Source of the DNA: Actinomycetota bacterium
GTDB taxonomy: Bacteria; Actinomycetota; UBA4738; HRBIN12
Assembly: GCA_036265325.1 (NCBI GenBank)
Contig: DATAPH010000060.1
Span: 13,993-77,992, forward strand
Direction: 5' to 3'
Length of the DNA stretch: 64,000 bases
Shown: piece by piece, positions 1 to 64,000 of the stretch
Numbering within the stretch: the first letter of the stretch is position 1
How the letters are laid out: the number at the start of each line of letters is the position of its first letter
Notes under the pieces: model-generated
Seen by the model: the letters and a program-made list of their open reading frames with translations, nothing else
Told to the model about the DNA's origin: nothing
Database searches by the model: none
Made by a program: the position numbers and the translations under genes

Positions 1-520
1 GGTCGGACCGGACGAGGGGATGACCGTGCTCGTCCTCGGTGCGACCGGCGGCGTCGGCGCGTTCGCCGTGCAGCTCGCGACGATCCGCGGCGCGCGCGTG
101 ATCGCCTCGGTCCGCCCGGGCGACGAGCGGTTCGTGACCGACCTGGGCGCCGCCGAAACCATCGACTACACGGGCGATGTCTCGACCGAGATCCGGCACC
201 GGTATCCGGAGGGCGTCGATGCGGTCGTCGATGCTGTCAGCTACGGCGACGAGGCGTTCGCCATGGTCGCCGGCCTGATACGCGAAGCTGGGATCCTCGT
301 GTCGACCCGCGGTTCCGCCGGAGAGGCAACCGAGATCGGGAGCGTTCGCGTCGCGAACGGAAACGCGAACCCGGGGAATCTGCTTCCGCTCGCAGATCTG
401 GTCATCACCGAGAAGCTCACGGTTCCGGTTCGCAAGACCTATCCGCTCGCGGATGCAGCGCAAGGGATCGCAGACTTCGCCGAGCGGCACACGGTGGGCA
501 AGCTCGTCATCACGATGTGA
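1..520 (+). CDS. zinc-binding dehydrogenase / quinone oxidoreductase (MDR superfamily), C-terminal part; 5' end outside window
   Basis: ORF 20..520 stays open in-frame back to position 2. VLGATGGVGAFAVQLA is a GxGxxG-type NAD(P)-binding motif typical of the MDR cofactor domain. Confidence 0.75.
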   Translation, partial: VGPDEGMTVLVLGATGGVGAFAVQLATIRGARVIASVRPGDERFVTDLGAAETIDYTGDVSTEIRHRYPEGVDAVVDAVSYGDEAFAMVAGLIREAGILVSTRGSAGEATEIGSVRVANGNANPGNLLPLADLVITEKLTVPVRKTYPLADAAQGIADFAERHTVGKLVITM

Positions 521-2522
521 GGCGTGACGCTTCGGCGTCGACCGAGATGCGCCAGGTCGACGTCGTCGCCCATTCGGTGAGCGACTCCGCGGACATCGGC
601 TTGGCGATGAAGAACCCCTGCACGATGTCGCAGCCGACCTCGCGGAGGAACGTCAGCGACGACTCGTCCTCGACGCCTTCGGCGACGATCGACAGGCCGA
701 GGTTGTGCCCGAGCCCGACGGTCGACCGCACGATCTCGCCGTCCGACGAGCTCTCGGCGAGGCCGAGGACGAACGAACGATCGATCTTGAGCTCGTTGAC
801 CGGTAGGCGTTGCAGGTAGGCGAGCGAGGAGTAGCCGGTGCCGAAGTCGTCGACCGACAGCCCGACGCCGACGGCGGCGAGCTCTCCCAGCGTGGCGAGT
901 GCACGCTCGGGCTGGTCCATGACCGACCCCTCCGTGATCTCGAGGCGCAGGCGGTCGGCGGGCACGCCGTGTCGCTCCAGCGCGTCTGCAACGGCGGCGG
1001 CGAGGCCCGCCCGCTGCAGGTCGCGAACCGAGAGGTTGACCGAGACCGTCAGGTCCAGACCTGCGCCCTGCCACGTGTGCGCCTGGCCGGCGGCCGCTTC
1101 GAGCACGTAGGTCGTGATCCTGCCGATCAGGCCGCTGTGCTCGGCGAGCGGGATGAATACGTCGGGGCCGATCGCACCCTGCGTCGGGTGGGTCCATCGC
1201 AGCAGCGCCTCGACACCGACGATCGCGCTCCGCGAGAGGTCGATCATCGGCTGGTACGCGACCGTCAGTGTTCCGTCGTCGATCGCCTTGCGGAGGTCGG
1301 CGACCAGCGCGAGTCGGTCGGTCGAGTACGTGTCCTGTGCCGGCGAGTACGACTCGAACGGCGCGCGCGCGGCCTTGGCTACGTACATCGCGACCTCCGC
1401 CCGCCGCATCAGCTGATCGGGGTCGTCGCCATGGTCCGGATACGTCGCGATCCCGATGCTTCCGCCGAGCGCGATGTCGATCCCGTCCAGCGCGAACGGG
1501 GCATCGAGGGCATCGGTAAGCTTGCGGGCGACGTCCTCGGCCTCGACCGGAGAACCGAGTCCCGCGAGCGCGATGCCGAACTCGTCGCCGCCGAGCCTCG
1601 CGACGGTGTCGCTCGCACGCAGGACACCTTGCAGCCGCGGCCCGACCTGACGCAGCAGCTCGTCGCCGCGTTCATGCCCGAGCGTGTCGTTCACGTCTTT
1701 GAAGTGGTGGAGGTCGAGGAGCAGCACCGCGACGCCGGTGCCCTCGCGCGCCGAGGTGGCGATCGTCTGCGATACGCGGTCGAAGAAGAGCAGCCGGTTC
1801 GGCAGTTCGGTCAGGTGGTCGAACATCGCGAGGCGCCGGTTCTCGTCGGCACGCCGCTCGAGCTCGTCGCGGTCGCGCCTGATCCGCCGCGAGGCGTCGA
1901 CCACGATACGGAACAGGACCGCCCATAGAAGCACGAGCCCGCCGACGAGTACGAGCAGCAACCGACGCGTGTTCGCCTGGATCTGGGCCGCGATCGGCGT
2001 CCACGGCACGTAGATCTCGAACGCGACGTGCTCGGTGCCGAACTGTACGGGCACGTAGACCTCGAGCAGCTCTCCGAACTGTCGCTCGTCGACGTTCTCT
2101 GCCTTGTCGACATGGCTGACATCGGCGCTCAGTTCGCCGTCGAGGGCCTCCTGGAGGTCGTCCTCGACTGGGAACGACTGGCCGATCAGCTCATGCTGGT
2201 CCGAATAGAGCACCTCGCCGCTCGGCGACCACAGCTTGATCCGGACGAGCTGCCCGTCGACGAGCCCCGCCTGGAACGCTTGGTCGAGCTCGTGGACCGT
2301 CTGATCGCGCAGACCGGTGTTCATGTCGGAGCGCTCGATATGCGGCTGGAGCCCGACCTGCACGAGGAGCTGGGCCGACGCCGCCGCGTCGCTCTGGGCG
2401 GTCGAGCGCTCGTGGGCAGCCTCGACCTGGGCGAGGGCGAGCCCAAGCAACGCGACGGCAGCCGCGCTCAGGAGGGCGAACGTGCCCACGAACCCGGGCC
2501 GGGGAACCCGGAGGCGTCCCAT
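510..2522 (-). CDS. membrane-anchored sensor diguanylate cyclase/phosphodiesterase (periplasmic sensor-TM-GGDEF-EAL)
   Basis: RLGGDEFGIALAG (GGDEF) and EALLRW..QP (EAL) motifs are present, with hydrophobic segments flanking an about 200-aa extracytoplasmic region. Trimmed to the ATG of MGRLRVPRP; the Arg/Ser-rich 108-aa extension in the track looks non-native. Confidence 0.85.
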   Translation of the reverse strand: MGRLRVPRPGFVGTFALLSAAAVALLGLALAQVEAAHERSTAQSDAAASAQLLVQVGLQPHIERSDMNTGLRDQTVHELDQAFQAGLVDGQLVRIKLWSPSGEVLYSDQHELIGQSFPVEDDLQEALDGELSADVSHVDKAENVDERQFGELLEVYVPVQFGTEHVAFEIYVPWTPIAAQIQANTRRLLLVLVGGLVLLWAVLFRIVVDASRRIRRDRDELERRADENRRLAMFDHLTELPNRLLFFDRVSQTIATSAREGTGVAVLLLDLHHFKDVNDTLGHERGDELLRQVGPRLQGVLRASDTVARLGGDEFGIALAGLGSPVEAEDVARKLTDALDAPFALDGIDIALGGSIGIATYPDHGDDPDQLMRRAEVAMYVAKAARAPFESYSPAQDTYSTDRLALVADLRKAIDDGTLTVAYQPMIDLSRSAIVGVEALLRWTHPTQGAIGPDVFIPLAEHSGLIGRITTYVLEAAAGQAHTWQGAGLDLTVSVNLSVRDLQRAGLAAAVADALERHGVPADRLRLEITEGSVMDQPERALATLGELAAVGVGLSVDDFGTGYSSLAYLQRLPVNELKIDRSFVLGLAESSSDGEIVRSTVGLGHNLGLSIVAEGVEDESSLTFLREVGCDIVQGFFIAKPMSAESLTEWATTSTWRISVDAEASRLTS

Positions 2523-2601
2523 GACCTTGGACGTATCGCCCGGTGCAAGGGGGTGCTTGAAGCGGTAACGAAGCGTAGAAAGGCGGAGCTCCGGCGCGTG
2601 T

Positions 2602-3747
2602 CTACGCCGCCGGCACCTTCTTCTGCGGATCAATGAATGGGATCGCGGCCGTCGTTCCCGTGCGCGAGCCGTCGTCGGTCTCGACATCGAGTCGGTTCCC
2701 CGGCTCGGCGAGACCGATCGGCACCCAGACGTACCCGATGTTCTTTTCCAGACGTGGAGAGTACGTCGCGTCGGTGACATGGCCGACGTGCTCGCCCCCC
2801 GAGAACGCCGGCCAGTGCTGCGTCGGCTGCTCGACCCGGGGACCATCGATCTCGATGCCGACGAGCTTCCGTGAGACGCCCTCGCGCCGGATCCGTTCGA
2901 GCGCCTCCTTGCCGATGTAGTCGGCGTCTTGCTGCTCGACCAATCGCTCGAGGCCGGTGACCTCGAACGGATTCGTCTCGAGCCCGAAGTCCGAGCCCCA
3001 GTCGAAGATGCCGGCTTCGATCCGGCGTGCGTCGGACGACGGCGTCACGCGGATGTTGTACGGCTTGCCGGCGTCGAGGATCCGTTCCCAGAGGTCGTCG
3101 CCCTTGCTCGGATCGCGCAGGTAGATCTCGTAGCCGACCACAGCCGTCCAGCCCGTGCGGCTGATGACGACGGGGATGCCGTCGAGGTCGGACTCGTCGC
3201 ACCAGTAGTACTTCATGTCGAGGACCCAGTCGCCGAAGAGGTCGCGCATGACGTCCTTCGCCTTCGGGCCCTGTACCTGGACCGGATAGACATCGGGATG
3301 ACCGACGTCGACGTCCATCCCGGAATTGACCGCGACGCCCATGGCGTACAGGCCGGCGTCCGAGTCGGCGAGCGCGAGCCACCACCGGTTCTCCTCGACG
3401 CGCAGCAGGACGGGGTCGTTCACGATGCCGCCGTCCTGCGCCGTGACGAGCATGTACTTGCCCTGCTTGACCGCGCACGTGGTGAGGTCGCGACAGGTCA
3501 GGAGGTTGGTGAAGGCGGTCGCGTCCGGGCCGGTGATCTCGACGATCCGTTCGACGCTCACGTCCCAGAGCGTGACGTCGTTGATGAGCGACCAGTACTC
3601 CTCCAGTGGATCGCCGTAGGTGTTGGGGTGGTACATGTGCTGATAGACGTCGTAGGCGGAGCATCCCGCGCGAAGCGTCGCCTCGAAGAACGGCGAGCGC
3701 CGGTACCACGGTCCGAAGTTGAGGGTGGTGCTGCTCGGCTGGGACAC
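2602..3747 (-). CDS. aminomethyltransferase family protein (GcvT/DmdA-like, folate-binding)
   Basis: Similar over its full length to glycine-cleavage T-protein-like enzymes (WYRRSPFFEATLRAG... architecture). GTG start (VSQPSS) is preceded by AGGAGG with 8-nt spacing. Confidence 0.8.
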   Translation of the reverse strand: MSQPSSTTLNFGPWYRRSPFFEATLRAGCSAYDVYQHMYHPNTYGDPLEEYWSLINDVTLWDVSVERIVEITGPDATAFTNLLTCRDLTTCAVKQGKYMLVTAQDGGIVNDPVLLRVEENRWWLALADSDAGLYAMGVAVNSGMDVDVGHPDVYPVQVQGPKAKDVMRDLFGDWVLDMKYYWCDESDLDGIPVVISRTGWTAVVGYEIYLRDPSKGDDLWERILDAGKPYNIRVTPSSDARRIEAGIFDWGSDFGLETNPFEVTGLERLVEQQDADYIGKEALERIRREGVSRKLVGIEIDGPRVEQPTQHWPAFSGGEHVGHVTDATYSPRLEKNIGYVWVPIGLAEPGNRLDVETDDGSRTGTTAAIPFIDPQKKVPAA

Positions 3748-3884
3748 GACAGGTCGACCTCCTGTGTGGGTGGAAGGGTCTCGCGATGCTAGCGGCAGGC
3801 GGGCGCCGGCAGGTATCGCGGCGTCGACCGCTCGGCGTTGTATCGCCTGTTGCGCGGTGGGACATCGAGCGGGCGAGGCGCCAC

Positions 3885-3975
3885 GCAGAGTTGCGTCAAC
3901 CGCTTGACGACCGAAGTGGCGCAATGCGTTGACGCCTGATCGCGGGCGATGAACCGTCAAGACGTTGCGCGACTT
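3885..3975. promoter_or_regulatory. cluster of TTGACG / CGTCAA inverted-repeat motifs upstream of the aminomethyltransferase-like gene
   Basis: Direct reading shows ttgcgtcaaccgcttgacgacc, gcgcaatgcgttgacgcc and ccgtcaagacgttgcgcgac. The core hexamer TTGACG/CGTCAA occurs 5 times within about 90 bp, partly as palindromes. Confidence 0.3.
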
Positions 3976-4010
3976 CGAGCGACAACGTATCGACGCATCT
4001 CTGTGCGAAG

Positions 4011-4056
4011 CCGCCCCCCACTCGCGTTAAGAGGTCGACGCGCGTAGGGGGCGGCT
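4011..4056 (-). terminator. GC-rich hairpin downstream of htrA-like gene (candidate intrinsic terminator)
   Basis: gccgccccc ... gggggcggc is a 9-bp perfect inverted repeat lying 33 nt past the HtrA stop on the transcribed strand. It has no U-tract, which is common in high-GC actinobacteria. Confidence 0.3.
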
Positions 4057-4088
4057 CCAGCCTCCGACCGAGTTCCGAGGAGCTGTCC

Positions 4089-5306
4089 CTAGACCGCCGG
4101 CCCCGAGATCAGCTGGACCGCCGCCGTGTGCTGCCCGGTCTGGTCTACCCACGTGATCTGGGCCGTCTCGCCGGGCACGTGCGCGTGCAGGGGCGGTCCG
4201 AGCGTGTTCGGCGACGTCACCGTGTGGCCGTCTACGCCCGTGATCACCGCGGGCACGGTCATGCCGGCCTGGGCCGCGGGGCCGTTCGGCTCCAAGCCCA
4301 CGACCAGCGCGCCCGACTGCACGCCGAGGTTCGCGGCGGCCGTCGGGTCGGCCTCGATCGCCTTGACGCCGACGCCGAGGTAGCCACGCTCGCCCATCAG
4401 GACGGTTCCGCCACCGCCGGCCTGGATCTGGTTGACCACGTCGAGCGCCGTCGTGATCGGGATCGCGAACCCAACGCTCTGCTGCGACGCCGAGGTTGTC
4501 TGGGTGTCGGTGCCGGCGGTGATCATGCCGATCACCTGACCGTTGGCGTTGATGAGGCCGCCGCCCGAGTCGCCCGGCTGGATGTGCGCGTTGGTCTGGA
4601 TCATGCCGGTGAGCCGCTCCGACGTGCCGTCGGGATCGTTCGCCGTGATGCTCCGGTTGAGACCCGTCACATCGCCGTTCGCGACGCTCGGGCTGCCGCC
4701 ACGGCCGAGCGCGTTGCCGACTCCGGCCACGTTCTCGCCGACCGACACCGACGACGAATCGCCGGGACTGATCGTCGCGAGTCCGGATGCGTTCTGCAGT
4801 TGGATCACCGCGACATCGTGTGCCGGATCCACGCCGACCACCGTCGCCGTGTAGGACGACGCGCCGGGCACCCGGACCTGGATCTTCCATGCGCCCTTCA
4901 CGACGTGGTTGTTGGTCAGCACCTCGCCGTTGGACGTGAGGACCATGCCGGTGCCGGCGCCCATCGGGGTCAGCTGGCTCGTCGGCGCGCCGATCTCCTT
5001 ACCGAACGTCGTGACGTCCACGATGCCGGTCGCGGTGCCCGTCACCGGCGCTCCGGTGTTCGAGCCGTTCGACATCGAGATCGCGGTGACCGCGCCGACG
5101 ACGAGCGTGCCGACGAGCGCGAGCGCGACGAGAAGCGGTACCCACTTGGAGGGCCGCTTCTTCGGTGCGGGCTGATCGGGCCGGGGAGCCCAGCCGACCG
5201 GGGAGGGTGCGGTCGGCTGGTTCCATCCCGGAGGCGCCGGCATGCCATGGAGGGCGCCGGGCCAGTGGTTCTGGGTCTCGTCGGGCGGGTTCATCAGGTC
5301 GGACAC
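4089..5306 (-). CDS. HtrA/DegP-family trypsin-like serine protease with C-terminal PDZ domain, N-terminal membrane anchor
   Basis: HVV...D...GDSGGGL catalytic triad context; one TM segment (LLVALALVGTLVVGAV); PDZ-like C-terminus. Start set at GTG (VSDLMNPP) with GAGGAG 8 nt upstream; an ATG 12 nt further downstream is also possible. Confidence 0.85.
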   Translation of the reverse strand: MSDLMNPPDETQNHWPGALHGMPAPPGWNQPTAPSPVGWAPRPDQPAPKKRPSKWVPLLVALALVGTLVVGAVTAISMSNGSNTGAPVTGTATGIVDVTTFGKEIGAPTSQLTPMGAGTGMVLTSNGEVLTNNHVVKGAWKIQVRVPGASSYTATVVGVDPAHDVAVIQLQNASGLATISPGDSSSVSVGENVAGVGNALGRGGSPSVANGDVTGLNRSITANDPDGTSERLTGMIQTNAHIQPGDSGGGLINANGQVIGMITAGTDTQTTSASQQSVGFAIPITTALDVVNQIQAGGGGTVLMGERGYLGVGVKAIEADPTAAANLGVQSGALVVGLEPNGPAAQAGMTVPAVITGVDGHTVTSPNTLGPPLHAHVPGETAQITWVDQTGQHTAAVQLISGPAV

Positions 5307-5484
5307 GTCATCGGCTCCTCGATCGTTCAACACCACTGATTCGGTTGACGTTCCCCGCAGGCTCGCAGTCACGCCTGGGAGTTCCCTGTGGAAACGGCTC
5401 GAGGTGTGTCGGAACACACCTCATTGACCGGTGGGACACCTCCCGCGTAGCGTCCGACCTGGCATTTTTCGAGGGGAGGACCGC

Positions 5485-5934
5485 ATGGCAGATCCGCCGG
5501 TCTACACCGTCAGTATCGACGCTCCGCCGGACAGGGTGTGGCCGCTCGTCGCCGATCTGAGCCGCCAGGGCGAATGGTCGCCGAAGCCGTACCGCGTCGA
5601 GTGGCAGTCCGGGGCACACAACGCCGTCGGAAGCACGTTCCGGTCGATCGGCTGGCTGCCGCAGGAAAGCGAGCACGTGATGGAGGGCGTGGTCACGGTC
5701 AACGAGCCGATGAAGATCTTCGAAGTGACCACCCACGACGACAAAGAGGAGTGGACCAACACATACGAGCTCACGCCGACGGGCTCCGGGACGACGGTCA
5801 CGAAGACGGTCATCTGGCCGCCGCTGAGCGGCGTCAAGGCGTTCGGACGGTCCGCCGTGTTCGCGGTCTACGTCAACGGCGCGATGCGCAAAGGCCTTTC
5901 GATGTTGAAGCAGAAGGCCGAAGCTGGCGCGTAA
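5485..5934 (+). CDS. SRPBCC (START/Bet v1-like, polyketide cyclase/dehydrase-type) family protein
   Basis: ATG of MADPPVYTV is preceded by GGGGAGGA. Small soluble protein with the pattern of the lipid-binding SRPBCC fold. Confidence 0.7.
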   Translation: MADPPVYTVSIDAPPDRVWPLVADLSRQGEWSPKPYRVEWQSGAHNAVGSTFRSIGWLPQESEHVMEGVVTVNEPMKIFEVTTHDDKEEWTNTYELTPTGSGTTVTKTVIWPPLSGVKAFGRSAVFAVYVNGAMRKGLSMLKQKAEAGA

Positions 5935-6102
5935 CCTCGTACCTATGTCGCGCAACTGTGTCGCGATAGAGATTAGGCCGAGGAACCTTGCGAAACTCGC
6001 CCTTGCGGGTGAGTCTCCTCGCTCGGTCCCTCGGCCCGATCTTATCTCTCGCTCCGACAGCGCTCCGTGAGGCGCGCGAACCGGGTTCAAGAGATGAAAG
6101 GT

Positions 6103-6283
6103 GGTCCCAGGCAACTCCACGACCGGCTTGGTTTCCTCGCGGTACCTCCGCTTTGGGGATTCCCAGATACCCCGCAAGCACAGGCAGTTCGCTTTCCCAC
6201 CCGTACTCACAGGTACTCCGAGTCGCCTTACGGCATCAGCCCTGCTCGGTTCCCTGCTTCGATCTGTTCGGCCGCCTGGGACC
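6103..6283. ncRNA. candidate structured small RNA (about 180 nt) inside a 0.5-kb low-GC non-coding gap; strand undetermined
   Basis: A perfect 10-bp long-range inverted repeat ggtcccaggc (6103-6112) / gcctgggacc (6274-6283) encloses 161 nt. No ORF has consistent coding signal across 5935..6428. GC is about 58% against about 70% for the window. Confidence 0.2.
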
Positions 6284-6428
6284 GATGCGAACGATAGGCG
6301 ACGCATACGACGTCTGCAAATGGCGTTGACCTGCACATATGTCCGATGACCTGCGCATCCTTCGACACCAGAAAGAGTGACAAGACGACGGACGTCATGT
6401 TCGCGCTCGACGTCGGTACGCTCGTCGT

Positions 6429-7025
6429 ATGTGTGCACACGCACGTGCGGACGGGTTCAACGATGCGTATCGCGACACGCCGCCCTGGGACATCTCACGT
6501 CCGCAACCCGGGTTCCGTGCGCTTGCCGAGGACGGCGCGTTGCACGGACGCGTGCTCGATGTCGGATGTGGAACGGGTGAGCACGCGTTGCTCGCCGCGT
6601 CGCTCGGGTTGGATGCGACCGGGATCGACGGCGCGCCGATCGCGATCGAGAAGGCCGAGGCGAAGGCGCGCGAGCGCGGCATCGATGCTCGGTTCCTGGT
6701 CGGCGATGTGCTTGAGCTCGCGCAGACGGGCGAGCAGTGGGACACGGTGCTCGACTGCGGCGTGTTCCACGTGTTCGACGACGACGACCGCCCCGTGTAC
6801 GTCGAGAACCTCGCCGCGGTGATCCCTGCGGGCGGTCGGTACTTCATGCTGTGCTTCAGCGATCGGCAGCCGGGCGCCGCGGGACCGCGCCGCGTGTCGC
6901 AGGACGAGATCCGTTCCTCGTTCGCGGACGGCTGGCGCGTGGACTCGATCGAGGCGTCGGTCATCGAGACGAACTGGCAGGAGCGAAGCGCCCGGGCCTG
7001 GCTCGCGACGATCACCCGCATGTGA
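6429..7025 (+). CDS. class I SAM-dependent methyltransferase
   Basis: VLDVGCGTGEHAL is the glycine-rich SAM-binding motif I; 198 aa. Confidence 0.75.
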   Translation: MCAHARADGFNDAYRDTPPWDISRPQPGFRALAEDGALHGRVLDVGCGTGEHALLAASLGLDATGIDGAPIAIEKAEAKARERGIDARFLVGDVLELAQTGEQWDTVLDCGVFHVFDDDDRPVYVENLAAVIPAGGRYFMLCFSDRQPGAAGPRRVSQDEIRSSFADGWRVDSIEASVIETNWQERSARAWLATITRM

Positions 7026-7131
7026 GCGGCAAGCCGAGAACGACTGCGTACGAGGCGTCTGCAGGGTCTCACGGCGGCGTGTAGGGTTGCCCTCTCGCGC
7101 ACATGCGTCGGTCTGACATCCGGAGGTTGAG

Positions 7132-8634
7132 GTGCTGCAGTCGTCCCGTCTTGCGCCCGCTCGCGTCGGTGCGTGGCTCGCCGTCGCCGTCCTCGTTGTG
7201 GCGGCCCTGGCCGGGGTCGCCGCGCCGGCCCGGGCCGCCTCGGGGCTGACGGCGTTCACGGTCGACAGCGAGGCCGGCGACTCCATCGCCGCAGGGCAGA
7301 GCGTCACCTTCACGTCGTCGAACGCGACGATCACGGCGACCGGCGATGACACGGCGCTGACGATGAACGTGACGGACGGCACGGATCACTTCGCCGCGGA
7401 TCTGGCGGCGCCGACGGGCGGCGCCTTGACGGCCGGGACCTACACGACGACCCGATCCGGCGACGCCTCGAACGCCGGGCTTGATGTGTCCGGCGACGGC
7501 CGCTCGTGCAGTTCTTCAACGGGCACGATGACCGTGCACGAGATCGCGGTGGACGGATCCAACGCGCTCGCGACGCTCGCGGTCACCTACGAGCAGCACT
7601 GCGACGGCGCGACGCCGGCGTTGTTCGGCGAGCTTCGGTTCAACTCGGCGGTCGACTACAAGGCCGTTTCGGCGTCACCGGCGAGCATCGACTTCGGCAC
7701 GCAACCGCGTCACCCGTCGGCGCCTAACCCCATCACGATCACGAACACCGGAAGCACGGCGGTCACGTTCGGCGCCGCGTCGCTCAAGGGAACGGCGCGC
7801 GCCGACTACTCGATCGACTCGGACGACTGCTCCGGAACCTCGCCGGCGCCGACCGAGACGTGCGCGGTCGCGATCGTGTTCGACCCGAGCTCGGGCGCGA
7901 GCCGCCCGGCGCGCGTCGAGCTGCCGGTGGACACGGCGCGCGGCGTGGTCGTCATCCCGCTGACCGGCAAGGGCCAGAAACACACCACGTCCGTCTCGAT
8001 CAAGGTGTCGAACTCGCGCGTCAACTTCAACGGCTCGGTCACGGTCACGGCGCACCTCGAAGATCACCGCAAGGTGCACAACAGGACGCTGTTCATCCTC
8101 GAGAAGCCGTACGGGGGCGCCAGCAAGCCCATCAAGTCCGCGTTGGTCGACCGGCACGGGAACCTCCAGGCCAAGGTGCGGCTGCAGAAGCGGGCCTCGT
8201 TCTCGGCGCAGTTCGGTGGTGACGTCGATTGGAAGGCCGCGACGAGCCGCTCACTGACCGTGCACGTGTTCGCGTCGATCAAGGGTCGGATGATCCGCAA
8301 CTACAGCCGTTCCGGCTCCTACGCGCTGTACCACTACAAGGGCTCGTGCACGACGTCGGCCCACACGCGCTGCCCGGAAGAGGCCGTCAAGGTAAGCCCG
8401 AATCACCAGGGCGACACGATCACCGCCACCCTCCAGGCGTTCACCGCAGGGAAGTGGCACACCATGGCGAGCATCAGCGGTCCGCTGTCGGCCAACAGCA
8501 CCGCGATCGTCATCACGTACTACACCGGGCCGGGCGTGATCGGCGTCAACCTCCGCTCGCACATCCGGTTCAGCGGTGACGACGAGAACCTCGCGCGAAC
8601 GTCGTCGTGGGCGTACTTCCGCGTGACCAAGTAG
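7132..8634 (+). CDS. secreted protein with choice-of-anchor-D/HYDIN-like Ig-fold domain; function unknown
   Basis: GTG start with GGAGG 5 nt upstream. Signal peptide (AWLAVAVLVVAALAGVAAPARAAS). Central segment SIDFGTQP...ITITNTGSTAVTF...CSGTSP...TCAVAIVF matches the beta-sandwich pattern of choice-of-anchor D domains. Confidence 0.7.
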   Translation: MLQSSRLAPARVGAWLAVAVLVVAALAGVAAPARAASGLTAFTVDSEAGDSIAAGQSVTFTSSNATITATGDDTALTMNVTDGTDHFAADLAAPTGGALTAGTYTTTRSGDASNAGLDVSGDGRSCSSSTGTMTVHEIAVDGSNALATLAVTYEQHCDGATPALFGELRFNSAVDYKAVSASPASIDFGTQPRHPSAPNPITITNTGSTAVTFGAASLKGTARADYSIDSDDCSGTSPAPTETCAVAIVFDPSSGASRPARVELPVDTARGVVVIPLTGKGQKHTTSVSIKVSNSRVNFNGSVTVTAHLEDHRKVHNRTLFILEKPYGGASKPIKSALVDRHGNLQAKVRLQKRASFSAQFGGDVDWKAATSRSLTVHVFASIKGRMIRNYSRSGSYALYHYKGSCTTSAHTRCPEEAVKVSPNHQGDTITATLQAFTAGKWHTMASISGPLSANSTAIVITYYTGPGVIGVNLRSHIRFSGDDENLARTSSWAYFRVTK

Positions 8635-8643
8635 CGAGTTTCG

Positions 8644-9834
8644 TCAGTCGGGAAGCAACGGGACCTGGAGGCCGTCGCGGCGGCCGAGCAGCACGCCGCG
8701 GGTGAGGGACTTCGAGCCGAAGCGCTCCTGGACGTGGTCGAGCGTCGTGTCCATCGCCGCGGCCGGCGCTTTGCCGAACGGGAGCGCGAGCTGGATGGCG
8801 TCGTCGTTCGACAGGTTGCTGAACGTGATGCCGATCAGCGTGATACCGCGCTCCTCGATGATGGGGAGGGCGTCGTGGAGCAGCGAACGTCCCGCCGTGA
8901 GCAACGTCACGGTGTCGGTCGTCGACTCGTGCAGTGTGTGTGAGCGCGTCGCGCGCGTCAGGTCGTCGAATCGAAGCCTGAGCGTCACCGTGCGCGCGAC
9001 GCGGTGTGCCTTGCGCAGCCGGCGTGCGAGCCGGTCGACCAGCGCGATCAGATCGACCTCGAGCTGATCGGGCGGGCGTGCGCGGCGGCCGAGCGCGCGT
9101 TGCGTGCCGATCGAGTGGCGCCGTTTGCCCACCTCCACCGGGCGCGGATCTCGGTTGTGCGCGAGCGCGTGAAGGTGCCGGCCCGACGCGCGCCCGAGGA
9201 TCGCGATCAGCGCGTCTTCGTTCAGCTGCGCCACATCAGCGACGGTTGTGAGCGATCGTTCGCGCAGCTTCTTGGCGGTGACGTTGCCGACGCCCCAGAG
9301 GCGTTCGACCGGCAGTGGATGGAGGAAGCCGAGCTCGTCGTCGACCGGCACCACGAGCAAGCCGTCGGGCTTCGCGACACCGCTCGCCACTTTGGCCAAG
9401 AACTTCGTCCGCGCGACGCCGACCGTGACCGGGATGCCGACCCGCTCCCGGACCTGTGCACGGAGACGGACTGCGATCTCGGGCGGTATGCCGGAGATCC
9501 GCTTGAGCCCGCCCACGTCAAGGAACGCTTCGTCGATCGAAAGCCCTTCCACCAGCGGCGTCGTGTCGCGGAATACCTCGAACATGGCGTCGCTCGCGTC
9601 GCTGTACGCCTCCATCCGCGGGCGCACGACGATCGCCTGCGGGCACATGCGGCGCGCTTGCATCTCGCCCATCGGCGTGTAGACGCCGAAGGCCTTGGCC
9701 TCGTAGCTCGCGGCGAGCACCACCCCGCCGCCGACGATGACCGGCTTGCCGCGGAGCGAGGGGTCATCGCGCTGCTCGACAGACGCGTAGAAGGAGTCCG
9801 CATCGGCGTGCAGGATCGTGGCTTGCTCGCCCAC
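8644..9834 (-). CDS. dinB: DNA polymerase IV (Y-family translesion polymerase)
   Basis: ILHADADSFYASVEQ is the N-terminal catalytic motif of the DinB/UmuC family, with thumb and little-finger regions following; 396 aa; GTG start. Confidence 0.9.
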   Translation of the reverse strand: MGEQATILHADADSFYASVEQRDDPSLRGKPVIVGGGVVLAASYEAKAFGVYTPMGEMQARRMCPQAIVVRPRMEAYSDASDAMFEVFRDTTPLVEGLSIDEAFLDVGGLKRISGIPPEIAVRLRAQVRERVGIPVTVGVARTKFLAKVASGVAKPDGLLVVPVDDELGFLHPLPVERLWGVGNVTAKKLRERSLTTVADVAQLNEDALIAILGRASGRHLHALAHNRDPRPVEVGKRRHSIGTQRALGRRARPPDQLEVDLIALVDRLARRLRKAHRVARTVTLRLRFDDLTRATRSHTLHESTTDTVTLLTAGRSLLHDALPIIEERGITLIGITFSNLSNDDAIQLALPFGKAPAAAMDTTLDHVQERFGSKSLTRGVLLGRRDGLQVPLLPD

Positions 9835-9874
9835 AGGCCGATGCTCGCACGGGGGACCGACACGCGAGCCGGGT

Positions 9875-10267
9875 CTACCGGTTGTCCAGGTACGACTCGG
9901 CGAGTGCGGCCGGGGCGCAGGCGAGCCACCCGTCGACGAGCAACTCTTTCAGTGGTCGCTTGCCCACCACCCGGAGCTCGATCAGCACGGCGGGATACCC
10001 GTTGAAGTGCGCCATGTCGAACACGCCCTTGATCCCGGCCTGGAGCACTGCGTCCTTCTCCGTCATCCCGTCGGTGCGCACGGCGACCACCGGCTGACGC
10101 GGTGGCGTCTCATCATCGAACCGCTTCAGGTCGGCTTTCGTGTACGGGCGCTCCCACGCGAAGCCCTTGCCGGCGACGGACCACGTGCGGTTGCCGTGGC
10201 GTTCGCCCTCGGTCACGTCCGGAAGCGCCAGCACGTAGCGCGCGACGTCGTCGAGCGTGGCCGCCAT
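9875..10267 (-). CDS. MmcQ/YjbR family DNA-binding protein
   Basis: 130 aa with conserved YjbR-family architecture; lies 9 nt downstream of a small ORF on the same strand. Confidence 0.75.
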
Positions 10268-10276
10268 CGCGGCAGG

Positions 10277-10441
10277 CTATGCGATCTGGAAGAACAACAG
10301 CGCGCCGATGATGACGGTTGCCGCGGCGCCAATTAAGACGAGCAGCCGGCGCGTAACCGACGGCTTCCTCGTGTACAGGTACGTGACGATCCCCGCGGCG
10401 ATCAGCACCGCGCCCATCAGCGTGTCTTTGTTGAGCTTCAC
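10277..10441 (-). CDS. small hydrophobic (2-TM) protein, 54 aa, below ORF-track size cutoff
   Basis: My translation: VKLNKDTLMGAVLIAAGIVTYLYTRKPSVTRRLLVLIGAAATVIIGALLFFQIA*. GTG start is preceded by GGAGAGGGAG and codons are strongly GC3-rich. It ends 9 nt before the YjbR start. Confidence 0.45.
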   Translation of the reverse strand: MKLNKDTLMGAVLIAAGIVTYLYTRKPSVTRRLLVLIGAAATVIIGALLFFQIA

Positions 10442-10542
10442 AGGCTCCCTCTCCGCCTCGTGTGCACCGACTGTAATGCGCGTGGCCTGTTGGCACGAAT
10501 CCAGGCCGCGGCCGTATCCGCGCCCGGTGATACGGTCGGTCG

Positions 10543-11586
10543 ATGGAGTACAGAACGCTCGGCGGGACCGGCCTCAAGGTCAGCACGCACTGCCTCGGCA
10601 CCATGATGTTCGGGGAGTGGGGCAACAAAGACGTCGACGACTGCGTCGGTACGATCCGTGCGGCGATCGACGGCGGCATCAACTTCGTGGACACGGCCGA
10701 CGTCTACTCGGCCGGCGAGTCCGAGGAGATCGTCGGCAAGGCGCTGAGGGGCCGGCGCGACGAGGTCATCCTCGCGACAAAGGTCCACGGGCAGATGGGT
10801 CCGGGGCACAACGACGCCGGCAACTCGCGCGTGTGGATCGCCAAAGAGGTGGAGAACAGCCTCCGCCGCCTGGGAACCGATCACATCGACCTGTATCAGA
10901 TCCATCGCCCCGACGGGGACACCGACGTCGAAGAGACGCTCGGCGCACTGACCGATCTTCAGCGCCAGGGCAAGATCCGGTACTTCGGTTCGTCCACGTA
11001 TCCGGGTTGGCAGATGGTCGAGGCGCAATGGACGGCCGAGCAGCGTGGGCTGTCGCGGTTCCGGACGGAGCAGCCGCCGTACTCGATCTTCGTTCGGCAG
11101 ATCGAACACGACGTGCTGCCGGTCGCCGAGAAGTACGGGATGGGCGTGCTCGTGTGGAGCCCGCTCTGCCGTGGATGGCTCACCGGGCGCTACCGCCGCG
11201 ATGAGTGGGACGACTCGCCGGAGGCGCGCGCGACGCGCGGGCCGCAGCGGGCAGACTGGATGCGACCGATGTACGACCGCTCCCGCCCGGAGGTCCAGCA
11301 CAAGCTCGATCTCGTCGAGCAGTTGCTGACGATCGCCGACAAGGCGGGCATCACGCTGACCCACATGGCGATCGCGTTCACGCTCGCGCATCCCGCGGTC
11401 ACGTCGACGATCATCGGTCCGCGCACGCGCGAACAGCTCGACGACCTGTTGGGTGCGGCCGATGTGCGGCTCTACGACGGGACGCTGGACGCGATCGACG
11501 AGCTGGTGCCGCCCGGCACGCTCGTCGACGAAGAGGACCGCGGGTTCGATCCCTGGTGGTTCGAGCCCGAGGCGCGCAGACGCTGA
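10543..11586 (+). CDS. aldo/keto reductase
   Basis: GTMMFG, DTADVY and IDLYQIHRPD are canonical AKR motifs; 347 aa. Confidence 0.9.
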   Translation: MEYRTLGGTGLKVSTHCLGTMMFGEWGNKDVDDCVGTIRAAIDGGINFVDTADVYSAGESEEIVGKALRGRRDEVILATKVHGQMGPGHNDAGNSRVWIAKEVENSLRRLGTDHIDLYQIHRPDGDTDVEETLGALTDLQRQGKIRYFGSSTYPGWQMVEAQWTAEQRGLSRFRTEQPPYSIFVRQIEHDVLPVAEKYGMGVLVWSPLCRGWLTGRYRRDEWDDSPEARATRGPQRADWMRPMYDRSRPEVQHKLDLVEQLLTIADKAGITLTHMAIAFTLAHPAVTSTIIGPRTREQLDDLLGAADVRLYDGTLDAIDELVPPGTLVDEEDRGFDPWWFEPEARRR

Positions 11587-11616
11587 GCGCCTGCAGACGC
11601 GAAGGAGGGAAGCGCG

Positions 11617-11976
11617 ATGAACTTCAACGGCATCTTGATCGGCTCGGAGGAGCCCGCCCGCCTCGTCACCTACTACACGAAGCTGTTCGGCGATTCGACT
11701 TGGGACGAGTCCGGATACACCGGCTGGCAGCTGGGCAACGGCGGCTTCACGGTCGGTCCCCACGACCAGGTCAAGGGCGACAACGAGCAGCCGGGCCGGA
11801 TCATCTGGAACATCGAGAGCGCCGACGTGCGCGGGGACTTCGATCGGTTCAAGGCTGCCGGCGCAACCGTCGTTCAGGAGCCCTACAACCCCGGCGACGA
11901 GGCCGACGGCGACATGAGCATCGCGACGTTCGCCGACCCGGACGGCAACTACTTCCAACTCGTCTCGCCGATGTAA
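11617..11976 (+). CDS. VOC (glyoxalase/bleomycin resistance/dioxygenase) family protein
   Basis: 119 aa, pattern of paired beta-alpha-beta-beta-beta modules. RBS GAAGGAGGGAAG precedes the ATG. Confidence 0.8.
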   Translation: MNFNGILIGSEEPARLVTYYTKLFGDSTWDESGYTGWQLGNGGFTVGPHDQVKGDNEQPGRIIWNIESADVRGDFDRFKAAGATVVQEPYNPGDEADGDMSIATFADPDGNYFQLVSPM

Positions 11977-11983
11977 GCGGGCC

Positions 11984-12610
11984 GTGCTGACCGACCCGGA
12001 GCTCGACGCGCTCGAGCACGCGGTCGCAAGCATCCCGATAGCCACCTTCGAGTTCGTCGCGGACGACTACGTCATGGCGCTGTTCGACACCGTGCTCGAC
12101 TACCAGAACCAGGCCGCCGCGATCCAGAAGGCGGAAGACCACTTCCGCGAGGAGCACTTCGACGAGATCCGCACGCTGGAGGACCTCGAGGCGGTGCTCG
12201 AGCGGTTCCCCGAGGAGCGCGAGGGCAACGAGGAGCTCGCGCAGTACCTCTGGGGGAACCACCATTGGCGCCGCGCGCAGGAACTCCGCGGCCTGGTGGG
12301 CTACTTCCGTGAGCGGAACGTGACCACGTTGCGCCGGCTGCGGACGTGGGCGGCGAAGTCGCAACAGGACGACTTCGTCGGGCGCATCAAGGGCCTCGGG
12401 CCGGCGGTGTATCGGTCACTTGCGATGCGGATGGGCGTCGATACGGTGAAGCCCGACGTCCACGTCCTTCGGTTCGTGTCGGCGGCGATCGGGAGGAACG
12501 CGTCACAGGCCGAAGCGGTCGACGGACTGACGGAAGTCGCGATGAGGCTCGGCGTCCCGGCCCGTGACGTCGACTGGAGCGTCCTCGAGTATCAGAAGAG
12601 CAGCGCCTAG
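11984..12610 (+). CDS. hypothetical protein with helix-hairpin-helix-like motif (IKGLGPAV)
   Basis: GC3-rich ORF of 208 aa. Its stop overlaps the convergent kinase stop in a CTAG tetranucleotide. Confidence 0.6.
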   Translation: MLTDPELDALEHAVASIPIATFEFVADDYVMALFDTVLDYQNQAAAIQKAEDHFREEHFDEIRTLEDLEAVLERFPEEREGNEELAQYLWGNHHWRRAQELRGLVGYFRERNVTTLRRLRTWAAKSQQDDFVGRIKGLGPAVYRSLAMRMGVDTVKPDVHVLRFVSAAIGRNASQAEAVDGLTEVAMRLGVPARDVDWSVLEYQKSSA

Positions 12611-14664
12611 CTCACCGGGACGGAGCCCGAGACCGAGGTGCCGGCGCCCGGCGTGCTGGCGATGTGCAAGGTCCCGCCGATCGCGTCCAACCGGTCCGCC
12701 ATGCCCTGCAGGCCCGTGCCGTAGGTGGTCGCGGCCGCGTCGAACCCGGACCCGTCGTCGGTGACCGTGAACCGGAGGTCGCCGTTGTCCTGCCGGATCG
12801 TGACCTGCGCGTTCGATGCGCCGGCGTACTTCGCGACGTTGTTCAGCGCCTCGAGCGTGCAGAAGTAGACGGCCGCTTCGACCGGCTGCTCGTAGCGGCC
12901 GATGCCGTCTGTCTCGACCGAGACGGGCACGACCGACTTCCGCGCTTGCGCCTCCAATGCGGCGCTGAGCCCCTTGTCGGCAAGCAGCGGCGGGTAGATG
13001 CCGCGGGCGAGGTCGCGGAGGTCTTCGAGGGCTTCCGTCGCGCGGGCCTGGAGCTGCTCGGCCATGTCGGCGACCTTCGACGGATCGCTCGTCCCGACCC
13101 GCGCGAGCAACCCCGCTTGCACGTTCAGGGCCACCAATTGCTGCTGTACCCCGTCGTGGATGTTCCGCTCGAGCTTGCGGCGTTCCTCGTCCTGGGCGTT
13201 GACGAGCCGTTGCCGCGACGCCCGGAGGTCTTCGATCAGGCCGACGTTCCGCAGGACCAAGCCGGCCTGAGACGCGACGTCCGCGAGGAGCTTCTCGTCC
13301 GCCGACGTCAGCACCTGACCGGGGGCCTTGGTCACCGACAACGCGCCGAGCAGTTCGCCTTGGTAGCGAACGGGCGCCGTCGCGGTCGCCCCGGGGACGA
13401 CCACGTCGTTCGTGATCGGCACACGCGACACGGACGCCGTTGGCCACGAACCGGCGGTCCGGAGTTCCGAGCCAACCTTCACCCACACGTCGGCGCCCCT
13501 CGCGCCCATGCCTTCGGCAAGGATGTGCGCCGTTCGCGGCAGCACGTCGTCGACCGCGTATGTGCCCGCGACGCGTTCCGCGAAGTCGGAAAGCACCTCG
13601 TAGGGCGTCGCTCGCTTGCCGTAGACGAGCCGATTCGCGAAACGCCGGCTTCGTTCGCGGACGGGCTGGAACGCGATCGCGATCACCGCGGCGGCCACGG
13701 CCGCGAGGAACTTGCTGCTCTGTCCGCCGACCATCGTGCCGACGCCGACGACGATCGCCGCGTAGATCAACGTGATGAACACCGCGAGCGTGCCGTAGAC
13801 GACCGCACGGTTGATCACGACGTCGATCTCGTACAGCCGGTACTTCAAGACGGCGATCGCGATCGTGGAGAACAAGAAGATGAACGCCAGGCTCTGGAAC
13901 ACCGAGATCCACACCGGCGTGACCTCGCCCTGCGTGAAGTTGATCAGGAACGACAGCACGACGAGCGCGGCGCCGGTCGCGAACCACTTGATCTGCAGCC
14001 GTTCGTCCCCGGTTGAGTAGATCGCCCTCACGAGGACGGCGACGAGCGACGCGATCAGCGACGCGATCAGCGGTACCAAGAACACGAGAAGGAACAGGGC
14101 GAGGGCCAGTGCACCGATACCCCCCGGACCTTGCGCCGCGTACGGGTCGTGCCAGCTCGTCGTCGCGAAGAAGACACCGGAGCACGTCGCGACGATCGTC
14201 GACACGACGAGGAGCCACCAGACCGGACGCCAGCGCGGCGTTCGGATCTCTCCGGTCGGGAACAGCAAGAAGAGGAACGTGAGCATGTAGATCGGGATGA
14301 AGTTGGTGCTCGACGCGAGCCAGGCGGCGAAGTTCCCGCCGGGCCAGGAACCGGGGTCGACCACGAGCGCGTGTACCGCGTACGCGCCGAAGAACCCGCT
14401 GATCCCGAGCGTGACTCCGGCGGCCATGAAGAACCACCCGATGCGGTTGTCGGAGCGCTTGGCGGCGACCACCGTGCCGATGGAGATCCCCACGATGTTG
14501 GCGATGACCCCGAGCGCGTTCGCTTGGCTCCAGTCGTACGAGCTGGCGGCAGACGGGACGGCCGCACCTCGGTCGACGAACATCAGCACCAGGCCGGCGG
14601 TCATCAGCGCGATGGCGCTGCCGCCGAGCCAGACGGCGACCCGGGCCGGGTTCCGGAGCCTCAT
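12607..14664 (-). CDS. polytopic membrane sensor histidine kinase (HisKA_3/NarL-type, with GAF-like domain and HATPase_c)
   Basis: Eight to ten TM helices at the N-terminus; H-box ERRKLERNIHDGVQQQL (HisKA_3); G-box GTGLQGMADR. No response regulator on either side. Confidence 0.85.
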   Translation of the reverse strand: MRLRNPARVAVWLGGSAIALMTAGLVLMFVDRGAAVPSAASSYDWSQANALGVIANIVGISIGTVVAAKRSDNRIGWFFMAAGVTLGISGFFGAYAVHALVVDPGSWPGGNFAAWLASSTNFIPIYMLTFLFLLFPTGEIRTPRWRPVWWLLVVSTIVATCSGVFFATTSWHDPYAAQGPGGIGALALALFLLVFLVPLIASLIASLVAVLVRAIYSTGDERLQIKWFATGAALVVLSFLINFTQGEVTPVWISVFQSLAFIFLFSTIAIAVLKYRLYEIDVVINRAVVYGTLAVFITLIYAAIVVGVGTMVGGQSSKFLAAVAAAVIAIAFQPVRERSRRFANRLVYGKRATPYEVLSDFAERVAGTYAVDDVLPRTAHILAEGMGARGADVWVKVGSELRTAGSWPTASVSRVPITNDVVVPGATATAPVRYQGELLGALSVTKAPGQVLTSADEKLLADVASQAGLVLRNVGLIEDLRASRQRLVNAQDEERRKLERNIHDGVQQQLVALNVQAGLLARVGTSDPSKVADMAEQLQARATEALEDLRDLARGIYPPLLADKGLSAALEAQARKSVVPVSVETDGIGRYEQPVEAAVYFCTLEALNNVAKYAGASNAQVTIRQDNGDLRFTVTDDGSGFDAAATTYGTGLQGMADRLDAIGGTLHIASTPGAGTSVSGSVPVS

Positions 14665-14778
14665 GTTCGTCCAGATGATGCCGCCGAGAGCGGGCCGGGG
14701 GAAGGGGTGCAGGCAGGCCGACCGGACGGGGAGAGGACACCCATGGATCGCCTGGGTGCCCGGTGGCGCGTGAGGGGT

Positions 14779-16194
14779 CTAGCCGAAGTTGTACGTGCGC
14801 ACGTCGAACGTGCGGCCCAGCTCGTCGGTCGGGGTCACTGTCACCGTCGAGCCGTTCACGGTTACCAGCAGGAAGTGGAACACGCGGTCGATCGTCGTCG
14901 GGCGGGCGAGCGACCCGCACGAGCTTCCGTGCGTGCTCGACGAGTACGACCAACCGAGGGCCGCGGCGATCGGTGCGCCGCAGCGGGTTGCAGGCTCGAG
15001 CTTGGCGCCGCCGCCGCCTGTCACGTAGCTGACGGGGAGGCCAGTCGGCGTGGACCGGGCGTACGTGTGCGCGTGGCCGTTGAAGATGAGGTCGACGCCG
15101 TTGTCGCCGAGCAGCCCTTCCAGGTGATCCTCGCCCGCCAGGTACGTGTCGGATGCCTCCGTGCTGTTCGGTGAGTGCGGCGGGAAATGGAAGAAGGCGA
15201 ACTTGAGGCCGCCGGGATGCGCGGCGAGATCCTGGGCGAGCCACTTGTACTCGGCGCTGGTCGTCGTCCAGTGGTTGTCGTAGTCGTTCTTGTAGATGTC
15301 TGCCGTGCCGACGTTGGAGTTTCCCCAGGCCGCGTCGAGCACGTAGAACCGCGCGGTGCCGGCGTCGAACGCGTACCACGCGCTCGGGTAGCTCGCCGAC
15401 CGCGTTCCGTTCGTGCAGCAGTACGTCTGCATGGCGTATGTGCCGCCCGAGGTCGATGCCGCTCGCGATTCCGGCCAGGTGGTCAGCGCGGTCGAGTTCA
15501 AGCCGTGGTTGCCCAGGGCGTTGAACATCGGGATCGTGTCGCCGGGAACGGTCCAATAGGAAGGCCCGAACACGGTGCTCACGCTGGCGCCGGTCTGGGT
15601 GAGGTCTCCGTAGTTGGTCTGCGATCCGCTCTGATAGGCGATGTCACCCGTGGTGACGGCGAAGCGGGCGCCGCTGGACGCGATGCGCGCCATCACGTTG
15701 GCCTGGTCGGTGTTGAGGGCCGCCGTGTCCTGCCAGCCCCAGTCGCCGATGACCGCGAAGGAGTACGACGCCGTCGATCCGGCAGCGACCTGCGACCGGA
15801 AGACCGGCGAGGCGTCGGTGCCGAGGAGGTCGATGGTGCTGCTCCGAACCCGGTAGCAGTACGCCGCATCCGACGTCAGCCCCGACAACGTCGCTTTCCA
15901 CTGATACTCGGCGGTCGAGCCGACGGTGATCGCAGTCTTTGTCGCCGAGACCGTATGATCCGCGCAGCTTCCGCCCGATCGACCGTAGGTCACCGCGCCC
16001 GTCTGGATGCCCGTCGTCGTGGCCCAGTTGACGGTGACGCCGTTGTTGACCAGGTCGGTGAGGTACGGATATCGCCGCAGCGAGCTCGACGTCGATGCCG
16101 ACGCCACCGGTGCGGCCAGCGTCGTCCCGACGAGGGCGAGAGCCGCTGCAGCGACGGTGATGAGGACGCGCTTGGTCCTCGCTGTGCCGTGCAT
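14779..16194 (-). CDS. secreted metallophosphoesterase / purple acid phosphatase-like protein
   Basis: Signal peptide (LITVAAAALALVGTTLAAPVASAS); GDWG, GDIAY, GNHG and GHAHTY are calcineurin-like metal-binding motifs. Trimmed from the 830-aa track ORF to MHGTART (471 aa). Confidence 0.8.
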   Translation of the reverse strand: MHGTARTKRVLITVAAAALALVGTTLAAPVASASTSSSLRRYPYLTDLVNNGVTVNWATTTGIQTGAVTYGRSGGSCADHTVSATKTAITVGSTAEYQWKATLSGLTSDAAYCYRVRSSTIDLLGTDASPVFRSQVAAGSTASYSFAVIGDWGWQDTAALNTDQANVMARIASSGARFAVTTGDIAYQSGSQTNYGDLTQTGASVSTVFGPSYWTVPGDTIPMFNALGNHGLNSTALTTWPESRAASTSGGTYAMQTYCCTNGTRSASYPSAWYAFDAGTARFYVLDAAWGNSNVGTADIYKNDYDNHWTTTSAEYKWLAQDLAAHPGGLKFAFFHFPPHSPNSTEASDTYLAGEDHLEGLLGDNGVDLIFNGHAHTYARSTPTGLPVSYVTGGGGAKLEPATRCGAPIAAALGWSYSSSTHGSSCGSLARPTTIDRVFHFLLVTVNGSTVTVTPTDELGRTFDVRTYNFG

Positions 16195-16260
16195 GACGCC
16201 GCGTCGGTACCCCGATCCGCAGTGATCCACACGCCCCGGCGCCGGATTAGCCTGTCGGAC

Positions 16261-17268
16261 GTGCATCCCGCGCTCGAACGGCTCGATCCGGCCGACCGCA
16301 CGCTGGTCCGCCGCCAGGCGATGCCGGCGTTCACGCCCCCGATGCTCGCGACCCTGACCAGGCACGTCTTCTCGGACCCGGCGTGGGTTTACGAGCCGAA
16401 GCTTGACGGCCAGCGGTCGCTGCTGTGGCGCCGCGGCAAGAACATCCGTCTGCTGACTCGCAACGAGAAGGATCGGACCTCCCACTATCCGGACCTGACG
16501 GCGGGGATCCTCAGCGAGGAGACGCCACCCCTGATCGCCGACGGCGAGATCGTTGCGTTCGACGGCGAGGTGACCTCGTTCTCGAAGCTCCAGGGCCGGA
16601 TGCAGAACGCGCGGCCGAGCGGGGCGAACGTGGCGTGGGTGCCGGTCTACTTCTATCTGTTCGACCTGATCTGGTTCGACGGCAACGACCTCTCGGCGTT
16701 GCCGCTGGTTGCGCGGAAGGCGGTCCTGCGGGAGGCGCTCACCTTCGCCGACCCCATCCGGTTCTCGGAGCACCTGGAAGAGGAGGGCGAGGCTGCCTTC
16801 CGCGCCGCCTGCGAGCAGCGGTGGGAGGGATTGGTCGCCAAGCGCGGAGCGTCGCCGTACACGCACGCGCGGTCCAAGGATTGGCTGAAGTTCAAGTGCA
16901 GCAACGAGCAGGAGTTCATCGTGATCGGCTGGACCGATCCGCGCGGGTCGCGCGAGGGCTTGGGCGCGCTGCTCGTCGGGTACCACGAGGGCGGCGAGCT
17001 GCGGTTCGGCGGAAAGGTCGGAACCGGGTTCAACGAGCGCGAGCTCGACCGCCTGAGCGCCAAGCTTCGCCGGTTGGAACGGCAGACGTCGCCGCTCGCT
17101 GACACGAAGGGGATCGGGATGAAGGGCGTGCACTGGGTGCGACCGGAGCTGATCGCCGAGGTCGGGTTCGCCGAATGGACGCCGGACGGCAAGCTCCGGC
17201 ACCCGCGGTACCTCGGCCTGCGCGACGACAAGTCGCCCGACCAGATCGTGCGAGAGCGGCCGCGGTGA
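16261..17268 (+). CDS. ligC: ATP-dependent DNA ligase, LigC/LigD-ligase-domain type (stand-alone)
   Basis: Adenylation-domain motifs EPKLDGQR (motif I, with the lysine nucleophile), FDGE, LEGLVAK and DWLKFK. GTG at 16261 is preferred; ATG at 16321 is possible. Stop overlaps the next start (GTGA). Confidence 0.85.
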   Translation: MHPALERLDPADRTLVRRQAMPAFTPPMLATLTRHVFSDPAWVYEPKLDGQRSLLWRRGKNIRLLTRNEKDRTSHYPDLTAGILSEETPPLIADGEIVAFDGEVTSFSKLQGRMQNARPSGANVAWVPVYFYLFDLIWFDGNDLSALPLVARKAVLREALTFADPIRFSEHLEEEGEAAFRAACEQRWEGLVAKRGASPYTHARSKDWLKFKCSNEQEFIVIGWTDPRGSREGLGALLVGYHEGGELRFGGKVGTGFNERELDRLSAKLRRLERQTSPLADTKGIGMKGVHWVRPELIAEVGFAEWTPDGKLRHPRYLGLRDDKSPDQIVRERPR

Positions 17269-18134
17269 CACCCGACGTCAAGATCACGAAGCCCGACAAG
17301 CTGCTGTGGCCTGCGCTCGAGATCACGAAGCAGCGATACGTCGATTACCTGAACGCGGTGAGCGACCGGATGCTGCCGTGGTTGCGCGACCGGCCGCTGT
17401 CACTCGTTCGTGCACCGGACGGTGTGACGGGGGAGCAGTACTACCAGAAGGACACGCCCAAGTACGCGCCGTCGTGGATCAAGACCGTCACGATCCCGGC
17501 GGTGCGGCGCGATGTCGCGTACACGGTGTGCAACGACGCAGCGACGCTCTCGTGGCTCGGCAATCAGGCGGCCCTCGAGTTCCACCCCGCGCCGGTCCGA
17601 CGCGACAACGTCGACAAGCCGGACGTGTTGACGATCGACATCGATCCGCCCGACGACGCGTTCGACGCTGCGGTGGAGGTCGCGTTGCTCGTGCTCGAGG
17701 TGACCGACGATCTCGGCATGCGGACGTTGGTGAAGACGACCGGTGGGAAGGGCCTGCACATCGTCGCGCCTATCCAGCGGCGGGTGACGGCGGACGAGCT
17801 TCGGTTCGCCGCGAACCGGTTGACCGAGATCGTGCAAGGCCGTCGTCCCGATCTTGTGACCGCCGAGTTCCGCAAGGCGGATCGCGGCGGCAAGGTCATG
17901 CTGGACCCGTCACGCAACTCGACCGGTGCAACCGTGGTGGCGCCCTACTCGCCGCGCGCCCGCGACGAGGCGACGGTGTCGTTCCCCGTCGTGCCTGATG
18001 AACTGAAGAAGACGGACCCGAGCACGTTCACGGTCGCGACGGTGGCCGACCTACTTGGGAGACGGGGTCCAAAGGCTTGGCGTGAGGCGGAGCGCGAGTC
18101 GCCGCAGCGGATCCCTCAAGCGCTCCTTCCATAG
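17265..18134 (+). CDS. non-homologous end joining / BER primase-polymerase (LigD POL-domain-like, stand-alone)
   Basis: ITKPDKLLWP start region; HVRTTGGKGLHI-like TTGGKGLHIV motif; archaeo-eukaryotic primase fold signature; GTG start inside GTGA overlap with ligC. Confidence 0.85.
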   Translation: MTPDVKITKPDKLLWPALEITKQRYVDYLNAVSDRMLPWLRDRPLSLVRAPDGVTGEQYYQKDTPKYAPSWIKTVTIPAVRRDVAYTVCNDAATLSWLGNQAALEFHPAPVRRDNVDKPDVLTIDIDPPDDAFDAAVEVALLVLEVTDDLGMRTLVKTTGGKGLHIVAPIQRRVTADELRFAANRLTEIVQGRRPDLVTAEFRKADRGGKVMLDPSRNSTGATVVAPYSPRARDEATVSFPVVPDELKKTDPSTFTVATVADLLGRRGPKAWREAERESPQRIPQALLP

Positions 18135-18192
18135 CGATAGTACGTCACGATCTCGGTAGGCGTCCCCACAGCGCAGTGGGAACATGCGGGGC

Positions 18193-19200
18193 ATGCCAAC
18201 GACAGCGGTCCGCGTCTCAGGTCTGACCAAGAAGTTCGGCGAGGTGCAGGCGCTCGCCGGCATCGACTTCGAGATCCCCGAGGGCACGATCTTCGGGTTG
18301 CTCGGCCCCAACGGTGCCGGCAAAACGACGGCGGTACGGATCCTCGCGACGGTGCACCACCCCGATGGCGGCACCGCCGAGGTGCTCGGCTACAACGTGG
18401 TCACGGATCCGCACGAGGTCCGGATGCGGATCGGCCTCGCCGGTCAGTACGCGGCGGTCGACCCGAACCTCACCGGCCGCGAGAACCTCCGCCTGATGGG
18501 CCGGCTCGCGCAGGTCGAGCCCGCCGCCATCCCGCCACGGGCGGACGAGCTCCTGCGCAATTTCGACTTGGTCGACGCGGGAGACCGGCCGGCCCGCACG
18601 TATTCAGGCGGGATGCGCCGTCGGCTCGACGTCGCCGCGTCGCTCGTCCAGAAGCCGCCCGTGCTCTTCCTCGACGAGCCGACCACAGGCCTCGACCTGC
18701 AGAGCCGTCAGGCGCTGTGGAACACGATCCGCACCCTGGTCGAGGAGGGCACGACCGTCATCCTCACGACGCAGTACCTCGAGGAGGCGGATCAGCTTGC
18801 CGACGACCTCGTCGTCATCGACCACGGAAAGATCATCGCGCAGGGCACAGCCGGTCAGCTCAAGAAGAACCTGGGGGGCACGGTGATCGAGCTCACGATG
18901 GGCGAGGGCAGCGACGTCGACAAGGCCGCCTCGCTGGTCGGCGCCGTGATCGGGAATCAGCCGGAGCGCCAAGGGACGCTGCTGCGCATGCCGTCGCCCG
19001 AGGGTTCGCATCTGTTGACCCAGATGCTCCGACGACTCGATGACGAAGGCGTGCAGCCGACGGCGGTCGCGCTCCGTGAGCCGTCGCTCGACGATGTGTT
19101 CCTGTCGCTCACCGGTCACGCCGCTGAAGAGGAGCAGTCGCGAGAGAACGGTCAGGGGAACGGGAAGCCGAAGGGCCGGAGGAGTAGGAGGGCATCATGA
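18193..19200 (+). CDS. ABC transporter ATP-binding protein (DrrA-like, ABC-2 exporter)
   Basis: Walker A GPNGAGKTT, signature YSGGMRRRL, Walker B LFLDEPTTGLD. Confidence 0.9.
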   Translation: MPTTAVRVSGLTKKFGEVQALAGIDFEIPEGTIFGLLGPNGAGKTTAVRILATVHHPDGGTAEVLGYNVVTDPHEVRMRIGLAGQYAAVDPNLTGRENLRLMGRLAQVEPAAIPPRADELLRNFDLVDAGDRPARTYSGGMRRRLDVAASLVQKPPVLFLDEPTTGLDLQSRQALWNTIRTLVEEGTTVILTTQYLEEADQLADDLVVIDHGKIIAQGTAGQLKKNLGGTVIELTMGEGSDVDKAASLVGAVIGNQPERQGTLLRMPSPEGSHLLTQMLRRLDDEGVQPTAVALREPSLDDVFLSLTGHAAEEEQSRENGQGNGKPKGRRSRRAS

Positions 19201-20018
19201 GCGCGATCACTGCAACAACCGGCCGCCTGCCGGTCGCGAGGCGCTCGGCGCTCGCGAAGGAATTCAACGACGGGCGCGCGATGATCGGGCGGAACCTGAT
19301 CGCATACAAGCGCGTGCCGCAGCTGCTCGTGTTCTCCACGATCCAGCCGATCATCTTCGTGCTGATGTTCACGTATGTGTTCGGCGGGGCGATCAAGACC
19401 TCGCTGCCGCCAGGTATGAACTACGTCGACTACCTGATGCCCGGCATCTTCGTGCAGACGGTGGTGTTCGGGTCGCTCGCGGCCGGTGTCGGCCTCGCGA
19501 CCGATCTGAAGAGCGGTCTGCTCGAGCGGTTCGCGTCGTTGCCGGTCACGCGCTCGGCGGTGCTCGTCGGCCGGACGGGTGCCGACATGGCGCGGAACAT
19601 CTTCGTCGTGATCCTGATGTTGATCGTCGGCACGATCGTCGGCTTCCGGGTGCACACCAACGTGTTCGCGCTGCTGGGGTCGATGGCCCTGGTCGTGTAC
19701 TTCGGGTTCGCGCTCTCGTGGATCTTCGCAACGCTCGGACTCGCGGTGAAGGACCCGGAGACGGCGCAGGCGGCGGCGTTCCCGATCCTGGCGCCTTTGG
19801 TGTTCGCGTCGGTCGCGTTCGTGCCTGCCTCGAGCATGCCTGGCTGGCTGCAGCCGTGGGCGAATAACCAGCCCGTTTCATCGGTGGTGTTGGCGGCACG
19901 CGCGCTGGTCCTCGGCGGCCCGACGGCGCATTACGTGTTCTGGGCGATCTTCTGGTGCACGGTGGTGCTGGTGATCTTCGTGCCGCTGGGCGTTCGCACG
20001 TACCGCCGCGCGATCTAG
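19197..20018 (+). CDS. ABC-2 type transporter permease
   Basis: Six hydrophobic helices; ATGA overlap with the upstream ATPase gene. Confidence 0.85.
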   Translation: MSAITATTGRLPVARRSALAKEFNDGRAMIGRNLIAYKRVPQLLVFSTIQPIIFVLMFTYVFGGAIKTSLPPGMNYVDYLMPGIFVQTVVFGSLAAGVGLATDLKSGLLERFASLPVTRSAVLVGRTGADMARNIFVVILMLIVGTIVGFRVHTNVFALLGSMALVVYFGFALSWIFATLGLAVKDPETAQAAAFPILAPLVFASVAFVPASSMPGWLQPWANNQPVSSVVLAARALVLGGPTAHYVFWAIFWCTVVLVIFVPLGVRTYRRAI

Positions 20019-20093
20019 CGATCTCGTCACCTATCGCTGAACCGACGCGGTGAGCGACCCGTACTCCCTTCCAAGGTGATGGGGGGACAGGTC

Positions 20094-20492
20094 ATGAACA
20101 GATATCTCGTGGTGTCGGACCTGATGGTCGGGTCGAGCCAGCTGAAGGACTTCGTGCGGAGCCGGACGACCGACGACGCATCGACGTTCTATCTCGTCGT
20201 GCCGTCGATGCCGGACCGCAGCCATCTCGCGTGGGACGAGAGCGAGGCGCATCTGATCGCGCGCAGACGCTTGTTGAACGGCCTGGAGTGGATGCGCGAG
20301 GTCGATCCGGACGCAGACGGCGAGGTCGGGGATGTCGACCCGATCATGGCCATCGAGGACGCGTTGCGGGAGACCGACTACGACGCGGTCGTGCTCGCCG
20401 TCCGCGAGCGGCCACACCGTCGGCGTCTGCGGGTCGCGGCGCGAGCGCGCCAAGCGTTCAACGTGCCCGTCGTGGACGTGCTCGCCGCCTAG
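20094..20492 (+). CDS. hypothetical protein (possible USP/Rossmann-like alpha/beta fold)
   Basis: GC3-rich ORF. ATG of MNRYLVVSD is preceded by GGGGGA. Alternating hydrophobic beta-strand pattern (YLVVSD, FYLVVP, AVVLAV, VPVVDV). Confidence 0.5.
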   Translation: MNRYLVVSDLMVGSSQLKDFVRSRTTDDASTFYLVVPSMPDRSHLAWDESEAHLIARRRLLNGLEWMREVDPDADGEVGDVDPIMAIEDALRETDYDAVVLAVRERPHRRRLRVAARARQAFNVPVVDVLAA

Positions 20493-20503
20493 CGCCCGGC
20501 ACG

Positions 20504-21700
20504 TCAGCTCATATGTGCCAACAGCAACTCGGTCGAGCCGGCGACGCCCTTCAGGTCGACCGGGCCGATCTCGCGGAAGCCGATGTCGGTCTCATCTGAC
20601 GCGTCGACGACCGATCGGGTGACGAGCACCTCGCCGGGCCGCGCGTAATCGGCGATCCGGGCCGATAGGTTCACCGTCTGGCCGAAGTAGTCGCCTTCCT
20701 GGAACAGCACCGGGCCGCACGACATGCCGACGTGCACAGGCGGGAGGCCGGCGGCCGGGATCGCCTCGGCCATCTGGAGCGCAGCGCGCACGCCGGGTCC
20801 GGGGTGGGCGAAGTAGAACATCACGCCGTCGCCGAGCCACTTGATCGGCTTGCCGCCGTGCTGCACGGAGTTCCGCTGGACGAGACGTGCGACGGTCGCT
20901 GCGAGCTCGGCCGCGGCGTCGTCGCCCATCTCCTGCGTCAGGCGCGTGTATCCCGTGATGTCGAGGAAGCAGATCGCGGGCGGCCGCTCGAGCGTGCTGT
21001 GGATCCCAGCCTTCGCGAGCAGCTGCTCGAACCCGCCGATGATGTTCGCCGTCCACTCGCGCGCCTGTTGCGCGTGATAGATCGAGAGCAGTGCACGTTC
21101 CGACAGCGGCGTGACCTTGTCCGAGAACTCCGGGTTCGCGATCTCGTCGGCCCCCTTGCCGGCCGCCATCGCCGGCTCGATCACCTCGGACCGCCACCAG
21201 GCGGCCTCCTGCTCGCTGATCCGGCGCGTCGCATCGCCAACCACCCGCATGAGGCGTTCGACCGCCGGTGCTCGGAACCCCGCCTCCATCTGAAGCTGGA
21301 GGAACGGGACCACCTCGAGTTCGTCTTCCCTCATGCGGTCGCGGGGCTCCGGCTGGGCCATCCCGATCGACTCCCGGATGAGCATGAGCGTCTCGACCGG
21401 GACGCCCGTTCGCTCGCTCACCTCTTGGAACGTCTCGTCGCACAGGCCCGAGAACCGCTCGTACGCCTCGGAGTCGAGGAAGTCGAGGTTGAGGGCACCG
21501 CTCCGCACCGCTTCGCCGAACACGTCGATCGCGATGCCGGCGTTCTCGAGCGATCGTGTGGTGAGCGCGCGGCGCACGTCTCCGTCCGAGAACGTGCTGC
21601 CGGTTCCGGGAACGATGCCGAGGTCCCGCAACCGCTGCAGGTAGGCGGGCTCGACCCCTGCTCGCTCCGCAGCTTGTTCGAGCGTGAGCTCCACGGTCAC
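20504..21700 (-). CDS. class III adenylate/guanylate cyclase with N-terminal MerR-like HTH and middle domain of unknown function
   Basis: C-terminal CHD motifs ICFLDITGYT, KWLGDGVMFYF and GQTVNLSARI. N-terminal LTLEQAAERAGVEPAYLQRLRDLGIV resembles a MerR-type HTH. GTG start overlaps the upstream stop (GTGA). Confidence 0.8.
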   Translation of the reverse strand: MTVELTLEQAAERAGVEPAYLQRLRDLGIVPGTGSTFSDGDVRRALTTRSLENAGIAIDVFGEAVRSGALNLDFLDSEAYERFSGLCDETFQEVSERTGVPVETLMLIRESIGMAQPEPRDRMREDELEVVPFLQLQMEAGFRAPAVERLMRVVGDATRRISEQEAAWWRSEVIEPAMAAGKGADEIANPEFSDKVTPLSERALLSIYHAQQAREWTANIIGGFEQLLAKAGIHSTLERPPAICFLDITGYTRLTQEMGDDAAAELAATVARLVQRNSVQHGGKPIKWLGDGVMFYFAHPGPGVRAALQMAEAIPAAGLPPVHVGMSCGPVLFQEGDYFGQTVNLSARIADYARPGEVLVTRSVVDASDETDIGFREIGPVDLKGVAGSTELLLAHMS

Positions 21701-24700
21701 GGCGCGAGGGTACCGTCCGCCGTGACGGCCTGAACAGCGGGCAACGCCAGAAAGGTCGCGCGGAGCGACTCCTCGTCGATGTTCTCGGCGAGCTGCACGA
21801 CGATGGCCCCGGCTCGTTCGCGGAGCTCGGCCGCTCGCGTGGCGTCTCCGCGGTCGGCGACGACGCGGCTCAGCGCGAAGTCGATCTGCCACGTCATGGG
21901 GGCGAAACTGAGCTCCTCGGCGGCGTCTCGACCGTCGAGCAGCGCGCGCTCGGCCTCGTCCGTCTGGCCGAGCGCAGCCAGAGAGGTGCCCTTCAGCAGC
22001 AGCGCTTCGCACTCGTACGGACGAACGCCCAGGGGACGAAGCCATGTGAGCACGTGGTCGGCTACCTCGATCGCTGCGCCGTGGTCGCCGCGGATCGCCG
22101 CGAGCCGACCCTTCTGGATCTCCGCGTTGGCGGCCGCCGAGAAGGCCAAGAGACCGGGGAGCACGTCGGTCATGCTTCGATCGACCGCCGCCTCGGCGTC
22201 TTTGAGCCGTCCTTGCAGCAGGGCGATCTCCGCCACGGACGCCATAACGAGCGGGATCGCGAGCGCGTTCACGTGCGCGGCGATGGTGAGACCTTCCGCG
22301 GCCAGGTCGGCGCCTTGCTCAACCGCGCCGAGGTTCGCGTACAGAGCGCCCATGTCGGCCCGCGTCGCGGCGAGCGGGATCATGAAACCCGAGGCGTCGG
22401 CGCACTCGATGCACTCGCGCATCTGAGCGAACGCGCGCGCGTAGTTCCCCATCGACGCCTCGACGTGGTAGCTGTTCAGCAAGCTGTAGGACTGCCCCCA
22501 CAGGTTCCCGATCTCGCCCGCGATCCGGTAGGACTTCCCGGTGAGTGCAAGCGAGCCCTCGTTGTCTCCGGCGAGCGCGAGCAGGGCGCCGGTACTCGAG
22601 AGGTTTTCGCAGTACATGGGCTGGTTCTCGAGCTCCAGCCACAACGGGCGGGATTCCTCGAGGACGGCGCGCGCCGTCTCGAGGTCGCCGGATGCGGCGT
22701 ACGGACGCCAGATGTCGTTCAGCGTGAACGCGACCTGTTCGCGAAGGTCGAGCTCGCGCGCGATCTCGAGCGACCGCTCGCCGGCGCGCACTGCCTCCTG
22801 CGGGTCGCCGCCGCTGAACGTGTTCAGCGTCATCAGGTTCCACAGGGCCTTCGATTCCGCGGCGCGGTCGTGGAGCTCGCGCGCCAGCGCGATCGTGCGC
22901 TCGCACAGCGCGCGCCCCGCGACCGCATCGAACACCGGCGTCGGGGTCGAGTACAGGGTGGTCAGTTTGAGGCGAGCCGCGAGGGCGGCCGTGCGGTCCC
23001 CGCTCGCGTCGGCGACCGACTCCATCTCTTCGTACGTGGTGACGGCGTCCTGGATCCGGCCGGACAGCTCGAGCGCGCGACCGCGCGTGGTGTAGAGACT
23101 GGCCAGCGCCGCTTCGGGCCGGCCGAGCGCCTTCGCGGCGTCGATCGCCCAGGTGGTGTGCGTCACGGTCTCTGCGTTCGCGTACAGGCGCGAATCGGCC
23201 TCCGCCGCGAGCGATGCGTAGCGCAGGGTCCGCTCGTCGTCGCCGCCCTCGCGCGCGTGCTGCGCGATGAGCGACGCGCCGGCCTCGATCCGGTTCGCGT
23301 AGAGCTCCTCGTACACCTCCGCCACGCGGCGGTGCAGCTCGCGCCTACGCTTGAGCAGGATCGTCCCGTAGGTGGCGTCCTGCGTGAGGCTGTGCCGGAA
23401 GGCGTACTCGCGCTCGGGCGACCGTGCCGTCTCGATGATCAGCCCGGCACGCTCGAGCGTGCGAAGCGATGCTGTCACGTCGTCACCGCTCACCGCACGA
23501 AGCACGGGCTCGGTGAACGACCGGCCGATCACCGAGGCGAGCTGCAGCGTGTGCTTGGCCTGCTCGTCGAGCGCGTCGAGCCGCGCGGTGAACAGCGCCT
23601 GCAGCGTGGTCGGGATCGCCATATCGAGGTGGTGCTCGTGGACCGCGGCCGTGACTTCCTCGAGGAAGAGCGGATTGCCGTCGGTCCGGGCGACGATCTG
23701 CGCGCGGACGTCCGCTGCCTCATCGGGGATCAGCGCGTCGATCAGCTGCTCGCTCTCGTCGGCGGACAACGCTGAGAGCGACAGCTCGGTCGACCGGTGC
23801 GGGTACTCCGTCTCGAGCCACTGCTTCAGACGCCACGATGGGGCCTGCCGATCGGGCCGGTACGCGAACACGAACAGGCTCGGGATGTCGTCGACGAGCC
23901 TCGCCGTCTCGATCAGGACGTCCATCGACGCTTCGTCGCACCAATGGAGGTCTTCGAAGACGAGGAGCCGCGGCTCCGCGCCGAGCGCCCGCGTGGACGT
24001 CGTCACGAGCTCCGTGATCGCGTCGCGGAAGGCCTCGCCCTCCAGGGGCTGTTCGTCGGGCTCGGTCACGCCGAACAGCGAACGCCAGACGCGCATGTGC
24101 GGGTCGAGGCGATCCTCCCACCCGTGTTCCATGGTTCCGGCGAGCTTGGTCCGCACCACATCGGGCGAATCGGTGTCGTCGATCCCGGCGACGCGGGCGA
24201 CACGGCGACGGTATTGGGAGTACGGCCGGGTTGCGTCGTACGAGACGCACTGCCAGGTTTCCCATGCACGCTGGTTCTCGTGCTCCCAATGTGCGTCGGG
24301 CATGCGCCGGTCCCACTCGGTGCGCGCTTCGGCGATCAGGCGCGATTTGCCGAGCCCGGCCTCGCCGACGATCGAGACGATCCGACCCCCGCCGGACTGC
24401 GCCTCCTCGATCGCGCGGGTGAGCTCGTCGAGCTCGCGGTCGCGGCCGACCAACGGCGAGTCGCGCATCTCGCGGTTCGCGCCGTGCGCGTGCCGGCGGC
24501 CCGTCACGGTGTACGCCTCGACCGGCTCGGCCTTGCCCTTCACCTCGACGCCGCCCCGCGAGTCCACGTCGAACAGCGACTCGATCAGCCGGTAGGTCTC
24601 GGCTGTGATCTGAACGGTTCCCGGTTCGGCGGTTTGCTCCATGCGGGCGGCGACGTTCACCGCGTCACCCATCGCGGTGTACTCGAGCCGCAGGTCCGAC

Positions 24701-25215
24701 CCGACCTGTCCGACCATCACCGGGCCGGTATGGATCCCGACACGGACGTCCAGGTCGAGCCCATGGCGCGCGCGGATGTCCTCTTTATAGGTGGCGATGC
24801 CGGAGATGATGTCGAGGCCCGCGCCGACAGCACGCTGCGGGTCGTCCTCGTGGGCGATCGGCGCGCCGAAGAACGCGAAGATGGCGTCACCCATGAGCCG
24901 CGCGAGCGTGCCCTCGTAGCGGTAGACCGGAGCGATCAGGCGCTCGAACGCGCCGTTCATGATCTCGGTCCAGTCCTCGGGGTCCATCGTCTCCGCCATC
25001 GCGGTGGAGCCCTTAACGTCGCAGAACAGCATCGTGACGACGCGGCGTTCCCCCTCCATCGCGCGGCCCGCGCGGGCGGCCTCAAGCTTGGCGAGCAGCT
25101 CGCGCGGCAGGAAGGGATCGAGCTCGCCGGCTCCGGTTGCGTCCAGCCGGTTCCCGCAGGCGTTGCAGAATCGAGAGCCTTCGGGATTGCTCGTGCCGCA
25201 CGCCGGGCAGTTCAC
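21697..25215 (-). CDS. multidomain signalling protein: double zinc ribbon - class III nucleotidyl cyclase - AAA/STAND ATPase - TPR repeats (1172 aa)
   Basis: NCPACGTSNPEGSRFCNACG (zinc ribbon); VTMLFCDVKGST...GDAIFAFFG (CHD cyclase); Walker A GEAGLGKS; long C-terminal helical repeat region. GTG start overlaps the nei stop (GTGA). The 370-aa Arg-rich N-terminal extension in the track is rejected. Confidence 0.85.
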   Translation of the reverse strand: MNCPACGTSNPEGSRFCNACGNRLDATGAGELDPFLPRELLAKLEAARAGRAMEGERRVVTMLFCDVKGSTAMAETMDPEDWTEIMNGAFERLIAPVYRYEGTLARLMGDAIFAFFGAPIAHEDDPQRAVGAGLDIISGIATYKEDIRARHGLDLDVRVGIHTGPVMVGQVGSDLRLEYTAMGDAVNVAARMEQTAEPGTVQITAETYRLIESLFDVDSRGGVEVKGKAEPVEAYTVTGRRHAHGANREMRDSPLVGRDRELDELTRAIEEAQSGGGRIVSIVGEAGLGKSRLIAEARTEWDRRMPDAHWEHENQRAWETWQCVSYDATRPYSQYRRRVARVAGIDDTDSPDVVRTKLAGTMEHGWEDRLDPHMRVWRSLFGVTEPDEQPLEGEAFRDAITELVTTSTRALGAEPRLLVFEDLHWCDEASMDVLIETARLVDDIPSLFVFAYRPDRQAPSWRLKQWLETEYPHRSTELSLSALSADESEQLIDALIPDEAADVRAQIVARTDGNPLFLEEVTAAVHEHHLDMAIPTTLQALFTARLDALDEQAKHTLQLASVIGRSFTEPVLRAVSGDDVTASLRTLERAGLIIETARSPEREYAFRHSLTQDATYGTILLKRRRELHRRVAEVYEELYANRIEAGASLIAQHAREGGDDERTLRYASLAAEADSRLYANAETVTHTTWAIDAAKALGRPEAALASLYTTRGRALELSGRIQDAVTTYEEMESVADASGDRTAALAARLKLTTLYSTPTPVFDAVAGRALCERTIALARELHDRAAESKALWNLMTLNTFSGGDPQEAVRAGERSLEIARELDLREQVAFTLNDIWRPYAASGDLETARAVLEESRPLWLELENQPMYCENLSSTGALLALAGDNEGSLALTGKSYRIAGEIGNLWGQSYSLLNSYHVEASMGNYARAFAQMRECIECADASGFMIPLAATRADMGALYANLGAVEQGADLAAEGLTIAAHVNALAIPLVMASVAEIALLQGRLKDAEAAVDRSMTDVLPGLLAFSAAANAEIQKGRLAAIRGDHGAAIEVADHVLTWLRPLGVRPYECEALLLKGTSLAALGQTDEAERALLDGRDAAEELSFAPMTWQIDFALSRVVADRGDATRAAELRERAGAIVVQLAENIDEESLRATFLALPAVQAVTADGTLAP

Positions 25216-26030
25216 CTGCCGAACGATACCGGGCGTCGCGCCGGGCCATCGTCGGTCGCTTGGCACGTGGGACACCACCAGACCGTCCGCGCCTGCTCGC
25301 CGAGGCGCTCGGCTCGGATCGGCGTCCGGCATCGCGGGCACGCGCGGCCCGCTCGGTCGTACGCCGCGAGGCCCGAGGGGATCGTTCGGCGCGGGCGACC
25401 GATGTTGGCGCGGAGCAAGCGATGCGCCGTCGTGTAGAGCGTGCGGCGGACGTCCGGTCCGACGTCCGCGAGTCGTACGCGCGGCGCGACACGCTCGGCC
25501 CACAGGACCTCCGAGCGATAGACGTTCCCGATGCCGCTCGCCGAACGCTGATCGAGCAGCACGACGCCGATCGGGGTGTCTGGATCGAGCCCACCCAGGC
25601 GGAGCTCGATCTCGTCGAGGTCGATGGTCTCGTCGCACAGGTCGGGGCCGAGCGTCCGCAAGACGGGATGCCGTCGAAGTTCCGCGTCGGTCAAGAGCTC
25701 GACGGTCGGCGTTCCGCCGACGACCGCCGAGGCGCGCTGTGTGGAGAGCCTCGCGAGCAGCCCACGGCCTGGGGGACCGCCGCGCGGCACAGCCCGACCC
25801 GGCGATCGCTCCACGCGCCACCACCCGTCCATCCCGAGATGCGTGTGCAGCGTGACGCCGCCGTCGAACCCGACGAGCAGATGCTTGCCGCGCGCGGTGA
25901 CGTGCATCGGACTGCCGGGCGCCGGCTGCGGGCCCCGAACACGGGGTCCTTCGAACGAGGCAAGGGCATCGCTGCCGAACGCGGTGCGGAGCCGCTCGGC
26001 GGCCCCGTGGATCGTGTCGCCCTCGGGCAC
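25212..26030 (-). CDS. nei: Fpg/Nei family DNA glycosylase (endonuclease VIII-like, Nei2-type)
   Basis: N-terminal MPEGDT (catalytic Pro2), H2TH region and C-terminal zinc finger CPRCRTPI...WWCPTCQ; 272 aa; lies 3 nt downstream of the lhr stop. Confidence 0.9.
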   Translation of the reverse strand: MPEGDTIHGAAERLRTAFGSDALASFEGPRVRGPQPAPGSPMHVTARGKHLLVGFDGGVTLHTHLGMDGWWRVERSPGRAVPRGGPPGRGLLARLSTQRASAVVGGTPTVELLTDAELRRHPVLRTLGPDLCDETIDLDEIELRLGGLDPDTPIGVVLLDQRSASGIGNVYRSEVLWAERVAPRVRLADVGPDVRRTLYTTAHRLLRANIGRPRRTIPSGLAAYDRAGRACPRCRTPIRAERLGEQARTVWWCPTCQATDDGPARRPVSFGR

Positions 26031-26033
26031 GGC

Positions 26034-29000
26034 TCAGCCTCGGAGCGTCACGCCGCGGTAGTCCTCCGCGAAGCCGGCCGCGCGGAGCGCCTCGAGCGCC
26101 GGGTGCTCCCACACCGGCACGGCGTCCACCCTCCGAAGCTCGATGCGACGGACGCGCCCGTCCTTCACGAGCGCGGCGAGCGCATCGGCCCAGACGCCCG
26201 GCTCGGCGCCGCCGAAGGTCGTCAGCGTCTTGCCGCCTCGTTCGAGGAATGCGACGGGCTCGCCTTGGTGGATCAGCACGAACGCGCCGGCTGTCCGCGA
26301 GGGACGGCCGGCTGACTCGGGCCACGGCAGCATCGCCCCGAACGGCTGCGCCGGGTCGGCGGCGGACAACGTGAGGATCTCCGCGTCGGGAGCGGGGTCT
26401 CGCACCGCGCGCAGCCGGTCGATCGCGCCCGGCAGCGCGAACTGCGCCGCGCCGAGGCCGGCGACGAAGTAGCCCCGCCGAACGGTCCCGGACGCCTCCA
26501 TCGCGCGGAGCACCGGATAGACGGCGGCGAACCCACCAGGGACGTCTTCGGCGAGGGTCGCCTCACGTGTCAACACCCCGTGCCGGTCGAGCAATTGCAT
26601 CGCGAGCGCGTGCGCGCGCTCCGTCGGCGACGGTTCGGCGGCGAGCCGCTCGACGAGCGACCATCTGCCGGCACCCGCCGGCGGGCCAGACACACGAAGG
26701 GCGCCGGGGCGAGGACGGCCGGTGCCATGCCCGCGGCGACGACCGCTGTTGCCTCGGACGAACGACCGCAACGGGGCGAGCGTGTCGTTCGTGAGCTCGC
26801 CGGCCCATACCAGATCCCACAACGCTCGTAGCACCACCTGTTGGTCGGCGATGCCTGAGGCCGAGAACAGATCTGGCCAGAACGAGGCGCCGCGCTCGGA
26901 GAGGTGCGCCCGGATGGCGTCGTGCACGGCGCCCACGGGCCGGTCGTCGGGCGCAGCCCGCATCAGCACGCCGGCGCGCTCGCGGAACAGGAGCGTCACT
27001 CGCCCGTCGCTCGCGCCGATGGAACCGCGGCCGATCCAGACGACCTCGCCCGACGCCACCAAGCCGTCGAGATCCGTCGGCCGGAACCCGTTGACGCGGG
27101 CGGGAAGCACGTCGGCCTCGAGGATCGACGCCGGGATCGACGCTCCCTGGAGGCGGCCGATCGTCTCGATCAACGCGTCGACGCCGCCGCGCGGGCGGTC
27201 GGCGCCCTGCCACGCGGGCACGAACCGGGCGAACGCCGACGGATCGACCGGCTCGACCTCGCGACGCAAGCGCGCGAGGGAACGCCGCCGGATCCGACGC
27301 AGCACGTCGGGGTCGCACCATTCCCGGTCGCGTCCGCCGGGGCGGAACTCGCCGTGCAGCACGCGTTCGGCCGACTCGAGCGTCTCGAGCGAGGCGCGAA
27401 CGCGGTCGAGGCCGGCCCCAAGGCGAGTCGCGACGTCGTGCGCCTCGAACGGACCGTGGGTCCGCGCGTAGCGCGCGACGAGCACCTCGAGCGGCCGCCC
27501 CTGCGGATCGGTCGGTTCGGTGAACGCCGCCGGGACGCCGATCGGGATCGTGACGCCGAGGGCATCACGCAAGCGTCCGGCGTCTTCGACGGCGGCGATG
27601 CGCGGCTCGCCCGCGACGCGAACCTCGATCGCGCGACCCTCCGCGACGAGCTGCGCGGCCCATCCGTCTACGTCGCCATCGGTTCGGCTCGCGATCTCGT
27701 CGATGCGGAGCGGGCCGAGCTCGCGCAACAGGTCGTGCACACCGTCGAGGCCGCGAGCGTGGCGCCCGTCGGCGAGCCGCTGGAGCTCGAGCTCGACCTC
27801 GTCGAGCGCGGCCGGGTCGAGGAGCTCGCGCAGGTCCTCCGCCCCGAGGAGCTCGCGCAACAGATCGCGATCGAGCGCCAGGGCCGCGGCGCGTCGCTCG
27901 GCGAGCGGCGTCTCCGACTCATACATCGAGACGGCGAGCCACTTGAACAGCAGCGACTGCGCGAACGGCGACGCATGATCCGTATCGACGCCCGCCACGC
28001 GGACACGGCGCGACCGGACGCCGGCCATCAGCTCTTGCAGGGCAGGCACGTCGAAGTAGTCGCGGAGGCACTCCCTGGTCGCCTCGAGCAGGATCGGAAA
28101 CTCAGGGTGTGCGCTTGCCGCCGCGAGCAGGTCGGCGCTCCGTTGTCGTTGTTGCCACAGCGGCGTCCGCATGCCGGGCCTGCGCCGCGGGAGAAGGAGC
28201 GCCCGGGCCGCCGCCTCGCGGAACACCGCGGCGAACAGCGGCGTTCCGGGCAGCACGTCGATGACTGCGTCGGCGACCTCGTCGGGGTCGAAGAGCAGCA
28301 TCTCCATCGGGAGGGTCTCAACCGCCTCGGGCAGTCGAAGCACGATCCCGTCGTCGGTCCACATCACCTGCGCGCCCGGCCCGAACCGGTCGGTGAGTCG
28401 CGCTTCGATCGCGAGGCCCCAGGGCGCGTGGACGCGCGAGCCCCATGGCGTGAGGATGCAGATCCGCCAGTCGCCGAGCTCGTCGCGGAACCGTTCGATG
28501 ACGATGGTGCGGTCGTCGGGAACGGCGGAAGCCTCTGCCTGCTCGTCGACGTACTCGACGAGGTTCCGGGCGGCGCGCTCGTCGAGACCGAGATCGCGCC
28601 CGAGCTCCGCCAAGGCGTCGTCGCGGTGCTTCGATCGCAGCTCGCGGGTGAACTGCCCGATCTTCCGACCGAGCTCGGCCGGGCGCCCCGGGCCCGGCGC
28701 CTTCCAGAACGGAAGCTTGCCGTGCTCGCCCGGCGCGGGCGTCACGATCACACGGTCGCGGGTGATGTCCTCGATCCGCCACGAGCTCGCTCCCAACAGG
28801 AAGACCTCGCCGCGGCGCGACTCGTACACGCATTCCTCGTCGAGCTCGCCAACGCGCGACCCCTCGGCAGTGAAGACGCCGAACAGACCACGGTCCGGGA
28901 TCGTGCCGCCCGACGTGACCGCGATGCGTCCCGCGCCCTCGCGAGCCCGCACCGTGCCGCCGGCGCGGTCCCAGACCACCCGAGGGCGGAGCTCCGCGAA

Positions 29001-30449
29001 GGCGTCGGACGGGTATCGGCCGGCGAGCAGATCGAGCACGCCGAGGAACACGTCCTCCGTGAGATCGGCGAAGCTGGCGGTGCGACGCGCGGTCGCGAAC
29101 AGGTCGTCGACGTGCCACGTGTCGACGGCGGTCATCGCGACGATCTGCTGTGCGAGCACGTCCAGCGGGTTGCGCAGGTAGTGCGTCGCCTCGATGTCGG
29201 CGCGCAACATGCTCTCCGTCACGACCGCCATCTGCAGCAGGTCGCCGCGGTATTTCGGGACAAGCTTCCCGACGCTCGGCGCGCCGACCTGATGGCCTGC
29301 TCGTCCGATCCGTTGCATGCCGGTCGCCACCGAGCCGGGCGACTCCACCTGGACCACGAGGTCGACCGCGCCCATGTCGATGCCGAGCTCGAGCGACGAC
29401 GTCGCAACGATCGCCCGGAGCTGGCCCCGCTTGAGCGCGTCCTCCACCTCGGTGCGTTGCTCGCGCGCGAGCGAACCGTGGTGTGCGCGAGCCAGGTCTT
29501 CTTCGGCGAGCTCGTTCAACCGGGCGGCGAGGCGTTCGGCCGACCGACGGTCGTTCACGAAGACGATCGTCGAGCGATGGTCGCGGATCAGCTCGAGGAG
29601 CACCGGGTGGATCGAGGGCCAGATCGACGTCCGGTCGGCCCCGAGCGCGGGGTTGCCCATCGGCGTCGCGGATCCGGCACTCGGCGTTCCGACGGACCCC
29701 ATGTCCTCGATGGGGACGACGACCTCGAGGTCGAGCGTCTTGCGGATCCCCGCATCGATCACCGCGACCGGCCGCGGCCTTTCGGGACCGTCGAAGCCCC
29801 CGAGGAACGTCGCGATCTCCTCGAGCGGTCGTTGCGTGGCGGAAAGGCCGATGCGCTGTGGACGTCGCTCGGCGATCGTCTCGAGGCGCTCGAGCGACAG
29901 CATCAGGTGGGCGCCTCGCTTCGTGGCGGCCACCGAGTGGATCTCGTCGACGATGACGGTGTCGACCGAGCGGAGTGTCTCGCGCGCCTGCGAAGTCAGC
30001 ATCAGATAGAGCGACTCGGGCGTGGTGATCAGGATGTCGGGCGGCTCCCTGATCAACCGGCGCCGTTCGCGCGCGTCCGTGTCACCCGTGCGCACGCCCA
30101 CCGTCGGGATGTGCGCGAGCGCAGCCCCTTCACGCTCGGCCGCGTGCTGGATGCCCGCGAGCGGCGCCCGCAGGTTCTTCTCGATGTCGATCGCGAGCGC
30201 GCGGAGCGGCGATATATAGAGGACTCGCGTCCGGGCTTCACGTGCGGGTGGTGCGGTGGACGATAGGCGGTCGATGGCCGCGAGGAACGCTGCAAGCGTC
30301 TTGCCGGAGCCGGTCGGAGCGAGCAGCAGCGTGTGCTCCCCGCGGCCGATCGCCGGCCACGCCTTGGCCTGCGCGTCGGTAGGTTGCTCGAACGAGGCCT
30401 CGAACCAGGCGCGAACAGCGGGGGAGAAGGGCAACGCACTCACGGCCAT
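26034..30449 (-). CDS. lhr: Lhr-family ATP-dependent DNA helicase (large helicase-related, with C-terminal extension)
   Basis: Motif I APTGSGKT, DEIH (DExH), SAT-equivalent and QRIGRAGH motif VI; about 1470 aa. The conserved lhr-nei adjacency is known from mycobacteria. Start at MAVSALPFS; the track begins at an upstream TTG. Confidence 0.9.
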   Translation of the reverse strand: MAVSALPFSPAVRAWFEASFEQPTDAQAKAWPAIGRGEHTLLLAPTGSGKTLAAFLAAIDRLSSTAPPAREARTRVLYISPLRALAIDIEKNLRAPLAGIQHAAEREGAALAHIPTVGVRTGDTDARERRRLIREPPDILITTPESLYLMLTSQARETLRSVDTVIVDEIHSVAATKRGAHLMLSLERLETIAERRPQRIGLSATQRPLEEIATFLGGFDGPERPRPVAVIDAGIRKTLDLEVVVPIEDMGSVGTPSAGSATPMGNPALGADRTSIWPSIHPVLLELIRDHRSTIVFVNDRRSAERLAARLNELAEEDLARAHHGSLAREQRTEVEDALKRGQLRAIVATSSLELGIDMGAVDLVVQVESPGSVATGMQRIGRAGHQVGAPSVGKLVPKYRGDLLQMAVVTESMLRADIEATHYLRNPLDVLAQQIVAMTAVDTWHVDDLFATARRTASFADLTEDVFLGVLDLLAGRYPSDAFAELRPRVVWDRAGGTVRAREGAGRIAVTSGGTIPDRGLFGVFTAEGSRVGELDEECVYESRRGEVFLLGASSWRIEDITRDRVIVTPAPGEHGKLPFWKAPGPGRPAELGRKIGQFTRELRSKHRDDALAELGRDLGLDERAARNLVEYVDEQAEASAVPDDRTIVIERFRDELGDWRICILTPWGSRVHAPWGLAIEARLTDRFGPGAQVMWTDDGIVLRLPEAVETLPMEMLLFDPDEVADAVIDVLPGTPLFAAVFREAAARALLLPRRRPGMRTPLWQQRQRSADLLAAASAHPEFPILLEATRECLRDYFDVPALQELMAGVRSRRVRVAGVDTDHASPFAQSLLFKWLAVSMYESETPLAERRAAALALDRDLLRELLGAEDLRELLDPAALDEVELELQRLADGRHARGLDGVHDLLRELGPLRIDEIASRTDGDVDGWAAQLVAEGRAIEVRVAGEPRIAAVEDAGRLRDALGVTIPIGVPAAFTEPTDPQGRPLEVLVARYARTHGPFEAHDVATRLGAGLDRVRASLETLESAERVLHGEFRPGGRDREWCDPDVLRRIRRRSLARLRREVEPVDPSAFARFVPAWQGADRPRGGVDALIETIGRLQGASIPASILEADVLPARVNGFRPTDLDGLVASGEVVWIGRGSIGASDGRVTLLFRERAGVLMRAAPDDRPVGAVHDAIRAHLSERGASFWPDLFSASGIADQQVVLRALWDLVWAGELTNDTLAPLRSFVRGNSGRRRGHGTGRPRPGALRVSGPPAGAGRWSLVERLAAEPSPTERAHALAMQLLDRHGVLTREATLAEDVPGGFAAVYPVLRAMEASGTVRRGYFVAGLGAAQFALPGAIDRLRAVRDPAPDAEILTLSAADPAQPFGAMLPWPESAGRPSRTAGAFVLIHQGEPVAFLERGGKTLTTFGGAEPGVWADALAALVKDGRVRRIELRRVDAVPVWEHPALEALRAAGFAEDYRGVTLRG

Positions 30450-30619
30450 CCAACCGTACCTGCTGATGCTGACTTCGTGGATGGAGCGAGGGTCACTGCT
30501 CGACCATCCCGCGGACGCAGGCAAGACGCCTCGGACGGTGACGAAAGTCTCCGGAACGCAGAGCAGCAGCTCGGTGACGTATCGCCCGACGGAGTCGCCG
30601 AGTGCGCTGCCGGAGCGCG

Positions 30620-30832
30620 CTAGTCCTGCTCGTACTTGAACGAGATGTTCACGCGCGAGCGGTACTGGGTGACGCGGCCGTCCTCGATCGTGACGTCGAG
30701 CTTGACGACCTCGCCGACCCGCAGATCACGAACCGTCTGTGCCGCCGTCTCGACCGCGTGGCGCGTCGCGTCCTCCCAGGATTCACTGCTCGTGCCGATC
30801 ACCTCGGTCACGCGATAGATGCTGTCCGCCAT
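30620..30832 (-). CDS. dodecin family flavin-binding protein
   Basis: 70 aa. YRVTEVIGTS...W......A...........GEVV....TIEDG matches the dodecin beta-alpha-beta-beta fold signature. Confidence 0.85.
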   Translation of the reverse strand: MADSIYRVTEVIGTSSESWEDATRHAVETAAQTVRDLRVGEVVKLDVTIEDGRVTQYRSRVNISFKYEQD

Positions 30833-30878
30833 CTGTGCCTCCCTTCCTGTGGTCCGCCTGATCCGGCGGAATGACGTT

Positions 30879-32303
30879 TCAGGCGGTGAACCGAGCGCCC
30901 AGCTCGAGCACGACCTCGGCGACGAGTTCCACGTCTTGTTCTCGAGCGCGCCAGTTCACGATCGCCGGGCGGAACGCGACCCGGCCGCCGTACACGGTCG
31001 AGCCGAAGAAGACGCGGCCGTCGGTGATCGCGACCTCGCCGATCCTCCGGTTGAGCGCGTCGAGCTCGGGACCGTCCTTCGAACCGGCCGGGCGGTAGCG
31101 GAAGCACACGACGTTGAGCGGCACGTCGGCCAGCCGCTCGAGCTCGGGCGCCTGGTCAACGACCCGGGTAAGATGCTGCGCGAGGTCGAGGTCGTGCTCG
31201 ACGATCGCGCGATGCCCCTCGCGACCGTACGCGCGGAGCGTCGCCCACACGGGGAACGACCGCGCGCGGCGCGACATCTCCGGCCCGCGGTAGCCCCAGT
31301 TCGGCTGCGGCTCGTCGACATCCGGCAGGTACGCTGCTCCGGCGCCGCCAAAGACGGCGGGCAGCAGCGCCTGGTCGTGGACGAAGGCGAAGCCGTTCTC
31401 GTACGGCACGTTGAGCCACTTGTGGCCGTCGGCGATCACCGAGTCGGCTCGTTCGACCCCTTCGACCAGGTGCTTGGTACGCGACGACAGCCCGGCGAAC
31501 AGCCCGAACGCTCCGTCGACGTGGAACCAGGCGTCGTATCGCTCCGCGAGGTCGGCCATCTCGTTGAGCGGATCGAAGTCGCCCGCGTTCACCTCGCCGG
31601 CGCTCCCGATCACGATCGCTGGGCCGCCGTCGAGGTCCCGGAGCTTCGCCTCCATCGCGGCGAGGTCCACGCGACCGACATCGTCACGCGCGAGCTTCTG
31701 CACGCGTGCGCGGCCCACGCCGAGCATCCCGAGCGCCTTGATGTCGCTCGGATGCGTGTAGCCGCCGCCGAGCACGGTGACTGGCGGCGCTGCCGCCACG
31801 CCGAGCTCGTCGACGTCGATCCCGGTGCGCTCGGCGCACCACCGGCGCGCGCACGCGAGCGCCACGAAGTTGGCCATGGTCGCGCCCGTCGTCAGGACGC
31901 CGCCCATCGACGCGGGCAAGCCGAACAACTCCTTCAACCACTCGATCGAGACTTGTTCCAGCCGCGCGGCGAGCGGTGTCGACACCCACGCGCCGGGGTT
32001 CTGATCGGTGGTTGCGGCCAGCCAGTCGGCGCCCAGCGACGCCGGCGTCGCGCCGCCATCGACGAAATGGAAGAACTTCGGCCCGGCCGAGTGCACCGCG
32101 CCATCGAACCCGGCGACGAGCTCCTCGAGGGCTTGGATCGCGCCGACGCCTTGCTCGGGAAGCGGCCCGCCGAAGGTCGCGGCGACCTCGTCGGCGCGGG
32201 GGTCTCGAACCGGGCGGTCGGCGAGCGTGTCGAGGTACTCGGCCGCCTCGCGCGCGGTGAAGTCGACGACCTTCTGGAGCTCGGCCGGGTCCGGCATGCC
32301 CAT
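30879..32303 (-). CDS. PLP-dependent amino-acid decarboxylase (group II; fold type I)
   Basis: DGHKWL PLP-lysine motif; similarity to DABA/aromatic amino-acid decarboxylases. Start at MGMPDP (track M1 is further upstream). Confidence 0.8.
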   Translation of the reverse strand: MGMPDPAELQKVVDFTAREAAEYLDTLADRPVRDPRADEVAATFGGPLPEQGVGAIQALEELVAGFDGAVHSAGPKFFHFVDGGATPASLGADWLAATTDQNPGAWVSTPLAARLEQVSIEWLKELFGLPASMGGVLTTGATMANFVALACARRWCAERTGIDVDELGVAAAPPVTVLGGGYTHPSDIKALGMLGVGRARVQKLARDDVGRVDLAAMEAKLRDLDGGPAIVIGSAGEVNAGDFDPLNEMADLAERYDAWFHVDGAFGLFAGLSSRTKHLVEGVERADSVIADGHKWLNVPYENGFAFVHDQALLPAVFGGAGAAYLPDVDEPQPNWGYRGPEMSRRARSFPVWATLRAYGREGHRAIVEHDLDLAQHLTRVVDQAPELERLADVPLNVVCFRYRPAGSKDGPELDALNRRIGEVAITDGRVFFGSTVYGGRVAFRPAIVNWRAREQDVELVAEVVLELGARFTA

Positions 32304-32359
32304 GGCCCCCGAGTCTACGAGCGCGGGTCCGGAGGCAGGACCGCGCATATCCTGGGTGG

Positions 32360-33118
32360 ATGGACCACGACCGGCCGCTCATCGCCGTTCCCGCGTACCG
32401 GCTCGGGCCCGGCCGCGTGGAGCGGTGGCCCGATGGCGGCTACGGCGTGCCCGCCCCGTACCTCGACGCGCTTCGGAGAGCCGGTGCGCGGACCGCGATC
32501 CTCGCGCCGGGCGAGGTGGCGGAACCCGGCGAACTCCTCGAGCCCTTCGACGGCTTGCTGCTCGTCGGTGGAGGCGACGTCGATCCTGTGCGGTACGGCG
32601 CCGAGCGCGGGGCGCACGACTACGGCGTCGATCCGCAGCGCGACTCGTTCGAGATCGCGCTCGTGCATGCCGCCGATCGAGCGGCGATGCCGACCCTGTG
32701 CATCTGCCGCGGCGCGCAAGTGCTGAACGTGGCGTTCGGTGGGACGTTGCATCAGCACCTGCCCGAGATCGACGGGCTGCTCGAGCACGGCGTGCCGCTC
32801 GACGGCACAACATCTATGCATGATGTCGAGACGGCGCAGCAGACGAAGCTCGGCGGCGCGACCGCCGCAGGATCGCTCCGCTGCTCGTCGCATCATCACC
32901 AGGGCATCGCGTCGGTCGGGACGGGCCTCACCGTCTCCGGACACAGCAGCGACGGACTGGTCGAGGCGATCGAGCGCGAGATGCCCGAGCCCGGATGGCT
33001 CCTCGGCGTCCAGTGGCATCCGGAAGAGACGGCGGCCGCTGATCCGTCGCAGCAGGGATTGTTCGACACGCTGGTTCGGCTGGCGGGAGATCGGGCCGTC
33101 AGCGCGAGCGCGACGTAG
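32360..33118 (+). CDS. gamma-glutamyl-gamma-aminobutyrate hydrolase family protein (PuuD-like, class I glutamine amidotransferase-like / peptidase C26)
   Basis: Catalytic CICRGAQ (nucleophile Cys) and HHHQG/HPE histidine region typical of PuuD. Confidence 0.85.
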   Translation: MDHDRPLIAVPAYRLGPGRVERWPDGGYGVPAPYLDALRRAGARTAILAPGEVAEPGELLEPFDGLLLVGGGDVDPVRYGAERGAHDYGVDPQRDSFEIALVHAADRAAMPTLCICRGAQVLNVAFGGTLHQHLPEIDGLLEHGVPLDGTTSMHDVETAQQTKLGGATAAGSLRCSSHHHQGIASVGTGLTVSGHSSDGLVEAIEREMPEPGWLLGVQWHPEETAAADPSQQGLFDTLVRLAGDRAVSASAT

Positions 33119-33121
33119 CCG

Positions 33122-33904
33122 TCAGACGCGTTCGCCGCCCACGAACGTCGCGGCAACGTGGCGCCAGTACGCGGCGATCGGTTCGACTGGCGCGAGCGAG
33201 CTGAGCTCTTCGCCCGGAGCGTCATGCACCTGGAGCTCGAACGAGCCCGTGTACGCCGGACCGGTCTCGACGTCTCGCGAGCGCAGGACGACCAGCTCGT
33301 CGAGCGCGTCGCCGCCACCGTCGATCGCCGGCATCCACCGCGAGTGCAGCATCGGCAGCGCGTTGACGAACCCAGCCGTGTCGGCGTTGCCTTCGATCGT
33401 GAAGACGGCGTCGATGAGCCGGCGGTCGTTCGCGGCGAGCGTCGCGCCGATGCGCCCACCCGGCTCCAACCGCGGCCCCGCCTTGCCGATCGACGTCGGC
33501 CGCGTCATCCAGATCGACCCGAGCTTCTTCGGATAGCCCTGGAACCAGCCGCGGGCCAGCGCGAAGTCCTTGTCGACCCAGATCAGGATGCACCGCGAGT
33601 ACGTCTCGCCGTTGTGGCGGCATCGCACGACGATGAACGCCTCCTTGTATTGGGAGCGCACGGGATCGAGCAGTTCCGCGCCGTCGTCGCTGCACGATTG
33701 CCAGTCCGCGAAGACGACGGCGACCGCATCGGGGTCGTCCTCGGCGGGCTCGACGCCGGCCGGCAGCCATCGCCGGACGGACCCCGCGGCCGCGCGGTAT
33801 TCCATCGTCAGGACGTCGCCCGAGTAGTGCCACGGGGGAGCGGGAACGAGCGACGCCGCGCCTTCGGGTGAGCGTGGCGCGAGGAAGCCGCGGAGCTCAG
33901 CCAT
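33122..33904 (-). CDS. acetoacetate decarboxylase (ADC) family protein
   Basis: PAPPWHYSGD N-terminal motif of the ADC-like fold. Start at MAELRG; the 58-aa extension in the track is rejected. Confidence 0.75.
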   Translation of the reverse strand: MAELRGFLAPRSPEGAASLVPAPPWHYSGDVLTMEYRAAAGSVRRWLPAGVEPAEDDPDAVAVVFADWQSCSDDGAELLDPVRSQYKEAFIVVRCRHNGETYSRCILIWVDKDFALARGWFQGYPKKLGSIWMTRPTSIGKAGPRLEPGGRIGATLAANDRRLIDAVFTIEGNADTAGFVNALPMLHSRWMPAIDGGGDALDELVVLRSRDVETGPAYTGSFELQVHDAPGEELSSLAPVEPIAAYWRHVAATFVGGERV

Positions 33905-33923
33905 CGGGGCGGATAATACGTCG

Positions 33924-34769
33924 ATGGAGACGCGCCGCATCGTTCTGCAAGGTCGTCCCGTGACGGTGACCCGCGAAGGCGACGAGCTCGTCACCGACGA
34001 CGGCGAGCGCGTCGCGATCGACGCGGGACAGCACCTTCCTCCCACCGAGCCGTCGAAGATCATCTGCGTGCATCTCAACTACGAGAGCCGGCGCGCCGAG
34101 TTCCAGGCGACGCTCGCGGCGGCCCCGACGTATTTCCACAAGCCGGTGAGCGCGCTCAACCATCACGAGGGCGATGTGGTGCGGCCCCCTCGATGCCGCT
34201 ACCTCAACTACGAGGGCGAGATCGCGATCGTGATCGGCCAGCGCACGCTGCATGTCTCGCCCAGCGAGGCCGAACAACGGATCCTCGGCTACACGGTCGC
34301 GAACGATTACGGGTTGCACGACTTCCGCGACACCGATGCGGGCTCGATGCTTCGCGTGAAGGGCTCCGACACGCTGTGTCCGCTCGGACCGGGCCTCGTC
34401 ACCGACTGGGACTTCCGCGGCAAGCAGATCGAGACCCGCGTCAACGGTGAGATCCAACAGGCAGGATCGACCGACGAGATGATCTGGGACATGCCGTATC
34501 TCGTCGCTGACATCGCGCGCACCATCACCCTTGAGCCCGGCGACGTGATCCTCTCGGGCACGCCGGCCAACTCGCGTCCCGTGGAGCCCGGCGACGTGGT
34601 TGAGGTCGAGGTTGAGGGCTTAGGAACGCTGCGGAACACGATCGTCGAGGGTGACGTCGCGGTCCGCGACGATGTCGGCGCGCAGCCGAGCTCCTCCGAA
34701 GAGGTCGAATCGACGGCGTTCGGCGGCGACTGGGAGTTCCGCGGCATCCGTCCGCCCATGAAAACCTGA
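33924..34769 (+). CDS. fumarylacetoacetate hydrolase (FAH) family protein
   Basis: KIICVHLNY, YEGEIAIVIG and DxTxRD-like metal-binding region; 281 aa. Confidence 0.85.
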   Translation: METRRIVLQGRPVTVTREGDELVTDDGERVAIDAGQHLPPTEPSKIICVHLNYESRRAEFQATLAAAPTYFHKPVSALNHHEGDVVRPPRCRYLNYEGEIAIVIGQRTLHVSPSEAEQRILGYTVANDYGLHDFRDTDAGSMLRVKGSDTLCPLGPGLVTDWDFRGKQIETRVNGEIQQAGSTDEMIWDMPYLVADIARTITLEPGDVILSGTPANSRPVEPGDVVEVEVEGLGTLRNTIVEGDVAVRDDVGAQPSSSEEVESTAFGGDWEFRGIRPPMKT

Positions 34770-34810
34770 CCCGGAGTATGCTCGGCCGAGGTAGATAGTT
34801 CGTATCCAAA

Positions 34811-34860
34811 GGAGTCGACCGAGGGAGTCGACCAAGGGAGTCGACCAAGGGAGTCGAGTG
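34811..34860. repeat. 3.8 tandem copies of a 13-bp unit (GGAGTCGACCRAG) immediately upstream of and running into the GTG start of the glutamine-synthetase-like gene
   Basis: Direct reading: ggagtcgaccgag ggagtcgaccaag ggagtcgaccaag ggagtcgagtg. Each unit carries an SD-like GGAG and a GTCGAC palindrome. Confidence 0.85.
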
Positions 34861-36162
34861 GAGACGAACGGAACACGGCTTCGACTGCTGTGGTCGGACA
34901 TCCACGGCATCGAGCGAGGCAAATACCTCTACGGCAACTGGGCGGAGCGTGGACGCGCCAACTTCTGTCTCGCGACCTTCCCGCTCACGTTCGACCGAGA
35001 GATCCTGCCGATCGAAGGGCTTGCCTTCGACGTCGGACTGCCCGACCTCGAAGCGACGATCGAGCCAGACAGCTTGCGGACCGGTTGGGAGCCGGAGACG
35101 ACCGTCGGGATCGGGCGGCTCAGCCGGCTCGACGCGCCGCTCGCCGTCGATCCGCGGCATCTGTTGGAACAAGCCGTCGCCTCGTGGATCGCGCGCGGCC
35201 TCACGCCGCAGATCGCGTTCGAATTCGAGTTCTACTTGTTGCGACCGGATGGCGAGGATGGCTGGCTCCCACTCTCCACGCCGGGCTCACGCGTGTACGG
35301 AACAGGCATGGCCGTCGACCCAGACGGTGTCGTCGCCGAGATCGTCGCTGCGGCTGCTGCGGCCGGTCTGGATGTCGAGGCGTGGTGCACCGAGTTCGAC
35401 GATTCGCAGTTCGAGGTCAACATCCGCTACCGCGACGCCGTCACCGCGGCCGACGACGCGTTCCTGTTCCGCGTGCTTGCGCACGAGATCGCCACGTCGC
35501 GTGGGCATCGCGCCACGTTCATCGGGCGGCCGTTCGCCGAACGCGGTGGCTCGGGTCTGCACGTGAACATCAGCTTCTGGGACGCAGCCGGCACCAACGT
35601 GCTCTACGACCCGAGCGATGCCGAGGGCCTGAGCGATCTGGCGCGGAACTGCATGGCCGGGATGCTGGCCCATCACGAAGGAACGGCGGCGATCCTGGCG
35701 CCGACCGTGAACGCCTACAAGCGCCTGCTGCCCGACATGATGAACGGCTACTGGGCGAACTGGGGGCACGACGATCGCACGGTGGCGATCCGGATCGGTC
35801 CCGACCGGGGTGACTCGACCCGCCTGGAGAACCGTGTGCCCGACGGCGCGTGCAACCCGTACCTCGCGGCTGCGGCCCTGCTCCACGCCTGCCGGTTCGG
35901 CGTCGAGGACGCGATGACGATGCCCCCCGCACAGCCGATCGCGGCGCAGCCGACCGGCGATCACATCCCGGCGACGCTGGAGGCCGCCGTCGAGGCGATG
36001 GGCCGCGACGACCGGCTGTGCGACGCACTCGGGGCGCCGTTCGTCGATGCGTTCTCGCAGCTCAAGCTCGCAGAGTGGAAGCGGTACACGGAAGCGGTGG
36101 ACGATCCGGCCACGTCGGATCCGACGCCGTGGGAGCTCGACTACTACACCCCGTTCTTCTGA
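34858..36162 (+). CDS. glutamine synthetase family protein (type III-like; gamma-glutamyl-amine ligase, PuuA/IpuC-like)
   Basis: GS catalytic-domain motifs (EFEFYL, GSGLHVNISFWD, NPYLAAAA) without the GlnA N-terminal regulatory features; 434 aa; GTG start. Confidence 0.85.
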   Translation: METNGTRLRLLWSDIHGIERGKYLYGNWAERGRANFCLATFPLTFDREILPIEGLAFDVGLPDLEATIEPDSLRTGWEPETTVGIGRLSRLDAPLAVDPRHLLEQAVASWIARGLTPQIAFEFEFYLLRPDGEDGWLPLSTPGSRVYGTGMAVDPDGVVAEIVAAAAAAGLDVEAWCTEFDDSQFEVNIRYRDAVTAADDAFLFRVLAHEIATSRGHRATFIGRPFAERGGSGLHVNISFWDAAGTNVLYDPSDAEGLSDLARNCMAGMLAHHEGTAAILAPTVNAYKRLLPDMMNGYWANWGHDDRTVAIRIGPDRGDSTRLENRVPDGACNPYLAAAALLHACRFGVEDAMTMPPAQPIAAQPTGDHIPATLEAAVEAMGRDDRLCDALGAPFVDAFSQLKLAEWKRYTEAVDDPATSDPTPWELDYYTPFF

Positions 36163-36172
36163 TGGAGCGTTC

Positions 36173-37423
36173 GTGACGGCCGTCCTCGATGGGATCGATC
36201 TGGCCGATCCCGACAACTTCGTCGACGGGGTGCCCTACGACTGGTTCCGGCGACTGCGCGAGGAAGCGCCGGTCGCGTGGCATCCCGAGCCGGGATCGAA
36301 CGCCGGATTCTGGGCGGTCACGCGCTACGACGACCTCGTCGCGATCCACATGGATTGGGCGACGTATTCGTCCGAGGTCGGCGCCGTCTCACTGGAAGAG
36401 CTCGATCCCGAGCAGCTCGAGATCCGGCGGTCCATGCTCGAGACCGACCCGCCACGGCACACGAAGCTCCGGTCGATCTGCGCCAAGCGGTTCAGCGCGC
36501 GCGGGGTGGGGCAGTACGCCGACTGGATCCGAGACGTCGCACGCGAGGTGCTCGATGCGGCGCTGCTGAGCGACGAACCCTTCGACTTCGTCGGCTCGAT
36601 CAGTCGCGAGCTGCCGATCCGGTTCCTATGCTCGATCTTCACCGTGCCGCAAGAAGATGCGCCGCAGCTGATCTCGTGGGGCGACAAAATGATCGCGAAC
36701 CAGGACCATGAGCTGTCCGCCGCGGTCATCGACAAGGTCGACACCGAGGAATACCGACTGCTGCCGTTCCGCTCGCCGGTCGCACGGGACGTGTTCGCGT
36801 ACGCAGATGCGCAGGCCGACGAGCGACGTGCAGAACCGAGCGACGATGTGATCCAGGCGCTCGTCACCGCCCAGAACGAAGGCGTGCTGAACGAGCGCGA
36901 GTTCCACAACTACTTCTCGCTGCTGATGATCGCGGGCAACGAAACGACGCGGCACACGATCAGCGCCGGGATGCTGGCGCTGATGGCGAACCGCGACCAG
37001 ATGCAGCTGTTGACCGACGAGCCCGAGCGCATCCCCCTGGCCGTCGAAGAGATCCTTCGGTGGGCGACGCCGGTGCTGCATTTCCGCCGGACGGCGACCC
37101 GCGACGTCGAGCTGCGTGGGGAGACCATCCACGCTGGCGACAAGGTCGTAACGTGGTACATCAGCGCCAACCGCGACGAGGACGCCTTCGACGAGCCGGG
37201 CGCGTTCGACGTGACGCGCAAGCCGAACGACCACGTCACGTTTGGTCCGGGCGGTCCGCACTTCTGTCTCGGCGCGCACCTGGCACGCCTCGAGGCCACG
37301 ATCCTGTTCGAGGAGCTGCTCCCGCGGATCCGGTCCATCGAGCTCGCCGGCCCGACCGAACGCATCCGCTCGAACTTCGTCAACGGCATCAAGCGGATGC
37401 CGGTGCGGATCGAAACGCGCTAA
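36173..37423 (+). CDS. cytochrome P450
   Basis: Heme-binding loop FGPGGPHFCLGAHLAR, EEILRW (ExxR) and AGNETT I-helix. GTG start 10 nt after the GS-like stop, with GGAG 6 nt upstream. Confidence 0.9.
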   Translation: MTAVLDGIDLADPDNFVDGVPYDWFRRLREEAPVAWHPEPGSNAGFWAVTRYDDLVAIHMDWATYSSEVGAVSLEELDPEQLEIRRSMLETDPPRHTKLRSICAKRFSARGVGQYADWIRDVAREVLDAALLSDEPFDFVGSISRELPIRFLCSIFTVPQEDAPQLISWGDKMIANQDHELSAAVIDKVDTEEYRLLPFRSPVARDVFAYADAQADERRAEPSDDVIQALVTAQNEGVLNEREFHNYFSLLMIAGNETTRHTISAGMLALMANRDQMQLLTDEPERIPLAVEEILRWATPVLHFRRTATRDVELRGETIHAGDKVVTWYISANRDEDAFDEPGAFDVTRKPNDHVTFGPGGPHFCLGAHLARLEATILFEELLPRIRSIELAGPTERIRSNFVNGIKRMPVRIETR

Positions 37424-37923
37424 GACCCGTCGCGGTCCTGGACGCTTCGTGACAACGATCTGAGCAACGACGCCAAACGGTCTTGATCGCGCTCGCCGAG
37501 CGTGCCGGCGATCGCCGTTTCCTCGGCGTTGAATCTCGGGAACAGGTGCTCGATCGTCGTGCGACCGGCCGGGGTGAGCGACACGAGGACACTCCGACCG
37601 TCGTCCGGGTCGGCGCGACGGGCGATCCACCCGCGGGCGTCGAGGGTCCGCAGCACCCCGGTCGCCGTCGGACGGCTGATCCCGACGGCCTCGGCGAACG
37701 CGTTCGCGCCGAGCTCTCCCCAGACCCACAGGACCCAGAGCGCGACGAACCCGGTCCACGACACTCGTTCGGTCGCGAGCACCTTCCCCTCCATATGCCG
37801 GCGAACCGCGGCCGCGCTCCGGAACAGATTCGAGATCGCCCACATCGCGCGGAAGTCCAGCTGCCGGTCGCCGAGCGTCTCCAGAACCTTGCGTTCTGCG
37901 GGCAGCAGGTCGTCCGCGCTCAT
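37420..37923 (-). CDS. MarR family transcriptional regulator
   Basis: Winged-HTH pattern (ISRPTATGVLRTLDARGWIARRADPDDGRS); 167 aa; ATGA-type overlap with the upstream decarboxylase; stop overlaps the convergent P450 stop. Confidence 0.85.
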   Translation of the reverse strand: MSADDLLPAERKVLETLGDRQLDFRAMWAISNLFRSAAAVRRHMEGKVLATERVSWTGFVALWVLWVWGELGANAFAEAVGISRPTATGVLRTLDARGWIARRADPDDGRSVLVSLTPAGRTTIEHLFPRFNAEETAIAGTLGERDQDRLASLLRSLSRSVQDRDGS

Positions 37924-39335
37924 GCCGCGCCCGACATCAGCCGGCCGCCGAGCTCACGGGCAACGTCCAAGATCGCCTCGACGTCTTCATCGGTGGTTCG
38001 GAAGTTCACGAAGCACGGACGGAGCCACACCTCGCCGTCGATCAGCGCCGACGCGAGGTAGATCCGGCCGTCGGACTGGATCGCGTCGGCGAGCCGCTGG
38101 TTGTGCGCATCGACCGCGACGCCCGTTGGCGCATGCCGGAAGGGCACGATCGAGAGCTGCGGAGGAGCTTCGAATACCTCGAAGTCCTCGCTCGACTGCG
38201 CCCGGCGGTAGAGCAGGTCGGCCTCTTCCAGGTTGCGGGCGATCGCGTCGCGGAACTGCTGAGCCCCGTGGGCACGGAAGGCCAGCCACGCCTTGAGCGC
38301 GCGGAACGGCCGCGAGTACTCGAGGGTGATATCGGCAGCGTGCAGTTCGTGCTGCTGGTGGGGGAGATACCCCTGCTCGTGCGAGAACGACTCCTCGAAG
38401 GCATCCCCGTGTCGGCTCATGACGACGCCGCACGCCTTGGGCAGGTAGAGCCATTTATGCGCGTCGACCGAACACGAGTCGGCGCGAGCCAGCCCGGCGA
38501 ACACCTCGGGACGGATCGCCGCGGCCGGAAGTCCGTAGGCGCCGTCGACGTGGAGCCAAACCTCGGCTGCTTCGCAGGCATCCGCGACCGCGTCCAGATC
38601 GTCGACCGCGCCGGTCAAGGTCGTGCCGGCCGACGCCACGACGGCCACGGGCGTCGCGCCGTCGGCTCGGTCGGCTGCGATCGCGTCCGCCAGCAGGTCT
38701 GGGCGCATCCGTCGGAGCGGATCCAGCGGGATCGCACGCAACCGGTCCGACCCGATGCCCAGCAGCTCCACTGCACGGGTCACCGAGTAGTGAACCTCCT
38801 CCGAGCAGTACACGACGGGGCGCTGGCCGCCGAGTCCGGCGTGCCGCGACCCCGGCAACGCGCGTTCGCGCGCGGCCGCCAGCGCCGTCAGGTTGCTGAT
38901 GGTTCCACCGCTGGTGAAGGCGCCCGTCGCCACGGGATACCCGACGAACGATCCGATCCAGCGCACCGCCTGCTGTTCCACAACGGTCGCCGCCCGCGCG
39001 TCGACCGCGAGGTTGATGTCGTACGTGTGCGCGAGCAGGTCGCCGATCGCGCCGATCGGCAGCCCGCTCGACCCGATGAAGGCAAAGTACCGCGGCCGTG
39101 GCTGTGCGATCGATTCGTCCAGGATCCGTGCCGCATCGTCGAGCGCCTCATGGACAGGCACGGGCTCTTCCGGCAATCCCGCCCTGATCAACGCGCGGAC
39201 GCGATCGTCCAGCGGCGGCTCCTCCGGGCGGAACCGGTCGAACGACCCCCATGCTTCTTCGACGAGCCGCGCCGCGTGCGCCAGCGCCTCCTCGCGAGGG
39301 GCGTCGAGGCGCAGCGGCCGCTCGTCGTCGGTCAT
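37920..39335 (-). CDS. PLP-dependent decarboxylase (group II pyridoxal-dependent decarboxylase family)
   Basis: SVDAHKWLYLPKACG (PLP-Lys) and HVDGAYG. Start at MTDDERP; the track fuses this ORF with the upstream permease frame. Confidence 0.85.
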   Translation of the reverse strand: MTDDERPLRLDAPREEALAHAARLVEEAWGSFDRFRPEEPPLDDRVRALIRAGLPEEPVPVHEALDDAARILDESIAQPRPRYFAFIGSSGLPIGAIGDLLAHTYDINLAVDARAATVVEQQAVRWIGSFVGYPVATGAFTSGGTISNLTALAAARERALPGSRHAGLGGQRPVVYCSEEVHYSVTRAVELLGIGSDRLRAIPLDPLRRMRPDLLADAIAADRADGATPVAVVASAGTTLTGAVDDLDAVADACEAAEVWLHVDGAYGLPAAAIRPEVFAGLARADSCSVDAHKWLYLPKACGVVMSRHGDAFEESFSHEQGYLPHQQHELHAADITLEYSRPFRALKAWLAFRAHGAQQFRDAIARNLEEADLLYRRAQSSEDFEVFEAPPQLSIVPFRHAPTGVAVDAHNQRLADAIQSDGRIYLASALIDGEVWLRPCFVNFRTTDEDVEAILDVARELGGRLMSGAA

Positions 39336-40873
39336 CCGATCCCTTCCGCGCGCACGCCGGCCGGATTGATCCCGTCCGCCTCGTCGGAGCGGAGCTCGTC
39401 GAGGACGCTGCTCGCCGGCGCCCGTCCCTTCATCACGAACGCGACGATCAGGCCGAGGACCGCCCACACCGCGACGTACTCCCAGACCAGGTTGAACGGC
39501 GACGGCTGCTTGTAGATTCCGCCGAAGACGGCGGCGACCGAGATCGCGACGCCGATCAGCGCCGCGATCACGACGCCGACGTAGTTCGCGCCCTCGCGCA
39601 AGCCCCAGAACGAGCCCAGCGCGAGGAGCCCGTAGACGACCATCAGCGCGAACCCACCGAACGTCGACAGCCACAGGAACATGTCGAAGAAGTGCGGGCT
39701 CGGGCTCGCGCTCGCGAACACCGAGTCTGCGAACTGCGCGATGCCGACCATGATCAGCGACACCGCCTCGACGAAAATGATCGCCGCGACCGGCGTGCCA
39801 CGGCGATGAGCGACCGCCGCCAGGCCGCCCGGGATCCGCCGGTCGCGCGCCAACGCGAACACGCCGCGTGCGGACGCGACCGCCGCACCCAGTCCAACCG
39901 CGAGGATGTCGAGGAGCACCACGACCTCGAGCACCTTCAGGATGAAGTCCGAGCCGTACCCTCCTGCCGCCGTCGGTGATCCGAGTGCGAACAACGGCGC
40001 GGCGGCGACGGCGGGATCGGTGATGACGGAGAGGTCTTGCCCGAACCCGACGATCTGCGCGTAGGCCGCGATCAGGTAGAACACCGTCGCGATCAACACC
40101 GTGTACAGCACCGCGCGAGGGATCGACCGCTTCGGCTCGGCCGTTTCTTCCCCCAGGTTCGCCGCCGTCTCGAACCCGACGAAGATCAACACGCCGTACA
40201 GGACGCCGAACATGATGCCGCTCCATCCGTCCGCGGCCGAGCTCGGCTTGAACGGCTCGAGGTTCGTGTTCGGCGCATCCACGATCACCTTGACGAAGAA
40301 CGCGAGCACCACGACGGCCGACGCGAGCGCCAGTGTCAGCTGCGCCCGGGTCGAGATGTGAACGCCGAGGTACTGCACCAGGAACACCGCCGCGACGAAG
40401 ATGAGGCTCCAGCCCCACATCGGCAAGGGCGACGTGGACGAAAGCACGCCCGGAACCGCCGGGTCGACGGTGAAGATCACGTCGTGGACGTACCAGCCGA
40501 CCAGGCACGCGATCGCCGACGCCAGGACCGTGGTGCCGCCGTAGTAGATCCAACCGGCGAACGCGCCCGCTCGGCCGCCCAGACCGTTCGACACGTAGTC
40601 GTAGAGCGAGCCAGCCGCGTGTACCCGCTTCGCATACTGCGCGACGATCCAGCCGAGCGCGAACGTCCCGATCGCCGCGAGCAGCACGGCGAGCGGCGTC
40701 GCAACACCCGCGCCCTTGCCCGACGCGCTCACTCCCGCGATCAGCGGGATCAGGAACGCCGCCGAGAACACGGGTCCCATGAACCCGACCGATTGCGAGA
40801 TGCAGTCCACCAGCCGAAGCCGCTTCGCGCCGAGGCGCTCGTAGCCCAGCTTCTCCTCCGGCATGTCCGCCAT
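39332..40873 (-). CDS. APC superfamily amino acid / polyamine permease
   Basis: Twelve predicted TM helices with APC-type consensus (GSGIF-like region GKGAGVATP, FVGFE). ATG of MADMPEEKL is preceded by GGGAGAGGGGGA. Overlaps the decarboxylase start by 4 nt. Confidence 0.85.
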   Translation of the reverse strand: MADMPEEKLGYERLGAKRLRLVDCISQSVGFMGPVFSAAFLIPLIAGVSASGKGAGVATPLAVLLAAIGTFALGWIVAQYAKRVHAAGSLYDYVSNGLGGRAGAFAGWIYYGGTTVLASAIACLVGWYVHDVIFTVDPAVPGVLSSTSPLPMWGWSLIFVAAVFLVQYLGVHISTRAQLTLALASAVVVLAFFVKVIVDAPNTNLEPFKPSSAADGWSGIMFGVLYGVLIFVGFETAANLGEETAEPKRSIPRAVLYTVLIATVFYLIAAYAQIVGFGQDLSVITDPAVAAAPLFALGSPTAAGGYGSDFILKVLEVVVLLDILAVGLGAAVASARGVFALARDRRIPGGLAAVAHRRGTPVAAIIFVEAVSLIMVGIAQFADSVFASASPSPHFFDMFLWLSTFGGFALMVVYGLLALGSFWGLREGANYVGVVIAALIGVAISVAAVFGGIYKQPSPFNLVWEYVAVWAVLGLIVAFVMKGRAPASSVLDELRSDEADGINPAGVRAEGIG

Positions 40874-40893
40874 GGAGTCCCCCTCTCCCGCCG

Positions 40894-41787
40894 CTAGGCG
40901 GCCGCGTCCGTCCACCCTTCCGCGGGACGCTCGAACCACACGTGCACCTGCCCGGTGCCGACCGATGCCTCGTATTCGCTGAATAGCTCGCCCGGCGCAC
41001 GACACTCGGCGCCGCCCATCGCCGCGGCCATCATCAGGTAGTGACCGAAATGGCCCTCGGGGTAGGCCTTCCGGTAGGTCGGCATGTTGTCGATCACGCC
41101 GGCGTGGTCGCCCTTCTGCATCAGCTCGAGCACGCGCATGTCGGCGTCGTAGTACGCGCGATCGTAGATGTTGTCCGGCGCCCGCTGGGCCTCACGCTGC
41201 CGGAGCTCCTTGAACCCGAAGAACCGGTGCGTCATGCCGCCCGAGGCGAGCAACACAACACGGCGGTCGCTCTCGGCGATCGCCTGCCCGATCAGCGACC
41301 CGAGCAGCAGGAAGTCGTCGGTGTCGCAGCATTGGTTGAGCGCGACACTCAGCCAGCTCGTGTCGGGGTCGCCGAGGAACGACCAGATGTTGACTGTGCC
41401 GTAGAAGATCGGCAGGTACGGGTCGTCGGACGCGAGGATCCAACAGTCGTCACGGCCCTCGGCCTGCGCGGCGATCCGCTTCGCGAGGTCAGGGTCGCCC
41501 GGCATGTCGTACGGGATCTGGCGCATGCCCCGTGGGAGCTCGCTGCTCGTGAACAGGCCCTGTCGCCGGTCCTGTGCGGTCACGATGTGCTCGAACGTCG
41601 ACTCCCAGTGTGTGTCGAAGACGATCACCGTGTCCGGCTTCAGCCGATCGATGCACTCGCTCTTCATCCGTTGCAGGCCTGGGACCAGGGAGATCTCCTT
41701 GCCGTCGTTGAGCTCGAGCCGGACGTCCTCCGGCAGCATGATCGTCGGAACGTGCGCGACCAGCGCCGCGCCCACCACCTCACCCAT
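40894..41787 (-). CDS. class III extradiol ring-cleavage dioxygenase (LigB / AmnB family catalytic subunit)
   Basis: N-terminal VVGAALVAHVPTIM, and H..W..H.. metal ligands (DTHWES, GGMTHRF) typical of the LigB superfamily. Confidence 0.8.
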   Translation of the reverse strand: MGEVVGAALVAHVPTIMLPEDVRLELNDGKEISLVPGLQRMKSECIDRLKPDTVIVFDTHWESTFEHIVTAQDRRQGLFTSSELPRGMRQIPYDMPGDPDLAKRIAAQAEGRDDCWILASDDPYLPIFYGTVNIWSFLGDPDTSWLSVALNQCCDTDDFLLLGSLIGQAIAESDRRVVLLASGGMTHRFFGFKELRQREAQRAPDNIYDRAYYDADMRVLELMQKGDHAGVIDNMPTYRKAYPEGHFGHYLMMAAAMGGAECRAPGELFSEYEASVGTGQVHVWFERPAEGWTDAAA

Positions 41788-41796
41788 CAGTCCTCC

Positions 41797-43317
41797 TCAC
41801 CCGCCGGACGGCGGCGCTGTCACGACGTTCTTCACGTCTGCGTAGAAGTCGAAGCTCCAGCGACCCCCCTCGCGGCCGATCCCTGAGTTTCGCGACCCGC
41901 CGAACGGCGCGTCGAGATCGCGCACGAAGAAGCAGTTGACCCACACAGTGCCGGCGACGAGCTGCTCGCCGACCCGTCGCGCGCGCGCCTCGTCGCCCGT
42001 GTAGACGGTCGCGGCCAGGCCGTAATCGGTGCTGTTGGCGAGCTCGATCGCCTCCGCCTCGTCACGGAACGGCTGCGCCGTCAGCACGGGTCCGAAGATC
42101 TCCCGCGTCAACAGCGGCGAGCCATCCGGCACATCGACGAAGACGGTCGGCCGGTAATAGAGCCCGCCGAGATCCTCGTTCGGACCGCCTCCGACGAGCG
42201 CCCTCGACCCTTCGTCGTGTCCGGCCCGGACGAACCCGTCGACGCGCTCGAAGTGTTCGCGGCTGATGAGCGGCCCGATGTCGGTCGGCTCGTTGCGAGG
42301 GTCGCCGACGACAACGCGGGCCGCTACCTCAGCGAGACGTTCGAGGAAGTCGTCGTAGATCGAGGACTCGATCAAGAGACGGGTACCGGCAAGGCAGACC
42401 TGGCCCGCGTTGTCGAACTGGCCGACCGCCTGGTTCAGCGCCGCGCCCCGGTCCGCGTCGGCGAAGATCAAGAATGGCGACTTGCCGCCGAGCTCGAGGG
42501 ACGTCGGGGTGAGGTTCTGGGCCGCCGCCGCAGCGACGAACCTCCCCGTTTCGACCGATCCGGTGAACGCGATCCGGCTCACGCCAGGGTGGGCGACCAG
42601 AGCCGCGCCCGCCTCCTCACCGATCCCTTGGACGACGTTGTAGGCGCCGGCGGGGAGTCCGGCGTCGAGCGCGATATCGCCGAGCAGCGACGCGGTGAGC
42701 GGCGCCCACTCCGGCGGCTTGTGTACGACGGCGTTCCCGGCGGCGAGCGCCGGCGCGATCCGCCACGTTGCAAGCATCAGCGGCGCGTTCCACGGTCCGA
42801 TCACCGCGGTGACGCCCGACGGATCCCACGTGAATCGCTCGCGGTTGCCGTTGAAGGTCGCGTCCCCTTCCGCCTCGATCTCGAGCAACTTGTCGGCGAA
42901 GAACCGGAAGTTGCGTGCGACCCGAGGCATCACCGACCGGCGGTGCGACCGGAGGAGCGATCCGTTGTCGCGCGTTTCAACGACCGAGATCTCTTCGACC
43001 CTGGCCTCGACGCCGTCGGCGATCCGGTGCAGAACGGCAGCGCGGTCCTTCGGCGGCGTGCGTCCCCATCCGCGGGCGGCGTGATCCGCCGAGGCGACCG
43101 CGAGATCGACGGTGTCTGCATCGCCGCGTGCAACCTCGGCGATGACCTGTTCGTCGATCGGCGAGACGTCCGAGAACCGTTGCTGCGAACCGAGGCGTTC
43201 GCCGCCAACCAGATGGTCGGTCGAGACCTCGACCCCTTCGACCACGGCGCGCTCGTCCGTTGGCTCCTCCAGATGGTTCGTATCCGAACGGTATGGCTGG
43301 AGGCTTTGCGCTGTCAA
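41797..43317 (-). CDS. NAD(P)-dependent aldehyde dehydrogenase (semialdehyde dehydrogenase-like)
   Basis: ELGGKSP, catalytic FDNAGQVCLAGTRL (Cys) and GSVETG motifs; 506 aa. Confidence 0.9.
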   Translation of the reverse strand: MTAQSLQPYRSDTNHLEEPTDERAVVEGVEVSTDHLVGGERLGSQQRFSDVSPIDEQVIAEVARGDADTVDLAVASADHAARGWGRTPPKDRAAVLHRIADGVEARVEEISVVETRDNGSLLRSHRRSVMPRVARNFRFFADKLLEIEAEGDATFNGNRERFTWDPSGVTAVIGPWNAPLMLATWRIAPALAAGNAVVHKPPEWAPLTASLLGDIALDAGLPAGAYNVVQGIGEEAGAALVAHPGVSRIAFTGSVETGRFVAAAAAQNLTPTSLELGGKSPFLIFADADRGAALNQAVGQFDNAGQVCLAGTRLLIESSIYDDFLERLAEVAARVVVGDPRNEPTDIGPLISREHFERVDGFVRAGHDEGSRALVGGGPNEDLGGLYYRPTVFVDVPDGSPLLTREIFGPVLTAQPFRDEAEAIELANSTDYGLAATVYTGDEARARRVGEQLVAGTVWVNCFFVRDLDAPFGGSRNSGIGREGGRWSFDFYADVKNVVTAPPSGG

Positions 43318-43338
43318 TCCGAGCGCGTGGAGGCTCGG

Positions 43339-43575
43339 CTAACGCTTGCGCAGCGCCCTGATCAGGGGTCGCCCGAGCCTGTAGACGGTGTAGGCGAGGA
43401 GAAGCAGCCCGAGGATCGCCTCGATCTGTTCCTCATCGAAACGCGTTCGCTTGGCGATCGGCTTCGCGATCGCTCGTCCAACCGACCCGCGCCAACCGGT
43501 GAGCGCTGCCTCGCCGACCTGTACGACCGCGCCGTGCTGCTGTCCGTTATCTGCCATATCGCAGCGGTTCCCCAC
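43339..43575 (-). CDS. small hypothetical protein with C-terminal hydrophobic helix
   Basis: 78-aa ORF lying 22 nt upstream of the ALDH gene on the same strand. AILGLLLLAYTVY is a possible membrane anchor. Coding evidence is weak. Confidence 0.35.
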   Translation of the reverse strand: MGNRCDMADNGQQHGAVVQVGEAALTGWRGSVGRAIAKPIAKRTRFDEEQIEAILGLLLLAYTVYRLGRPLIRALRKR

Positions 43576-43612
43576 CGGCGTCGCTCCGAAACCAGAGCTG
43601 TTGTCGGTCAGC

Positions 43613-45556
43613 TCATCGGCGGCCCGCCATCTGCCGCGCGAACGCGAGCGGTGACGAGGCGGTCAGGTCGATCGCCGGCTCCGTGTTGTCGTAGGACTGC
43701 ATGTTGTCCTGGAACTGTGCACCGCTGCCGTTGAACGGTGCGTACGTGTCCGCGCCGTTGGCGGGACACGCGACCATCCCCGAGACGGCGCCGTGCGTCG
43801 GGGATGAATTCGGGCCCTCGACCGCCGCCCCGGCGAGCACCGGGGAGCCACCGGTCAACGAGCCGGCGAGATTCGCCACCTGATGCTGCAGACACTTGGG
43901 GTACGTCGAACCGTCGCCGACGATGAACGACAAGCCCCACGCGTTCGCGCCGAGGATGTTCGCGAGCCAGCGGTCCGCGTACACCGCGTAGGTGTTCGTT
44001 CCCGATAGCTGGTCGTACTCGCTGGCCTGAATCGACAGGCCGGCTCCGTGCGTTGTCGTGTCCCACGCGGCCCACGTGAACCCGAATCCGAACGGGTCCG
44101 TGCCGGCCTGTGCGACGGCCCCGTCCAACGCCTTCTTCATGTCTGCGAGCAGGGCCGCCTGCGTGGTCTCGAGCCCGGACGGGTTCCCTGCCGTCGCGAT
44201 CGCGCGGTACAGCTCATAGTGCGCGAGGCCCGACACGTCGTATAGGTTGAGCGTGTCGGCCGCGTCTTCGGGTCCCGTGATGTAGGCGTTCGCCCAGTGC
44301 GCCGCCTTCTGCAGGTAGAACATCGGATCGGTGTGCGGTAGTCCGGCCGGGAGCCCACCCGAGGCGATCGCTGAATACAGCTCGGTCGCGCCGAGCTCCA
44401 TGTCGTCACGCCATTCGGTCTCCGGGTAGAAGCTGAACGGGATCACCGTCATCAGGTTGCCGGTCGGGGCTGTGTTCGCGAGGTCGAAGATGTGCTCGGC
44501 CGAGAGCAGGCATCGGTTCGCGAACGCCGGGTCCGACGTCTTGAACACGACGAAGCACTCCGCGAATGCGGCCGCGTCCCGGCCCGCGAGGTTGGGGCTG
44601 ATCAGCGACCCTGGCGGCCCCGCCCGGAACACCGGCCGGTTGCGGATGTACCGGTACACCGAGTTGGTCCCCTGGTACGTGTCGTCGGCCTGCGGAAGCC
44701 GCCAGATGTCGTGGTCGCCGAGCGTCTTCGCGTTCCCGGTGCCGATGCCGACCTGGTAGTAGAGCGTCTGCGTCGTGTCGTTCCACATCCGCATCAACCA
44801 GTCGGTGCCGAACTTCGCCTCCGCGGTGTAGTTCGACGAGCCCGACGCCATCTGCGCCGGGAAGTCCCGCACGCCCGCGAGCAGCAGCGCATCGGTGTAG
44901 CTCGTGGTCTGGACGAACTTGAGGTAGTCGCCCGCATCCCACCAGCCACCCGAGGCATCCATCCGCGTCCCGAGCGGCGACAGATCGCCCGAGAACCGTC
45001 CCGAGCCGGCGTTGTATGCCGGCGTGGTGTACGTCATCGCCGTCTGATCGTTGAGGTGCGCCGGCGCTGTGCGGAGCGCCGACGGGATGTAGTTCGCACC
45101 ATCACGCTGAACCTGGAAGAAGTTGAGCCCGTTGGCCTCGGCGCCGCTGTAGATGTTGGTGCCGGTATCGATCTTGAACGACGGTGACGTGGCCGCGATC
45201 GGTCCGGCGACGGCGATCGTGTAGGTGCCGGCGGTCGTCACCGACGGGAAGTCGAGGGCGTATACATGGCTCAGCGACGAGCTCCACGAGCCGAGGTCCG
45301 CGCCGATCGGCCCGGAGAACACCGTCGTCGAGCCGCTCTTCACCGCGAACGTCGCGCCGGTCTCGACGCCGGAGGACAGCAGGTAGGCCCGCTTCGACGC
45401 CGCGTCGACGGGATAGCCGAGCTGGTTGACCCGAACGTATGCGCTCGACCCGTTGGTCGGCGCAGACGGTTTTCCGGCGATGGCCGGCGCCTGCGCACCG
45501 ATCAGGATCGCCGCCAGGGACACCACCGACGCGGTCGCAAGTCGCCCGAGCTTCAT
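43613..45556 (-). CDS. secreted glycoside hydrolase, family 9-like endoglucanase with N-terminal Ig-like (CelD_N-type) domain
   Basis: Signal peptide MKLGRLATASVVSLAAILIGAQAPAIAG follows RBS GGGAGGA. GGWWDAGDYLKF resembles the GH9 catalytic-region signature. Confidence 0.65.
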   Translation of the reverse strand: MKLGRLATASVVSLAAILIGAQAPAIAGKPSAPTNGSSAYVRVNQLGYPVDAASKRAYLLSSGVETGATFAVKSGSTTVFSGPIGADLGSWSSSLSHVYALDFPSVTTAGTYTIAVAGPIAATSPSFKIDTGTNIYSGAEANGLNFFQVQRDGANYIPSALRTAPAHLNDQTAMTYTTPAYNAGSGRFSGDLSPLGTRMDASGGWWDAGDYLKFVQTTSYTDALLLAGVRDFPAQMASGSSNYTAEAKFGTDWLMRMWNDTTQTLYYQVGIGTGNAKTLGDHDIWRLPQADDTYQGTNSVYRYIRNRPVFRAGPPGSLISPNLAGRDAAAFAECFVVFKTSDPAFANRCLLSAEHIFDLANTAPTGNLMTVIPFSFYPETEWRDDMELGATELYSAIASGGLPAGLPHTDPMFYLQKAAHWANAYITGPEDAADTLNLYDVSGLAHYELYRAIATAGNPSGLETTQAALLADMKKALDGAVAQAGTDPFGFGFTWAAWDTTTHGAGLSIQASEYDQLSGTNTYAVYADRWLANILGANAWGLSFIVGDGSTYPKCLQHQVANLAGSLTGGSPVLAGAAVEGPNSSPTHGAVSGMVACPANGADTYAPFNGSGAQFQDNMQSYDNTEPAIDLTASSPLAFARQMAGRR

Positions 45557-45628
45557 GCCTGTCCTCCCTCTTAGAACGGCGTGATCGCTCGACGCTAGCA
45601 CCGGTCCGCGACTCGAGCCACCCGGGCT

Positions 45629-47023
45629 TTAGGCGGAGGGCATCTTTCCGAGCGCGTCGTAGGCCGCGTACTTGAACGTCTCGCTCAGCGTTGGGTGGTT
45701 GAACACCATCTGGATGAACGTCTCGACGGTGCCCTCAAGCGTGATCACGGCCTGACCAACGTGGACCAGCTCCGACGCGCGCTCGCCGATCACGTGGCAC
45801 CCGATCAGCCGGCGGTTGGAGCGGTCGAACACGAGCTTCACCATGCCGTCACGATCGCCGACGATCTGTCCGCGAACGTTGTCGGCGAACCGCGCGCGGC
45901 CGACGACCGTGTCGGTGCCTCGCTTGATGGCTTCGTCCTCGCTCAGGCCGACGCAGCTCACCTCGGGGATCGTGTAGACACCGTACGGGTAGAGCTCCGC
46001 GACCTGCCGCTTGTACGTGAAGCCGAACACGTGGCACACAGCCACGCGCGCCTGTTCCATCGAGACGCTCGCGAGCGCGGGGAACCCCACGACGTCGCCG
46101 GCCGCGTAGATGTTCGGCACCGCGGTTCGAAAGTCCTCGTCTACGACGACGTAGCCGCGGCGATCCACTTCAACACCGATCTCCTCGAGCCCGAGCCCCG
46201 CGGTGTTCCCGCTCCGCCCCGACGCGACGAGGACGCCATCGGCCTCGATCTCGGCGCCGGAGGTCAGCGTCGTCACGAGCACACCGTTGTCTCGGGCGAC
46301 ATGGTCGAGTTTCCGCTCGAGGTGCAGATGCACGCCGAGCGCGGTCATCGCGTCGGCGAGCCGTTCGCCCATCTCCGCGTCGAGGAACGGCAGTAACGCC
46401 GGCCGCGGATCGATCAGATGCACCTCGACGCCGAGCGCGGCGAACATGCACGCGTACTCGCAGCCGATGACGCCGCCGCCGATCACCACAAGCTTCGTCG
46501 GGAGGTGGTCGATCTGCAAGATCCCGTCGGCGTCGTGCACGCCCTCGTCTTCGTACGGGATGCCGGCTGGCCGATGCGGCGACGATCCCGTGACGAGGAG
46601 CACGTACTCGGCTCCGAGGCGGCGCTCGGGTTGGTCAACTTGGTTGACGAGTACCTCGTGAGGGCTTGCGAGGCGTCCGATCCCTCGGATCAACTCGATC
46701 TTGTGGCGCTCGAGGTTCGCGTGGATCCGTTGCGTCTCGAGGCGTTCCACGACGTTCTTGCGCCCGAGCAGTCGGGCGACGGTGAGGTCAGGGTCGACAT
46801 GCACGTTGACGCCGTACATATCGCGCTGGTGATAGCCCGAGAGGAACAGTCCTGCTTCTCGAAGCGTCTTGGACGGAAGTGTGCCGGTATGAACCGCGGC
46901 GCCACCAGGCTCGGGCTGGCGTTCGATCAGGGCGACCCGCTTACCGAAGTACGCGGCCTGGGCGGCGCCGCGCTCGCCGGCCGGGCCGCCGCCGATCACC
47001 ACGAGATCGAACCGCTCGGTCAC
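45629..47023 (-). CDS. soluble pyridine nucleotide transhydrogenase-like flavoprotein (SthA / class I pyridine nucleotide-disulfide oxidoreductase family)
   Basis: FAD motif VVIGGGPAG, NAD motif VVIGGGVIGCE and C-terminal dimerisation domain. Lacks the CxxxxC redox disulfide, as SthA-type enzymes do. GTG start. Confidence 0.75.
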   Translation of the reverse strand: MTERFDLVVIGGGPAGERGAAQAAYFGKRVALIERQPEPGGAAVHTGTLPSKTLREAGLFLSGYHQRDMYGVNVHVDPDLTVARLLGRKNVVERLETQRIHANLERHKIELIRGIGRLASPHEVLVNQVDQPERRLGAEYVLLVTGSSPHRPAGIPYEDEGVHDADGILQIDHLPTKLVVIGGGVIGCEYACMFAALGVEVHLIDPRPALLPFLDAEMGERLADAMTALGVHLHLERKLDHVARDNGVLVTTLTSGAEIEADGVLVASGRSGNTAGLGLEEIGVEVDRRGYVVVDEDFRTAVPNIYAAGDVVGFPALASVSMEQARVAVCHVFGFTYKRQVAELYPYGVYTIPEVSCVGLSEDEAIKRGTDTVVGRARFADNVRGQIVGDRDGMVKLVFDRSNRRLIGCHVIGERASELVHVGQAVITLEGTVETFIQMVFNHPTLSETFKYAAYDALGKMPSA

Positions 47024-47036
47024 CCCCCGAGCCTAG

Positions 47037-48281
47037 TCAGGAGCAGCGGGGTGGGACCCAGAACGGTGTCCGCTGCGCTGCGCTGCGCAACGACGTTTGC
47101 ACGGCGGCGAGCGCGGGCGTCGGCTGCATCTTGTCGTCGAACGGCAGCGGCCGACGGGGGGCGCCGTCCGATCGCGGGTAGTCCTCTTGAAGCCAGGTGT
47201 ACCGGTCAGACAGGCCGAAGGTCATCAGCGCGGCGATGTCGGGCTCCTGGAGCGCGGCGTTCAGATACGTCGAGTAGACGCTCGCGACCGCATCGTCGCG
47301 CTTCTGCTGGTCGGCGGGCAAACCGTCGTCGAGCACGTCCATCTCGGTGATCAAGATCTTCAAGCCTCGCTGGGCGACGTCGGAAAGGAACGTCCGGTAC
47401 GCGTCTGCGTCGAATCTCTCCGCAAACCGTGCGGCGTGCAGGTGCGCCTGGATGCCAAGCGCGTGGACCGGCACGCCCTGCGAAAGCAGCCCGTCCAGCA
47501 CATCGAGCGTGGCGGCGCGCTTGTCCGCCGCGGTGTCTGCGCCGAGGTCGGTCTCGTACCCGTAGTCGTTGTACACGAGTAGCGCCGTTGGATCCGCCGC
47601 CTGGGCCCACGTGAACGCGTCCGCGATGTAGTCCGGGCCGATCGTCGAATACCACGGGACGTTGGTGCGGACGCCGTTCGTATCGATCGCCTCGTTCACC
47701 ACGCTCCAGGCGGCGACCTTGCCTTGGTAGCGGCTCACGACGGCGTCGATGGTCGAGTGGATCAGATGCGTGGCCTTCTCGTGGCTCATGCTCCAGAGGT
47801 CGTCGTCGGTCCAGCCGTCGCCGAACCCTTCGTCCCAAACGAGATGCGCGCCGAACACCAGCATGCCGTTGCGGTTCGCGAGATCGATGATCCGGTCGCC
47901 GAACGTGAAGTCCAGGCCGGACTGCGGTGTCGGGCGGAGCCGCCACCAGAGCAGGTCGTCCTCGGTGAACAAAATGCCCGCTTCCTGTTCGAACAGCGAT
48001 CGGTACTGAGCGTCCGAGAGTTGCCAGGTCGCAGCCGAGGACCCGTAGACGAGGCCGTTGGTGAGCGCCTGCTTCCACAGTGGCGCCGAGGCATCGGCGT
48101 CCGTGAGGCAATCGACCGGGCCGGGCGATACGGAAGGAAGCACCGCCTGCGCCAACGCCGGCCCGGCGCTCGAGGATGTCCCGTCGTCGGTTGACCGGGT
48201 GCAAGCGGCGAGCACCGCCGTCGCGGATCCGGCGGCCGCCAGCAAGAATCCTCGCCTGGTGATCGCGGTATCGAGTCGCAT
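47037..48281 (-). CDS. endo-1,4-beta-xylanase, glycoside hydrolase family 10 (Tat/lipoprotein signal)
   Basis: Twin-arginine ITRRGFLLAAAG and lipobox LAAC; catalytic WSVVNEA (acid/base) and ILITEMDV (nucleophile) motifs. AGGAGG precedes the ATG. Confidence 0.85.
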   Translation of the reverse strand: MRLDTAITRRGFLLAAAGSATAVLAACTRSTDDGTSSSAGPALAQAVLPSVSPGPVDCLTDADASAPLWKQALTNGLVYGSSAATWQLSDAQYRSLFEQEAGILFTEDDLLWWRLRPTPQSGLDFTFGDRIIDLANRNGMLVFGAHLVWDEGFGDGWTDDDLWSMSHEKATHLIHSTIDAVVSRYQGKVAAWSVVNEAIDTNGVRTNVPWYSTIGPDYIADAFTWAQAADPTALLVYNDYGYETDLGADTAADKRAATLDVLDGLLSQGVPVHALGIQAHLHAARFAERFDADAYRTFLSDVAQRGLKILITEMDVLDDGLPADQQKRDDAVASVYSTYLNAALQEPDIAALMTFGLSDRYTWLQEDYPRSDGAPRRPLPFDDKMQPTPALAAVQTSLRSAAQRTPFWVPPRCS

Positions 48282-48290
48282 CGCGTCCTC

Positions 48291-49196
48291 CTAGGAAGAT
48301 CGGTCGACGACAGGTTGGTTCGAGAGGTGCTCATCGAGCTGCCGACGCGTCGGCATCCCCTCCCGCGCGCCCGAGACCGTCACCGACATCGCGGCGGCTG
48401 CGATCGCGCGTTCGACCGCCTCGCGGAGCGGGCGCCCTTCGGCGAGACCGGCGGCGAAGACCCCGCTGAAACAATCGCCCGCTCCGGTGGTGTCGACGGC
48501 GTCGACCGCCGGTGCGGACAGCTGCTCGTCGCCGTTCTCGTCGCGGATGCGGACGCCGTCGGACCCTCGGGTCTCGATTACGATCGCCCGTCGCGCCGCG
48601 TCCCCGAGCTGCTCGAGCTCGTGCTGGTTCGGGATGAGATAGGCGGTGCGGTCCCGCAGGTCGCGTACCAACTGGGCGTTCATCGGTGCCGGGTTCAGGA
48701 CGAACGCGACGTCGTGCTCGTCGCACCACTCGGCGGCCGCGACGACCGCCGCATCTGGTACCTCGAGACTCGCGAGTACCACCGAGGGCGTCGAGTGCTC
48801 GAGCGCCTCCCGAACGACCTGTGGGTCCAACGCGTCGTTCGCGCCCGGCGCGACCGCGATCTGGTTCTCTCCCTTGCGGTCGACGAGGATCAGCGCGACG
48901 CCGGTCGGCAGGTCGGAGGCCGGCTCGGCGGGTTCAAGCGTGATCCGTTCCCCCCGCAGCGCGTCGAGCGCTTCCCGGCCGAGGTCGTCCCGACCGACCG
49001 CGCAGATCATCACGACATCGCCCGCGTCGCCGAGCGCCCGCGCTGCACCGACCGCCTGGTTCCCTCCCTTCCCACCTTGATGGCGCGAAAAGGTCCCGTC
49101 GGTCATCGTTTCGCCGGCCACGGGCAGGCGCTCGAGCTGCACGACGAGATCCACGTTCACGGCGCCGACGACGGCAACGCGCGGCTTCGCGCTCAT
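48291..49196 (-). CDS. rbsK: ribokinase / PfkB family carbohydrate kinase
   Basis: GGKGGNQAVGAA (PfkB signature 1) and DTTGAGDCFSGVFA (signature 2). Start at MSAKPRV forms an ATGA overlap with the upstream deacetylase. Confidence 0.85.
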   Translation of the reverse strand: MSAKPRVAVVGAVNVDLVVQLERLPVAGETMTDGTFSRHQGGKGGNQAVGAARALGDAGDVVMICAVGRDDLGREALDALRGERITLEPAEPASDLPTGVALILVDRKGENQIAVAPGANDALDPQVVREALEHSTPSVVLASLEVPDAAVVAAAEWCDEHDVAFVLNPAPMNAQLVRDLRDRTAYLIPNQHELEQLGDAARRAIVIETRGSDGVRIRDENGDEQLSAPAVDAVDTTGAGDCFSGVFAAGLAEGRPLREAVERAIAAAAMSVTVSGAREGMPTRRQLDEHLSNQPVVDRSS

Positions 49197-49981
49197 AAGC
49201 GACCGCCCTTCGATGCATCGATCCCCGCGAACAGATCCGGCCGCGGCTCGTTCATGTCCTGGCGTGGCCGTGCCTGCGCGAACGCCTCCTCGTCGAGATA
49301 GATCCAGCGGAGCGATTCGGGGATCCGTTCCCACTCGCAGATCTGGGTGCGGTGGGCGAGGATCGCCTGCAGCTTCGTCGAAAGGTAGGGACGCGCGTCG
49401 AATCGCACGGCGATCTCTTCGTCCGGGACGCCGGTGACGTCGAACAGATCGCCTTCCTCACCGTATCCGGTTTCTTCGTCAAGGTGCGCGTAGAAGCGGT
49501 CGACGTCGGCGCGAGGGAGCGCGACGTGGAACAGAGAGGCGGGAGCGTCCTCGGGCCCGAGGCCATCGAACGCGGCGGTCGTCGCCTCGCCCACGCGGAT
49601 GTGGTCGTGATGCGACGTCATACCGTCCGGGCCGAACGTCACCACGACGTCGGGCCGGACGCCGAGCAACACGTCCGTGATCTGGCCTACGAGATCTTCG
49701 AAGGGAACGTCTGGCAGGTAGTAGTCGGGTAGCCGCAGGAACCGCGACGTCGTCGACTCGGCAACGCCTAGTGCTTCCATCGCCGCCCGCTGTTCGGTTT
49801 CGCGAACCGCGCCGAGCTCTTCTCTCGGGACGGCTTCTGGGTCGGTGATCGGTCCTGCCTCACCGCTGGTCGCGAACACTAACGTCGTCTCGAGCTCGTC
49901 CCGATGCGCGATGAGCGTCGCTCCGAGCGAGTACACGTCGTCGTCGGGGTGGGCGAAGACGCCGAGCAACTTGATCGTCAT
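49193..49981 (-). CDS. PIG-L family deacetylase (LmbE/MshB/Mca-like N-acetylglucosaminyl deacetylase)
   Basis: VFAHPDDDV zinc-binding motif and downstream HxxH. Start at MTIKLLG; ATGA overlap with the upstream gene. Confidence 0.85.
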   Translation of the reverse strand: MTIKLLGVFAHPDDDVYSLGATLIAHRDELETTLVFATSGEAGPITDPEAVPREELGAVRETEQRAAMEALGVAESTTSRFLRLPDYYLPDVPFEDLVGQITDVLLGVRPDVVVTFGPDGMTSHHDHIRVGEATTAAFDGLGPEDAPASLFHVALPRADVDRFYAHLDEETGYGEEGDLFDVTGVPDEEIAVRFDARPYLSTKLQAILAHRTQICEWERIPESLRWIYLDEEAFAQARPRQDMNEPRPDLFAGIDASKGGRL

Positions 49982-52079
49982 CGGTCCAGGACCGCGATCG
50001 CGTACAAGGGCACGTCGCGGATCCGAAGGCGCACGAGCGAGCCGTCCGTTTCCCACTCCAGCTTCGCCTGACCCAGCGGATCGACGATTTCGCACGACGA
50101 GACCGGGAACGGAACCCGAACCTCGAGCCCGAGGTCGTCGAGCGGCGCCACGACGTCGTCGAGCTCGTCGTAGCGGATCAGATGCAACGCGGCGCCCCGC
50201 TCGATCGCCTGGAGCGTGGTCGCCGCGTCGGTCGGTCCGCCGCCGGTCAGGCGGACCTGCGGGCCATCGAGGATCATCTCTGTCGAGAATGACGGCAACG
50301 AACGGACATTGGCGTGGGACGCGAGCGCGTCCCGGCGCTCGGCGGCCAAGTTCGATCCGAGTTCGCCGATAGCGAGCACATGTCCGCCGCCGTCGAGGAA
50401 GCGTTCGACCAGATCCACCTGTGCCTCGGTCAGGAACGAGCAGCTCGGAAGGATCACGGTCCGGTACGAGCTGAGGTCCTGACGTTCGGGATCGTCAGGC
50501 CGCGTGTCGCCGTCGGGGAAGAAGACCACGTCGTACGGCTGCATCGCGTCCGAGAGCGCGTCGCTCACGATGCCGAACGGGTGCTCGCCTTCCGGCATCT
50601 CGTTCGTCCGGTTATCGGCCATCACCTCGCGCGCGGCGAGGGCTCGGTAGTTGCTCTCGATCGAGAAGACGACCGCGACCTCCGCGAGCGACGGATCACG
50701 TCCGAACAGGTCCTCGTGCTCGGCCAGGAACGTCTGGATCTCGACGGCGAGATCGTGCGGCGGGTAGAAGGCGTCCTCGATCACGCTTCCCATCCACGCG
50801 CCGTACGGGACGCTCATGTTCGCGCCGAGCGCCGCCGCCTCGTACAACGAGCGGCGGAAGCGGTCGTAGCCGCGACCCTCCTGTAACGCATCGACGAGCT
50901 CCGGGACGACACCGCCGTACGGGTTCTCGACGACGACCACCGGCTTCGGGCCGCCGAACCCGGCGGCGTACCGGTACCAGGACGGCTGCCGATAGGTCGT
51001 GTTCCGCATCTCGGTGACGATCACGTCGACCTTCGGCTCGAGCGCGAAGTAGTGGTCGAACAGATGGAAGAAGTTTCCCGAGATCCGGATCTCGCGCCCG
51101 ACGCTCGCCGCGTACTCGCGCGCGTAGTCCGCGAGCTCGCCGAAGTAGCGAGCGATGTTCCGCCGCTGGAAACGCAGGTAGTCGTAGAACAGCGGCGCAG
51201 CCTCGCGGTCGGACTTGAAGTCGTGGCCCCGTTCCAACAGCCACTCGCCGTAGTGGAACGTGGCGAGGTCGGTGGCGTCGAGTTCGGCCGGCCGCTCATC
51301 CGCCGACAGTTCTGCCAGGTACCCGCGGAACCCGCGCATGCACGTATCGCAGAAGCAGCCGCCGTACTGGAGCGACGTGATCGGCACCTCCGACTCGTCG
51401 AAGTGCACTCCTTGGACGCCTGCGTCGATCTGGATGCGCACGACCGCCTTGAGGTACTCGCGCCAGACCGGATTGTTGCGGTCCATCATGTAGTTCCAGT
51501 GCGTCGCGCCCGGGACCTCGATCCACAGGGCGTGGCAGGGCTCGCCGTAGATATCCCGTTGCGCGCATTCCTCGAGGATGTCGGTCACCTCCTCGCCGTC
51601 CGCGTTGCGCACACCGTCAGGGAAGTAGTGCGCACGGGGAGGCCACAGCTTCGGATAGCGGTCGTCCCAGAACTCGCGGATTCCGAGCCAGCCGGGCGTC
51701 CCGACGCCGCGGGTCTCGTTGAGCGATAAGACGGTGTCTTCCGCGTCGTTGAACTCGGCAGGGAATTCCCACGCGTGCTCGAAGACCACACCGAACACGT
51801 CGATCCCGCGTCGGCCGCATTCCGCGATGAAGTCGGCGTCATTCACGAACCCGTACATCCGGAAGCGCGGTGGGACGGGGCCGAACGCCTCTTCCTCTAG
51901 GTAGGGGAGCGACAGCGCGCCGCCGCCGAGCGCGGCCCATACGAGCATCGTGCCGCGGTAGGCCTCGATGTGATCGATCATCCGTAGTCGCCGTGGCGGC
52001 AGGCTCGGATGATAGTTGTGCTGCAATGGGAACCAGGCGTCGAAGTAGATGCCTCGCTCGGGGCGCGGGGCGGTTCGGG

Positions 52080-52083
<4 letters not shown>
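49978..52083 (-). CDS. uncharacterised 701-aa protein, putative glycoside hydrolase (N-terminal TIM-barrel-like region plus C-terminal GH42-type trimerisation/class I GATase-like domain)
   Basis: Strongly coding (GC3-rich) with 4-nt overlaps to both neighbours. C-terminal [10 protein letters not shown]...[11 protein letters not shown]...[14 protein letters not shown] resembles the beta-galactosidase trimerisation domain. I recognise no named family signature. Confidence 0.75.
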
Positions 52084-53291
<1,208 letters not shown>

Positions 53292-53295
53292 ACCA

Positions 53296-53802
53296 TCACC
53301 CCCTTTCGATCTCGATCGGCGCGTCTTCGAACCGGACGACCGTCACGTCGTCGCGACCGGTCCCCGCAAGCAACAGCACGATCGCCTTGGCCGGCTCTTC
53401 GGCGATCGGCGCGCCGTGCCAGACGGCCGGATCCATCACGACCCCGGAGCCGGGTGGTATCCGGAACACCTGGAAGGCGTCGAACGGCGGCAGCCGGTCC
53501 GGCTCGTCCGGGTGATCGGGCGGCGCGACGTACACAAGGCACCCGCCGCTGACCGGCACGATCGCTTCTTGCGAACGAAGGTGCCGTTCGGCCCAATCGA
53601 ACCGAGGCGGCGGCGACGGTTCGAGGTCGAGATAGCCGACGGCCCACGGGCGCCCGTCGTCCTTGAGCACCACCGTCTCCGCCCACCACTGCCAGCCGGG
53701 GCCGGTGGCGTCGTGGGCGCGGGCCGGCGTGTGCACGACCGTGCCGAACGGCGCGAAGGCGTCGTCCGTGAGGTCGTCCACCGGGAGCGTCCGCTCAGCC
53801 AT
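53296..53802 (-). CDS. cupin-fold ureidoglycolate lyase (AllA)-like protein
   Basis: 168 aa. The FAPFG...EAIVP...VWHGAP spacing mirrors the ureidoglycolate lyase family. Confidence 0.6.
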
Positions 53803-56800
53803 CGGTGGCCTCCGCGGATGTCAGCGCGCCGAGGTCGAACGTGAAGGAGGCGTGCGCCACGATCCTCGGGACACCGGCGAGCCCGGACGGCCGGTCGACC
53901 GCGTTGATCAGGTTTGCCAGTGTGTTCGTCACCGAGATCGCGAGCTCGTTCGTGCCTGCATGCAGGTGCTCCGTGAGTTCGACCACGTACGGGTCCCACA
54001 GACGCACGCCGGCGGGCACGCCGTTGACGTGCACCTCGAGGACGTCGTCGTTCATCGGCACGTCCAAGAACCACCGGTGGTCCGCGAACGACGCAGGCAG
54101 CTCGACGGTGTGCCGGTAGACGCCCGTTCCCGAATAGAACGGGTATCCCTGCTCGGTCCAGACGCGCGGGTCGACGTCCGTCACGGGCGCGGCGATGCGA
54201 TAGCCCGCCTCTGCATCGCCCGCCAGCGAGAAGGTGCCCGTTAGCTTCACGTTGTCGACGATGCCGCCCGTCGACCCCTCGACGACCAAGCGCACGCCGA
54301 GCACGTTGCGGCCCGTTCGAACGAGCGGCGTCAGATCCACGCTCTGCATCTGTGAATCGAAGCTCGACCGCACGGGGGTGGCGCTGACCGGCTCGCCGTT
54401 GAGGAACAGCGTGTGGCCGGAGCCGTCGAACCCGTCGATCACGACCTCAAGCCGCTCGGGCACGTTGTCGACGTCGAAGGGGATCCGATATCGGACGGGG
54501 ATCGGGTAGGGACGATCGGGCTCCGCGGGCAGCTGATAGGACCACGCGCCCGGTCGAAGGTCGAGCCAGTCGCCATCGTCGACGTCGTTCGTCGACCACG
54601 AGCCGTCGGCCTGGCCGTCGTCGATCGAGGCGCGGAACGAGCGCAGCACGAGCCCGTTCGCGCCTTCCGTCTCGAAGCGGAACCTTCCGTCGAGCACGAT
54701 CGGCTCGGGCGCCGGCGGGACGTCGAGGGCGGCGCGTTCGACGTGCCCGTTCCGCCGTACATCGATCCACCCCTGCTCCGTCGCGGCGTGCCCGAACGCG
54801 CTGCTCGCGTCGACCCGTTCGAGCGTGATGTTCGTTCCGACCACCGCCGGACCGGTCGTCACGTTCGTGACGATGAACGCCGACCCAACGGCCGGCAGTG
54901 CGAGGTCGAACGACGTTCGGCCGTTCGACACGTCGATCGGCCCAACCGGAAGCTCCTCGCCGGTCGTCGGGTCCCACAGCGCGGGCAGCACCTCACCGGC
55001 CAGCGAGAGCCGGCCTGCCTGCGGCTCGAACGTCGTGTTCACCGCGAAGAAGACGTCGCGATCGTCCTTGACGCGGTGCAGAACGAAGATCTCTTCGTTG
55101 TCCAGCACGACGTCAGGGTCGATCAGCTGGCCGATGGCGCGACGAAGTTCCGCCTCGAGCAGCGAGCCACCGCCGATCGCGTCATCCAGCAGCGCCCGCC
55201 AGTCTCCCTCGACCAACCCGCTCAACACGCCGTTCACGCGGTCGGCAACGTCGACGAGCCCGTCGTGACTCATCGCTCGGTCGGGCCGCCGCAAGACGCC
55301 GAGCACCTTGCCGCCGTCCGACGCGAACCGCTCGAGCGCCTCGACGGTCGACAGCTGAACGAACGGCATCGGGGGCACGATCACCAACTCGTAGGACTCG
55401 TCGGCGACCCGCACCCGGCCACCCGACACGTCCGCCTCCGCAAGCACGTCCTCGTCGAGGTAGTCGAAGTCGTGGTGCAGCCGGAGCAGCCGGTCGGTGA
55501 TCGCGTTGAGACCGCCCTCGATCTCCTCGGCCGCCGGCGTCGGCTCCTGCGGGATGTACGAGCCGAACATCGCGTTGATCGGCCAGAGCACCGCGACCTT
55601 GGCGACGTGCCGGCCGCCCGTGAGCGTTTCCGACAGGCGAGACATATAGGCGGAGAAGTGCTCGTAGTACCGCCACCATGGGTACTGGTAGAACATCGAC
55701 GGCGGCCAGTCGCGCTTCCGCGGCCCCTCGAGCGTGTAGTGGAACCCGTGTGGATTGAGGACGTTCACGCCGAGGACGTACTCCCAGTCGGCGATCCACT
55801 TCATGCGCTGCATCGTCGCGTCCATGTGGATGCCGCCGAACGACTCGCAGATCAGCCGTTCGGAGCCGAAGTGATGCGCCGCCGAGCTCGCGACCTTGAT
55901 CGCGACGTGCTGGTCGGGCGAGGACCGGGTCCCGATCACGGGGTACAGGTGGTCGACGGCAACGACGTCCATCTCGCGGTAGTGCGAGAAGAGGTTGCCC
56001 TCGACGCGCACGACGCGACGCAGCCACTCTTCGTAGAGGAGGTGCGCGGTGAACGCGACGCCGTGCTCGGCGCACCACTCACCGAGCTGCCGGTAGTAGG
56101 CATCGGAGTAGAACGCGGTCAGTGACGTGTAGAAGTCGTACCGCACGCGGGGCGAGTCCTCGGCCACGTCGAAGAACAGGTCGGGAAGGCGACGGCGAAG
56201 GTCGTACCCGTGCCGCTCGGAGAACCGGCGGAACATGTTCTTCGTCCAGGGGACGACCGCGTTGTCCGCCGCCGTCAGGAAGTAGTGCATCGCCGGCTCA
56301 TCCGAGTAGTAGCCGACGATCCGATCGGCGAAGGCCGCACCGATCCGGTCGGCGTACGGCGCGTAGCCCTGCCGGATGAATTCCTGCGTCGCCTCGGGGT
56401 CGAGCGCGTCGATGTAGTAGTCGGCCCGCTTCTCGACCATGTAACAGAGCCGCCATGTGCCCGGCGGCACCTCCCACGGCACCACGTTGTCGAACGACAG
56501 GTTCGCCGTCAGATCGATCACGCTGCCGTCCTCGCCGATCGCGAACGCGGCGACCGGCGTCGATTTCTCGAAGTCGAGGTAGCGGCTGTCGCCCCCGGTG
56601 AGGCACATGAACCACGGACCCTGGATCGTGAAGCTGATGCATTCCAGGTAGCGCTGCGCGAGGTCCGGCCGGGCCTTCAGCACGCGCAGGTCCGCGGTGC
56701 CGCTCGGCCAGTTCATCTCGTCGTAGATCCACGTCGCGAGGCCGAGCCGCTCGGCCTCCTCGGCGGCGAGCGCGATCCGGTCCAGATACTCCTCGCCGAC

Positions 56801-56989
56801 GTACGCCAGCTCGAGCCCGAACCGCCCGTGCAGGACGACGCCCTGCATCCCCTTGGCCCGAAGCTCGCCGAGCTGGTAGCGCATCTCGTCGGGGTCGAGC
56901 TCGCCGTTCAGGAACCAGAAGGGCAAGATCCCGTAGTCGCGTGACGGATCTCGGAAGGCGGCGTGGTCGAGCGGGCGTCGTTCGGTCAT
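53795..56989 (-). CDS. large glycoside hydrolase (GH106-like alpha-L-rhamnosidase-type N-terminal catalytic region; C-terminal GH2-type sugar-binding beta-sandwich domains)
   Basis: N-terminal YGILPFWFLNGELDPDEMRYQLGELRAKGMQGVVLHGRFGL matches the conserved opening of GH106-type enzymes as I recall it; 1064 aa. Family assignment is tentative. Confidence 0.75.
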   Translation of the reverse strand: MTERRPLDHAAFRDPSRDYGILPFWFLNGELDPDEMRYQLGELRAKGMQGVVLHGRFGLELAYVGEEYLDRIALAAEEAERLGLATWIYDEMNWPSGTADLRVLKARPDLAQRYLECISFTIQGPWFMCLTGGDSRYLDFEKSTPVAAFAIGEDGSVIDLTANLSFDNVVPWEVPPGTWRLCYMVEKRADYYIDALDPEATQEFIRQGYAPYADRIGAAFADRIVGYYSDEPAMHYFLTAADNAVVPWTKNMFRRFSERHGYDLRRRLPDLFFDVAEDSPRVRYDFYTSLTAFYSDAYYRQLGEWCAEHGVAFTAHLLYEEWLRRVVRVEGNLFSHYREMDVVAVDHLYPVIGTRSSPDQHVAIKVASSAAHHFGSERLICESFGGIHMDATMQRMKWIADWEYVLGVNVLNPHGFHYTLEGPRKRDWPPSMFYQYPWWRYYEHFSAYMSRLSETLTGGRHVAKVAVLWPINAMFGSYIPQEPTPAAEEIEGGLNAITDRLLRLHHDFDYLDEDVLAEADVSGGRVRVADESYELVIVPPMPFVQLSTVEALERFASDGGKVLGVLRRPDRAMSHDGLVDVADRVNGVLSGLVEGDWRALLDDAIGGGSLLEAELRRAIGQLIDPDVVLDNEEIFVLHRVKDDRDVFFAVNTTFEPQAGRLSLAGEVLPALWDPTTGEELPVGPIDVSNGRTSFDLALPAVGSAFIVTNVTTGPAVVGTNITLERVDASSAFGHAATEQGWIDVRRNGHVERAALDVPPAPEPIVLDGRFRFETEGANGLVLRSFRASIDDGQADGSWSTNDVDDGDWLDLRPGAWSYQLPAEPDRPYPIPVRYRIPFDVDNVPERLEVVIDGFDGSGHTLFLNGEPVSATPVRSSFDSQMQSVDLTPLVRTGRNVLGVRLVVEGSTGGIVDNVKLTGTFSLAGDAEAGYRIAAPVTDVDPRVWTEQGYPFYSGTGVYRHTVELPASFADHRWFLDVPMNDDVLEVHVNGVPAGVRLWDPYVVELTEHLHAGTNELAISVTNTLANLINAVDRPSGLAGVPRIVAHASFTFDLGALTSAEATDG

Positions 56990-57933
56990 GGGATCACCGT
57001 CGCTTTCACGAATCCGGTCGGTTTGTCGATCGCGGCGTGGAACGCCTCGTCGATGGCGTCCAGTGGGTAGCGGTGGGTCACAAGGTCGTCGAGGCGGATC
57101 CGGCCCGAGGTCAGCAGGCGCATGCCGGTCCGCATGCCGCCCAGGATCGTCGCGACCTCGCGGAAGTGCGCGTTCGCCACGTGGAACGCCATCCAGTTCC
57201 AGTGCGCGAGGTCGATCGTGCGCGGCGGCCCCTGGTGGTAGCCGACGATCGCCACGGTCCCGCTCATCCTCGTGACCTGACCGAGCGCGTCGAGACCAGG
57301 CTGCACGCCGGTCGCCTCGAACGAGACGTCCGCGCCGCGGCCGTCGGTCAGCTCGCGCACGATCGCCGGCAGGTCCTCGTGCGTTACGTCGACCGTGCGG
57401 GTCGCGCCGAGCGCCGCCGCGCGCTCAAGCGCGTCGGCACGGGTGTCGGCGACGATCACCTGTCGCGGACCGCGCAGCTCGACCAGCTTCTGGACGAGGT
57501 TGCCCATGAACCCTGCGCCGATCAGCACGACGTCGTCGCCGAGCGAAGGGTCTGCGAGCTCGACCGCGTTGACCGCGCACGCGAGCGGCTCACCCAGGGC
57601 GACCTCGAGCGGGACGTCGCCGGCCGGGAAGCAGTAGTCAGCACGGACGGCGACGAGCTCGCCGTAGCCGCGCGTCGTCACCCACGCCGCGACACGATCA
57701 CCGGTTGCGAGCGTCTCTACCTCAGCTCCGATGCGCTCCACAACACCGCTGACCTCGTGCCCCGGGTACCACGGGTAGGTCGCGTGCCCGGCGAGCCCGC
57801 GGTACATATCGAGCTCCGAAGTACAGACGCCGCACGCCGCGACCCGGAGCAGCACCTCGTCGGGCGCGATCGTCGGCTCGGGCTCGTCCACGAGCTCGAA
57901 CCGCTTCGGCTCCGGCAGGACGGCCAGGCGCAT
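56986..57933 (-). CDS. zinc-binding alcohol/polyol dehydrogenase (MDR family, sorbitol/threonine dehydrogenase-like)
   Basis: CGVCTSELDMY and GHEVSGVV catalytic-zinc motifs; GAGFMG Rossmann motif. Start at MRLAVLPEP; the 119-aa Arg-rich extension in the track is rejected. Confidence 0.85.
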   Translation of the reverse strand: MRLAVLPEPKRFELVDEPEPTIAPDEVLLRVAACGVCTSELDMYRGLAGHATYPWYPGHEVSGVVERIGAEVETLATGDRVAAWVTTRGYGELVAVRADYCFPAGDVPLEVALGEPLACAVNAVELADPSLGDDVVLIGAGFMGNLVQKLVELRGPRQVIVADTRADALERAAALGATRTVDVTHEDLPAIVRELTDGRGADVSFEATGVQPGLDALGQVTRMSGTVAIVGYHQGPPRTIDLAHWNWMAFHVANAHFREVATILGGMRTGMRLLTSGRIRLDDLVTHRYPLDAIDEAFHAAIDKPTGFVKATVIP

Positions 57934-59963
57934 CAGGACGCCCCCGGTTCGAGCACGTAGGCGGTCGTCTGGCCGATCGGGAACGACACCGAGTTGCCGT
58001 GGACGTCGAGGTGGATCGTCTTGCCGGTCAGCAGGTCGTGCATCGTGCCGCCGCCGACGGCGGCTTTGAGGTCCGGCGTCATCGTCATCGAGAAGTCGGA
58101 CACCTTCTTGTCGAAGTTGCACATCACGAGCACCGGTGCGCCGCCTCCGCTCGGCGGACGGACGTAGGCGAGGACGCTGTCTGCGTTCGTCTGGAGCACG
58201 TCGATGTCGTGACCGTTCAACGTCGGCGTGTCGTGCTTGAGCTGGATCAGCCGCTCGTAGAGCGGCAGCAGACCGTGCTTGTCCTTCCACGGGATCGGCT
58301 GCAGGTTCGAGTACGGCTCGTAGCTCGCGCCGATCTCATCGCCGGCGAACATCTCCGGGATCCCCGGCAGCGTGAACTGCATCACCGCCGCGACCTTCGT
58401 CATCGGGGCGCCGTACTGGTCGACGAACCGGATGCCGGTGTCGTTGTTGTTCAGGAACCGCATGACGATCGCGTCGGCCGCATATCCCATAGACCCGTTC
58501 GTGATCGCAGGCGAGAGCAGCGCGCCCGCCTCGGCGGGGAACTTGAACGCCGACGCCCATGCCCACTGGCCCGGCTGATCCGTCCAGTCGTATGCGACGT
58601 CGAACCCGTGGGAGAAGTAGAAGGGGTCGACCGCGGATGCCTCGGCGAGCATCAGCACGTCAGGGTCGACGCGTTTGATGGCGCTGCGGAGCTCGGGCAG
58701 GAAGTCCGGGCGCCGCTTCTTGATCCCCCACACGGCGTCGACGCGGAACCCATCGATCCCCATGCGCACCCAATGGACGAACGCCTCGGTGATCATGGCG
58801 CGGACCTCCGGGTTGTCGTAGTTGAGGTTCGGCAGGTTCTTCCAGTCGAAGTAGTGCGTCGGCGTTCCTGACGCGTTGCGGTCGAAGAAGTTGTAGTAGT
58901 GCGACGCCGTGCCATTGGCCTTCGTGTCCTGGAAGTACGGACTCTTGTCGGACATGTGGTTCGGGACGATGTCGAGCAGCACATGCATGCCCAGCTGATG
59001 CGCGCGATCGATCATCTCCTTGAACGCGGACTCCGGGCCCCACGACGGATCGAGCTTGAAGTAATTGTCGATCGCGTACTCCTGGCCGGGGGTCCGCTTC
59101 TCCGAGGGCGGCCAGAGCCACAACGCGTCGACGCCGAGCTTCTTCAGGTACTCGAGGTGCCGCGTGATCGCCTTCGGGCCGCCGTTGCCCCAGAGCTGCG
59201 GGATCGGCGCGTAGATCACCGCGGAGTCGATCCACGACGGGTGCTCGCGGGCCATGTCGACGGCCCGCGCCTGCCCGTTGTCGACGACGAAGTAGGTCGT
59301 GCTCGTGTCGGACCTGCCCTTCGAGTCCGTCACCGTGAGCGAGGCGTAGTACTCCCCGTCCGTCGACGGCGTCCGCAAGACCAGACGCTGTCCCGGCACC
59401 GACCCGTGCAGCGGCTGGCCCGAGGCCAGCGTCACCTGTGACGGATGGCGCGGATCGGTGTGCCACTCGTATCGTTCGATCGGCGCCCCGTCGGGCATCG
59501 CGGAGTCACTGCCCGATCCGTCCAGGACCACCGTCGAGCCGTTGACCGTCACGCGGATCCGGGCCGTCGGACCGGCGGTCAGACGCTCGTCGAACTCGAG
59601 CGGCTGCGACTGCTCGCCGGAGCCGCACGAGGCGACGATCGCATTCCGGCCGGAGCCGAGCGGCGCAACGACGGCGAACTTCGTGCCGTTCATCTTCACC
59701 GGCGCCTTCGTGTCGTGCCCGTTGATCGAGAGCGTGACATCGCCGCACGTCGACGTGCCGGTGAGCGCCTCGTTCCAGGCGAAGGCGTCGCCGCCGAGCG
59801 TGTCGAAGCTGACCGGACCCGCTTGCGCCGACGAAGACGGCGATGCGGACGCCGACGCGGATGGCAGAGAAGACGACGTGTCGCTCACCGCCGACGTGCA
59901 CGCTCCGACGAACACGGCGACGAGGGTCGCGGCAACGACTCGCCGTCGCGCGCTCGCATCCAC
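57933..59963 (-). CDS. secreted alpha-amylase family glycoside hydrolase (GH13) with N-terminal beta-sandwich domains, probable lipoprotein
   Basis: GFRVDAV (region II), MLAE (region III Glu) and VPNH (region I) GH13 motifs. Signal DASARRRVVAATLVAVFVGAC. GTG start shares 1 nt with the malG-like stop. Confidence 0.8.
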   Translation of the reverse strand: MDASARRRVVAATLVAVFVGACTSAVSDTSSSLPSASASASPSSSAQAGPVSFDTLGGDAFAWNEALTGTSTCGDVTLSINGHDTKAPVKMNGTKFAVVAPLGSGRNAIVASCGSGEQSQPLEFDERLTAGPTARIRVTVNGSTVVLDGSGSDSAMPDGAPIERYEWHTDPRHPSQVTLASGQPLHGSVPGQRLVLRTPSTDGEYYASLTVTDSKGRSDTSTTYFVVDNGQARAVDMAREHPSWIDSAVIYAPIPQLWGNGGPKAITRHLEYLKKLGVDALWLWPPSEKRTPGQEYAIDNYFKLDPSWGPESAFKEMIDRAHQLGMHVLLDIVPNHMSDKSPYFQDTKANGTASHYYNFFDRNASGTPTHYFDWKNLPNLNYDNPEVRAMITEAFVHWVRMGIDGFRVDAVWGIKKRRPDFLPELRSAIKRVDPDVLMLAEASAVDPFYFSHGFDVAYDWTDQPGQWAWASAFKFPAEAGALLSPAITNGSMGYAADAIVMRFLNNNDTGIRFVDQYGAPMTKVAAVMQFTLPGIPEMFAGDEIGASYEPYSNLQPIPWKDKHGLLPLYERLIQLKHDTPTLNGHDIDVLQTNADSVLAYVRPPSGGGAPVLVMCNFDKKVSDFSMTMTPDLKAAVGGGTMHDLLTGKTIHLDVHGNSVSFPIGQTTAYVLEPGAS

Positions 59964-60910
59964 TAGCCCTTCGACCCCGCGAGCGAGATCCCTTGCACGA
60001 ACTGCTTCTGGAAGATGAAGAACACGATGATCAACGGCAACGCGCCGACCACCGATCCGGCCATGATCAGGTTCCACACCGATCGGTGGCCTTGTTCGAA
60101 GAGCGCCAGTCCCAGCGGCAAGGTGTAGAGCTGCCTGCTCGCCAAGATGATCAACGGCCCGAAGAACGCCTGCCACTGGAACTGGAAGGTGAAGATCGCC
60201 ACGGCGGCGAGCGCCGGCTTCGACATCGGGATCACGATCTTCCAGTAGATGCGCCAGTGGTTGGCGCCGTCGACGCGCGCCGCGTCGATGAACTCGTCCG
60301 GGATCTGCACCATGTACTGGCGCAGCAGGAAGATCGCGAACGGGTTGCCGATGTTCGGCGCGATCAGGCCCCAGTAGGAGTCGAGCCAGCCGTGCCCACC
60401 GAACCCGGCGAGGTTGTTCCCGCCGAACAGCGGGATCCCGCGCAGGATCAGGTAGTTCGGGATCAACGTGACCTGCGACGGCAGCATCAACGTCGCGAGC
60501 CCGAGGAAGAACAAGAAGTCGCGCCCCGGGAACTTGCGCTTCGCGAACGTGTACGCCAGCAGCGAGTTGAAGAACAGTTGGAGCACCGTGATCGAGATGC
60601 TCACGAACGCGCTGTTGAAGATCCACCGGCCGATCGGGTGGTCCGACGTGAAGAAGCCGCTGTAGTTCGAGACCGTCGGGTGCAGCGGGATCCAGTGCGG
60701 CGGGTAGGAGAACATGTCCCCGAGCGGCTGGAACGACAACGTCACCATGTACACGAACGGCGCGACGAACAAGATCGCGAACGCGGTGAGGAATATGTAC
60801 GTCGCGAGCGTGCCGGGCCGCAGCCGTCGTCGCCTCGCGGGCTTCCCCACGGTGGGAACCGGAACGACGCCGCTCGGCTTGACCTCGGTGCCGCCCGCGA
60901 CGGTGCTCAT
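59963..60910 (-). CDS. carbohydrate ABC transporter permease (MalG/UgpE type)
   Basis: EAA-like loop (DAARVDGANHWRIYWKIVIPMSKP) and six TM helices. Start at MSTVAGG; the N-terminal 288 aa of the track ORF are rejected. Confidence 0.9.
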   Translation of the reverse strand: MSTVAGGTEVKPSGVVPVPTVGKPARRRRLRPGTLATYIFLTAFAILFVAPFVYMVTLSFQPLGDMFSYPPHWIPLHPTVSNYSGFFTSDHPIGRWIFNSAFVSISITVLQLFFNSLLAYTFAKRKFPGRDFLFFLGLATLMLPSQVTLIPNYLILRGIPLFGGNNLAGFGGHGWLDSYWGLIAPNIGNPFAIFLLRQYMVQIPDEFIDAARVDGANHWRIYWKIVIPMSKPALAAVAIFTFQFQWQAFFGPLIILASRQLYTLPLGLALFEQGHRSVWNLIMAGSVVGALPLIIVFFIFQKQFVQGISLAGSKG

Positions 60911-61854
60911 CGTTCCACCTGCTTGACGTACCACCGGAACTGGATGAGCGACAGCGCGAAGACGACCAGGAACAGGGTCCACGCGAGCGCCGAGGCCTTG
61001 CCCATCTTCAGGTATTGGAACGCGTTCAGATAGATGTAGTAGGTGACGGTGGTGGTCGCTCCACCCGGTCCGGGCGGACCGCCGCTCGTCATGACGAAGA
61101 TCTGGTCGAACGTCTGCATTCCGAGGATCGTCTGGAACACCAGCAGGAAGATGGTCGTCGGCCACAGCATCGGGATCGTGATGCGTCGCATCCGCTGCCA
61201 CGCCGTCGCGCCGTCGACCTCGGCCGCTTCGTACAACTCCGCCGGGATGGCCTGCAGGCCGGCGAGGTACACGACCATGTTGAAGCCGATGCTCAGCCAG
61301 ATCTGCATCAAGATGACCGCCGGCATCGCCCACCGCGCGTCGGCGAGGAACTGGATGGGCGTGTCGATGATGTGCAGTCGCAGTAGGTAGTAGTTGATCA
61401 GGCCGTAGTCGCCGTTGTAGAGCCATTTCCACAACAGCGTCGCGATGACGAGCGGCGTGATCGCCGGCAGGTAGAACGCGGTGCGATAGAAGCTCAGCCC
61501 GCGGATCTTGCTGTTCAGTAGCGAGGCGAGACCGAGCCCGATGACCATGCTTGGGATCATCGTTCCGAGGGTGAAGTACAGCGTGTGTCCCATCGCGGCC
61601 CACCACGTGCCGTCGTGGAGCACCGCCCGGTAGTTCGCCCATCCGACGAAGTCTCCGGACCGGGCGACCGGGTCGTAGTTGGTGAACGACAGGTACGCCG
61701 CGGCGCCCACGGCGTAGACGGTGAACACCGCGAACAGGAGCAAGCCCGGCAGCTGCATCGCGTAGGCCGTCCACTCGTTGCGCATCTGACGGGTGATGCT
61801 CCGCTTCGGCGCGGTGACGGTGATCGGCTGTTTGGGTGCGGTTACCTGCGCCAT
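60907..61854 (-). CDS. carbohydrate ABC transporter permease (MalF/UgpA type)
   Basis: EAA loop EAAEVDGATAWQRMRRITIPM and six TM helices. ATG of MAQVTAPK is preceded by GGGGAA. ATGA overlap with the downstream permease. Confidence 0.9.
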   Translation of the reverse strand: MAQVTAPKQPITVTAPKRSITRQMRNEWTAYAMQLPGLLLFAVFTVYAVGAAAYLSFTNYDPVARSGDFVGWANYRAVLHDGTWWAAMGHTLYFTLGTMIPSMVIGLGLASLLNSKIRGLSFYRTAFYLPAITPLVIATLLWKWLYNGDYGLINYYLLRLHIIDTPIQFLADARWAMPAVILMQIWLSIGFNMVVYLAGLQAIPAELYEAAEVDGATAWQRMRRITIPMLWPTTIFLLVFQTILGMQTFDQIFVMTSGGPPGPGGATTTVTYYIYLNAFQYLKMGKASALAWTLFLVVFALSLIQFRWYVKQVER

Positions 61855-61937
61855 CCCGTTCCCCAAGGGTGCGTGTGGTTCGCGGGAAGCCGGCGTCGCC
61901 GCCGGCTCCCCGCCTTCGTGTTGTCGCTACCGCGAGA

Positions 61938-63272
61938 TCAACCGCCCGACAACATCTGCTGGCCGTTCTGGGCGGCCGTGTTGATCGCCTCCTCGGGCGT
62001 GATGTCGCCGTAGATCGCCTTGCCGAGTTGCTTGTTCAGCTCGTCGGAGACCTGGCCCCAGTTCTTGTTGCCGAGGTTGTCGGCGACGGCGCAGTCCATC
62101 TGTTGCGCGAACCCTTCCAGCCACGGGTTGTACTTCCCGAGGGCGGCGGTGTCGTTCAAGAGGTCGACGCGTGGCGGCAACAACGTGGTCGTGGGTGACC
62201 CGTACGTCCACGCCTTCATGTTGTCGGGCTGCGTCAGGTACTGCATCCACAACCAGGCGGCGTCCTGGTTCTTCGACTGGCTGAACATCACCAGGCTGTC
62301 GCCGGCGACCGTCGTCGCACATCCCCCTGGGCCCGCCGGCAGCGGCGCCACATCCCACTTGCCCTTGATCTGCGGGAACGAGGAGTTCATCTCCCCGCCG
62401 AACCAGGAGCCGGCCTCGTACATCGCGACCTTGCCCGTGGCGAACGCCACGCGGCCGTCCCACGACGTCTGGCCGTAGTAGTCCGGCGGCGAGTACTGCT
62501 TCAGTCCGACGTAGAAGTTCGCCGACTGGATGCCCTGCGGGCTGTTGAACGCGACGGAGTTGCCGTCGGCGGATGTGAGGTGGCCACCCGCTTGCCACAG
62601 GAACGGCTCCCAGTAGTACTCGGACTCCGGCGCGAAGATGGCGAACCCGTATTGCTTCTGCGCCGTGTTCGTCAGCTTGGCGGCGTCGGACTGGAATTGG
62701 TCCCACGTCCAGTCCTTGGTCGGGTACGAGAGGCCGGCCGCGTCGAACAGATCCTTCCGGTAGAACATCGCCGTCGTCTCGCCGTCGTAGGGCAGGCCGT
62801 ACGTGCTGCCGCCGTACTGGTTCATCTGGAGGAACGCCGGTACGAATTCGCTCGGCTGCGACGTCGGACTGCCCGCCATGTAGCCGTCCAGATTGACGAG
62901 CGCGTTGCGCGATCCGAACTCCGTGACCGCGCTCGAGTCGACGAACGCGACGTCGGGCGCCGTATTCCCGGCGACCTGCACGATCAGCTTGTTCGTCGCG
63001 TTGGCCGACGAAACCGACTGGAGCTGGATGTTGATGTTCGGGTGCAGCTTCTCGAAGTCCTTGACGAATCCCTGCATCTGGGGGGAGTCGCCCACCCACG
63101 ACGAGAACGTGATCGTGACCGGGCTCGTCGGTTCGACGGCCGTCTTGGGCGTGATCGACTGGCCCGGCGCGTTGCTGCCATTGTTGCCGCCGCCCAGACA
63201 GGCGGTCGAGACGATCGCCAGGACCGCGACGGTTGCCAACACCCGCCAAGAACGCCACGAGGGCCTGCGCAT
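61938..63272 (-). CDS. extracellular sugar-binding lipoprotein (ABC transporter substrate-binding protein, family 1)
   Basis: Signal/lipobox VLATVAVLAIVSTAC. Start at MRRPSW with strong RBS GGGAGGAGG. Typical SBP_bac_1 composition. Confidence 0.9.
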   Translation of the reverse strand: MRRPSWRSWRVLATVAVLAIVSTACLGGGNNGSNAPGQSITPKTAVEPTSPVTITFSSWVGDSPQMQGFVKDFEKLHPNINIQLQSVSSANATNKLIVQVAGNTAPDVAFVDSSAVTEFGSRNALVNLDGYMAGSPTSQPSEFVPAFLQMNQYGGSTYGLPYDGETTAMFYRKDLFDAAGLSYPTKDWTWDQFQSDAAKLTNTAQKQYGFAIFAPESEYYWEPFLWQAGGHLTSADGNSVAFNSPQGIQSANFYVGLKQYSPPDYYGQTSWDGRVAFATGKVAMYEAGSWFGGEMNSSFPQIKGKWDVAPLPAGPGGCATTVAGDSLVMFSQSKNQDAAWLWMQYLTQPDNMKAWTYGSPTTTLLPPRVDLLNDTAALGKYNPWLEGFAQQMDCAVADNLGNKNWGQVSDELNKQLGKAIYGDITPEEAINTAAQNGQQMLSGG

Positions 63273-63367
63273 GGTTCCTCCTCCCTCCACCCGTACCGAC
63301 GCCGTCCGGCCGGCGATCAGTCCCGGGCTCCGTTCCTTCCGTCCCGCTATACGGTCCGATCGGGGCG

Positions 63368-63442
63368 AACCGATTTGTCCGCCCGCCCGTTCAGCAAACC
63401 GATTTGTAGCGAGTCGCATCCTCGCGAGCGGTTCCGCCCGTT
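63368..63442. promoter_or_regulatory. paired direct repeats in the promoter region of the sugar-binding protein gene
   Basis: AACCGATTTGT occurs at 63368-63378 and 63397-63407. CCGCCCGTT occurs twice (near 63383 and 63434). All lie within the 184-bp intergenic region upstream of the SBP start. Confidence 0.3.
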
Positions 63443-63456
63443 GTCAAGACGGGACG

Positions 63457-64000
63457 TCAGCGGCCGATTGCGGCGCCGGTCCGCGGGTCGAACAGGTGCA
63501 GGTGGCCGGGCGCGACGGAGACCTCGATCACGTCGCCCACGCGAACGGGACGGTCGAGTCGCGCGGTCCACAGGTTGAGGCGTTCGGCGGGCGCCGGCTC
63601 CGTCTCGGTGTCGCCGACATCCTCGGCGTCGTCGGACACGAGGATCGGGGCGTTGATGACGAACCGCGCGTATGTCTCGTCGCCGAGCGTGTCGGCGGTC
63701 GCGACGGGCGCCCGGAGGCGCGCGTCATGGGGAACGGCGCCGTCGGCCTCGCGCAGATGATGCGGTCGCACCCCGACGACGATCTGACGATGCTCGTAGT
63801 CGGCGATCGTTGGACCGGCCGCGAGCGTGTCGCCGTCGATCCGCAGCGCGTGGTCGCCGATCTGGATCGCGAGGTGCCCGTCCTCGGCCCGCTCCACTGT
63901 TCCCTCCGCGATGTTCATCGGCGGCGAGCCGACGAACCCGGCGACGAACAGGTTGTCCGGCCGGTCGTAGAGGGTCGATGGGGTGTCCGCCTGCTGCAGC
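63457..64000 (-). CDS. sugar ABC transporter ATP-binding protein (MsiK/MalK type), C-terminal TOBE portion; 5' end outside window
   Basis: The frame continues open to the window edge; the upstream residues read ...NLFVAGFVGSPPMNIAEG, the typical junction between the ABC ATPase core and the TOBE domain. Confidence 0.85.
   Translation of the reverse strand, partial: LQQADTPSTLYDRPDNLFVAGFVGSPPMNIAEGTVERAEDGHLAIQIGDHALRIDGDTLAAGPTIADYEHRQIVVGVRPHHLREADGAVPHDARLRAPVATADTLGDETYARFVINAPILVSDDAEDVGDTETEPAPAERLNLWTARLDRPVRVGDVIEVSVAPGHLHLFDPRTGAAIGR

Follow-up and report, generated by a model that had tools for sequence, protein, structure and literature searches.

The gap at positions 5935-6428 of the 64,000-nucleotide stretch of DNA analysed here (the window) is flanked by two plus-strand genes, and it raises the question of whether it carries a gene of its own and, if it does, on which strand that gene lies and on what it acts. 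A reading of the sequence alone had proposed a structured RNA of 181 nt, closed by a perfect 10-bp helix, which might be 6S-like or might serve as a riboswitch or sRNA for the downstream methyltransferase gene. The feature that it pointed to is real, the reason given for it is not statistically sound, and both the strand and the target gene were wrong. We propose that the minus strand carries, at 6384-5965, a complete gene of its own that encodes a structured non-coding RNA of about 320 nt. This reading is based on comparative sequence evidence, and we give it a probability of roughly 85%. The features on which the argument depends are collected in Table 1.

Table 1. Positions of the flanking genes, the predicted promoter and the predicted RNA domains in the window
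Feature	Position	Strand	Remarks
SRPBCC/polyketide-cyclase-like gene	ends 5934	+	upstream edge of the gap
Class-I SAM methyltransferase gene	starts 6429	+	downstream edge of the gap
Conserved upstream box CTTGTCACTCTTTCT	6370..6384	-	about 85-100 nt before the RNA start; near-invariant in the 62-sequence alignment
Direct repeat 1, GCAGGTCA	6347..6354	-	kept across homologues; candidate transcription-factor site
CATATG palindrome	6336-6341		between the two GCAGGTCA repeats
Direct repeat 2, GCAGGTCA	6327..6334	-	spaced 20 nt from repeat 1 and 7 nt before the -35 hexamer
-35 hexamer TTGCAG	6314..6319	-	TTGACC or TTGACG in most homologues
-10 hexamer TATCGT (TAnnnT)	6291..6296	-	TAnnnT in 62 of 62 homologues
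Conserved RNA start, GGUCCCAGGC...	6283	-	after a variable stretch of 6-8 nt
RNA core domain	6100..6286	-	predicted start at about 6286-6283; 181-nt rod 6283-6103, then CAC and a short pyrimidine run
P1, 5' strand (GGUCCCAGGCGGC)	6271..6283	-	includes the repeat arm 6274-6283
P1, 3' strand (GUUGCCUGGGACC)	6103..6115	-	includes the repeat arm 6103-6112
Apical hairpin P5	6171..6213	-	stem of 16-17 bp rich in G·U, 9-nt loop GAAAGCGAA
Hairpin 2	6043..6094	-	sequence variable, pairing conserved
Hairpin 3	5969..6041	-	long, branched; conserved GAGCGAGGAGACUCAC and GCGAGUUUCGC; 93% identity to L007

Composition and conservation of the gap

The GC content of the gap is 60.3%, compared with 68.2% for the whole window, so that the drop described previously is present, although the value of about 58% given for it was too low. 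The absence of a coding ORF was also confirmed. The 378-aa minus-strand ORF at 5308-6444 is an Arg-rich, antisense-type sequence, and the variable columns of the alignment are distributed over the three codon positions as 19/21/15, with no 3-periodicity. The inverted repeat that had drawn attention to the locus (ggtcccaggc at 6103-6112 and gcctgggacc at 6274-6283) is exact in its positions and in its complementarity. By itself it is not beyond chance, as a perfect 10-bp inverted repeat occurs in 106 of 1000 shuffles of the gap (10.6%), and the window holds 172 pairs of 10-bp inverted repeats with arms no more than 400 nt apart, or about 1.3 per 494 nt. The further segments named just inside the repeat (ggccg/cggtc) are not complementary on the plus strand.

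Homologues of the gap were looked for along several routes. Genome contigs scanned via the methyltransferase protein provided 80 loci (L007-L086), and a homologue of the gap was found in one of them, L007, the closest locus, which belongs to an Actinomycetota MAG and has 90% protein identity. The other 79 loci (L008-L086) gave no blastn or nhmmer match to the gap, and 48 of them, scanned also with the covariance model described below, gave no match either. Near-identical copies of the gap are present on the soil metagenome contigs L001-L006. In another search, six-frame translations were joined as a pseudo-protein and compared with a collection of 5.8 billion proteins. The single match, P0001, is a histidine kinase gene call that runs across the antisense strand of an RNA homologue, and its locus, L087, was the first homologue found in different surroundings, with a rod about 88% identical and an unrelated gene context. 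The bulk of the family was collected with an exact 20-mer, taken from the longest block invariant in three sequences and scanned in metagenome contigs, which yielded 90 stretches. Four matches to this 20-mer (L094, L134, L137 and L173) were due to chance and are not family members. About 90 loci (about 93 when the earlier loci are included) could be aligned with the RNA, the longest alignments spanning 410 nt, and they comprise 62 distinct full-length sequences and 53 distinct cores. An additional copy, with the same synteny as the window, lies on the 539-kb contig L178, and three more distant loci, found via alternative-frame gene calls over the GCV_T gene, have no RNA within 8 kb.

The comparison of the window with L007 separates the RNA clearly from its surroundings. 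The rod (6100-6290) is 97.4% identical and the hairpin segment 5970-6042 is 93% identical, whereas identity falls to 84-85% in the flanking genes, where about 28% of third codon positions have changed, and ranges from 11 to 83% in the remainder of the gap. Five changes are seen in the rod where about 50 would be expected at the third-position rate. Judged by these substitution rates, the RNA region is under strong selection. Mean pairwise identity among the cores is 93% and the minimum is 84%, a shallow sample in which the exact 20-mer filter favours conserved members and inflates the apparent conservation. The carriers so far are metagenome contigs and one Actinomycetota MAG, all of them from uncultured soil Actinomycetota. 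The window has one copy of the gap, and no scanned locus has a second match to the covariance model. Furthermore, blastn of the RNA against plasmid and phage collections gave no match, nor did a scan of viral contigs for two conserved blocks.

Strand and structure of the RNA

The segment 6103-6283 folds on the minus strand with -86.9 kcal/mol (z = -4.8, no shuffle being equal), and on the plus strand with -65.6 kcal/mol (z = -2.1), where it also forms the 10-bp closing helix; the minus-strand fold is strong and the plus-strand fold weak. Folds of the whole gap differ in the same direction, with z-scores of -4.85 (minus strand) and -3.24 (plus strand). An RNAalifold consensus of the 53 distinct cores contains 55 pairs in nine helices, and standard pairs make up 99.9% of the 2915 pair cells so defined; when the 3' partners are slid by 1-3 columns, pairing goes down to 29-53%. 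Double (compensatory) changes are found in three core pairs and amount to 29 cells, compared with 7.7 ± 2.1 in shuffles. With three such pairs, core covariation is thin. Thirteen further core pairs show wobble-only variation. In about 12 core pairs, most or all sequences have G·U, which on the plus strand would be an A·C mismatch. Covariance model R1 scores the minus strand of the window at 243 bits, its sole copy there, and its scores range over 240-254 bits in the sense direction and 7-11 bits in the antisense direction. We assign the RNA to the minus strand because wobble pairs, compensatory changes, fold energy and the conserved promoter described below all point to it. The gap does hold a structured RNA, as had been suggested, but not on the strand of the methyltransferase gene.

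On the minus strand the 10 bp of the inverted repeat are extended via G·U pairs to a 13-bp helix, P1. The 10-bp helix is kept in all 53 distinct cores and is the real closing helix; P1 has one compensatory pair (C-G to G-C in 4 sequences), four wobble-only pairs and 3 unpaired cells. Within it lie P2 (GAUCG/CGGUC), a short P3, P4 (CUCGGA/UCUGGG), in which one pair switches from A-U to G-C in 7 sequences, and the apical hairpin P5. The stem of P5 has 17 pairs in the single-sequence fold and 16 in the consensus; at pair 93/123, 34 sequences have G-C and 18 have A-U, seven pairs of the stem vary by wobble only, and none is broken. Two small hairpins of the core carry GNRA-type loops (GCC-GUAA-GGC and CC-GCGA/GUGA-GG). 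Most pairs of P2, P3 and the small hairpins are invariant, and consequently the alignment is neutral on them. The segment GGC-loop-GCC-GUAA-GGC could form either of two mutually exclusive hairpins, and its freely varying loop (UAGA, UGAU, CAAG, UAAC and others) favours the first. Two predictions are available for the centre of the core: the centroid fold gives an unpaired centre of 21/21 nt between the closing stem and a 23-bp apical stem, and the alignment-based consensus places a 5-bp helix and the small hairpins there, in pairs that are invariant. From its long invariant unpaired stretches and its two GNRA-type loops we suspect that the RNA adopts a specific tertiary fold, binds a protein, or does both.

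The rod is not a closed 181-nt unit, as had been supposed, since two further conserved or covarying hairpins follow it. Hairpin 2 differs in the sequence of its basal stem between clades (CAUCUC/GAGAUG in some and CGUGCC/GGCACG in others), with compensatory types at 3 of its 5 consensus basal pairs; it lacks a U-tract, and a clear alternative pairing between it and the core was not seen. Hairpin 3 is present in most homologues, not in all, and has compensatory types in both its outer and its inner stems. Together the 3' hairpins show compensatory types at 8 of 27 pairs. In view of this, the transcript, or at least a precursor of it, very probably runs past the 181-nt element. In the window clade hairpin 3, which is GC-rich, is followed by U-rich sequence (UAAUCUCUAU, GUUCUUUG, UUUCUUUUCC) that is absent in other clades; it is the probable 3' end or terminator of the RNA, and a simple terminator scan called no terminator at this hairpin.

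Predicted promoter and gene surroundings

In the 62-sequence alignment conservation extends upstream of the RNA as far as the CTTGTCACTCTTTCT box, beyond which the sequence varies. This box is a candidate regulator-binding site, of which the window has a single copy; 60 RNA loci likewise have one copy each, and L087 has two. Between the box and the RNA, the pattern GCAGGTCA-N(9-15)-GCWGGTC is found once in the window, against an expectation of 0.01. Repeats spaced 20 nt apart and abutting a -35 element are typical of activator sites. Further copies of the upstream boxes, which might have defined a regulon, were sought across the window and none was found.

The -35 hexamer reads TTGACC in 36 of the 62 distinct homologues and TTGACG in 8 (44 of 62 together), and TTTGCA in 12. 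It is separated from the -10 hexamer by 17 nt in the window and by 17-18 nt across the 62 homologues, with a spacer of freely variable sequence, and in every homologue TAnnnT ends 6-8 nt before GGUCCC, the intervening stretch being variable. Between the window and L007 the promoter hexamers are conserved and the spacer is variable. Conserved hexamers at a fixed spacing with unconstrained sequence between them are the signature of a promoter, and we predict a sigma-A-type promoter directly before the RNA, common to all 62 distinct homologues. A simple promoter consensus scan called nothing at the RNA gene, because the -10 hexamers agree with TATAAT at only 3-4 positions.

These elements can be arranged in the following scheme. 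A regulator would bind the upstream GCAGGTCA repeats and set the expression of the RNA; transcription would proceed from its own sigma-A-type promoter (-35 at 6319-6314, a 17-nt spacer, -10 at 6296-6291); and the product would be a 181-nt multi-helix rod closed by P1, followed by the covarying hairpin 2 and by the conserved branched hairpin 3, with which the transcript would end. Such an RNA would act in trans and not on an adjoining gene.

The surroundings of the RNA agree with this last point. Around it in the window are genes for a GGDEF-EAL protein, a GCV_T-family protein (2602-3960), an HtrA-like protease, the SRPBCC protein (for which there is no exact match on record), the methyltransferase, an uncharacterised 500-aa protein and DinB. 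Relative to the RNA, the methyltransferase gene is upstream and divergent, and the SRPBCC gene is next downstream and convergent. The order methyltransferase, RNA, SRPBCC, HtrA-like protease is confined to the closest clade, and the neighbours in other clades are MFS transporters, an amine oxidase, adenylate-cyclase proteins, a histidine kinase and a LuxR-type regulator (by inspection of C-terminal sequence). The next downstream ORF is on the opposite strand in the window clade, L107, L146/L093, L109, L167, L158 and L087, and only in L131 is it on the same strand, where it codes for an MFS transporter; these orientations come from crude ORF and GC3 calls, with Pfam support for some. Because the neighbours differ by clade and the downstream gene is usually convergent, the gene arrangement speaks for a stand-alone RNA and not for a leader of the methyltransferase gene. 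A cis-regulatory leader would lie on the same strand as the regulated gene and in its 5' UTR, which is not the case here. By contrast, two features expected of a stand-alone sRNA are present: its own promoter directly upstream, as predicted in 62 of 62 homologues, and compensatory support for the structure on one strand, in the core and in the 3' hairpins. These comparisons place the RNA, as a new family, in the familiar kind of stand-alone structured sRNA genes.

A GCV_T-family gene recurs near the RNA in several clades, in differing orientation, and its product has 87% amino-acid identity to that of the window in L107, where the gene is inverted, and 52% in L146. This recurrence suggests a single chromosomal region that has been locally rearranged.

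Known RNAs and alternative explanations

No known family accounts for the RNA. A search of the whole window against Rfam 15 at the gathering threshold gave no match anywhere in it, and searches at E<=10 on 5850-6500, on 6080-6300 and on the divergent homologue L176, covering both gap and core, returned only noise, with no 6S RNA, riboswitch or ribozyme among the results. The matches to microRNA models at E<=10 were of this kind, as was a match to Transposase-2, which reached 20 bits where the gathering score is 42.7 and did not recur in L176. Short, purine-rich local resemblances to 5S rRNA, 23S rRNA (GUACCGUGAGG), conserved regions of RNase P, SRP RNA and Y RNA have no support from Rfam models and were set aside. 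The conserved core strings are absent from the papers searched and from the text supplements of the Ms1 and CoRP papers (PMC9130861, PMC11077062), and a literature search for new structured RNA motifs from metagenomes of Actinobacteria brought up nothing of relevance.

6S RNA, Ms1 and CoRP titrate RNA polymerase in other bacteria. The present RNA resembles 6S RNA (RF00013) in being a stand-alone gene with a core of about 180-190 nt whose ends are paired in a long closing stem, and, in the centroid fold with its 21/21-nt unpaired centre, in having a poorly paired conserved middle and a long apical stem. It differs in that no 6S covariance model matches it even at E<=10, in that the centre is occupied, in the consensus, by a short helix and small conserved hairpins in place of a plain bubble, in its additional 3' hairpins of about 140 nt, and in the absence of a ygfA-type gene among the annotated flanking genes. 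The suggestion of a 6S-like RNA is not supported: the lack of an Rfam match and the predicted branched middle speak against it, although the closing stem, poorly paired centre and apical stem, as modelled, would be compatible with a 6S/Ms1-like role.

Recognisable 6S RNA is largely missing in Actinobacteria, where Ms1 and CoRP are substitutes for it (PMC9130861, PMC11077062), and the phylum has lineage-specific RNAP-binding RNAs of 230-520 nt that were missed by homology and structure (Rfam-type) searches (PMC9130861, PMC11077062). Ms1 of Mycobacterium and Streptomyces (227 nt in S. coelicolor) and CoRP of Corynebacterium (516 nt) each have their own promoter and lie in an intergenic region of more than 300 nt (PMC4191392, PMC9130861, PMC11077062). 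The present RNA is like them in its Actinomycetota host, restriction to a lineage, comparable length, intergenic position and own, here predicted, promoter. A blastn comparison of S. coelicolor Ms1 (227 nt, supplement of PMC9130861) with the RNA of the window aligned only 25 nt at 76% identity (E=0.028 in a tiny search space), and Ms1 did not match the nhmmer family profile of the present RNA at E<=10. Ms1 has conserved neighbours, a HAD-IB hydrolase/phosphoserine phosphatase on one side and an oxidoreductase on the other (PMC9130861), whereas neither a HAD-IB hydrolase nor an adjacent oxidoreductase is found beside the present RNA; its sequence conservation, moreover, is much higher than that reported for Ms1. 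Unlike CoRP, it does not sit between tRNA genes. By analogy, the RNA might titrate an abundant conserved protein, most probably RNA polymerase, as 6S RNA, Ms1 and CoRP do. This guess is suggested by its size, paired ends, poorly paired conserved centre and stand-alone organisation, and by a phylum with lineage-specific RNAs of this type; it is weakened by the lack of an Rfam 6S match, of similarity to S. coelicolor Ms1 and of Ms1-type neighbours, and by the predicted branched centre. It is our leading guess for the mechanism, although we consider it considerably more likely to be wrong than right. Were the RNA to bind RNA polymerase, it would extend the picture of lineage-specific 6S substitutes in Actinobacteria.

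Three explanations would dispense with a minus-strand RNA gene altogether. A plus-strand RNA of 181 nt, either a 6S RNA or a riboswitch or sRNA acting on the downstream methyltransferase, would fit the position of the gap directly upstream of that gene on the plus strand, which also folds with the 10-bp closing helix. We regard it as very improbable. That fold has a z-score of only -2.1, A·C mismatches would replace about 12 conserved G·U pairs, covariance model R1 gives the antisense direction 7-11 bits where the sense direction gets about 243, and the conserved promoter is oriented the opposite way. Rfam has no 6S RNA or riboswitch that matches. Transcription of the RNA would lead away from the methyltransferase gene, other clades carry the RNA beside other genes and lack that gene, and 79 other methyltransferase loci gave no blastn or nhmmer match to the gap. 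Equally hard to sustain is a DNA-level element, whether a mobile miniature element, an integration site or an array of regulator sites serving the neighbours. Occurrence in different gene neighbourhoods would be natural for such an element, as would the similar pyrimidine motifs at both ends of the promoter-plus-core (GTCACTCTTTCT upstream, CCAC(C)TTTC after P1), and the conserved upstream boxes are probably protein-binding DNA. There is, however, one copy per locus and per 64-kb window, with no plasmid, phage or viral match, no terminal inverted repeats and no transposase nearby; the GCV_T recurrence points to local rearrangement and not to transposition, and strand-specific wobble and compensatory changes would not be expected. 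A decayed pseudogene, which had been named as a possible reason for the gap, or an unannotated small protein gene is scarcely credible. All six frames are largely open across the region, and gene calls are occasionally made here (partial ones on L005 and L006, and the read-through P0001), but the region is more conserved than the adjoining coding DNA and shows no third-position excess, the one match in 5.8 billion proteins is a histidine kinase call through the antisense strand, and the translations are rich in Arg, Gly and Pro, as is typical of non-coding frames in high-GC DNA.

A minus-strand structured RNA gene thus remains the preferred reading, and the main alternative to polymerase titration concerns what such an RNA would do. 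EutX and Rli55 are riboswitch-controlled sRNAs, and by comparison with them the present RNA could be a ligand-sensing or catalytic one, in which the 3' hairpins would be controlled or used by a 181-nt aptamer- or ribozyme-like core. Five features would suit such a function: the GNRA-type loops (GUAA and GCGA/GUGA), the multi-helix junction, the long unpaired stretches that are invariant, a small hairpin whose stem is invariant and whose loop varies freely, and a 3' domain of separate conserved modules. We nevertheless think it unlikely, given that no Rfam riboswitch or ribozyme family matches, that no metabolic neighbour recurs to hint at a ligand, and that hairpin 2 has neither a U-tract nor a clear alternative pairing with the core. 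If it were an aptamer or ribozyme, the RNA would be an orphan fold with unusually many invariant nucleotides and a good target for structure determination.

If transcribed as predicted, the minus-strand gene would represent a new, strongly constrained RNA family of abundant uncultured soil Actinomycetota, without a relative in Rfam 15. Covariance model R1, the boundaries, and the promoter with its candidate regulator sites make the question directly testable. In a bolder version, which we put forward tentatively and at less than even odds, it could be the first known representative of a new complex-folded RNA class in these organisms, either a polymerase- or ribosome-binding regulator or a ligand-binding or catalytic RNA, with a dedicated promoter and a regulator on the GCAGGTCA repeats. 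The raiA motif RNA, ROOL and HEARO are orphan complex-folded bacterial ncRNAs known from comparative genomics, and the present RNA is like them in that it is mid-sized, consists of several helices, contains GNRA loops and has unpaired nucleotides that are highly conserved, and in having been found by conservation, with a lineage-restricted distribution and neighbours that are uninformative on function. None of the three is among the Rfam 15 matches in the window, the gap or the core, and the present RNA is set apart from them by its distinctive promoter with upstream direct repeats and by its conserved branched 3' hairpin.

Upstream box and neighbours of the RNA

The locus of the predicted structured RNA carries two similar short elements on the minus strand, one in the DNA upstream of the RNA, at the 5' limit of conservation, and the other in the RNA immediately after P1, the 13-bp closing helix of its core (see table). 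The actinobacterial 16S rRNA 3' end is TCACCTCCTTTCT, and it is similar to both the GTCACTCTTTCT box and the CCAC(C)UUUC segment. This threefold likeness may be due to chance, to a common protein-binding motif or to a relic of the module's origin. At L087, an RNA homologue locus in another gene neighbourhood, the upstream box is tandemly duplicated as CTTGTCACTCTTTCT, with copies at 4474-4488 and 4506-4520 spaced 32 nt apart, an arrangement confined to this locus among the homologues.

Genes for adenylate/guanylate-cyclase-domain proteins lie immediately upstream of the RNA, and divergent from it, at L087 and at a second such locus, L107, and a gene for a cNMP-binding MFS protein occupies the immediately upstream position at a third, L109. 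Actinomycetota being cyclase-rich, these neighbours may be there by chance.

Inverted repeat around the gap

An 11-nt perfect inverted repeat, GTGTCGCGATA / TATCGCGACAC (arms 5958-5968 and 6468-6478), encloses the entire gap, with one arm falling within the methyltransferase gene. The left arm belongs to a small hairpin (5942-5968) adjoining the stop codon of the SRPBCC gene. This bracketing repeat is probably due to chance, because 10-bp repeats are so frequent in the window.

Other genes of the window

Features of the window discussed in the text
Feature	Position	Strand	Remark
GCV_T-family aminomethyltransferase gene	2602-3960	-	see also loci L178-L181
RNA segment CCAC(C)UUUC just after P1	6091-6102	-	resembles upstream box
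Upstream DNA box GTCACTCTTTCT	6370-6384	-	resembles post-P1 RNA segment
500-aa ORF	7132-8634	+	no Pfam domain
DinB-family polymerase	8644-9834		
Long ORF, 535 aa	10438-12045	-	no Pfam match at E<=1e-5
Long ORF, 1017 aa	12503-15556	-	no Pfam match at E<=1e-5
ATP-dependent DNA ligase and LigD primase-polymerase domain	15175-18134	+	ORFs 15175-17268, 17175-18134

The 500-aa ORF adjoins the methyltransferase gene in the window, in soil metagenome contig L001, in the 539-kb contig L178 and in about 17 metagenome loci; it is missing from the Actinomycetota MAG L007, where a DinB-like gene directly follows the methyltransferase gene. It is a conserved hypothetical gene that differs between these loci by an indel.

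The ligase and LigD primase-polymerase ORFs, which overlap in different frames, represent NHEJ-type repair. The 535-aa and 1017-aa ORFs may be wrong frames of high-GC DNA or genuine unknown genes. ORFs P0002-P0005, from the ENA long-read assemblies of L178-L181, are alternative-frame gene calls over GCV_T-family aminomethyltransferase genes and have no Pfam domain. Many genes in these contigs appear fragmented, which suggests frameshift errors.

Follow-up and report, generated by a model that had tools for sequence, protein, structure and literature searches.

The window, a stretch of 64 kb analysed here in full, contains a conserved gene cluster of about 12 kb that may act as a MarR-controlled catabolic unit for an amine derived from an aromatic amino acid, most likely tyramine or dopamine formed from tyrosine or L-DOPA. 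We give this reading a probability of about one half, and the substrate is suggested by the family resemblance of the encoded proteins. All enzyme families of the proposed route are present, and their genes are coupled. If the reading is true, soil bacteria consume a tyrosine- or DOPA-derived amine by means of a glutamate tag, hydroxylation by a cytochrome P450 and splitting of the aromatic ring. No published description of this combination of known enzyme families was found.

The first-pass annotation had drawn a unit from 30879 to 37923, composed of a decarboxylase, a C26 hydrolase, an ADC-fold enzyme, an FAH-family enzyme, a glutamine synthetase (GS)-like ligase, a P450 and a MarR regulator. 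Each of these genes is present at its coordinates with Pfam support, but the limits were too short, as further minus-strand genes extend the unit to about 43317. This right part comprises a second decarboxylase, a permease, a LigB-type dioxygenase and an aldehyde dehydrogenase (ALDH), and the minus-strand genes between 37920 and 43245 are linked by 4-nt overlaps or short gaps. The core order is ADC-like; FAH, GS-like and P450; then MarR, decarboxylase, permease, LigB and ALDH. Glycoside hydrolases and sugar transporters surround the cluster in the window.

The GS-like protein was used to recover 38 genome loci at species level, in which conservation was assessed. The core recurs in 38 uncultured Actinomycetota genomes. 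A P450 follows the GS gene in all 33 of 33 loci with enough flank, and FAH (28/30), ADC (26/28) and MarR (24/31) genes accompany it. The arrangement is not due to chance, and the genes are co-conserved, the lack of which had been named beforehand as evidence against a common module. Moreover, versions with other gene orders are found in Streptomyces canus, S. lunaelactis, Embleya and Novosphingobium, with identities of 71% for FAH, 48-63% for ALDH, 55-58% for ADC, 49-54% for LigB, 43-52% for P450 and 33-40% for GS. As GS is the least conserved component, different versions may accept different amines.

Two features of this distribution count against the main reading. About a third of the loci have only ADC, FAH, GS, P450 and MarR nearby, with LigB, ALDH and decarboxylase absent within 10 kb, and in bacterium HR12 the ALDH-LigB-permease genes and GS-P450-MarR lie unlinked on different contigs. 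Together with Ruegeria TM1040, which has only a P450-GS-GATase trio, they would suit two independent neighbouring modules, namely a GS-like/P450 pair for general amine detoxification and a decarboxylase-fed, Hpa-like aromatic pathway. Such independence is improbable, since the halves travel together through varied gene orders and strands in four lineages from two phyla, and the tightest partners of GS and P450 are the lower-pathway ADC and FAH genes. In addition, all five plasmid-database LigB matches of at least 49% identity adjoin a GS-like gene, and the two promoters of the cluster have an operator-like site in common.

The GS-like protein (34858-36162, plus strand, 434 aa; PF00120, GS catalytic domain, E=7e-83) keeps E129, E131, E212, E220, H269, R321, R339, R344, E357 and R359 invariant, which are the metal, ATP and glutamate sites. 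It has no ammonium-site D50, E327 is replaced by M and H271 by N, and Tyr397 is absent. Because the ammonium-site residues D50 and E327 are missing while those for metal, ATP and glutamate are kept, the protein is, judged by these positions, an amine ligase rather than a glutamine synthetase, as had been proposed. Its identity is 30% to PuuA, 31% to IpuC, 28% to GlnA and 40% to the GS of the Novosphingobium cluster.

The P450 gene (36173-37423, plus strand, 416 aa; PF00067) starts 10 nt past the GS stop codon, behind GGAG, in agreement with the earlier reading, and its motifs AGNETT, EILR and FGPGGPHFCLG are all intact. It shares 50-52% identity with the cluster P450s of S. canus and Embleya and 43-44% with those of Novosphingobium and Ruegeria. 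The proposed role is ring hydroxylation of the gamma-glutamyl amide. Against this role stands its place in the CYP124/125/126 neighbourhood, its best solved relatives being a reconstructed CYP125 ancestor (404 bits), CYP126, CYP124 and CYP125. Members of these families are known for aliphatic omega-hydroxylation rather than for hydroxylation of phenols.

The gene at 32360-33118 (plus strand, 252 aa; PF07722, E=2e-52) encodes a peptidase C26, PuuD-like gamma-glutamyl-amide hydrolase. PuuD is its best NCBIfam match at 89 bits, below the cut-off of 266; it shares 36% identity with E. coli PuuD and 41-43% with the hydrolases of the Streptomyces clusters, and the triad Cys114-His222-Glu224 is invariant. 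It lies upstream in 4 of 24 loci and downstream in two more; most related loci have no such gene within 10 kb, and the Novosphingobium cluster lacks it as well. Hydrolases of three folds (C26, class-I GATase and M20) recur adjoining GS and P450. The logic of glutamylation followed by P450 oxidation is reasonable, because the GS-like gene is tightly coupled to the P450 and linked to gamma-glutamyl hydrolases.

This part of the Ipu-type scheme put forward in the first-pass annotation thus stands, but the release of a hydroxylated amine by the hydrolase fares less well. Here the amine would be glutamylated, hydroxylated by the P450 and deglutamylated at once by C26, leaving an unprotected hydroxylated amine, for example dopamine, to undergo ring cleavage. 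The trio of GS-like, P450 and GATase/C26 genes mirrors the ipu-like region of plasmid pTC1 of P. aurescens TC1, where the GS-like gene is annotated ipuC; additionally, a hydrolase lies directly 3' of the P450 in loci L026 and L029, and an M20 peptidase lies between GS and P450 in L054. Identities of 31% to IpuC and 30% to the TC1 P450 show that these are not orthologues, and the coupling partner of the hydrolase in Streptomyces and Embleya is a PuuC-like ALDH rather than the P450. The Streptomyces coupling points to removal of the glutamyl group as the closing step of the pathway. Moreover, judging from the extradiol chemistry of DOPA, which leads to betalamic acid and muscaflavin, ring fission with a free aminoethyl group would be expected to give a product that cyclises spontaneously, and this would be unsuited to catabolism. 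Immediate deglutamylation is for these reasons quite unlikely.

Both decarboxylases belong to group II of the PLP enzymes and are 30% identical to each other. The first (30879-32348, minus strand, 489 aa; PF00282, E=2e-46) has the R. gnavus Trp decarboxylase (4obu) and a DOPA decarboxylase (7xin) as its best solved relatives. It is an accessory limited to the closest relatives (2 of 22 loci), and with the C26 hydrolase it forms the least conserved part of the arrangement; these are the two genes that the first-pass annotation had stressed. The second decarboxylase (37920-39335, minus strand, 471 aa; from frame plot and translation) is the conserved one, found in 15 of 27 loci. It matches the same structures (4obu, 200 bits; 7xin, 167 bits) and keeps both the PLP lysine in DAHKW and the stacking histidine, while the decarboxylase of the S. 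lunaelactis cluster is nearest to Tyr decarboxylases. Upstream lies an APC-family amino-acid permease (39332-40873, minus strand, 513 aa; PF00324 and PF13520), with generic NCBIfam matches only and an ATG start at 40873 behind GGGAGAGGGGGA.

Four genes have their best NCBIfam matches in the homoprotocatechuate (Hpa) pathway, namely HpaD, HpaE, HpaG and HpaR, all below the equivalog cut-offs. The LigB-superfamily extradiol ring-cleavage dioxygenase (40894-41787, minus strand, 297 aa; PF02900, E=1e-26) is closest to HpaD (HpaD_Fe, 144 bits against 316; 30% identical to E. coli HpaD), and its homologues beside GS-like genes in Streptomyces, Embleya and Novosphingobium are 49-54% identical. The HpaE-like ALDH (41797-43245, minus strand; PF00171, E=1e-151), whose start was reassigned to GTG 43245 (482 aa), scores 512 bits with HpaE (cut-off 638) and shares 42% identity with E. 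coli HpaE and 59-63% with Streptomyces ALDH1. The single-domain, HpaG-like FAH enzyme (33924-34769, plus strand, 281 aa; PF01557, E=6e-57) reaches 193 bits with the HpaG C-terminal domain (cut-off 276), shares 71% identity with its counterparts in the clusters of S. canus, S. lunaelactis and Novosphingobium, and is proposed as decarboxylase/isomerase of the ring-fission product. HpaF, HpaH, HpaI and HpaBC were not found in the window. The substrate had earlier been considered unpredictable, but the aromatic-type decarboxylase, the permease, the HpaD-, HpaE- and HpaG-like enzymes and the HpaR-like MarR point to a 4-substituted catechol bearing an aminoethyl side chain.

The ADC-fold enzyme of MppR/Sbi00515 type (33122-33904, minus strand, 260 aa; PF06314, E=8e-54) starts at ATG 33904 rather than at the open reading frame end at 34078. 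Its solved relatives are MppR (4jm3, 201 bits) and Sbi00515 (4zbo, 162 bits), and K126 of its PKK motif aligns with MppR K156 and Sbi00515 K122, so that the Schiff-base lysine is kept. With 55-58% identity to its Streptomyces and Novosphingobium cluster homologues, it is proposed as the lower-pathway hydratase-aldolase.

In the proposed route, the permease would import the amino acid, a PLP decarboxylase would convert it to an arylethylamine, and the GS-like ligase would use ATP to join this amine to the gamma-carboxyl of glutamate. The P450 would then hydroxylate the ring of the amide to a catechol, gamma-glutamyl-dopamine, and the LigB-type dioxygenase would cleave the ring adjacent to the diol, as HpaD does on homoprotocatechuate. 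Subsequently, the HpaE-like ALDH may oxidise the semialdehyde, the FAH enzyme may isomerise and decarboxylate the product, and the ADC-fold enzyme, as a Schiff-base hydratase-aldolase replacing HpaH and HpaI, may yield pyruvate and gamma-glutamyl-4-aminobutanal. A PuuC-type ALDH and the C26/PuuD-type hydrolase would finally give glutamate and GABA. The gamma-glutamyl group would stay on the nitrogen through ring fission, so that a free amine could not cyclise onto the ring-fission aldehyde or ketone or onto a quinone. S. lunaelactis keeps GS, LigB, ALDH, FAH, ADC and the PuuC/PuuD pair with no P450, which fits a P450 needed only for catechol formation. Against the route, no ferredoxin, ferredoxin reductase or second PuuC-like ALDH was found in the 64-kb window, and the C26 gene is missing within 10 kb in most loci.

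This scarcity of C26, also seen in Novosphingobium, would be accounted for by an oxidative deamination that needs no hydrolase. Dopamine, phenylethylamine or tyramine would be glutamylated, the P450 would hydroxylate the carbon adjoining the amide nitrogen, and the carbinolamide would collapse to an arylacetaldehyde and L-glutamine; an ALDH would give homoprotocatechuate, which a divergent but otherwise ordinary Hpa pathway would break down to pyruvate and succinic semialdehyde. P450 alpha-hydroxylation adjoining nitrogen is a proposed step in cyclic-amine pathways. Novosphingobium has two ALDHs, one directly 3' of GS; the second ALDH of S. canus matches the phenylacetaldehyde dehydrogenase StyD well (486 bits, PuuC 568); and the Ruegeria trio adjoins paaABCD, which hints at such C-alpha oxidation. 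Yet S. lunaelactis has GS and the whole lower pathway with no P450, all lower-pathway enzymes are distinct subfamilies far below the Hpa equivalog cut-offs, and the ADC-fold enzyme replaces HpaH/HpaI only alongside a GS-like gene. Furthermore, the recurrence of hydrolases of three folds beside GS and P450 and the single ALDH of the window argue against deamination, as does, if tyramine is the substrate, the lack of a 4-hydroxyphenylacetate hydroxylase in the window. On balance this alternative is unlikely.

The MarR-family gene (37420-37923, minus strand, 167 aa; PF01047, E=8e-14) is the last of its operon and overlaps decarboxylase no. 2 by 4 nt (ATGA). Its best NCBIfam match is HpaR, far under the cut-off, and it shares 46% identity with its counterpart in the S. 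lunaelactis cluster. The predicted ALDH-LigB-permease-decarboxylase-MarR promoter (43276-43317, minus strand) has a -35 TTGACA at 43312-43317, a -10 TACCGT at 43288-43293 and a palindromic, operator-like GTTCGGATACGAAC at 43276-43289; no second perfect GTTCG-N4-CGAAC occurs in the 64 kb, and the pattern TTGACA-N18-TACCGT-TCG..CGAAC is kept in more than 12 relatives. The predicted GS-P450 promoter region (34777-34857, plus strand) contains a -10-like TATGCT at 34777-34782, an operator-like GTTCGTATCCAAAG at 34798-34811, identical to the ALDH site at 12 of 14 bases, and a fourfold 13-bp tandem repeat (34806-34857; repeat score 90) carrying the ribosome-binding site. TAT[GC]CT and GTTCG-N4-CGAA(G/C) are kept in relatives. 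In the 19-bp divergent region between ADC and FAH (33905-33923, CGGGGCGGATAATACGTCG), as read from the sequence, a single AT-rich hexamer could be a shared -10 for both leaderless genes.

Two versions from cultured organisms are carried by linear plasmids of Streptomyces, with secondary-metabolite genes close by; pSLUN1 encodes a condensation-domain protein, an aromatase/cyclase and a SARP regulator nearby. This setting would favour a biosynthetic cluster with the gamma-glutamyl group as a transient protecting group for a specialised metabolite, an option raised earlier. It is very improbable, as the conserved gene set has no NRPS, PKS, cyclase or tailoring core, the cluster would provide every step down to pyruvate and also has an uptake permease and an HpaR-like repressor, and its neighbours in the window are the glycoside hydrolases and sugar transporters named above.

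The Hpa-like proteins share only 30-42% identity with the E. coli Hpa proteins, and this distant, below-cut-off resemblance fits a homoprotocatechuate analogue as substrate. ADC-like proteins of S. solfataricus are induced with a meta-cleavage pathway and were proposed as aldolases (PMC7820114). The clusters in which the ADC-fold enzyme stands in for HpaH/HpaI all have a GS-like gene, whereas a Sphingobium cluster without GS (LigB 40%) keeps the canonical hydratase and aldolase. The second ALDH of the Streptomycetaceae clusters shares 49-51% identity with E. coli PuuC and is translationally coupled to the PuuD-like hydrolase. When carbons are counted along the Hpa pathway starting from gamma-glutamyl-dopamine, the predicted aldehyde is exactly the substrate of PuuC.

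The cluster does not end at its MarR gene, where the first-pass annotation had placed the border: MarR closes a minus-strand operon whose start lies at approximately 43317. Gene calling in the window, which has a G+C content of approximately 68%, relied on third-position GC and ORF structure, and all seven genes named earlier were found in place with strong Pfam matches. These are a PLP decarboxylase (decarboxylase-1, 30879-32348, minus strand), a Peptidase_C26 hydrolase (C26, 32360-33118, plus strand), an ADC-family protein (minus strand from 33122; PF06314, E=8e-54), an FAH protein (33924-34769, plus strand), a protein with a glutamine synthetase (GS) catalytic domain, referred to here as the ligase (34858-36162, plus strand; PF00120, E=7e-83), a cytochrome P450 (36173-37423, plus strand; PF00067, E=2e-24) and MarR (37420-37923, minus strand). 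The P450 indeed directly follows the GS gene, as its GTG start, preceded by GGAG, lies 10 nt past the GS stop. The minus-strand operon begins with an ALDH (41797-43245), followed by a LigB-type dioxygenase (40894-41787; PF02900), an APC permease (39332-40873), a second PLP decarboxylase (decarboxylase-2, 37920-39335) and MarR, and its successive junctions are a 9-bp gap, a 20-bp gap and two 4-nt overlaps. Three starts were corrected, to ATG 33904 for the ADC-like gene, ATG 40873 for the permease and GTG 43245 for ALDH; the TTG of the mechanical ALDH ORF is the -35 box of the ALDH promoter. An Lhr helicase gene borders the cluster on its left side, and a GH9 cellulase gene borders it on its right side.

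The remainder of the window encodes glycoside hydrolases, sugar ABC transporters, a DNA ligase and a histidine kinase. Rfam and tRNA scans detected no RNA genes in the window, and no ferredoxin, ferredoxin reductase, PuuC-like ALDH or true GlnA was found within the 64 kb. An NRPS/PKS identity was ruled out for two large upstream ORFs, which encode an adenylate-cyclase/AAA/TPR protein and the Lhr helicase. The former (21697-26325, minus strand) is a protein of approximately 1540 aa with zinc-ribbon, adenylate/guanylate cyclase, AAA_16 ATPase and TPR domains; its start is uncertain because the mechanical ORF overlaps the 3' end of the helicase ORF by approximately 290 nt. Two further long ORFs, of 505 aa (7117-8634, plus strand) and 766 aa (49978-52278, minus strand), have a strong coding GC3 signal and no Pfam match at E<=1e-8.

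Among uncultured soil Actinomycetota the cluster is common. With the GS-like protein as query against one-genome-per-species collections, 38 distinct loci were recovered at 58-95% identity, all of them in MAGs of uncultured Actinomycetota. Each cluster protein was then compared with these loci by tblastn, and counts refer to loci with enough flanking sequence. The expected co-conservation of the genes holds, with the P450 present in 33/33 loci, FAH in 28/30 and ADC in 26/28. MarR was found in 24 of 31 loci, LigB in 15 of 22, decarboxylase-2 in 15 of 27, ALDH in 12 of 20 and the permease in 11 of 23. C26 lies upstream in 4/24 loci, with two additional loci carrying it after the P450, and decarboxylase-1 was detected in 2/22. 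The recurring order is ADC on the minus strand, FAH, GS and P450 on the plus strand, and MarR, decarboxylase-2, an optional permease, LigB and ALDH on the minus strand. Rearranged versions that retain these partners also occur: one locus (L029) carries FAH-GS-P450-GATase-C26-ALDH-LigB-permease on a single strand, and another (L054) has ALDH-LigB-MarR facing P450-M20 peptidase-GS. Several genomes have the halves separated, as in bacterium HR12, with ALDH-LigB-permease on a 354-kb contig and GS-P450-MarR on another.

A subgroup of the MAG loci (L001, at 11438-14435, and L021, L023, L024, L028 and L030) has 1.4-3.2 kb inserted between the ligase and the P450. Where identified, the inserted genes encode a Vgb_lyase-like beta-propeller and a saccharopine-dehydrogenase-like protein (L001), or the latter type alone (L023). 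These loci carry no LigB, ALDH or decarboxylase within 10 kb, and the subgroup may be a functionally different variant.

Both main operons carry operator-like sites. The ALDH operon promoter consists of TTGACA, an 18-nt spacer and TACCGT, and the perfect palindrome GTTCGGATACGAAC (43276-43289), the sole perfect GTTCG-N4-CGAAC in the 64 kb, overlaps its -10 element; this arrangement is kept in more than 12 relatives. Upstream of the ligase, 3' of a conserved TAT[GC]CT hexamer, GTTCGTATCCAAAG (34798-34811) matches the ALDH-promoter site at 12/14 positions on the same strand, and relatives carry sites of the GTTCGGGTACGAAG type upstream of the ligase. This pattern fits the control of both operons by one repressor, presumably the cluster MarR, through predicted binding at these sites. 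A palindrome search of the window allowing two mismatches returned 129 matches against 75 expected and is too permissive to define a regulon, so the case for the candidate operator is made from its position and cross-species conservation.

The stretch immediately 5' of the GS-like start codon (34806-34857) consists of four tandem copies of a 13-bp unit, CCAAGGGAGTCGA, so that the ribosome-binding site occurs there four times; only one copy, CCAAAGGAGTCGAGTG, is present in sixteen related loci. The repeat could have arisen by slipped-strand amplification, with an effect on translation or on operator spacing, or it could be an artefact of assembly. Divergent start codons lie only 11 bp apart between decarboxylase-1 and C26 (32349-32359) and 19 bp apart between ADC and FAH (33905-33923). 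At a distance of 6-8 nt from the starts, each gap contains one hexamer resembling TANNNT (TATCCT; GATAAT/TATTAT), which suggests leaderless mRNAs with overlapping back-to-back promoters in both gaps.

In an alignment of the ligase with GlnA and PuuA of E. coli, the IpuC-annotated protein of P. aurescens TC1 and cluster homologues, the metal, ATP and glutamate ligands are invariant (E129, E131, E212, E220, H269, R321, R339, R344, E357 and R359). The flap residue E327 is replaced by Met (Leu in more distant cluster homologues), D50 of GlnA is not conserved in a region where the N-terminal alignment is loose, and the adenylylation tyrosine of GSI-beta enzymes, Y397, falls in a gap. H271 is replaced by Asn and N264 by Gly; departures from GlnA at these two positions are seen in the window clade and in the alphaproteobacterial homologues alike. 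The protein reaches 186 bits against the TIGR00653 GlnA profile (cut-off 429) and 222 bits against GGputSyn (cut-off 650). Its sequence identity amounts to 30% with PuuA, 31% with IpuC and 28% with GlnA. Among solved structures it scores 158 bits with GS I-alpha, 144 with GmaS, 109 with PA5508 and 100 with NpaA1 (8WWU; PMC11335346). The loss of D50, E327 and Y397 and the GlnA score under the cut-off confirm that it is not a bona fide glutamine synthetase. Since the catalytic ligands are invariant and the ammonium site is gone, the protein is, judged from the alignment, an ATP-dependent gamma-glutamyl ligase. Its acceptor is predicted to be an organic amine, and it appears to form a clade of its own.

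The motifs of the CYP124/125-like P450 are intact, namely the Cys-ligand loop FGPGGPHFCLG, EXXR as EILR, and the I-helix acid-alcohol pair in AGNETT; its solved relatives are aliphatic omega-hydroxylases. Decarboxylase-1 and decarboxylase-2 are both group II PLP enzymes of the PF00282 fold, share 30% identity, and have R. gnavus tryptophan decarboxylase and a DOPA decarboxylase as their best solved relatives, with no NCBIfam equivalog cut-off reached by either. The decarboxylase PLP lysine (DAHKW) is present and the PLP-stacking His was confirmed by eye; the catalytic-loop Tyr, which would separate a decarboxylase from an aldehyde synthase, is not reliably alignable with pig DDC, GAD65 and the R. 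gnavus enzyme. The C26 hydrolase keeps the Cys-His-Glu triad and is 36% identical to PuuD, with 89 bits against the PuuD profile (cut-off 266).

For four genes, the best NCBIfam family belongs to the homoprotocatechuate (Hpa) pathway, and all four score under the equivalog cut-offs. LigB reaches 144 bits against HpaD (cut-off 316; 30% identity to E. coli HpaD), ALDH 512 bits against HpaE (cut-off 638; 42% identity to E. coli HpaE) and FAH 193 bits against the C-terminal domain of HpaG (cut-off 276; 34/27% identity to E. coli HpaG), and MarR is a weak match to the HpaR profile (32% identity to the E. coli protein). LigB covers positions 2-268 of the 269 in PF02900 at 94 bits, and its best solved relative is a 3,4-dihydroxyphenylacetate 2,3-dioxygenase (8iq8), followed by 2-aminophenol dioxygenase beta subunits; it is thus predicted to be a LigB-superfamily extradiol dioxygenase with a full-length catalytic domain. 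When E. coli HpaF, HpaH, HpaI, HpaB and HpaC were searched against the whole window by tblastn, no match at E<=1e-3 was obtained.

The ADC-fold protein has its highest similarity to MppR (201 bits), followed by Sbi00515 (162 bits), and at 211 bits against a cut-off of 380 it is not an MppR equivalog. Its K126, in the PKK motif (GYPKKLG), aligns with the Schiff-base lysines K156 of MppR and K122 of Sbi00515. These two enzymes reportedly carry out aldol and dehydration chemistry on pyruvate-derived 2-oxo acids. Moreover, ADC-like proteins of S. solfataricus are co-induced with a meta-cleavage pathway and were proposed as its aldolase (PMC7820114). The conserved lysine, the chemistry of the two relatives and this co-induction together suggest that the ADC-fold enzyme replaces both HpaH and HpaI, as a single hydratase-aldolase that would act in the hydration and retro-aldol direction.

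The names that these proteins bear in public records are either generic or wrong, for example "glutamine synthetase family protein", or "catechol 1,2-dioxygenase" for a LigB-family protein. The latter name, which denotes an intradiol activity, is attached at NCBI to members of this extradiol subfamily in two related loci (L041, 6682-7539, and L047, 13387-14361), in the homologue records P0121 and P0147 and in others, and is probably a systematic misannotation; JGI names the same proteins 3,4-dihydroxyphenylacetate 2,3-dioxygenase.

A tblastn search against annotated plasmids located the module in four cultured strains (percent identities in brackets). Novosphingobium sp. EMRT-2 carries MarR, LigB (54%), P450 (43%), GS (40%), ALDH (48%), ADC (57%), FAH (71%), a second ALDH and a 2Fe-2S ferredoxin. 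Streptomyces canus NBC_00633 has GS and P450 (50%); ferredoxin, FAD reductase, ADC (58%), ALDH (59%), LigB (49%) and FAH (71%); and also TetR, a second P450, a permease, a PuuC-like ALDH and a PuuD-like hydrolase (43%). Ferredoxin or reductase genes accompany the module in the S. canus and Novosphingobium versions. Plasmid pSLUN1 of S. lunaelactis encodes a permease and GS; MarR (46%) and ADC (55%); a PuuD-like hydrolase and a PuuC-like ALDH; and ALDH (63%), LigB (49%), FAH (71%) and a PLP enzyme closest to tyrosine decarboxylases, with no P450 in the cluster. Embleya sp. NBC_00896 shows the same gene set, with a P450 at 52%. All five plasmid-database LigB matches at >=49% identity adjoin a GS-like gene; true HpaD proteins are approximately 30% identical to the cluster LigB. 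A Sphingobium LigB homologue (40%) that lacks a neighbouring GS gene belongs to a classical cluster, which also encodes the hpcH aldolase and the hpcG hydratase. Because the cluster occurs in cultured S. canus, S. lunaelactis, Embleya and Novosphingobium, the proposal is directly testable. On the S. canus plasmid, the second P450 (29% identical, unrelated) is found at 6294-8856 of locus L048, accompanied by a ferredoxin of its own and by an F420-dependent LLM oxidoreductase; this group could provide extra hydroxylation steps for a less oxidised substrate.

In its broad form, the preferred reading of these data is that the cluster serves the catabolism of an aromatic amine by glutamylation, a P450 and a meta-cleavage of the Hpa type; a probability of roughly three in four is assigned to it. 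The amino-acid permease, an aromatic-type decarboxylase and a homoprotocatechuate-like, non-equivalog set of cleavage enzymes point to an arylethylamine substrate whose catechol form is a homoprotocatechuate analogue. This analogue would be dopamine, derived from tyramine by hydroxylation or directly from DOPA. Biosynthesis by DOPA cleavage of the lincomycin or pyrrolobenzodiazepine type was also considered and dropped, as there is no NRPS and the lower pathway has a catabolic character.

Counting carbons along the standard Hpa pathway supports this choice of substrate and gives the proposed end products. If the carboxymethyl group of homoprotocatechuate is exchanged for a 2-(gamma-glutamylamino)ethyl group and the gamma-glutamyl group stays on the nitrogen through ring fission, the final aldol cleavage of the ring-fission product would release pyruvate and an aldehyde, gamma-glutamyl-4-aminobutanal. 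PuuC acts physiologically on this aldehyde, and PuuD acts on the gamma-glutamyl-GABA formed by its oxidation. The intermediate was predicted ahead of inspecting the Streptomyces clusters. In these clusters an extra ALDH, which has PuuC as its best NCBIfam family and 49-51% identity to the E. coli PuuC, is coupled in translation to a hydrolase of the PuuD type; the window C26 is 41-43% identical to these hydrolases.

The ligase-P450 pair could instead perform C-alpha oxidation, giving an arylacetaldehyde and glutamine. Such a role is suggested by the gene context in Ruegeria sp. TM1040, whose megaplasmid locus (L042, 6758-10284) contains only a GATase, P450 (44%) and GS (39%), adjoined by paaABCD and a reductase gene; this trio may serve a phenylethylamine-to-phenylacetate route via gamma-glutamylation.

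Retention of the glutamyl group through ring fission is preferred to its rivals for four reasons, and as a specific mechanism it is given about an even chance. First, S. lunaelactis possesses the ligase, the whole lower pathway and the PuuC/PuuD pair without a P450, which argues that the P450 is not the nitrogen-removing step; it would be dispensable if the catechol comes from DOPA. Second, the lower-pathway enzymes all belong to subfamilies distinct from the Hpa enzymes, and the replacement of HpaH and HpaI by ADC tracks the presence of the ligase. Third, amide hydrolases of three folds (C26, GATase and M20) recur with the ligase and P450. Fourth, a free aminoethyl ring-fission product would be expected to cyclise, judging from known DOPA extradiol chemistry. 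Against retention stand the absence of the hydrolase from most loci and from Novosphingobium, the single ALDH and lack of redox partners in the window, the aliphatic omega-hydroxylases that form the solved relatives of the P450, and the position of the Ruegeria pair next to paa genes.

Each of the enzyme families is already known, as are glutamylation in the Puu, Ipu, Atd and Npa systems and Hpa meta-cleavage; what would be new is their combination. It is proposed tentatively, and at somewhat less than even odds, that the cluster represents an undescribed strategy in which an arylethylamine is gamma-glutamyl-protected through P450 oxidation and extradiol fission, an ADC-fold hydratase-aldolase completes the cleavage, Puu intermediates result, and the module has spread among Actinomycetota and Alphaproteobacteria. 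In literature of partial coverage, where absence is not proof, no description of a GS-like, P450 and extradiol pathway was found. Nothing relevant was found there on catabolism of gamma-glutamyl-tyramine, -dopamine, -tryptamine or -phenylethylamine either. The sole match for gamma-glutamyltyramine was the methanofuran system, which is unrelated because its ligase is an ATP-grasp enzyme.

If correct, the proposal would add a third bacterial route for aromatic biogenic amines beside the amine oxidase and transaminase routes, and would explain glutamylation as nitrogen protection during ring fission, a rationale that to our knowledge has until now been considered chiefly in a biosynthetic context. 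The proposal would also provide a physiological role for ADC-fold "aldolase-dehydratases", for a CYP124/125-like P450 outside lipid and steroid metabolism, and for the LigB subfamily labelled "catechol 1,2-dioxygenase" by at least one genome annotation pipeline.

Among known systems, the cluster resembles E. coli hpaGEDFHI with HpaR in its LigB-type dioxygenase, NAD-dependent semialdehyde dehydrogenase, FAH isomerase/decarboxylase and MarR-type repressor. It differs in that none of these are HpaD, HpaE or HpaG equivalogs by score, its FAH is single-domain instead of two-domain, an ADC-fold enzyme stands in for hydratase and aldolase, and the ligase, P450 and decarboxylases are linked. With the Puu pathway it shares a GS-like gamma-glutamyl ligase that depends on ATP, a C26 hydrolase whose catalytic triad is the same, and the predicted late intermediates gamma-glutamyl-4-aminobutanal and gamma-glutamyl-GABA. 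Unlike Puu, the cluster has no FAD amine oxidase (PuuB), its proposed substrate is aromatic, the sole window ALDH is HpaE-like and 40% identical to PuuC, and the aldehyde would arise from aldol cleavage instead of amine oxidation.

The Ipu logic suggested by the first-pass annotation survives in part, as a GS-like ligase adjoins a P450 proposed to take the gamma-glutamyl amide, along with a GATase/C26-type hydrolase. Orthology is not borne out, with 31% identity for the ligase and 30% for the P450 against the ipuC-annotated region of P. aurescens TC1 pTC1. Furthermore, Ipu comprises a ligase, the P450 IpuD with redox partners, and IpuF, whereas the window lacks ferredoxin and reductase, combines the pair with decarboxylases and a ring-cleavage pathway, and probably places hydrolysis late.

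In the arylamine systems, comprising the aniline enzymes AtdA1/TdnQ, the 1-naphthylamine enzyme NpaA1 and "GoaS" enzymes, glutamylation precedes oxygenation to catechol and the oxygenase uses the gamma-glutamyl amide (PMC11335346). The cluster would share this glutamylation of an aromatic amine before oxygenation. However, those systems use a Rieske dioxygenase as the oxygenase, which removes the nitrogen, whereas the cluster has a P450 and the nitrogen on an alkyl side chain; its ligase also scores lower against NpaA1 than against GS I-alpha or GmaS. Finally, the ADC-fold enzyme belongs to the fold family of MppR and Sbi00515, with the Schiff-base lysine of the PKK motif conserved, and differs from them in its catabolic context and in the proposed hydration and retro-aldol direction of its reaction.

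Follow-up and report, generated by a model that had tools for sequence, protein, structure and literature searches.

The window, by which we mean the whole 64-kb stretch of DNA that was analysed, contains a glutamine-synthetase-family ligase gene whose leader carries a short tandem array. The ligase gene and its neighbours are arranged as follows (positions are those of the window):

32360-33118, forward strand: Peptidase_C26 protein (gamma-glutamyl hydrolase-like), by family match
33122-33904, reverse strand: acetoacetate decarboxylase (ADC) / MppR-like protein, by family match
33924-34769, forward strand: fumarylacetoacetate hydrolase-family protein (FAH, HpaG-like), by family match
34858-36162, forward strand: glutamine-synthetase-family ligase, HEX3300256.1, GTG start, with a Gln-synt_C domain
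36173-37423, forward strand: cytochrome P450, starting 10 nt past the ligase stop, with its own GGAG-5nt-GTG
37420-37923, reverse strand: MarR-family regulator, convergent with the P450 gene; best NCBIfam match HpaR, below cutoff
about 37920-39335, reverse strand: PLP-dependent decarboxylase
40894-41787, reverse strand: LigB extradiol dioxygenase
41797-43317, reverse strand: aldehyde dehydrogenase (ALDH)

In NCBIfam the ligase matched gamma-glutamylputrescine synthetase and type III GS best, and neither match reached the cutoff; the protein is recorded from an Actinomycetota MAG. Its GTG at 34858 is the first possible start past an in-frame TAG (34792-34794), and the start is sound because the orthologs all align from residue 1. 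Among the 403 members of the 90%-identity protein cluster that contains the ligase are 281-aa FAH-family proteins; their presence looks like an artefact of database clustering and not biology. The P450 gene is probably co-transcribed with the ligase and hence lies downstream of the array on a shared mRNA.

From the family names, the cluster looks like one for aromatic-amine or homoprotocatechuate-type catabolism. The gene content of 32360-43317 suggests a gamma-glutamylation-dependent aromatic-amine route feeding a homoprotocatechuate-type meta-cleavage pathway, with a trio of ligase, P450 and hydrolase that we take to be comparable to the Pseudomonas isopropylamine (Ipu) pathway. At 6-8 nt ahead of its ATG, Peptidase_C26 has TATCCT, the ADC-like gene TATTAT and FAH GATAAT (32330-32362 and 33904-33924), and none of the three has a Shine-Dalgarno (SD) sequence; the TATCCT of Peptidase_C26 is leaderless-promoter-like and lies 8 nt before the ATG. 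To judge from sequence, this is the arrangement that leaderless transcripts would show at the 5' ends of these three genes. ADC and FAH are transcribed divergently from starts separated by only 19 bp, so that the promoter of each has to sit within the coding sequence of the other.

The features of the ligase leader, together with a related site at the ALDH gene, are as follows:

34777-34782, forward strand: TATGCT, a -10-like hexamer (TANNNT)
34798-34811, forward strand: GTTCG-TATC-CAAAG, a degenerate copy of an inverted repeat, with a right arm made up of bases 1-6 of array unit 1
34806-34818, forward strand: array unit 1, CCAAAGGAGTCGA, the ancestral type
34819-34831, forward strand: array unit 2, CCGAGGGAGTCGA
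34832-34844 and 34845-34857, forward strand: array units 3 and 4, both CCAAGGGAGTCGA
34811-34814, forward strand: SD core GGAG
34823-34827, 34836-34840 and 34849-34853, forward strand: SD cores GGGAG
43276-43289, reverse strand: GTTCGGATACGAAC, a perfect-arm inverted repeat at the ALDH 5' end, after TTGACA-N18-TACCGT

The original prediction of a 13-bp tandem repeat at the ligase leader was borne out by the sequence and by TRF, which gave a period of 13, 4.0 copies, 92% matches and a score of 90. This was the top score among the 49 rows of the window and also among the 264 rows of a 269-kb set composed of the window and related loci. The array occupies 34806-34857, with GTAT before unit 1 and GTGGAGACG directly after unit 4. 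The register used earlier (GGAGTCGACCRAG from 34811) describes the identical array and contains three full units and 8 bases. The repeat had been called perfect; however, there are two variant positions (AAAGG in unit 1 versus [GA]AGGG in units 2-4, and CCGAG in unit 2), and the perfect repeated tract runs from the tail of unit 2 through units 3 and 4. The supposed overlap with the start codon was not found either: the last base of unit 4 is 34857, directly before the GTG (34858-34860), so that the array abuts the gene.

The SD core expected in every unit was indeed present, and all four units pair about equally with the canonical actinobacterial anti-SD (duplex energies of -8.4 to -10.2 kcal/mol), a sequence that was assumed and not taken from this genome. 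A start codon is present only after the last SD, that of unit 4, at a 4-nt spacer (TCGA, 34854-34857); no ATG, GTG or TTG follows units 1-3 in any frame across 34783-34857. The GTCGAC palindrome that had been assigned to each unit exists at the three unit junctions, where ...GTCGA of one unit meets CC... of the next to give three regularly spaced copies in the array, but the fourth unit reads GTCGAG.

In a search of the window in which the array units themselves matched at 0-1 mismatch, the 13-mer had nine other matches, all at 2 mismatches, scattered inside coding sequence, none of them tandem or intergenic. A viral-contig scan for the 13-mer gave no match. Membership of a dispersed VNTR/MIRU family or of a mobile element was rejected because a second tandem site was found neither in the window nor in the viral contigs. 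An Rfam covariance-model scan of 34400-35200 (E<=10) gave two chance-level matches (E 3.2 and 9.1), both outside the array, and the idea of a known RNA family was rejected as no match covered the array.

An exact-protein look-up with the product of the upstream FAH gene recovered eight contigs from eight other metagenome samples, six from JGI (3300036806, 3300037068, 3300031996, 3300031938, 3300047321, and 3300047313) and two from ENA (ERZ27248475 and ERZ27248473). These contigs shared 99.65-100% nucleotide identity with the window, and the 88-nt FAH-ligase spacer, the four units and both variant bases were identical in all of them. In all nine assemblies, one per dataset, the array was identical, even in haplotypes that differed by 6 substitutions over 1.7-3.7 kb; these assemblies are consensus sequences, in which minor or rare copy-number variants would be hidden. 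The original prediction had allowed for an assembly artefact, which was checked and refuted. The general risk that repeats are misassembled is all that speaks for this explanation, and its probability is negligible, given that eight JGI and ENA contigs, assembled independently of one another, carry the array unchanged and that its 52 bp are spanned by single reads and k-mers. The 52 bp also fall short of the k-mer length of 141 to which the 'k141' prefix of the ENA contig names points. The array is a real, lineage-restricted duplication in uncultured soil Actinomycetota. Nine near-identical assemblies without variation have little power to show selection.

A one-genome-per-species scan identified 38 related loci, all from uncultured Actinomycetota, and more were added by a metagenome leader-pattern scan and look-ups. 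A single module was present in the ~30 ortholog leaders that were examined (58-95% protein identity), and four copies occurred in the window lineage only. The closest orthologs, L001 (95% amino acid identity), L005 (94%), and L047 (93%), were all single-copy; outside the window lineage, the next-closest sequences showed only 80-86% DNA identity to it. The closest single-copy leader reads ...GTTCGTATCCAAAGGAGTCGA immediately before the GTG, and the leaders of L001, L005, L041, and L044 read ...GATAGTTCGTATCCAAAGGAGTCGA followed directly by GTGGAGACG. Compared with single-copy relatives, the array constitutes a 39-bp insertion, that is, three extra copies of the 13 bp preceding the start, and the distance from the FAH stop to the ligase GTG is 88 nt in the window versus about 49 nt in the relatives. 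Because every other ortholog examined has one copy, the array is a 39-bp lineage-specific amplification of the SD and its spacer. The expected variation in copy number was thus seen between related lineages (four versus one) but not among the nine assemblies of the window lineage. Intermediates with two or three copies were absent among cluster members at 90-99.5% identity, within which the 95-99.5% range was unsampled.

The ancestral module is identical to unit 1. One A>G substitution (AAAGG to AAGGG) is common to units 2-4, and a second A>G is found in unit 2. This pattern of substitutions requires growth in steps. In the simplest history, a first duplication was followed by an A>G in the added copy, this derived copy was then duplicated again, and the second A>G came last. 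The differences among the units indicate that the multi-copy state persisted for some time and that the units are not homogenised. The array presumably originated by slipped-strand mispairing or unequal exchange.

Among the other leaders, a tandem duplication was seen in that of L022 alone (70% amino acid identity), in which an independent 11-bp x2 duplication (AACCGCCAAAG, L022 2956-3000) lies between the right arm of the inverted repeat and the SD. The background TRF density gives P about 0.12 for this event, and recurrent selection is therefore not supported. A GGAGC...GGAGC in L007 was considered as a leader duplication and rejected as too weak to count.

The -10-like hexamer takes the form TAT[CG]CT in most orthologous leaders, and G-N-TAT(C/G)CT is kept upstream of nearly all orthologs, which fits the actinobacterial -10 pattern TANNNT. 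It was retained despite a different upstream gene in L007, L009, L010, L012, L018, L020, L022, L026, and L028. The distance from this motif to the start codon is 33-46 nt in relatives, 59 nt in L022, and 75 nt in the window. The conserved hexamer points to a putative promoter at 34777-34782, with transcription starting near 34790. Consensus scans for sigma-70 promoters and terminators around the array and the ALDH 5' region gave no match; the sigma-70 result is uninformative because the -10 boxes of the host look like TANNNT with poor -35 elements. We infer that the array is contained in mRNA either way, as part of a 5' UTR or of the intercistronic RNA after FAH.

Between the -10-like box and the SD, orthologs of about 67-95% identity share a sequence-conserved inverted repeat, GTTCG-N4-CGAA(G/C), which was present in the ligase leaders of most loci from L007 to L028. 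Its right arm is already degenerate (CAAAG) throughout the clade formed by L001-L008 and the window. The perfect-arm copy at the ALDH site has the opposite orientation to that of the ligase leader and is kept in L039 (4408-4421) and L043 (8095-8108); in L043 the N4 is different. Across the sites the arms are conserved and the N4 varies. GTTCG-N4-CGAAC was not enriched in the window when up to 1 mismatch was allowed (9 found versus 6.1 expected), and the idea of an operator rests on cross-species conservation at two loci. On this conservation, the inverted repeat is likely the DNA operator of a small hpa-like regulon, and the HpaR-like MarR protein is possibly the binder of this repeat and not of the array. 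The repeat is the more useful regulatory lead at this locus, as it would link the ligase/P450 leader and the ALDH/LigB genes to a common regulator, probably of the MarR/HpaR type.

The possibility that GTTCG...CGAA, or a GUUCGU/ACGAAC pairing, forms a conserved RNA hairpin was dropped after RNAalifold on 27 orthologous leaders yielded no consensus structure and no RNA covariation. In single-sequence folds, GUUCGU (34798-34803) pairs with ACGAAC (34863-34868, codons 3-4) and UCCA pairs with UGGA, and the SD and GUG are enclosed. In the four-copy leader the loop of this hairpin holds the array. The L001-L008 clade preserves the pairing, and the wider family does not.

We propose that the array is a fixed, slippage-derived amplification of a ribosome-binding-site (RBS) module with a modest constitutive effect at the mRNA level, and that it is neither a DNA operator nor an on/off switch; we put the probability of this explanation at roughly 55%. 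The amplified 13-bp module comprises the right end of the inverted repeat, the SD and the 4-nt spacer of the ligase. As a complete module, the unit would be tolerated in any copy number, since the junction of unit 1 with the inverted repeat and an SD 4 nt before the GTG would always be kept. Transcription would initiate at the TATGCT that lies 75 nt before the start codon or would read through from the FAH gene. The leader, about 30 nt long before the amplification, would now measure about 69 nt, with three start-less SD sites, 13 nt apart, before the real SD. These extra anti-SD-complementary sites may act as docking sites for the 30S subunit, in a standby or STAB-SD-like manner, and GUCGAC, by pairing from one unit to another, would hide the last SD in part. 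Overall, ribosome loading and/or the stability of the ligase-P450 transcript would change modestly and constitutively.

The sequence is consistent with the suggestion that the repeated SD cores serve as standby sites. Loading of 30S subunits through upstream standby sites has been documented (PMC5924895, PMC5934652), and start-less SD or polypurine stretches stabilise mRNA in Bacillus (STAB-SD) and in mycobacteria (PMC2358910). The array agrees with STAB-SD-like sequences in its anti-SD complementarity and in that no start codon lies within initiating distance of units 1-3. The predicted unpaired probability of the last SD fell from 0.89 with one copy to 0.43 with four copies, and the predicted folds of the array and leader were not better than those of shuffled sequences (z -1.3 to -1.8). 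The direction of any effect is ambiguous, with extra docking sites on one side and lower predicted accessibility of the SD on the other. The tight leader length of 33-46 nt in relatives and the persistence of the array with two substitutions argue weakly against complete neutrality.

A stronger form of this explanation is that the array is a selected and stably maintained ribosome-loading pad, in which amplification of the RBS module raises translation or mRNA stability. It would do so by standby binding of 30S subunits or by blocking a 5'-exonuclease as in STAB-SD, and a catabolic operon (gamma-glutamyl ligase and P450) would be tuned while its promoter and operator were left untouched. The L022 duplication at the equivalent junction would be a second instance of this route. 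We consider this stronger form unlikely.

The main rival explanation is that the array is a neutral passenger, produced by the same slippage amplification and drifted to fixation with no measurable effect on expression, and we regard it as possible though doubtful. It fits the comparative data as well as the explanation that we prefer: the modular unit renders any copy number harmless by leaving the upstream element and a functional RBS intact, the array is conserved in one lineage only, it folds no better than shuffled sequences, and the duplication in L022 is within the background TRF rate. However, relatives keep the -10-like motif within a narrow range of distances from the start codon, which suggests a constraint on leader length, and the array lasted through two substitutions and is invariant in strains up to 0.35% diverged. 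Given what is established about SD-anti-SD pairing, three strong anti-SD-complementary sites 13-39 nt upstream of the RBS are also unlikely to be invisible to the 30S subunit. Frequent slippage that switches or grades ligase expression, as supposed in the original prediction of a phase-variable contingency locus, is very improbable. A tandem array of short units adjoining a start codon, a perfect tract over units 3 and 4 and the tail of unit 2, and copy numbers of four versus one between lineages are what such a locus could show, yet exactly four copies with equal variant bases were found at the consensus level in all nine assemblies, and the units are not homogenised. Hypermutable repeats typically have tract lengths well above four copies of a 13-bp unit, and 4 x 13 bp falls well under them. 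The contingency-switch reading is unsupported because copy-number variation was not seen.

It is hardly credible that the array is a protein-binding operator or iteron array, with GTCGAC bound by a regulator such as the neighbouring MarR protein, although three regularly spaced palindromes and a MarR gene 2.6 kb downstream gave the original prediction some ground. GTCGAC is a product of the unit junctions, the single-copy ancestral state being GTCGAG, and the array is missing in all orthologs even though the 6.7-kb alignment with the closest ortholog, L001, covers the MarR region. The hexamer is common (106 in the 64-kb window), no similar 13-mer occurs at other intergenic sites of the window, and the conserved inverted repeat is a separate and better operator candidate than the GTCGAC of the array. 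The argument from helical phase fails as well: a 13-bp period turns successive sites by about 85 degrees and does not hold them on one face of the helix. The array could alternatively be a multi-site target of a GGA-recognising RNA-binding protein (CsrA/RsmA-like), with GUCGAC stems, C[CA/CG]AGGGA loops and the last site over the SD. CsrA targets have several GGA sites, one of them placed at the SD, a layout that the array matches, and the array folded alone forms two hairpins with GGGA in or beside the loops. Against this, the stems are of 5-6 bp and fold no better than shuffled sequences, the single-copy relatives are without such a layout, and CsrA is, to our knowledge, generally absent from Actinomycetota; this explanation is scarcely to be entertained. 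CsrA has been listed as a candidate for the TAACTGA repeats (PMC4679880).

As an event the array is ordinary, one more case of an intergenic tandem duplication or VNTR; what is unusual is its content, a gene's own RBS in four copies. Like the mycobacterial MIRU/ETR VNTR loci, it is a short intergenic array between same-strand genes of an actinobacterium, variable in copy number between lineages and likely of slippage origin. Unlike them, it is a single locus with no other copy in the window or related loci, and its unit is the ribosome-binding site of the gene itself; compared with MIRU, the unit is also shorter (13 bp), and polymorphism within the lineage was not seen in nine assemblies. The Haemophilus, Neisseria, and Moraxella contingency loci, whose repeats lie in promoters or 5' UTRs, likewise have tandem units directly before a coding sequence, a position from which copy number could grade its expression, but the present array has long units, a low copy number, diverged units and no hypervariability that was seen.

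With the STAB-SD and polypurine stabilisers, of which B. thuringiensis cry3A, B. subtilis and M. tuberculosis/M. smegmatis katG provide examples (PMC2358910), the array shares start-less leader SDs complementary to the 16S 3' end (units 1-3). It differs in having three such sites, which are duplicates of the real SD at 13-39 nt from it; in katG, the stabilising polypurine sequence lies 4 nt before the start (PMC2358910). The array also resembles the ribosome standby sites of MS2 coat, tisB, and lpp in offering an extra upstream stretch for a 30S subunit that waits until the real RBS is free or unfolded, but those sites are described as unstructured or S1-dependent regions, whereas the array consists of SD repeats (PMC5934652, PMC5924895), and its real RBS, unlike those of standby systems, is not predicted to be strongly structured. 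The TAACTGA heptamers of Beggiatoaceae and Cyanobacteria also form tandem short units that end a few nt before the start codon; they occur in two to six tandem copies, and a post-transcriptional role has been proposed for them (PMC4679880). They form a genome-wide family of 169 sets in which one heptamer replaces canonical RBSs (PMC4679880), whereas the array is one locus and its unit is itself a canonical RBS.

If the extra SD copies alter expression, the locus would be a clean natural case of translation tuning by duplication of an RBS module, and a natural test of standby and STAB-SD ideas in Actinomycetota with one versus four copies. What it offers at present is mainly a practical, negative result: a real and stable repeat that is not a conserved regulatory site and should not be labelled an operator or a phase-variation locus in annotation.

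A second 13-bp x 4.0 array was observed in the distant ortholog L022 (JBKOWM010000057.1, 4296-4347), at the opposite end of the ligase gene, where it repeats the last ligase codons and the stop (GCCTTTCTTCTAG GCCACTCTTCTAG GCCATTCTTCTAT GCCCTTCTTCTAG). Its period and copy number equal those of the window array, and its sequence is unrelated. This may be a coincidence, or it may reflect a tendency of these genomes toward short arrays at gene boundaries.
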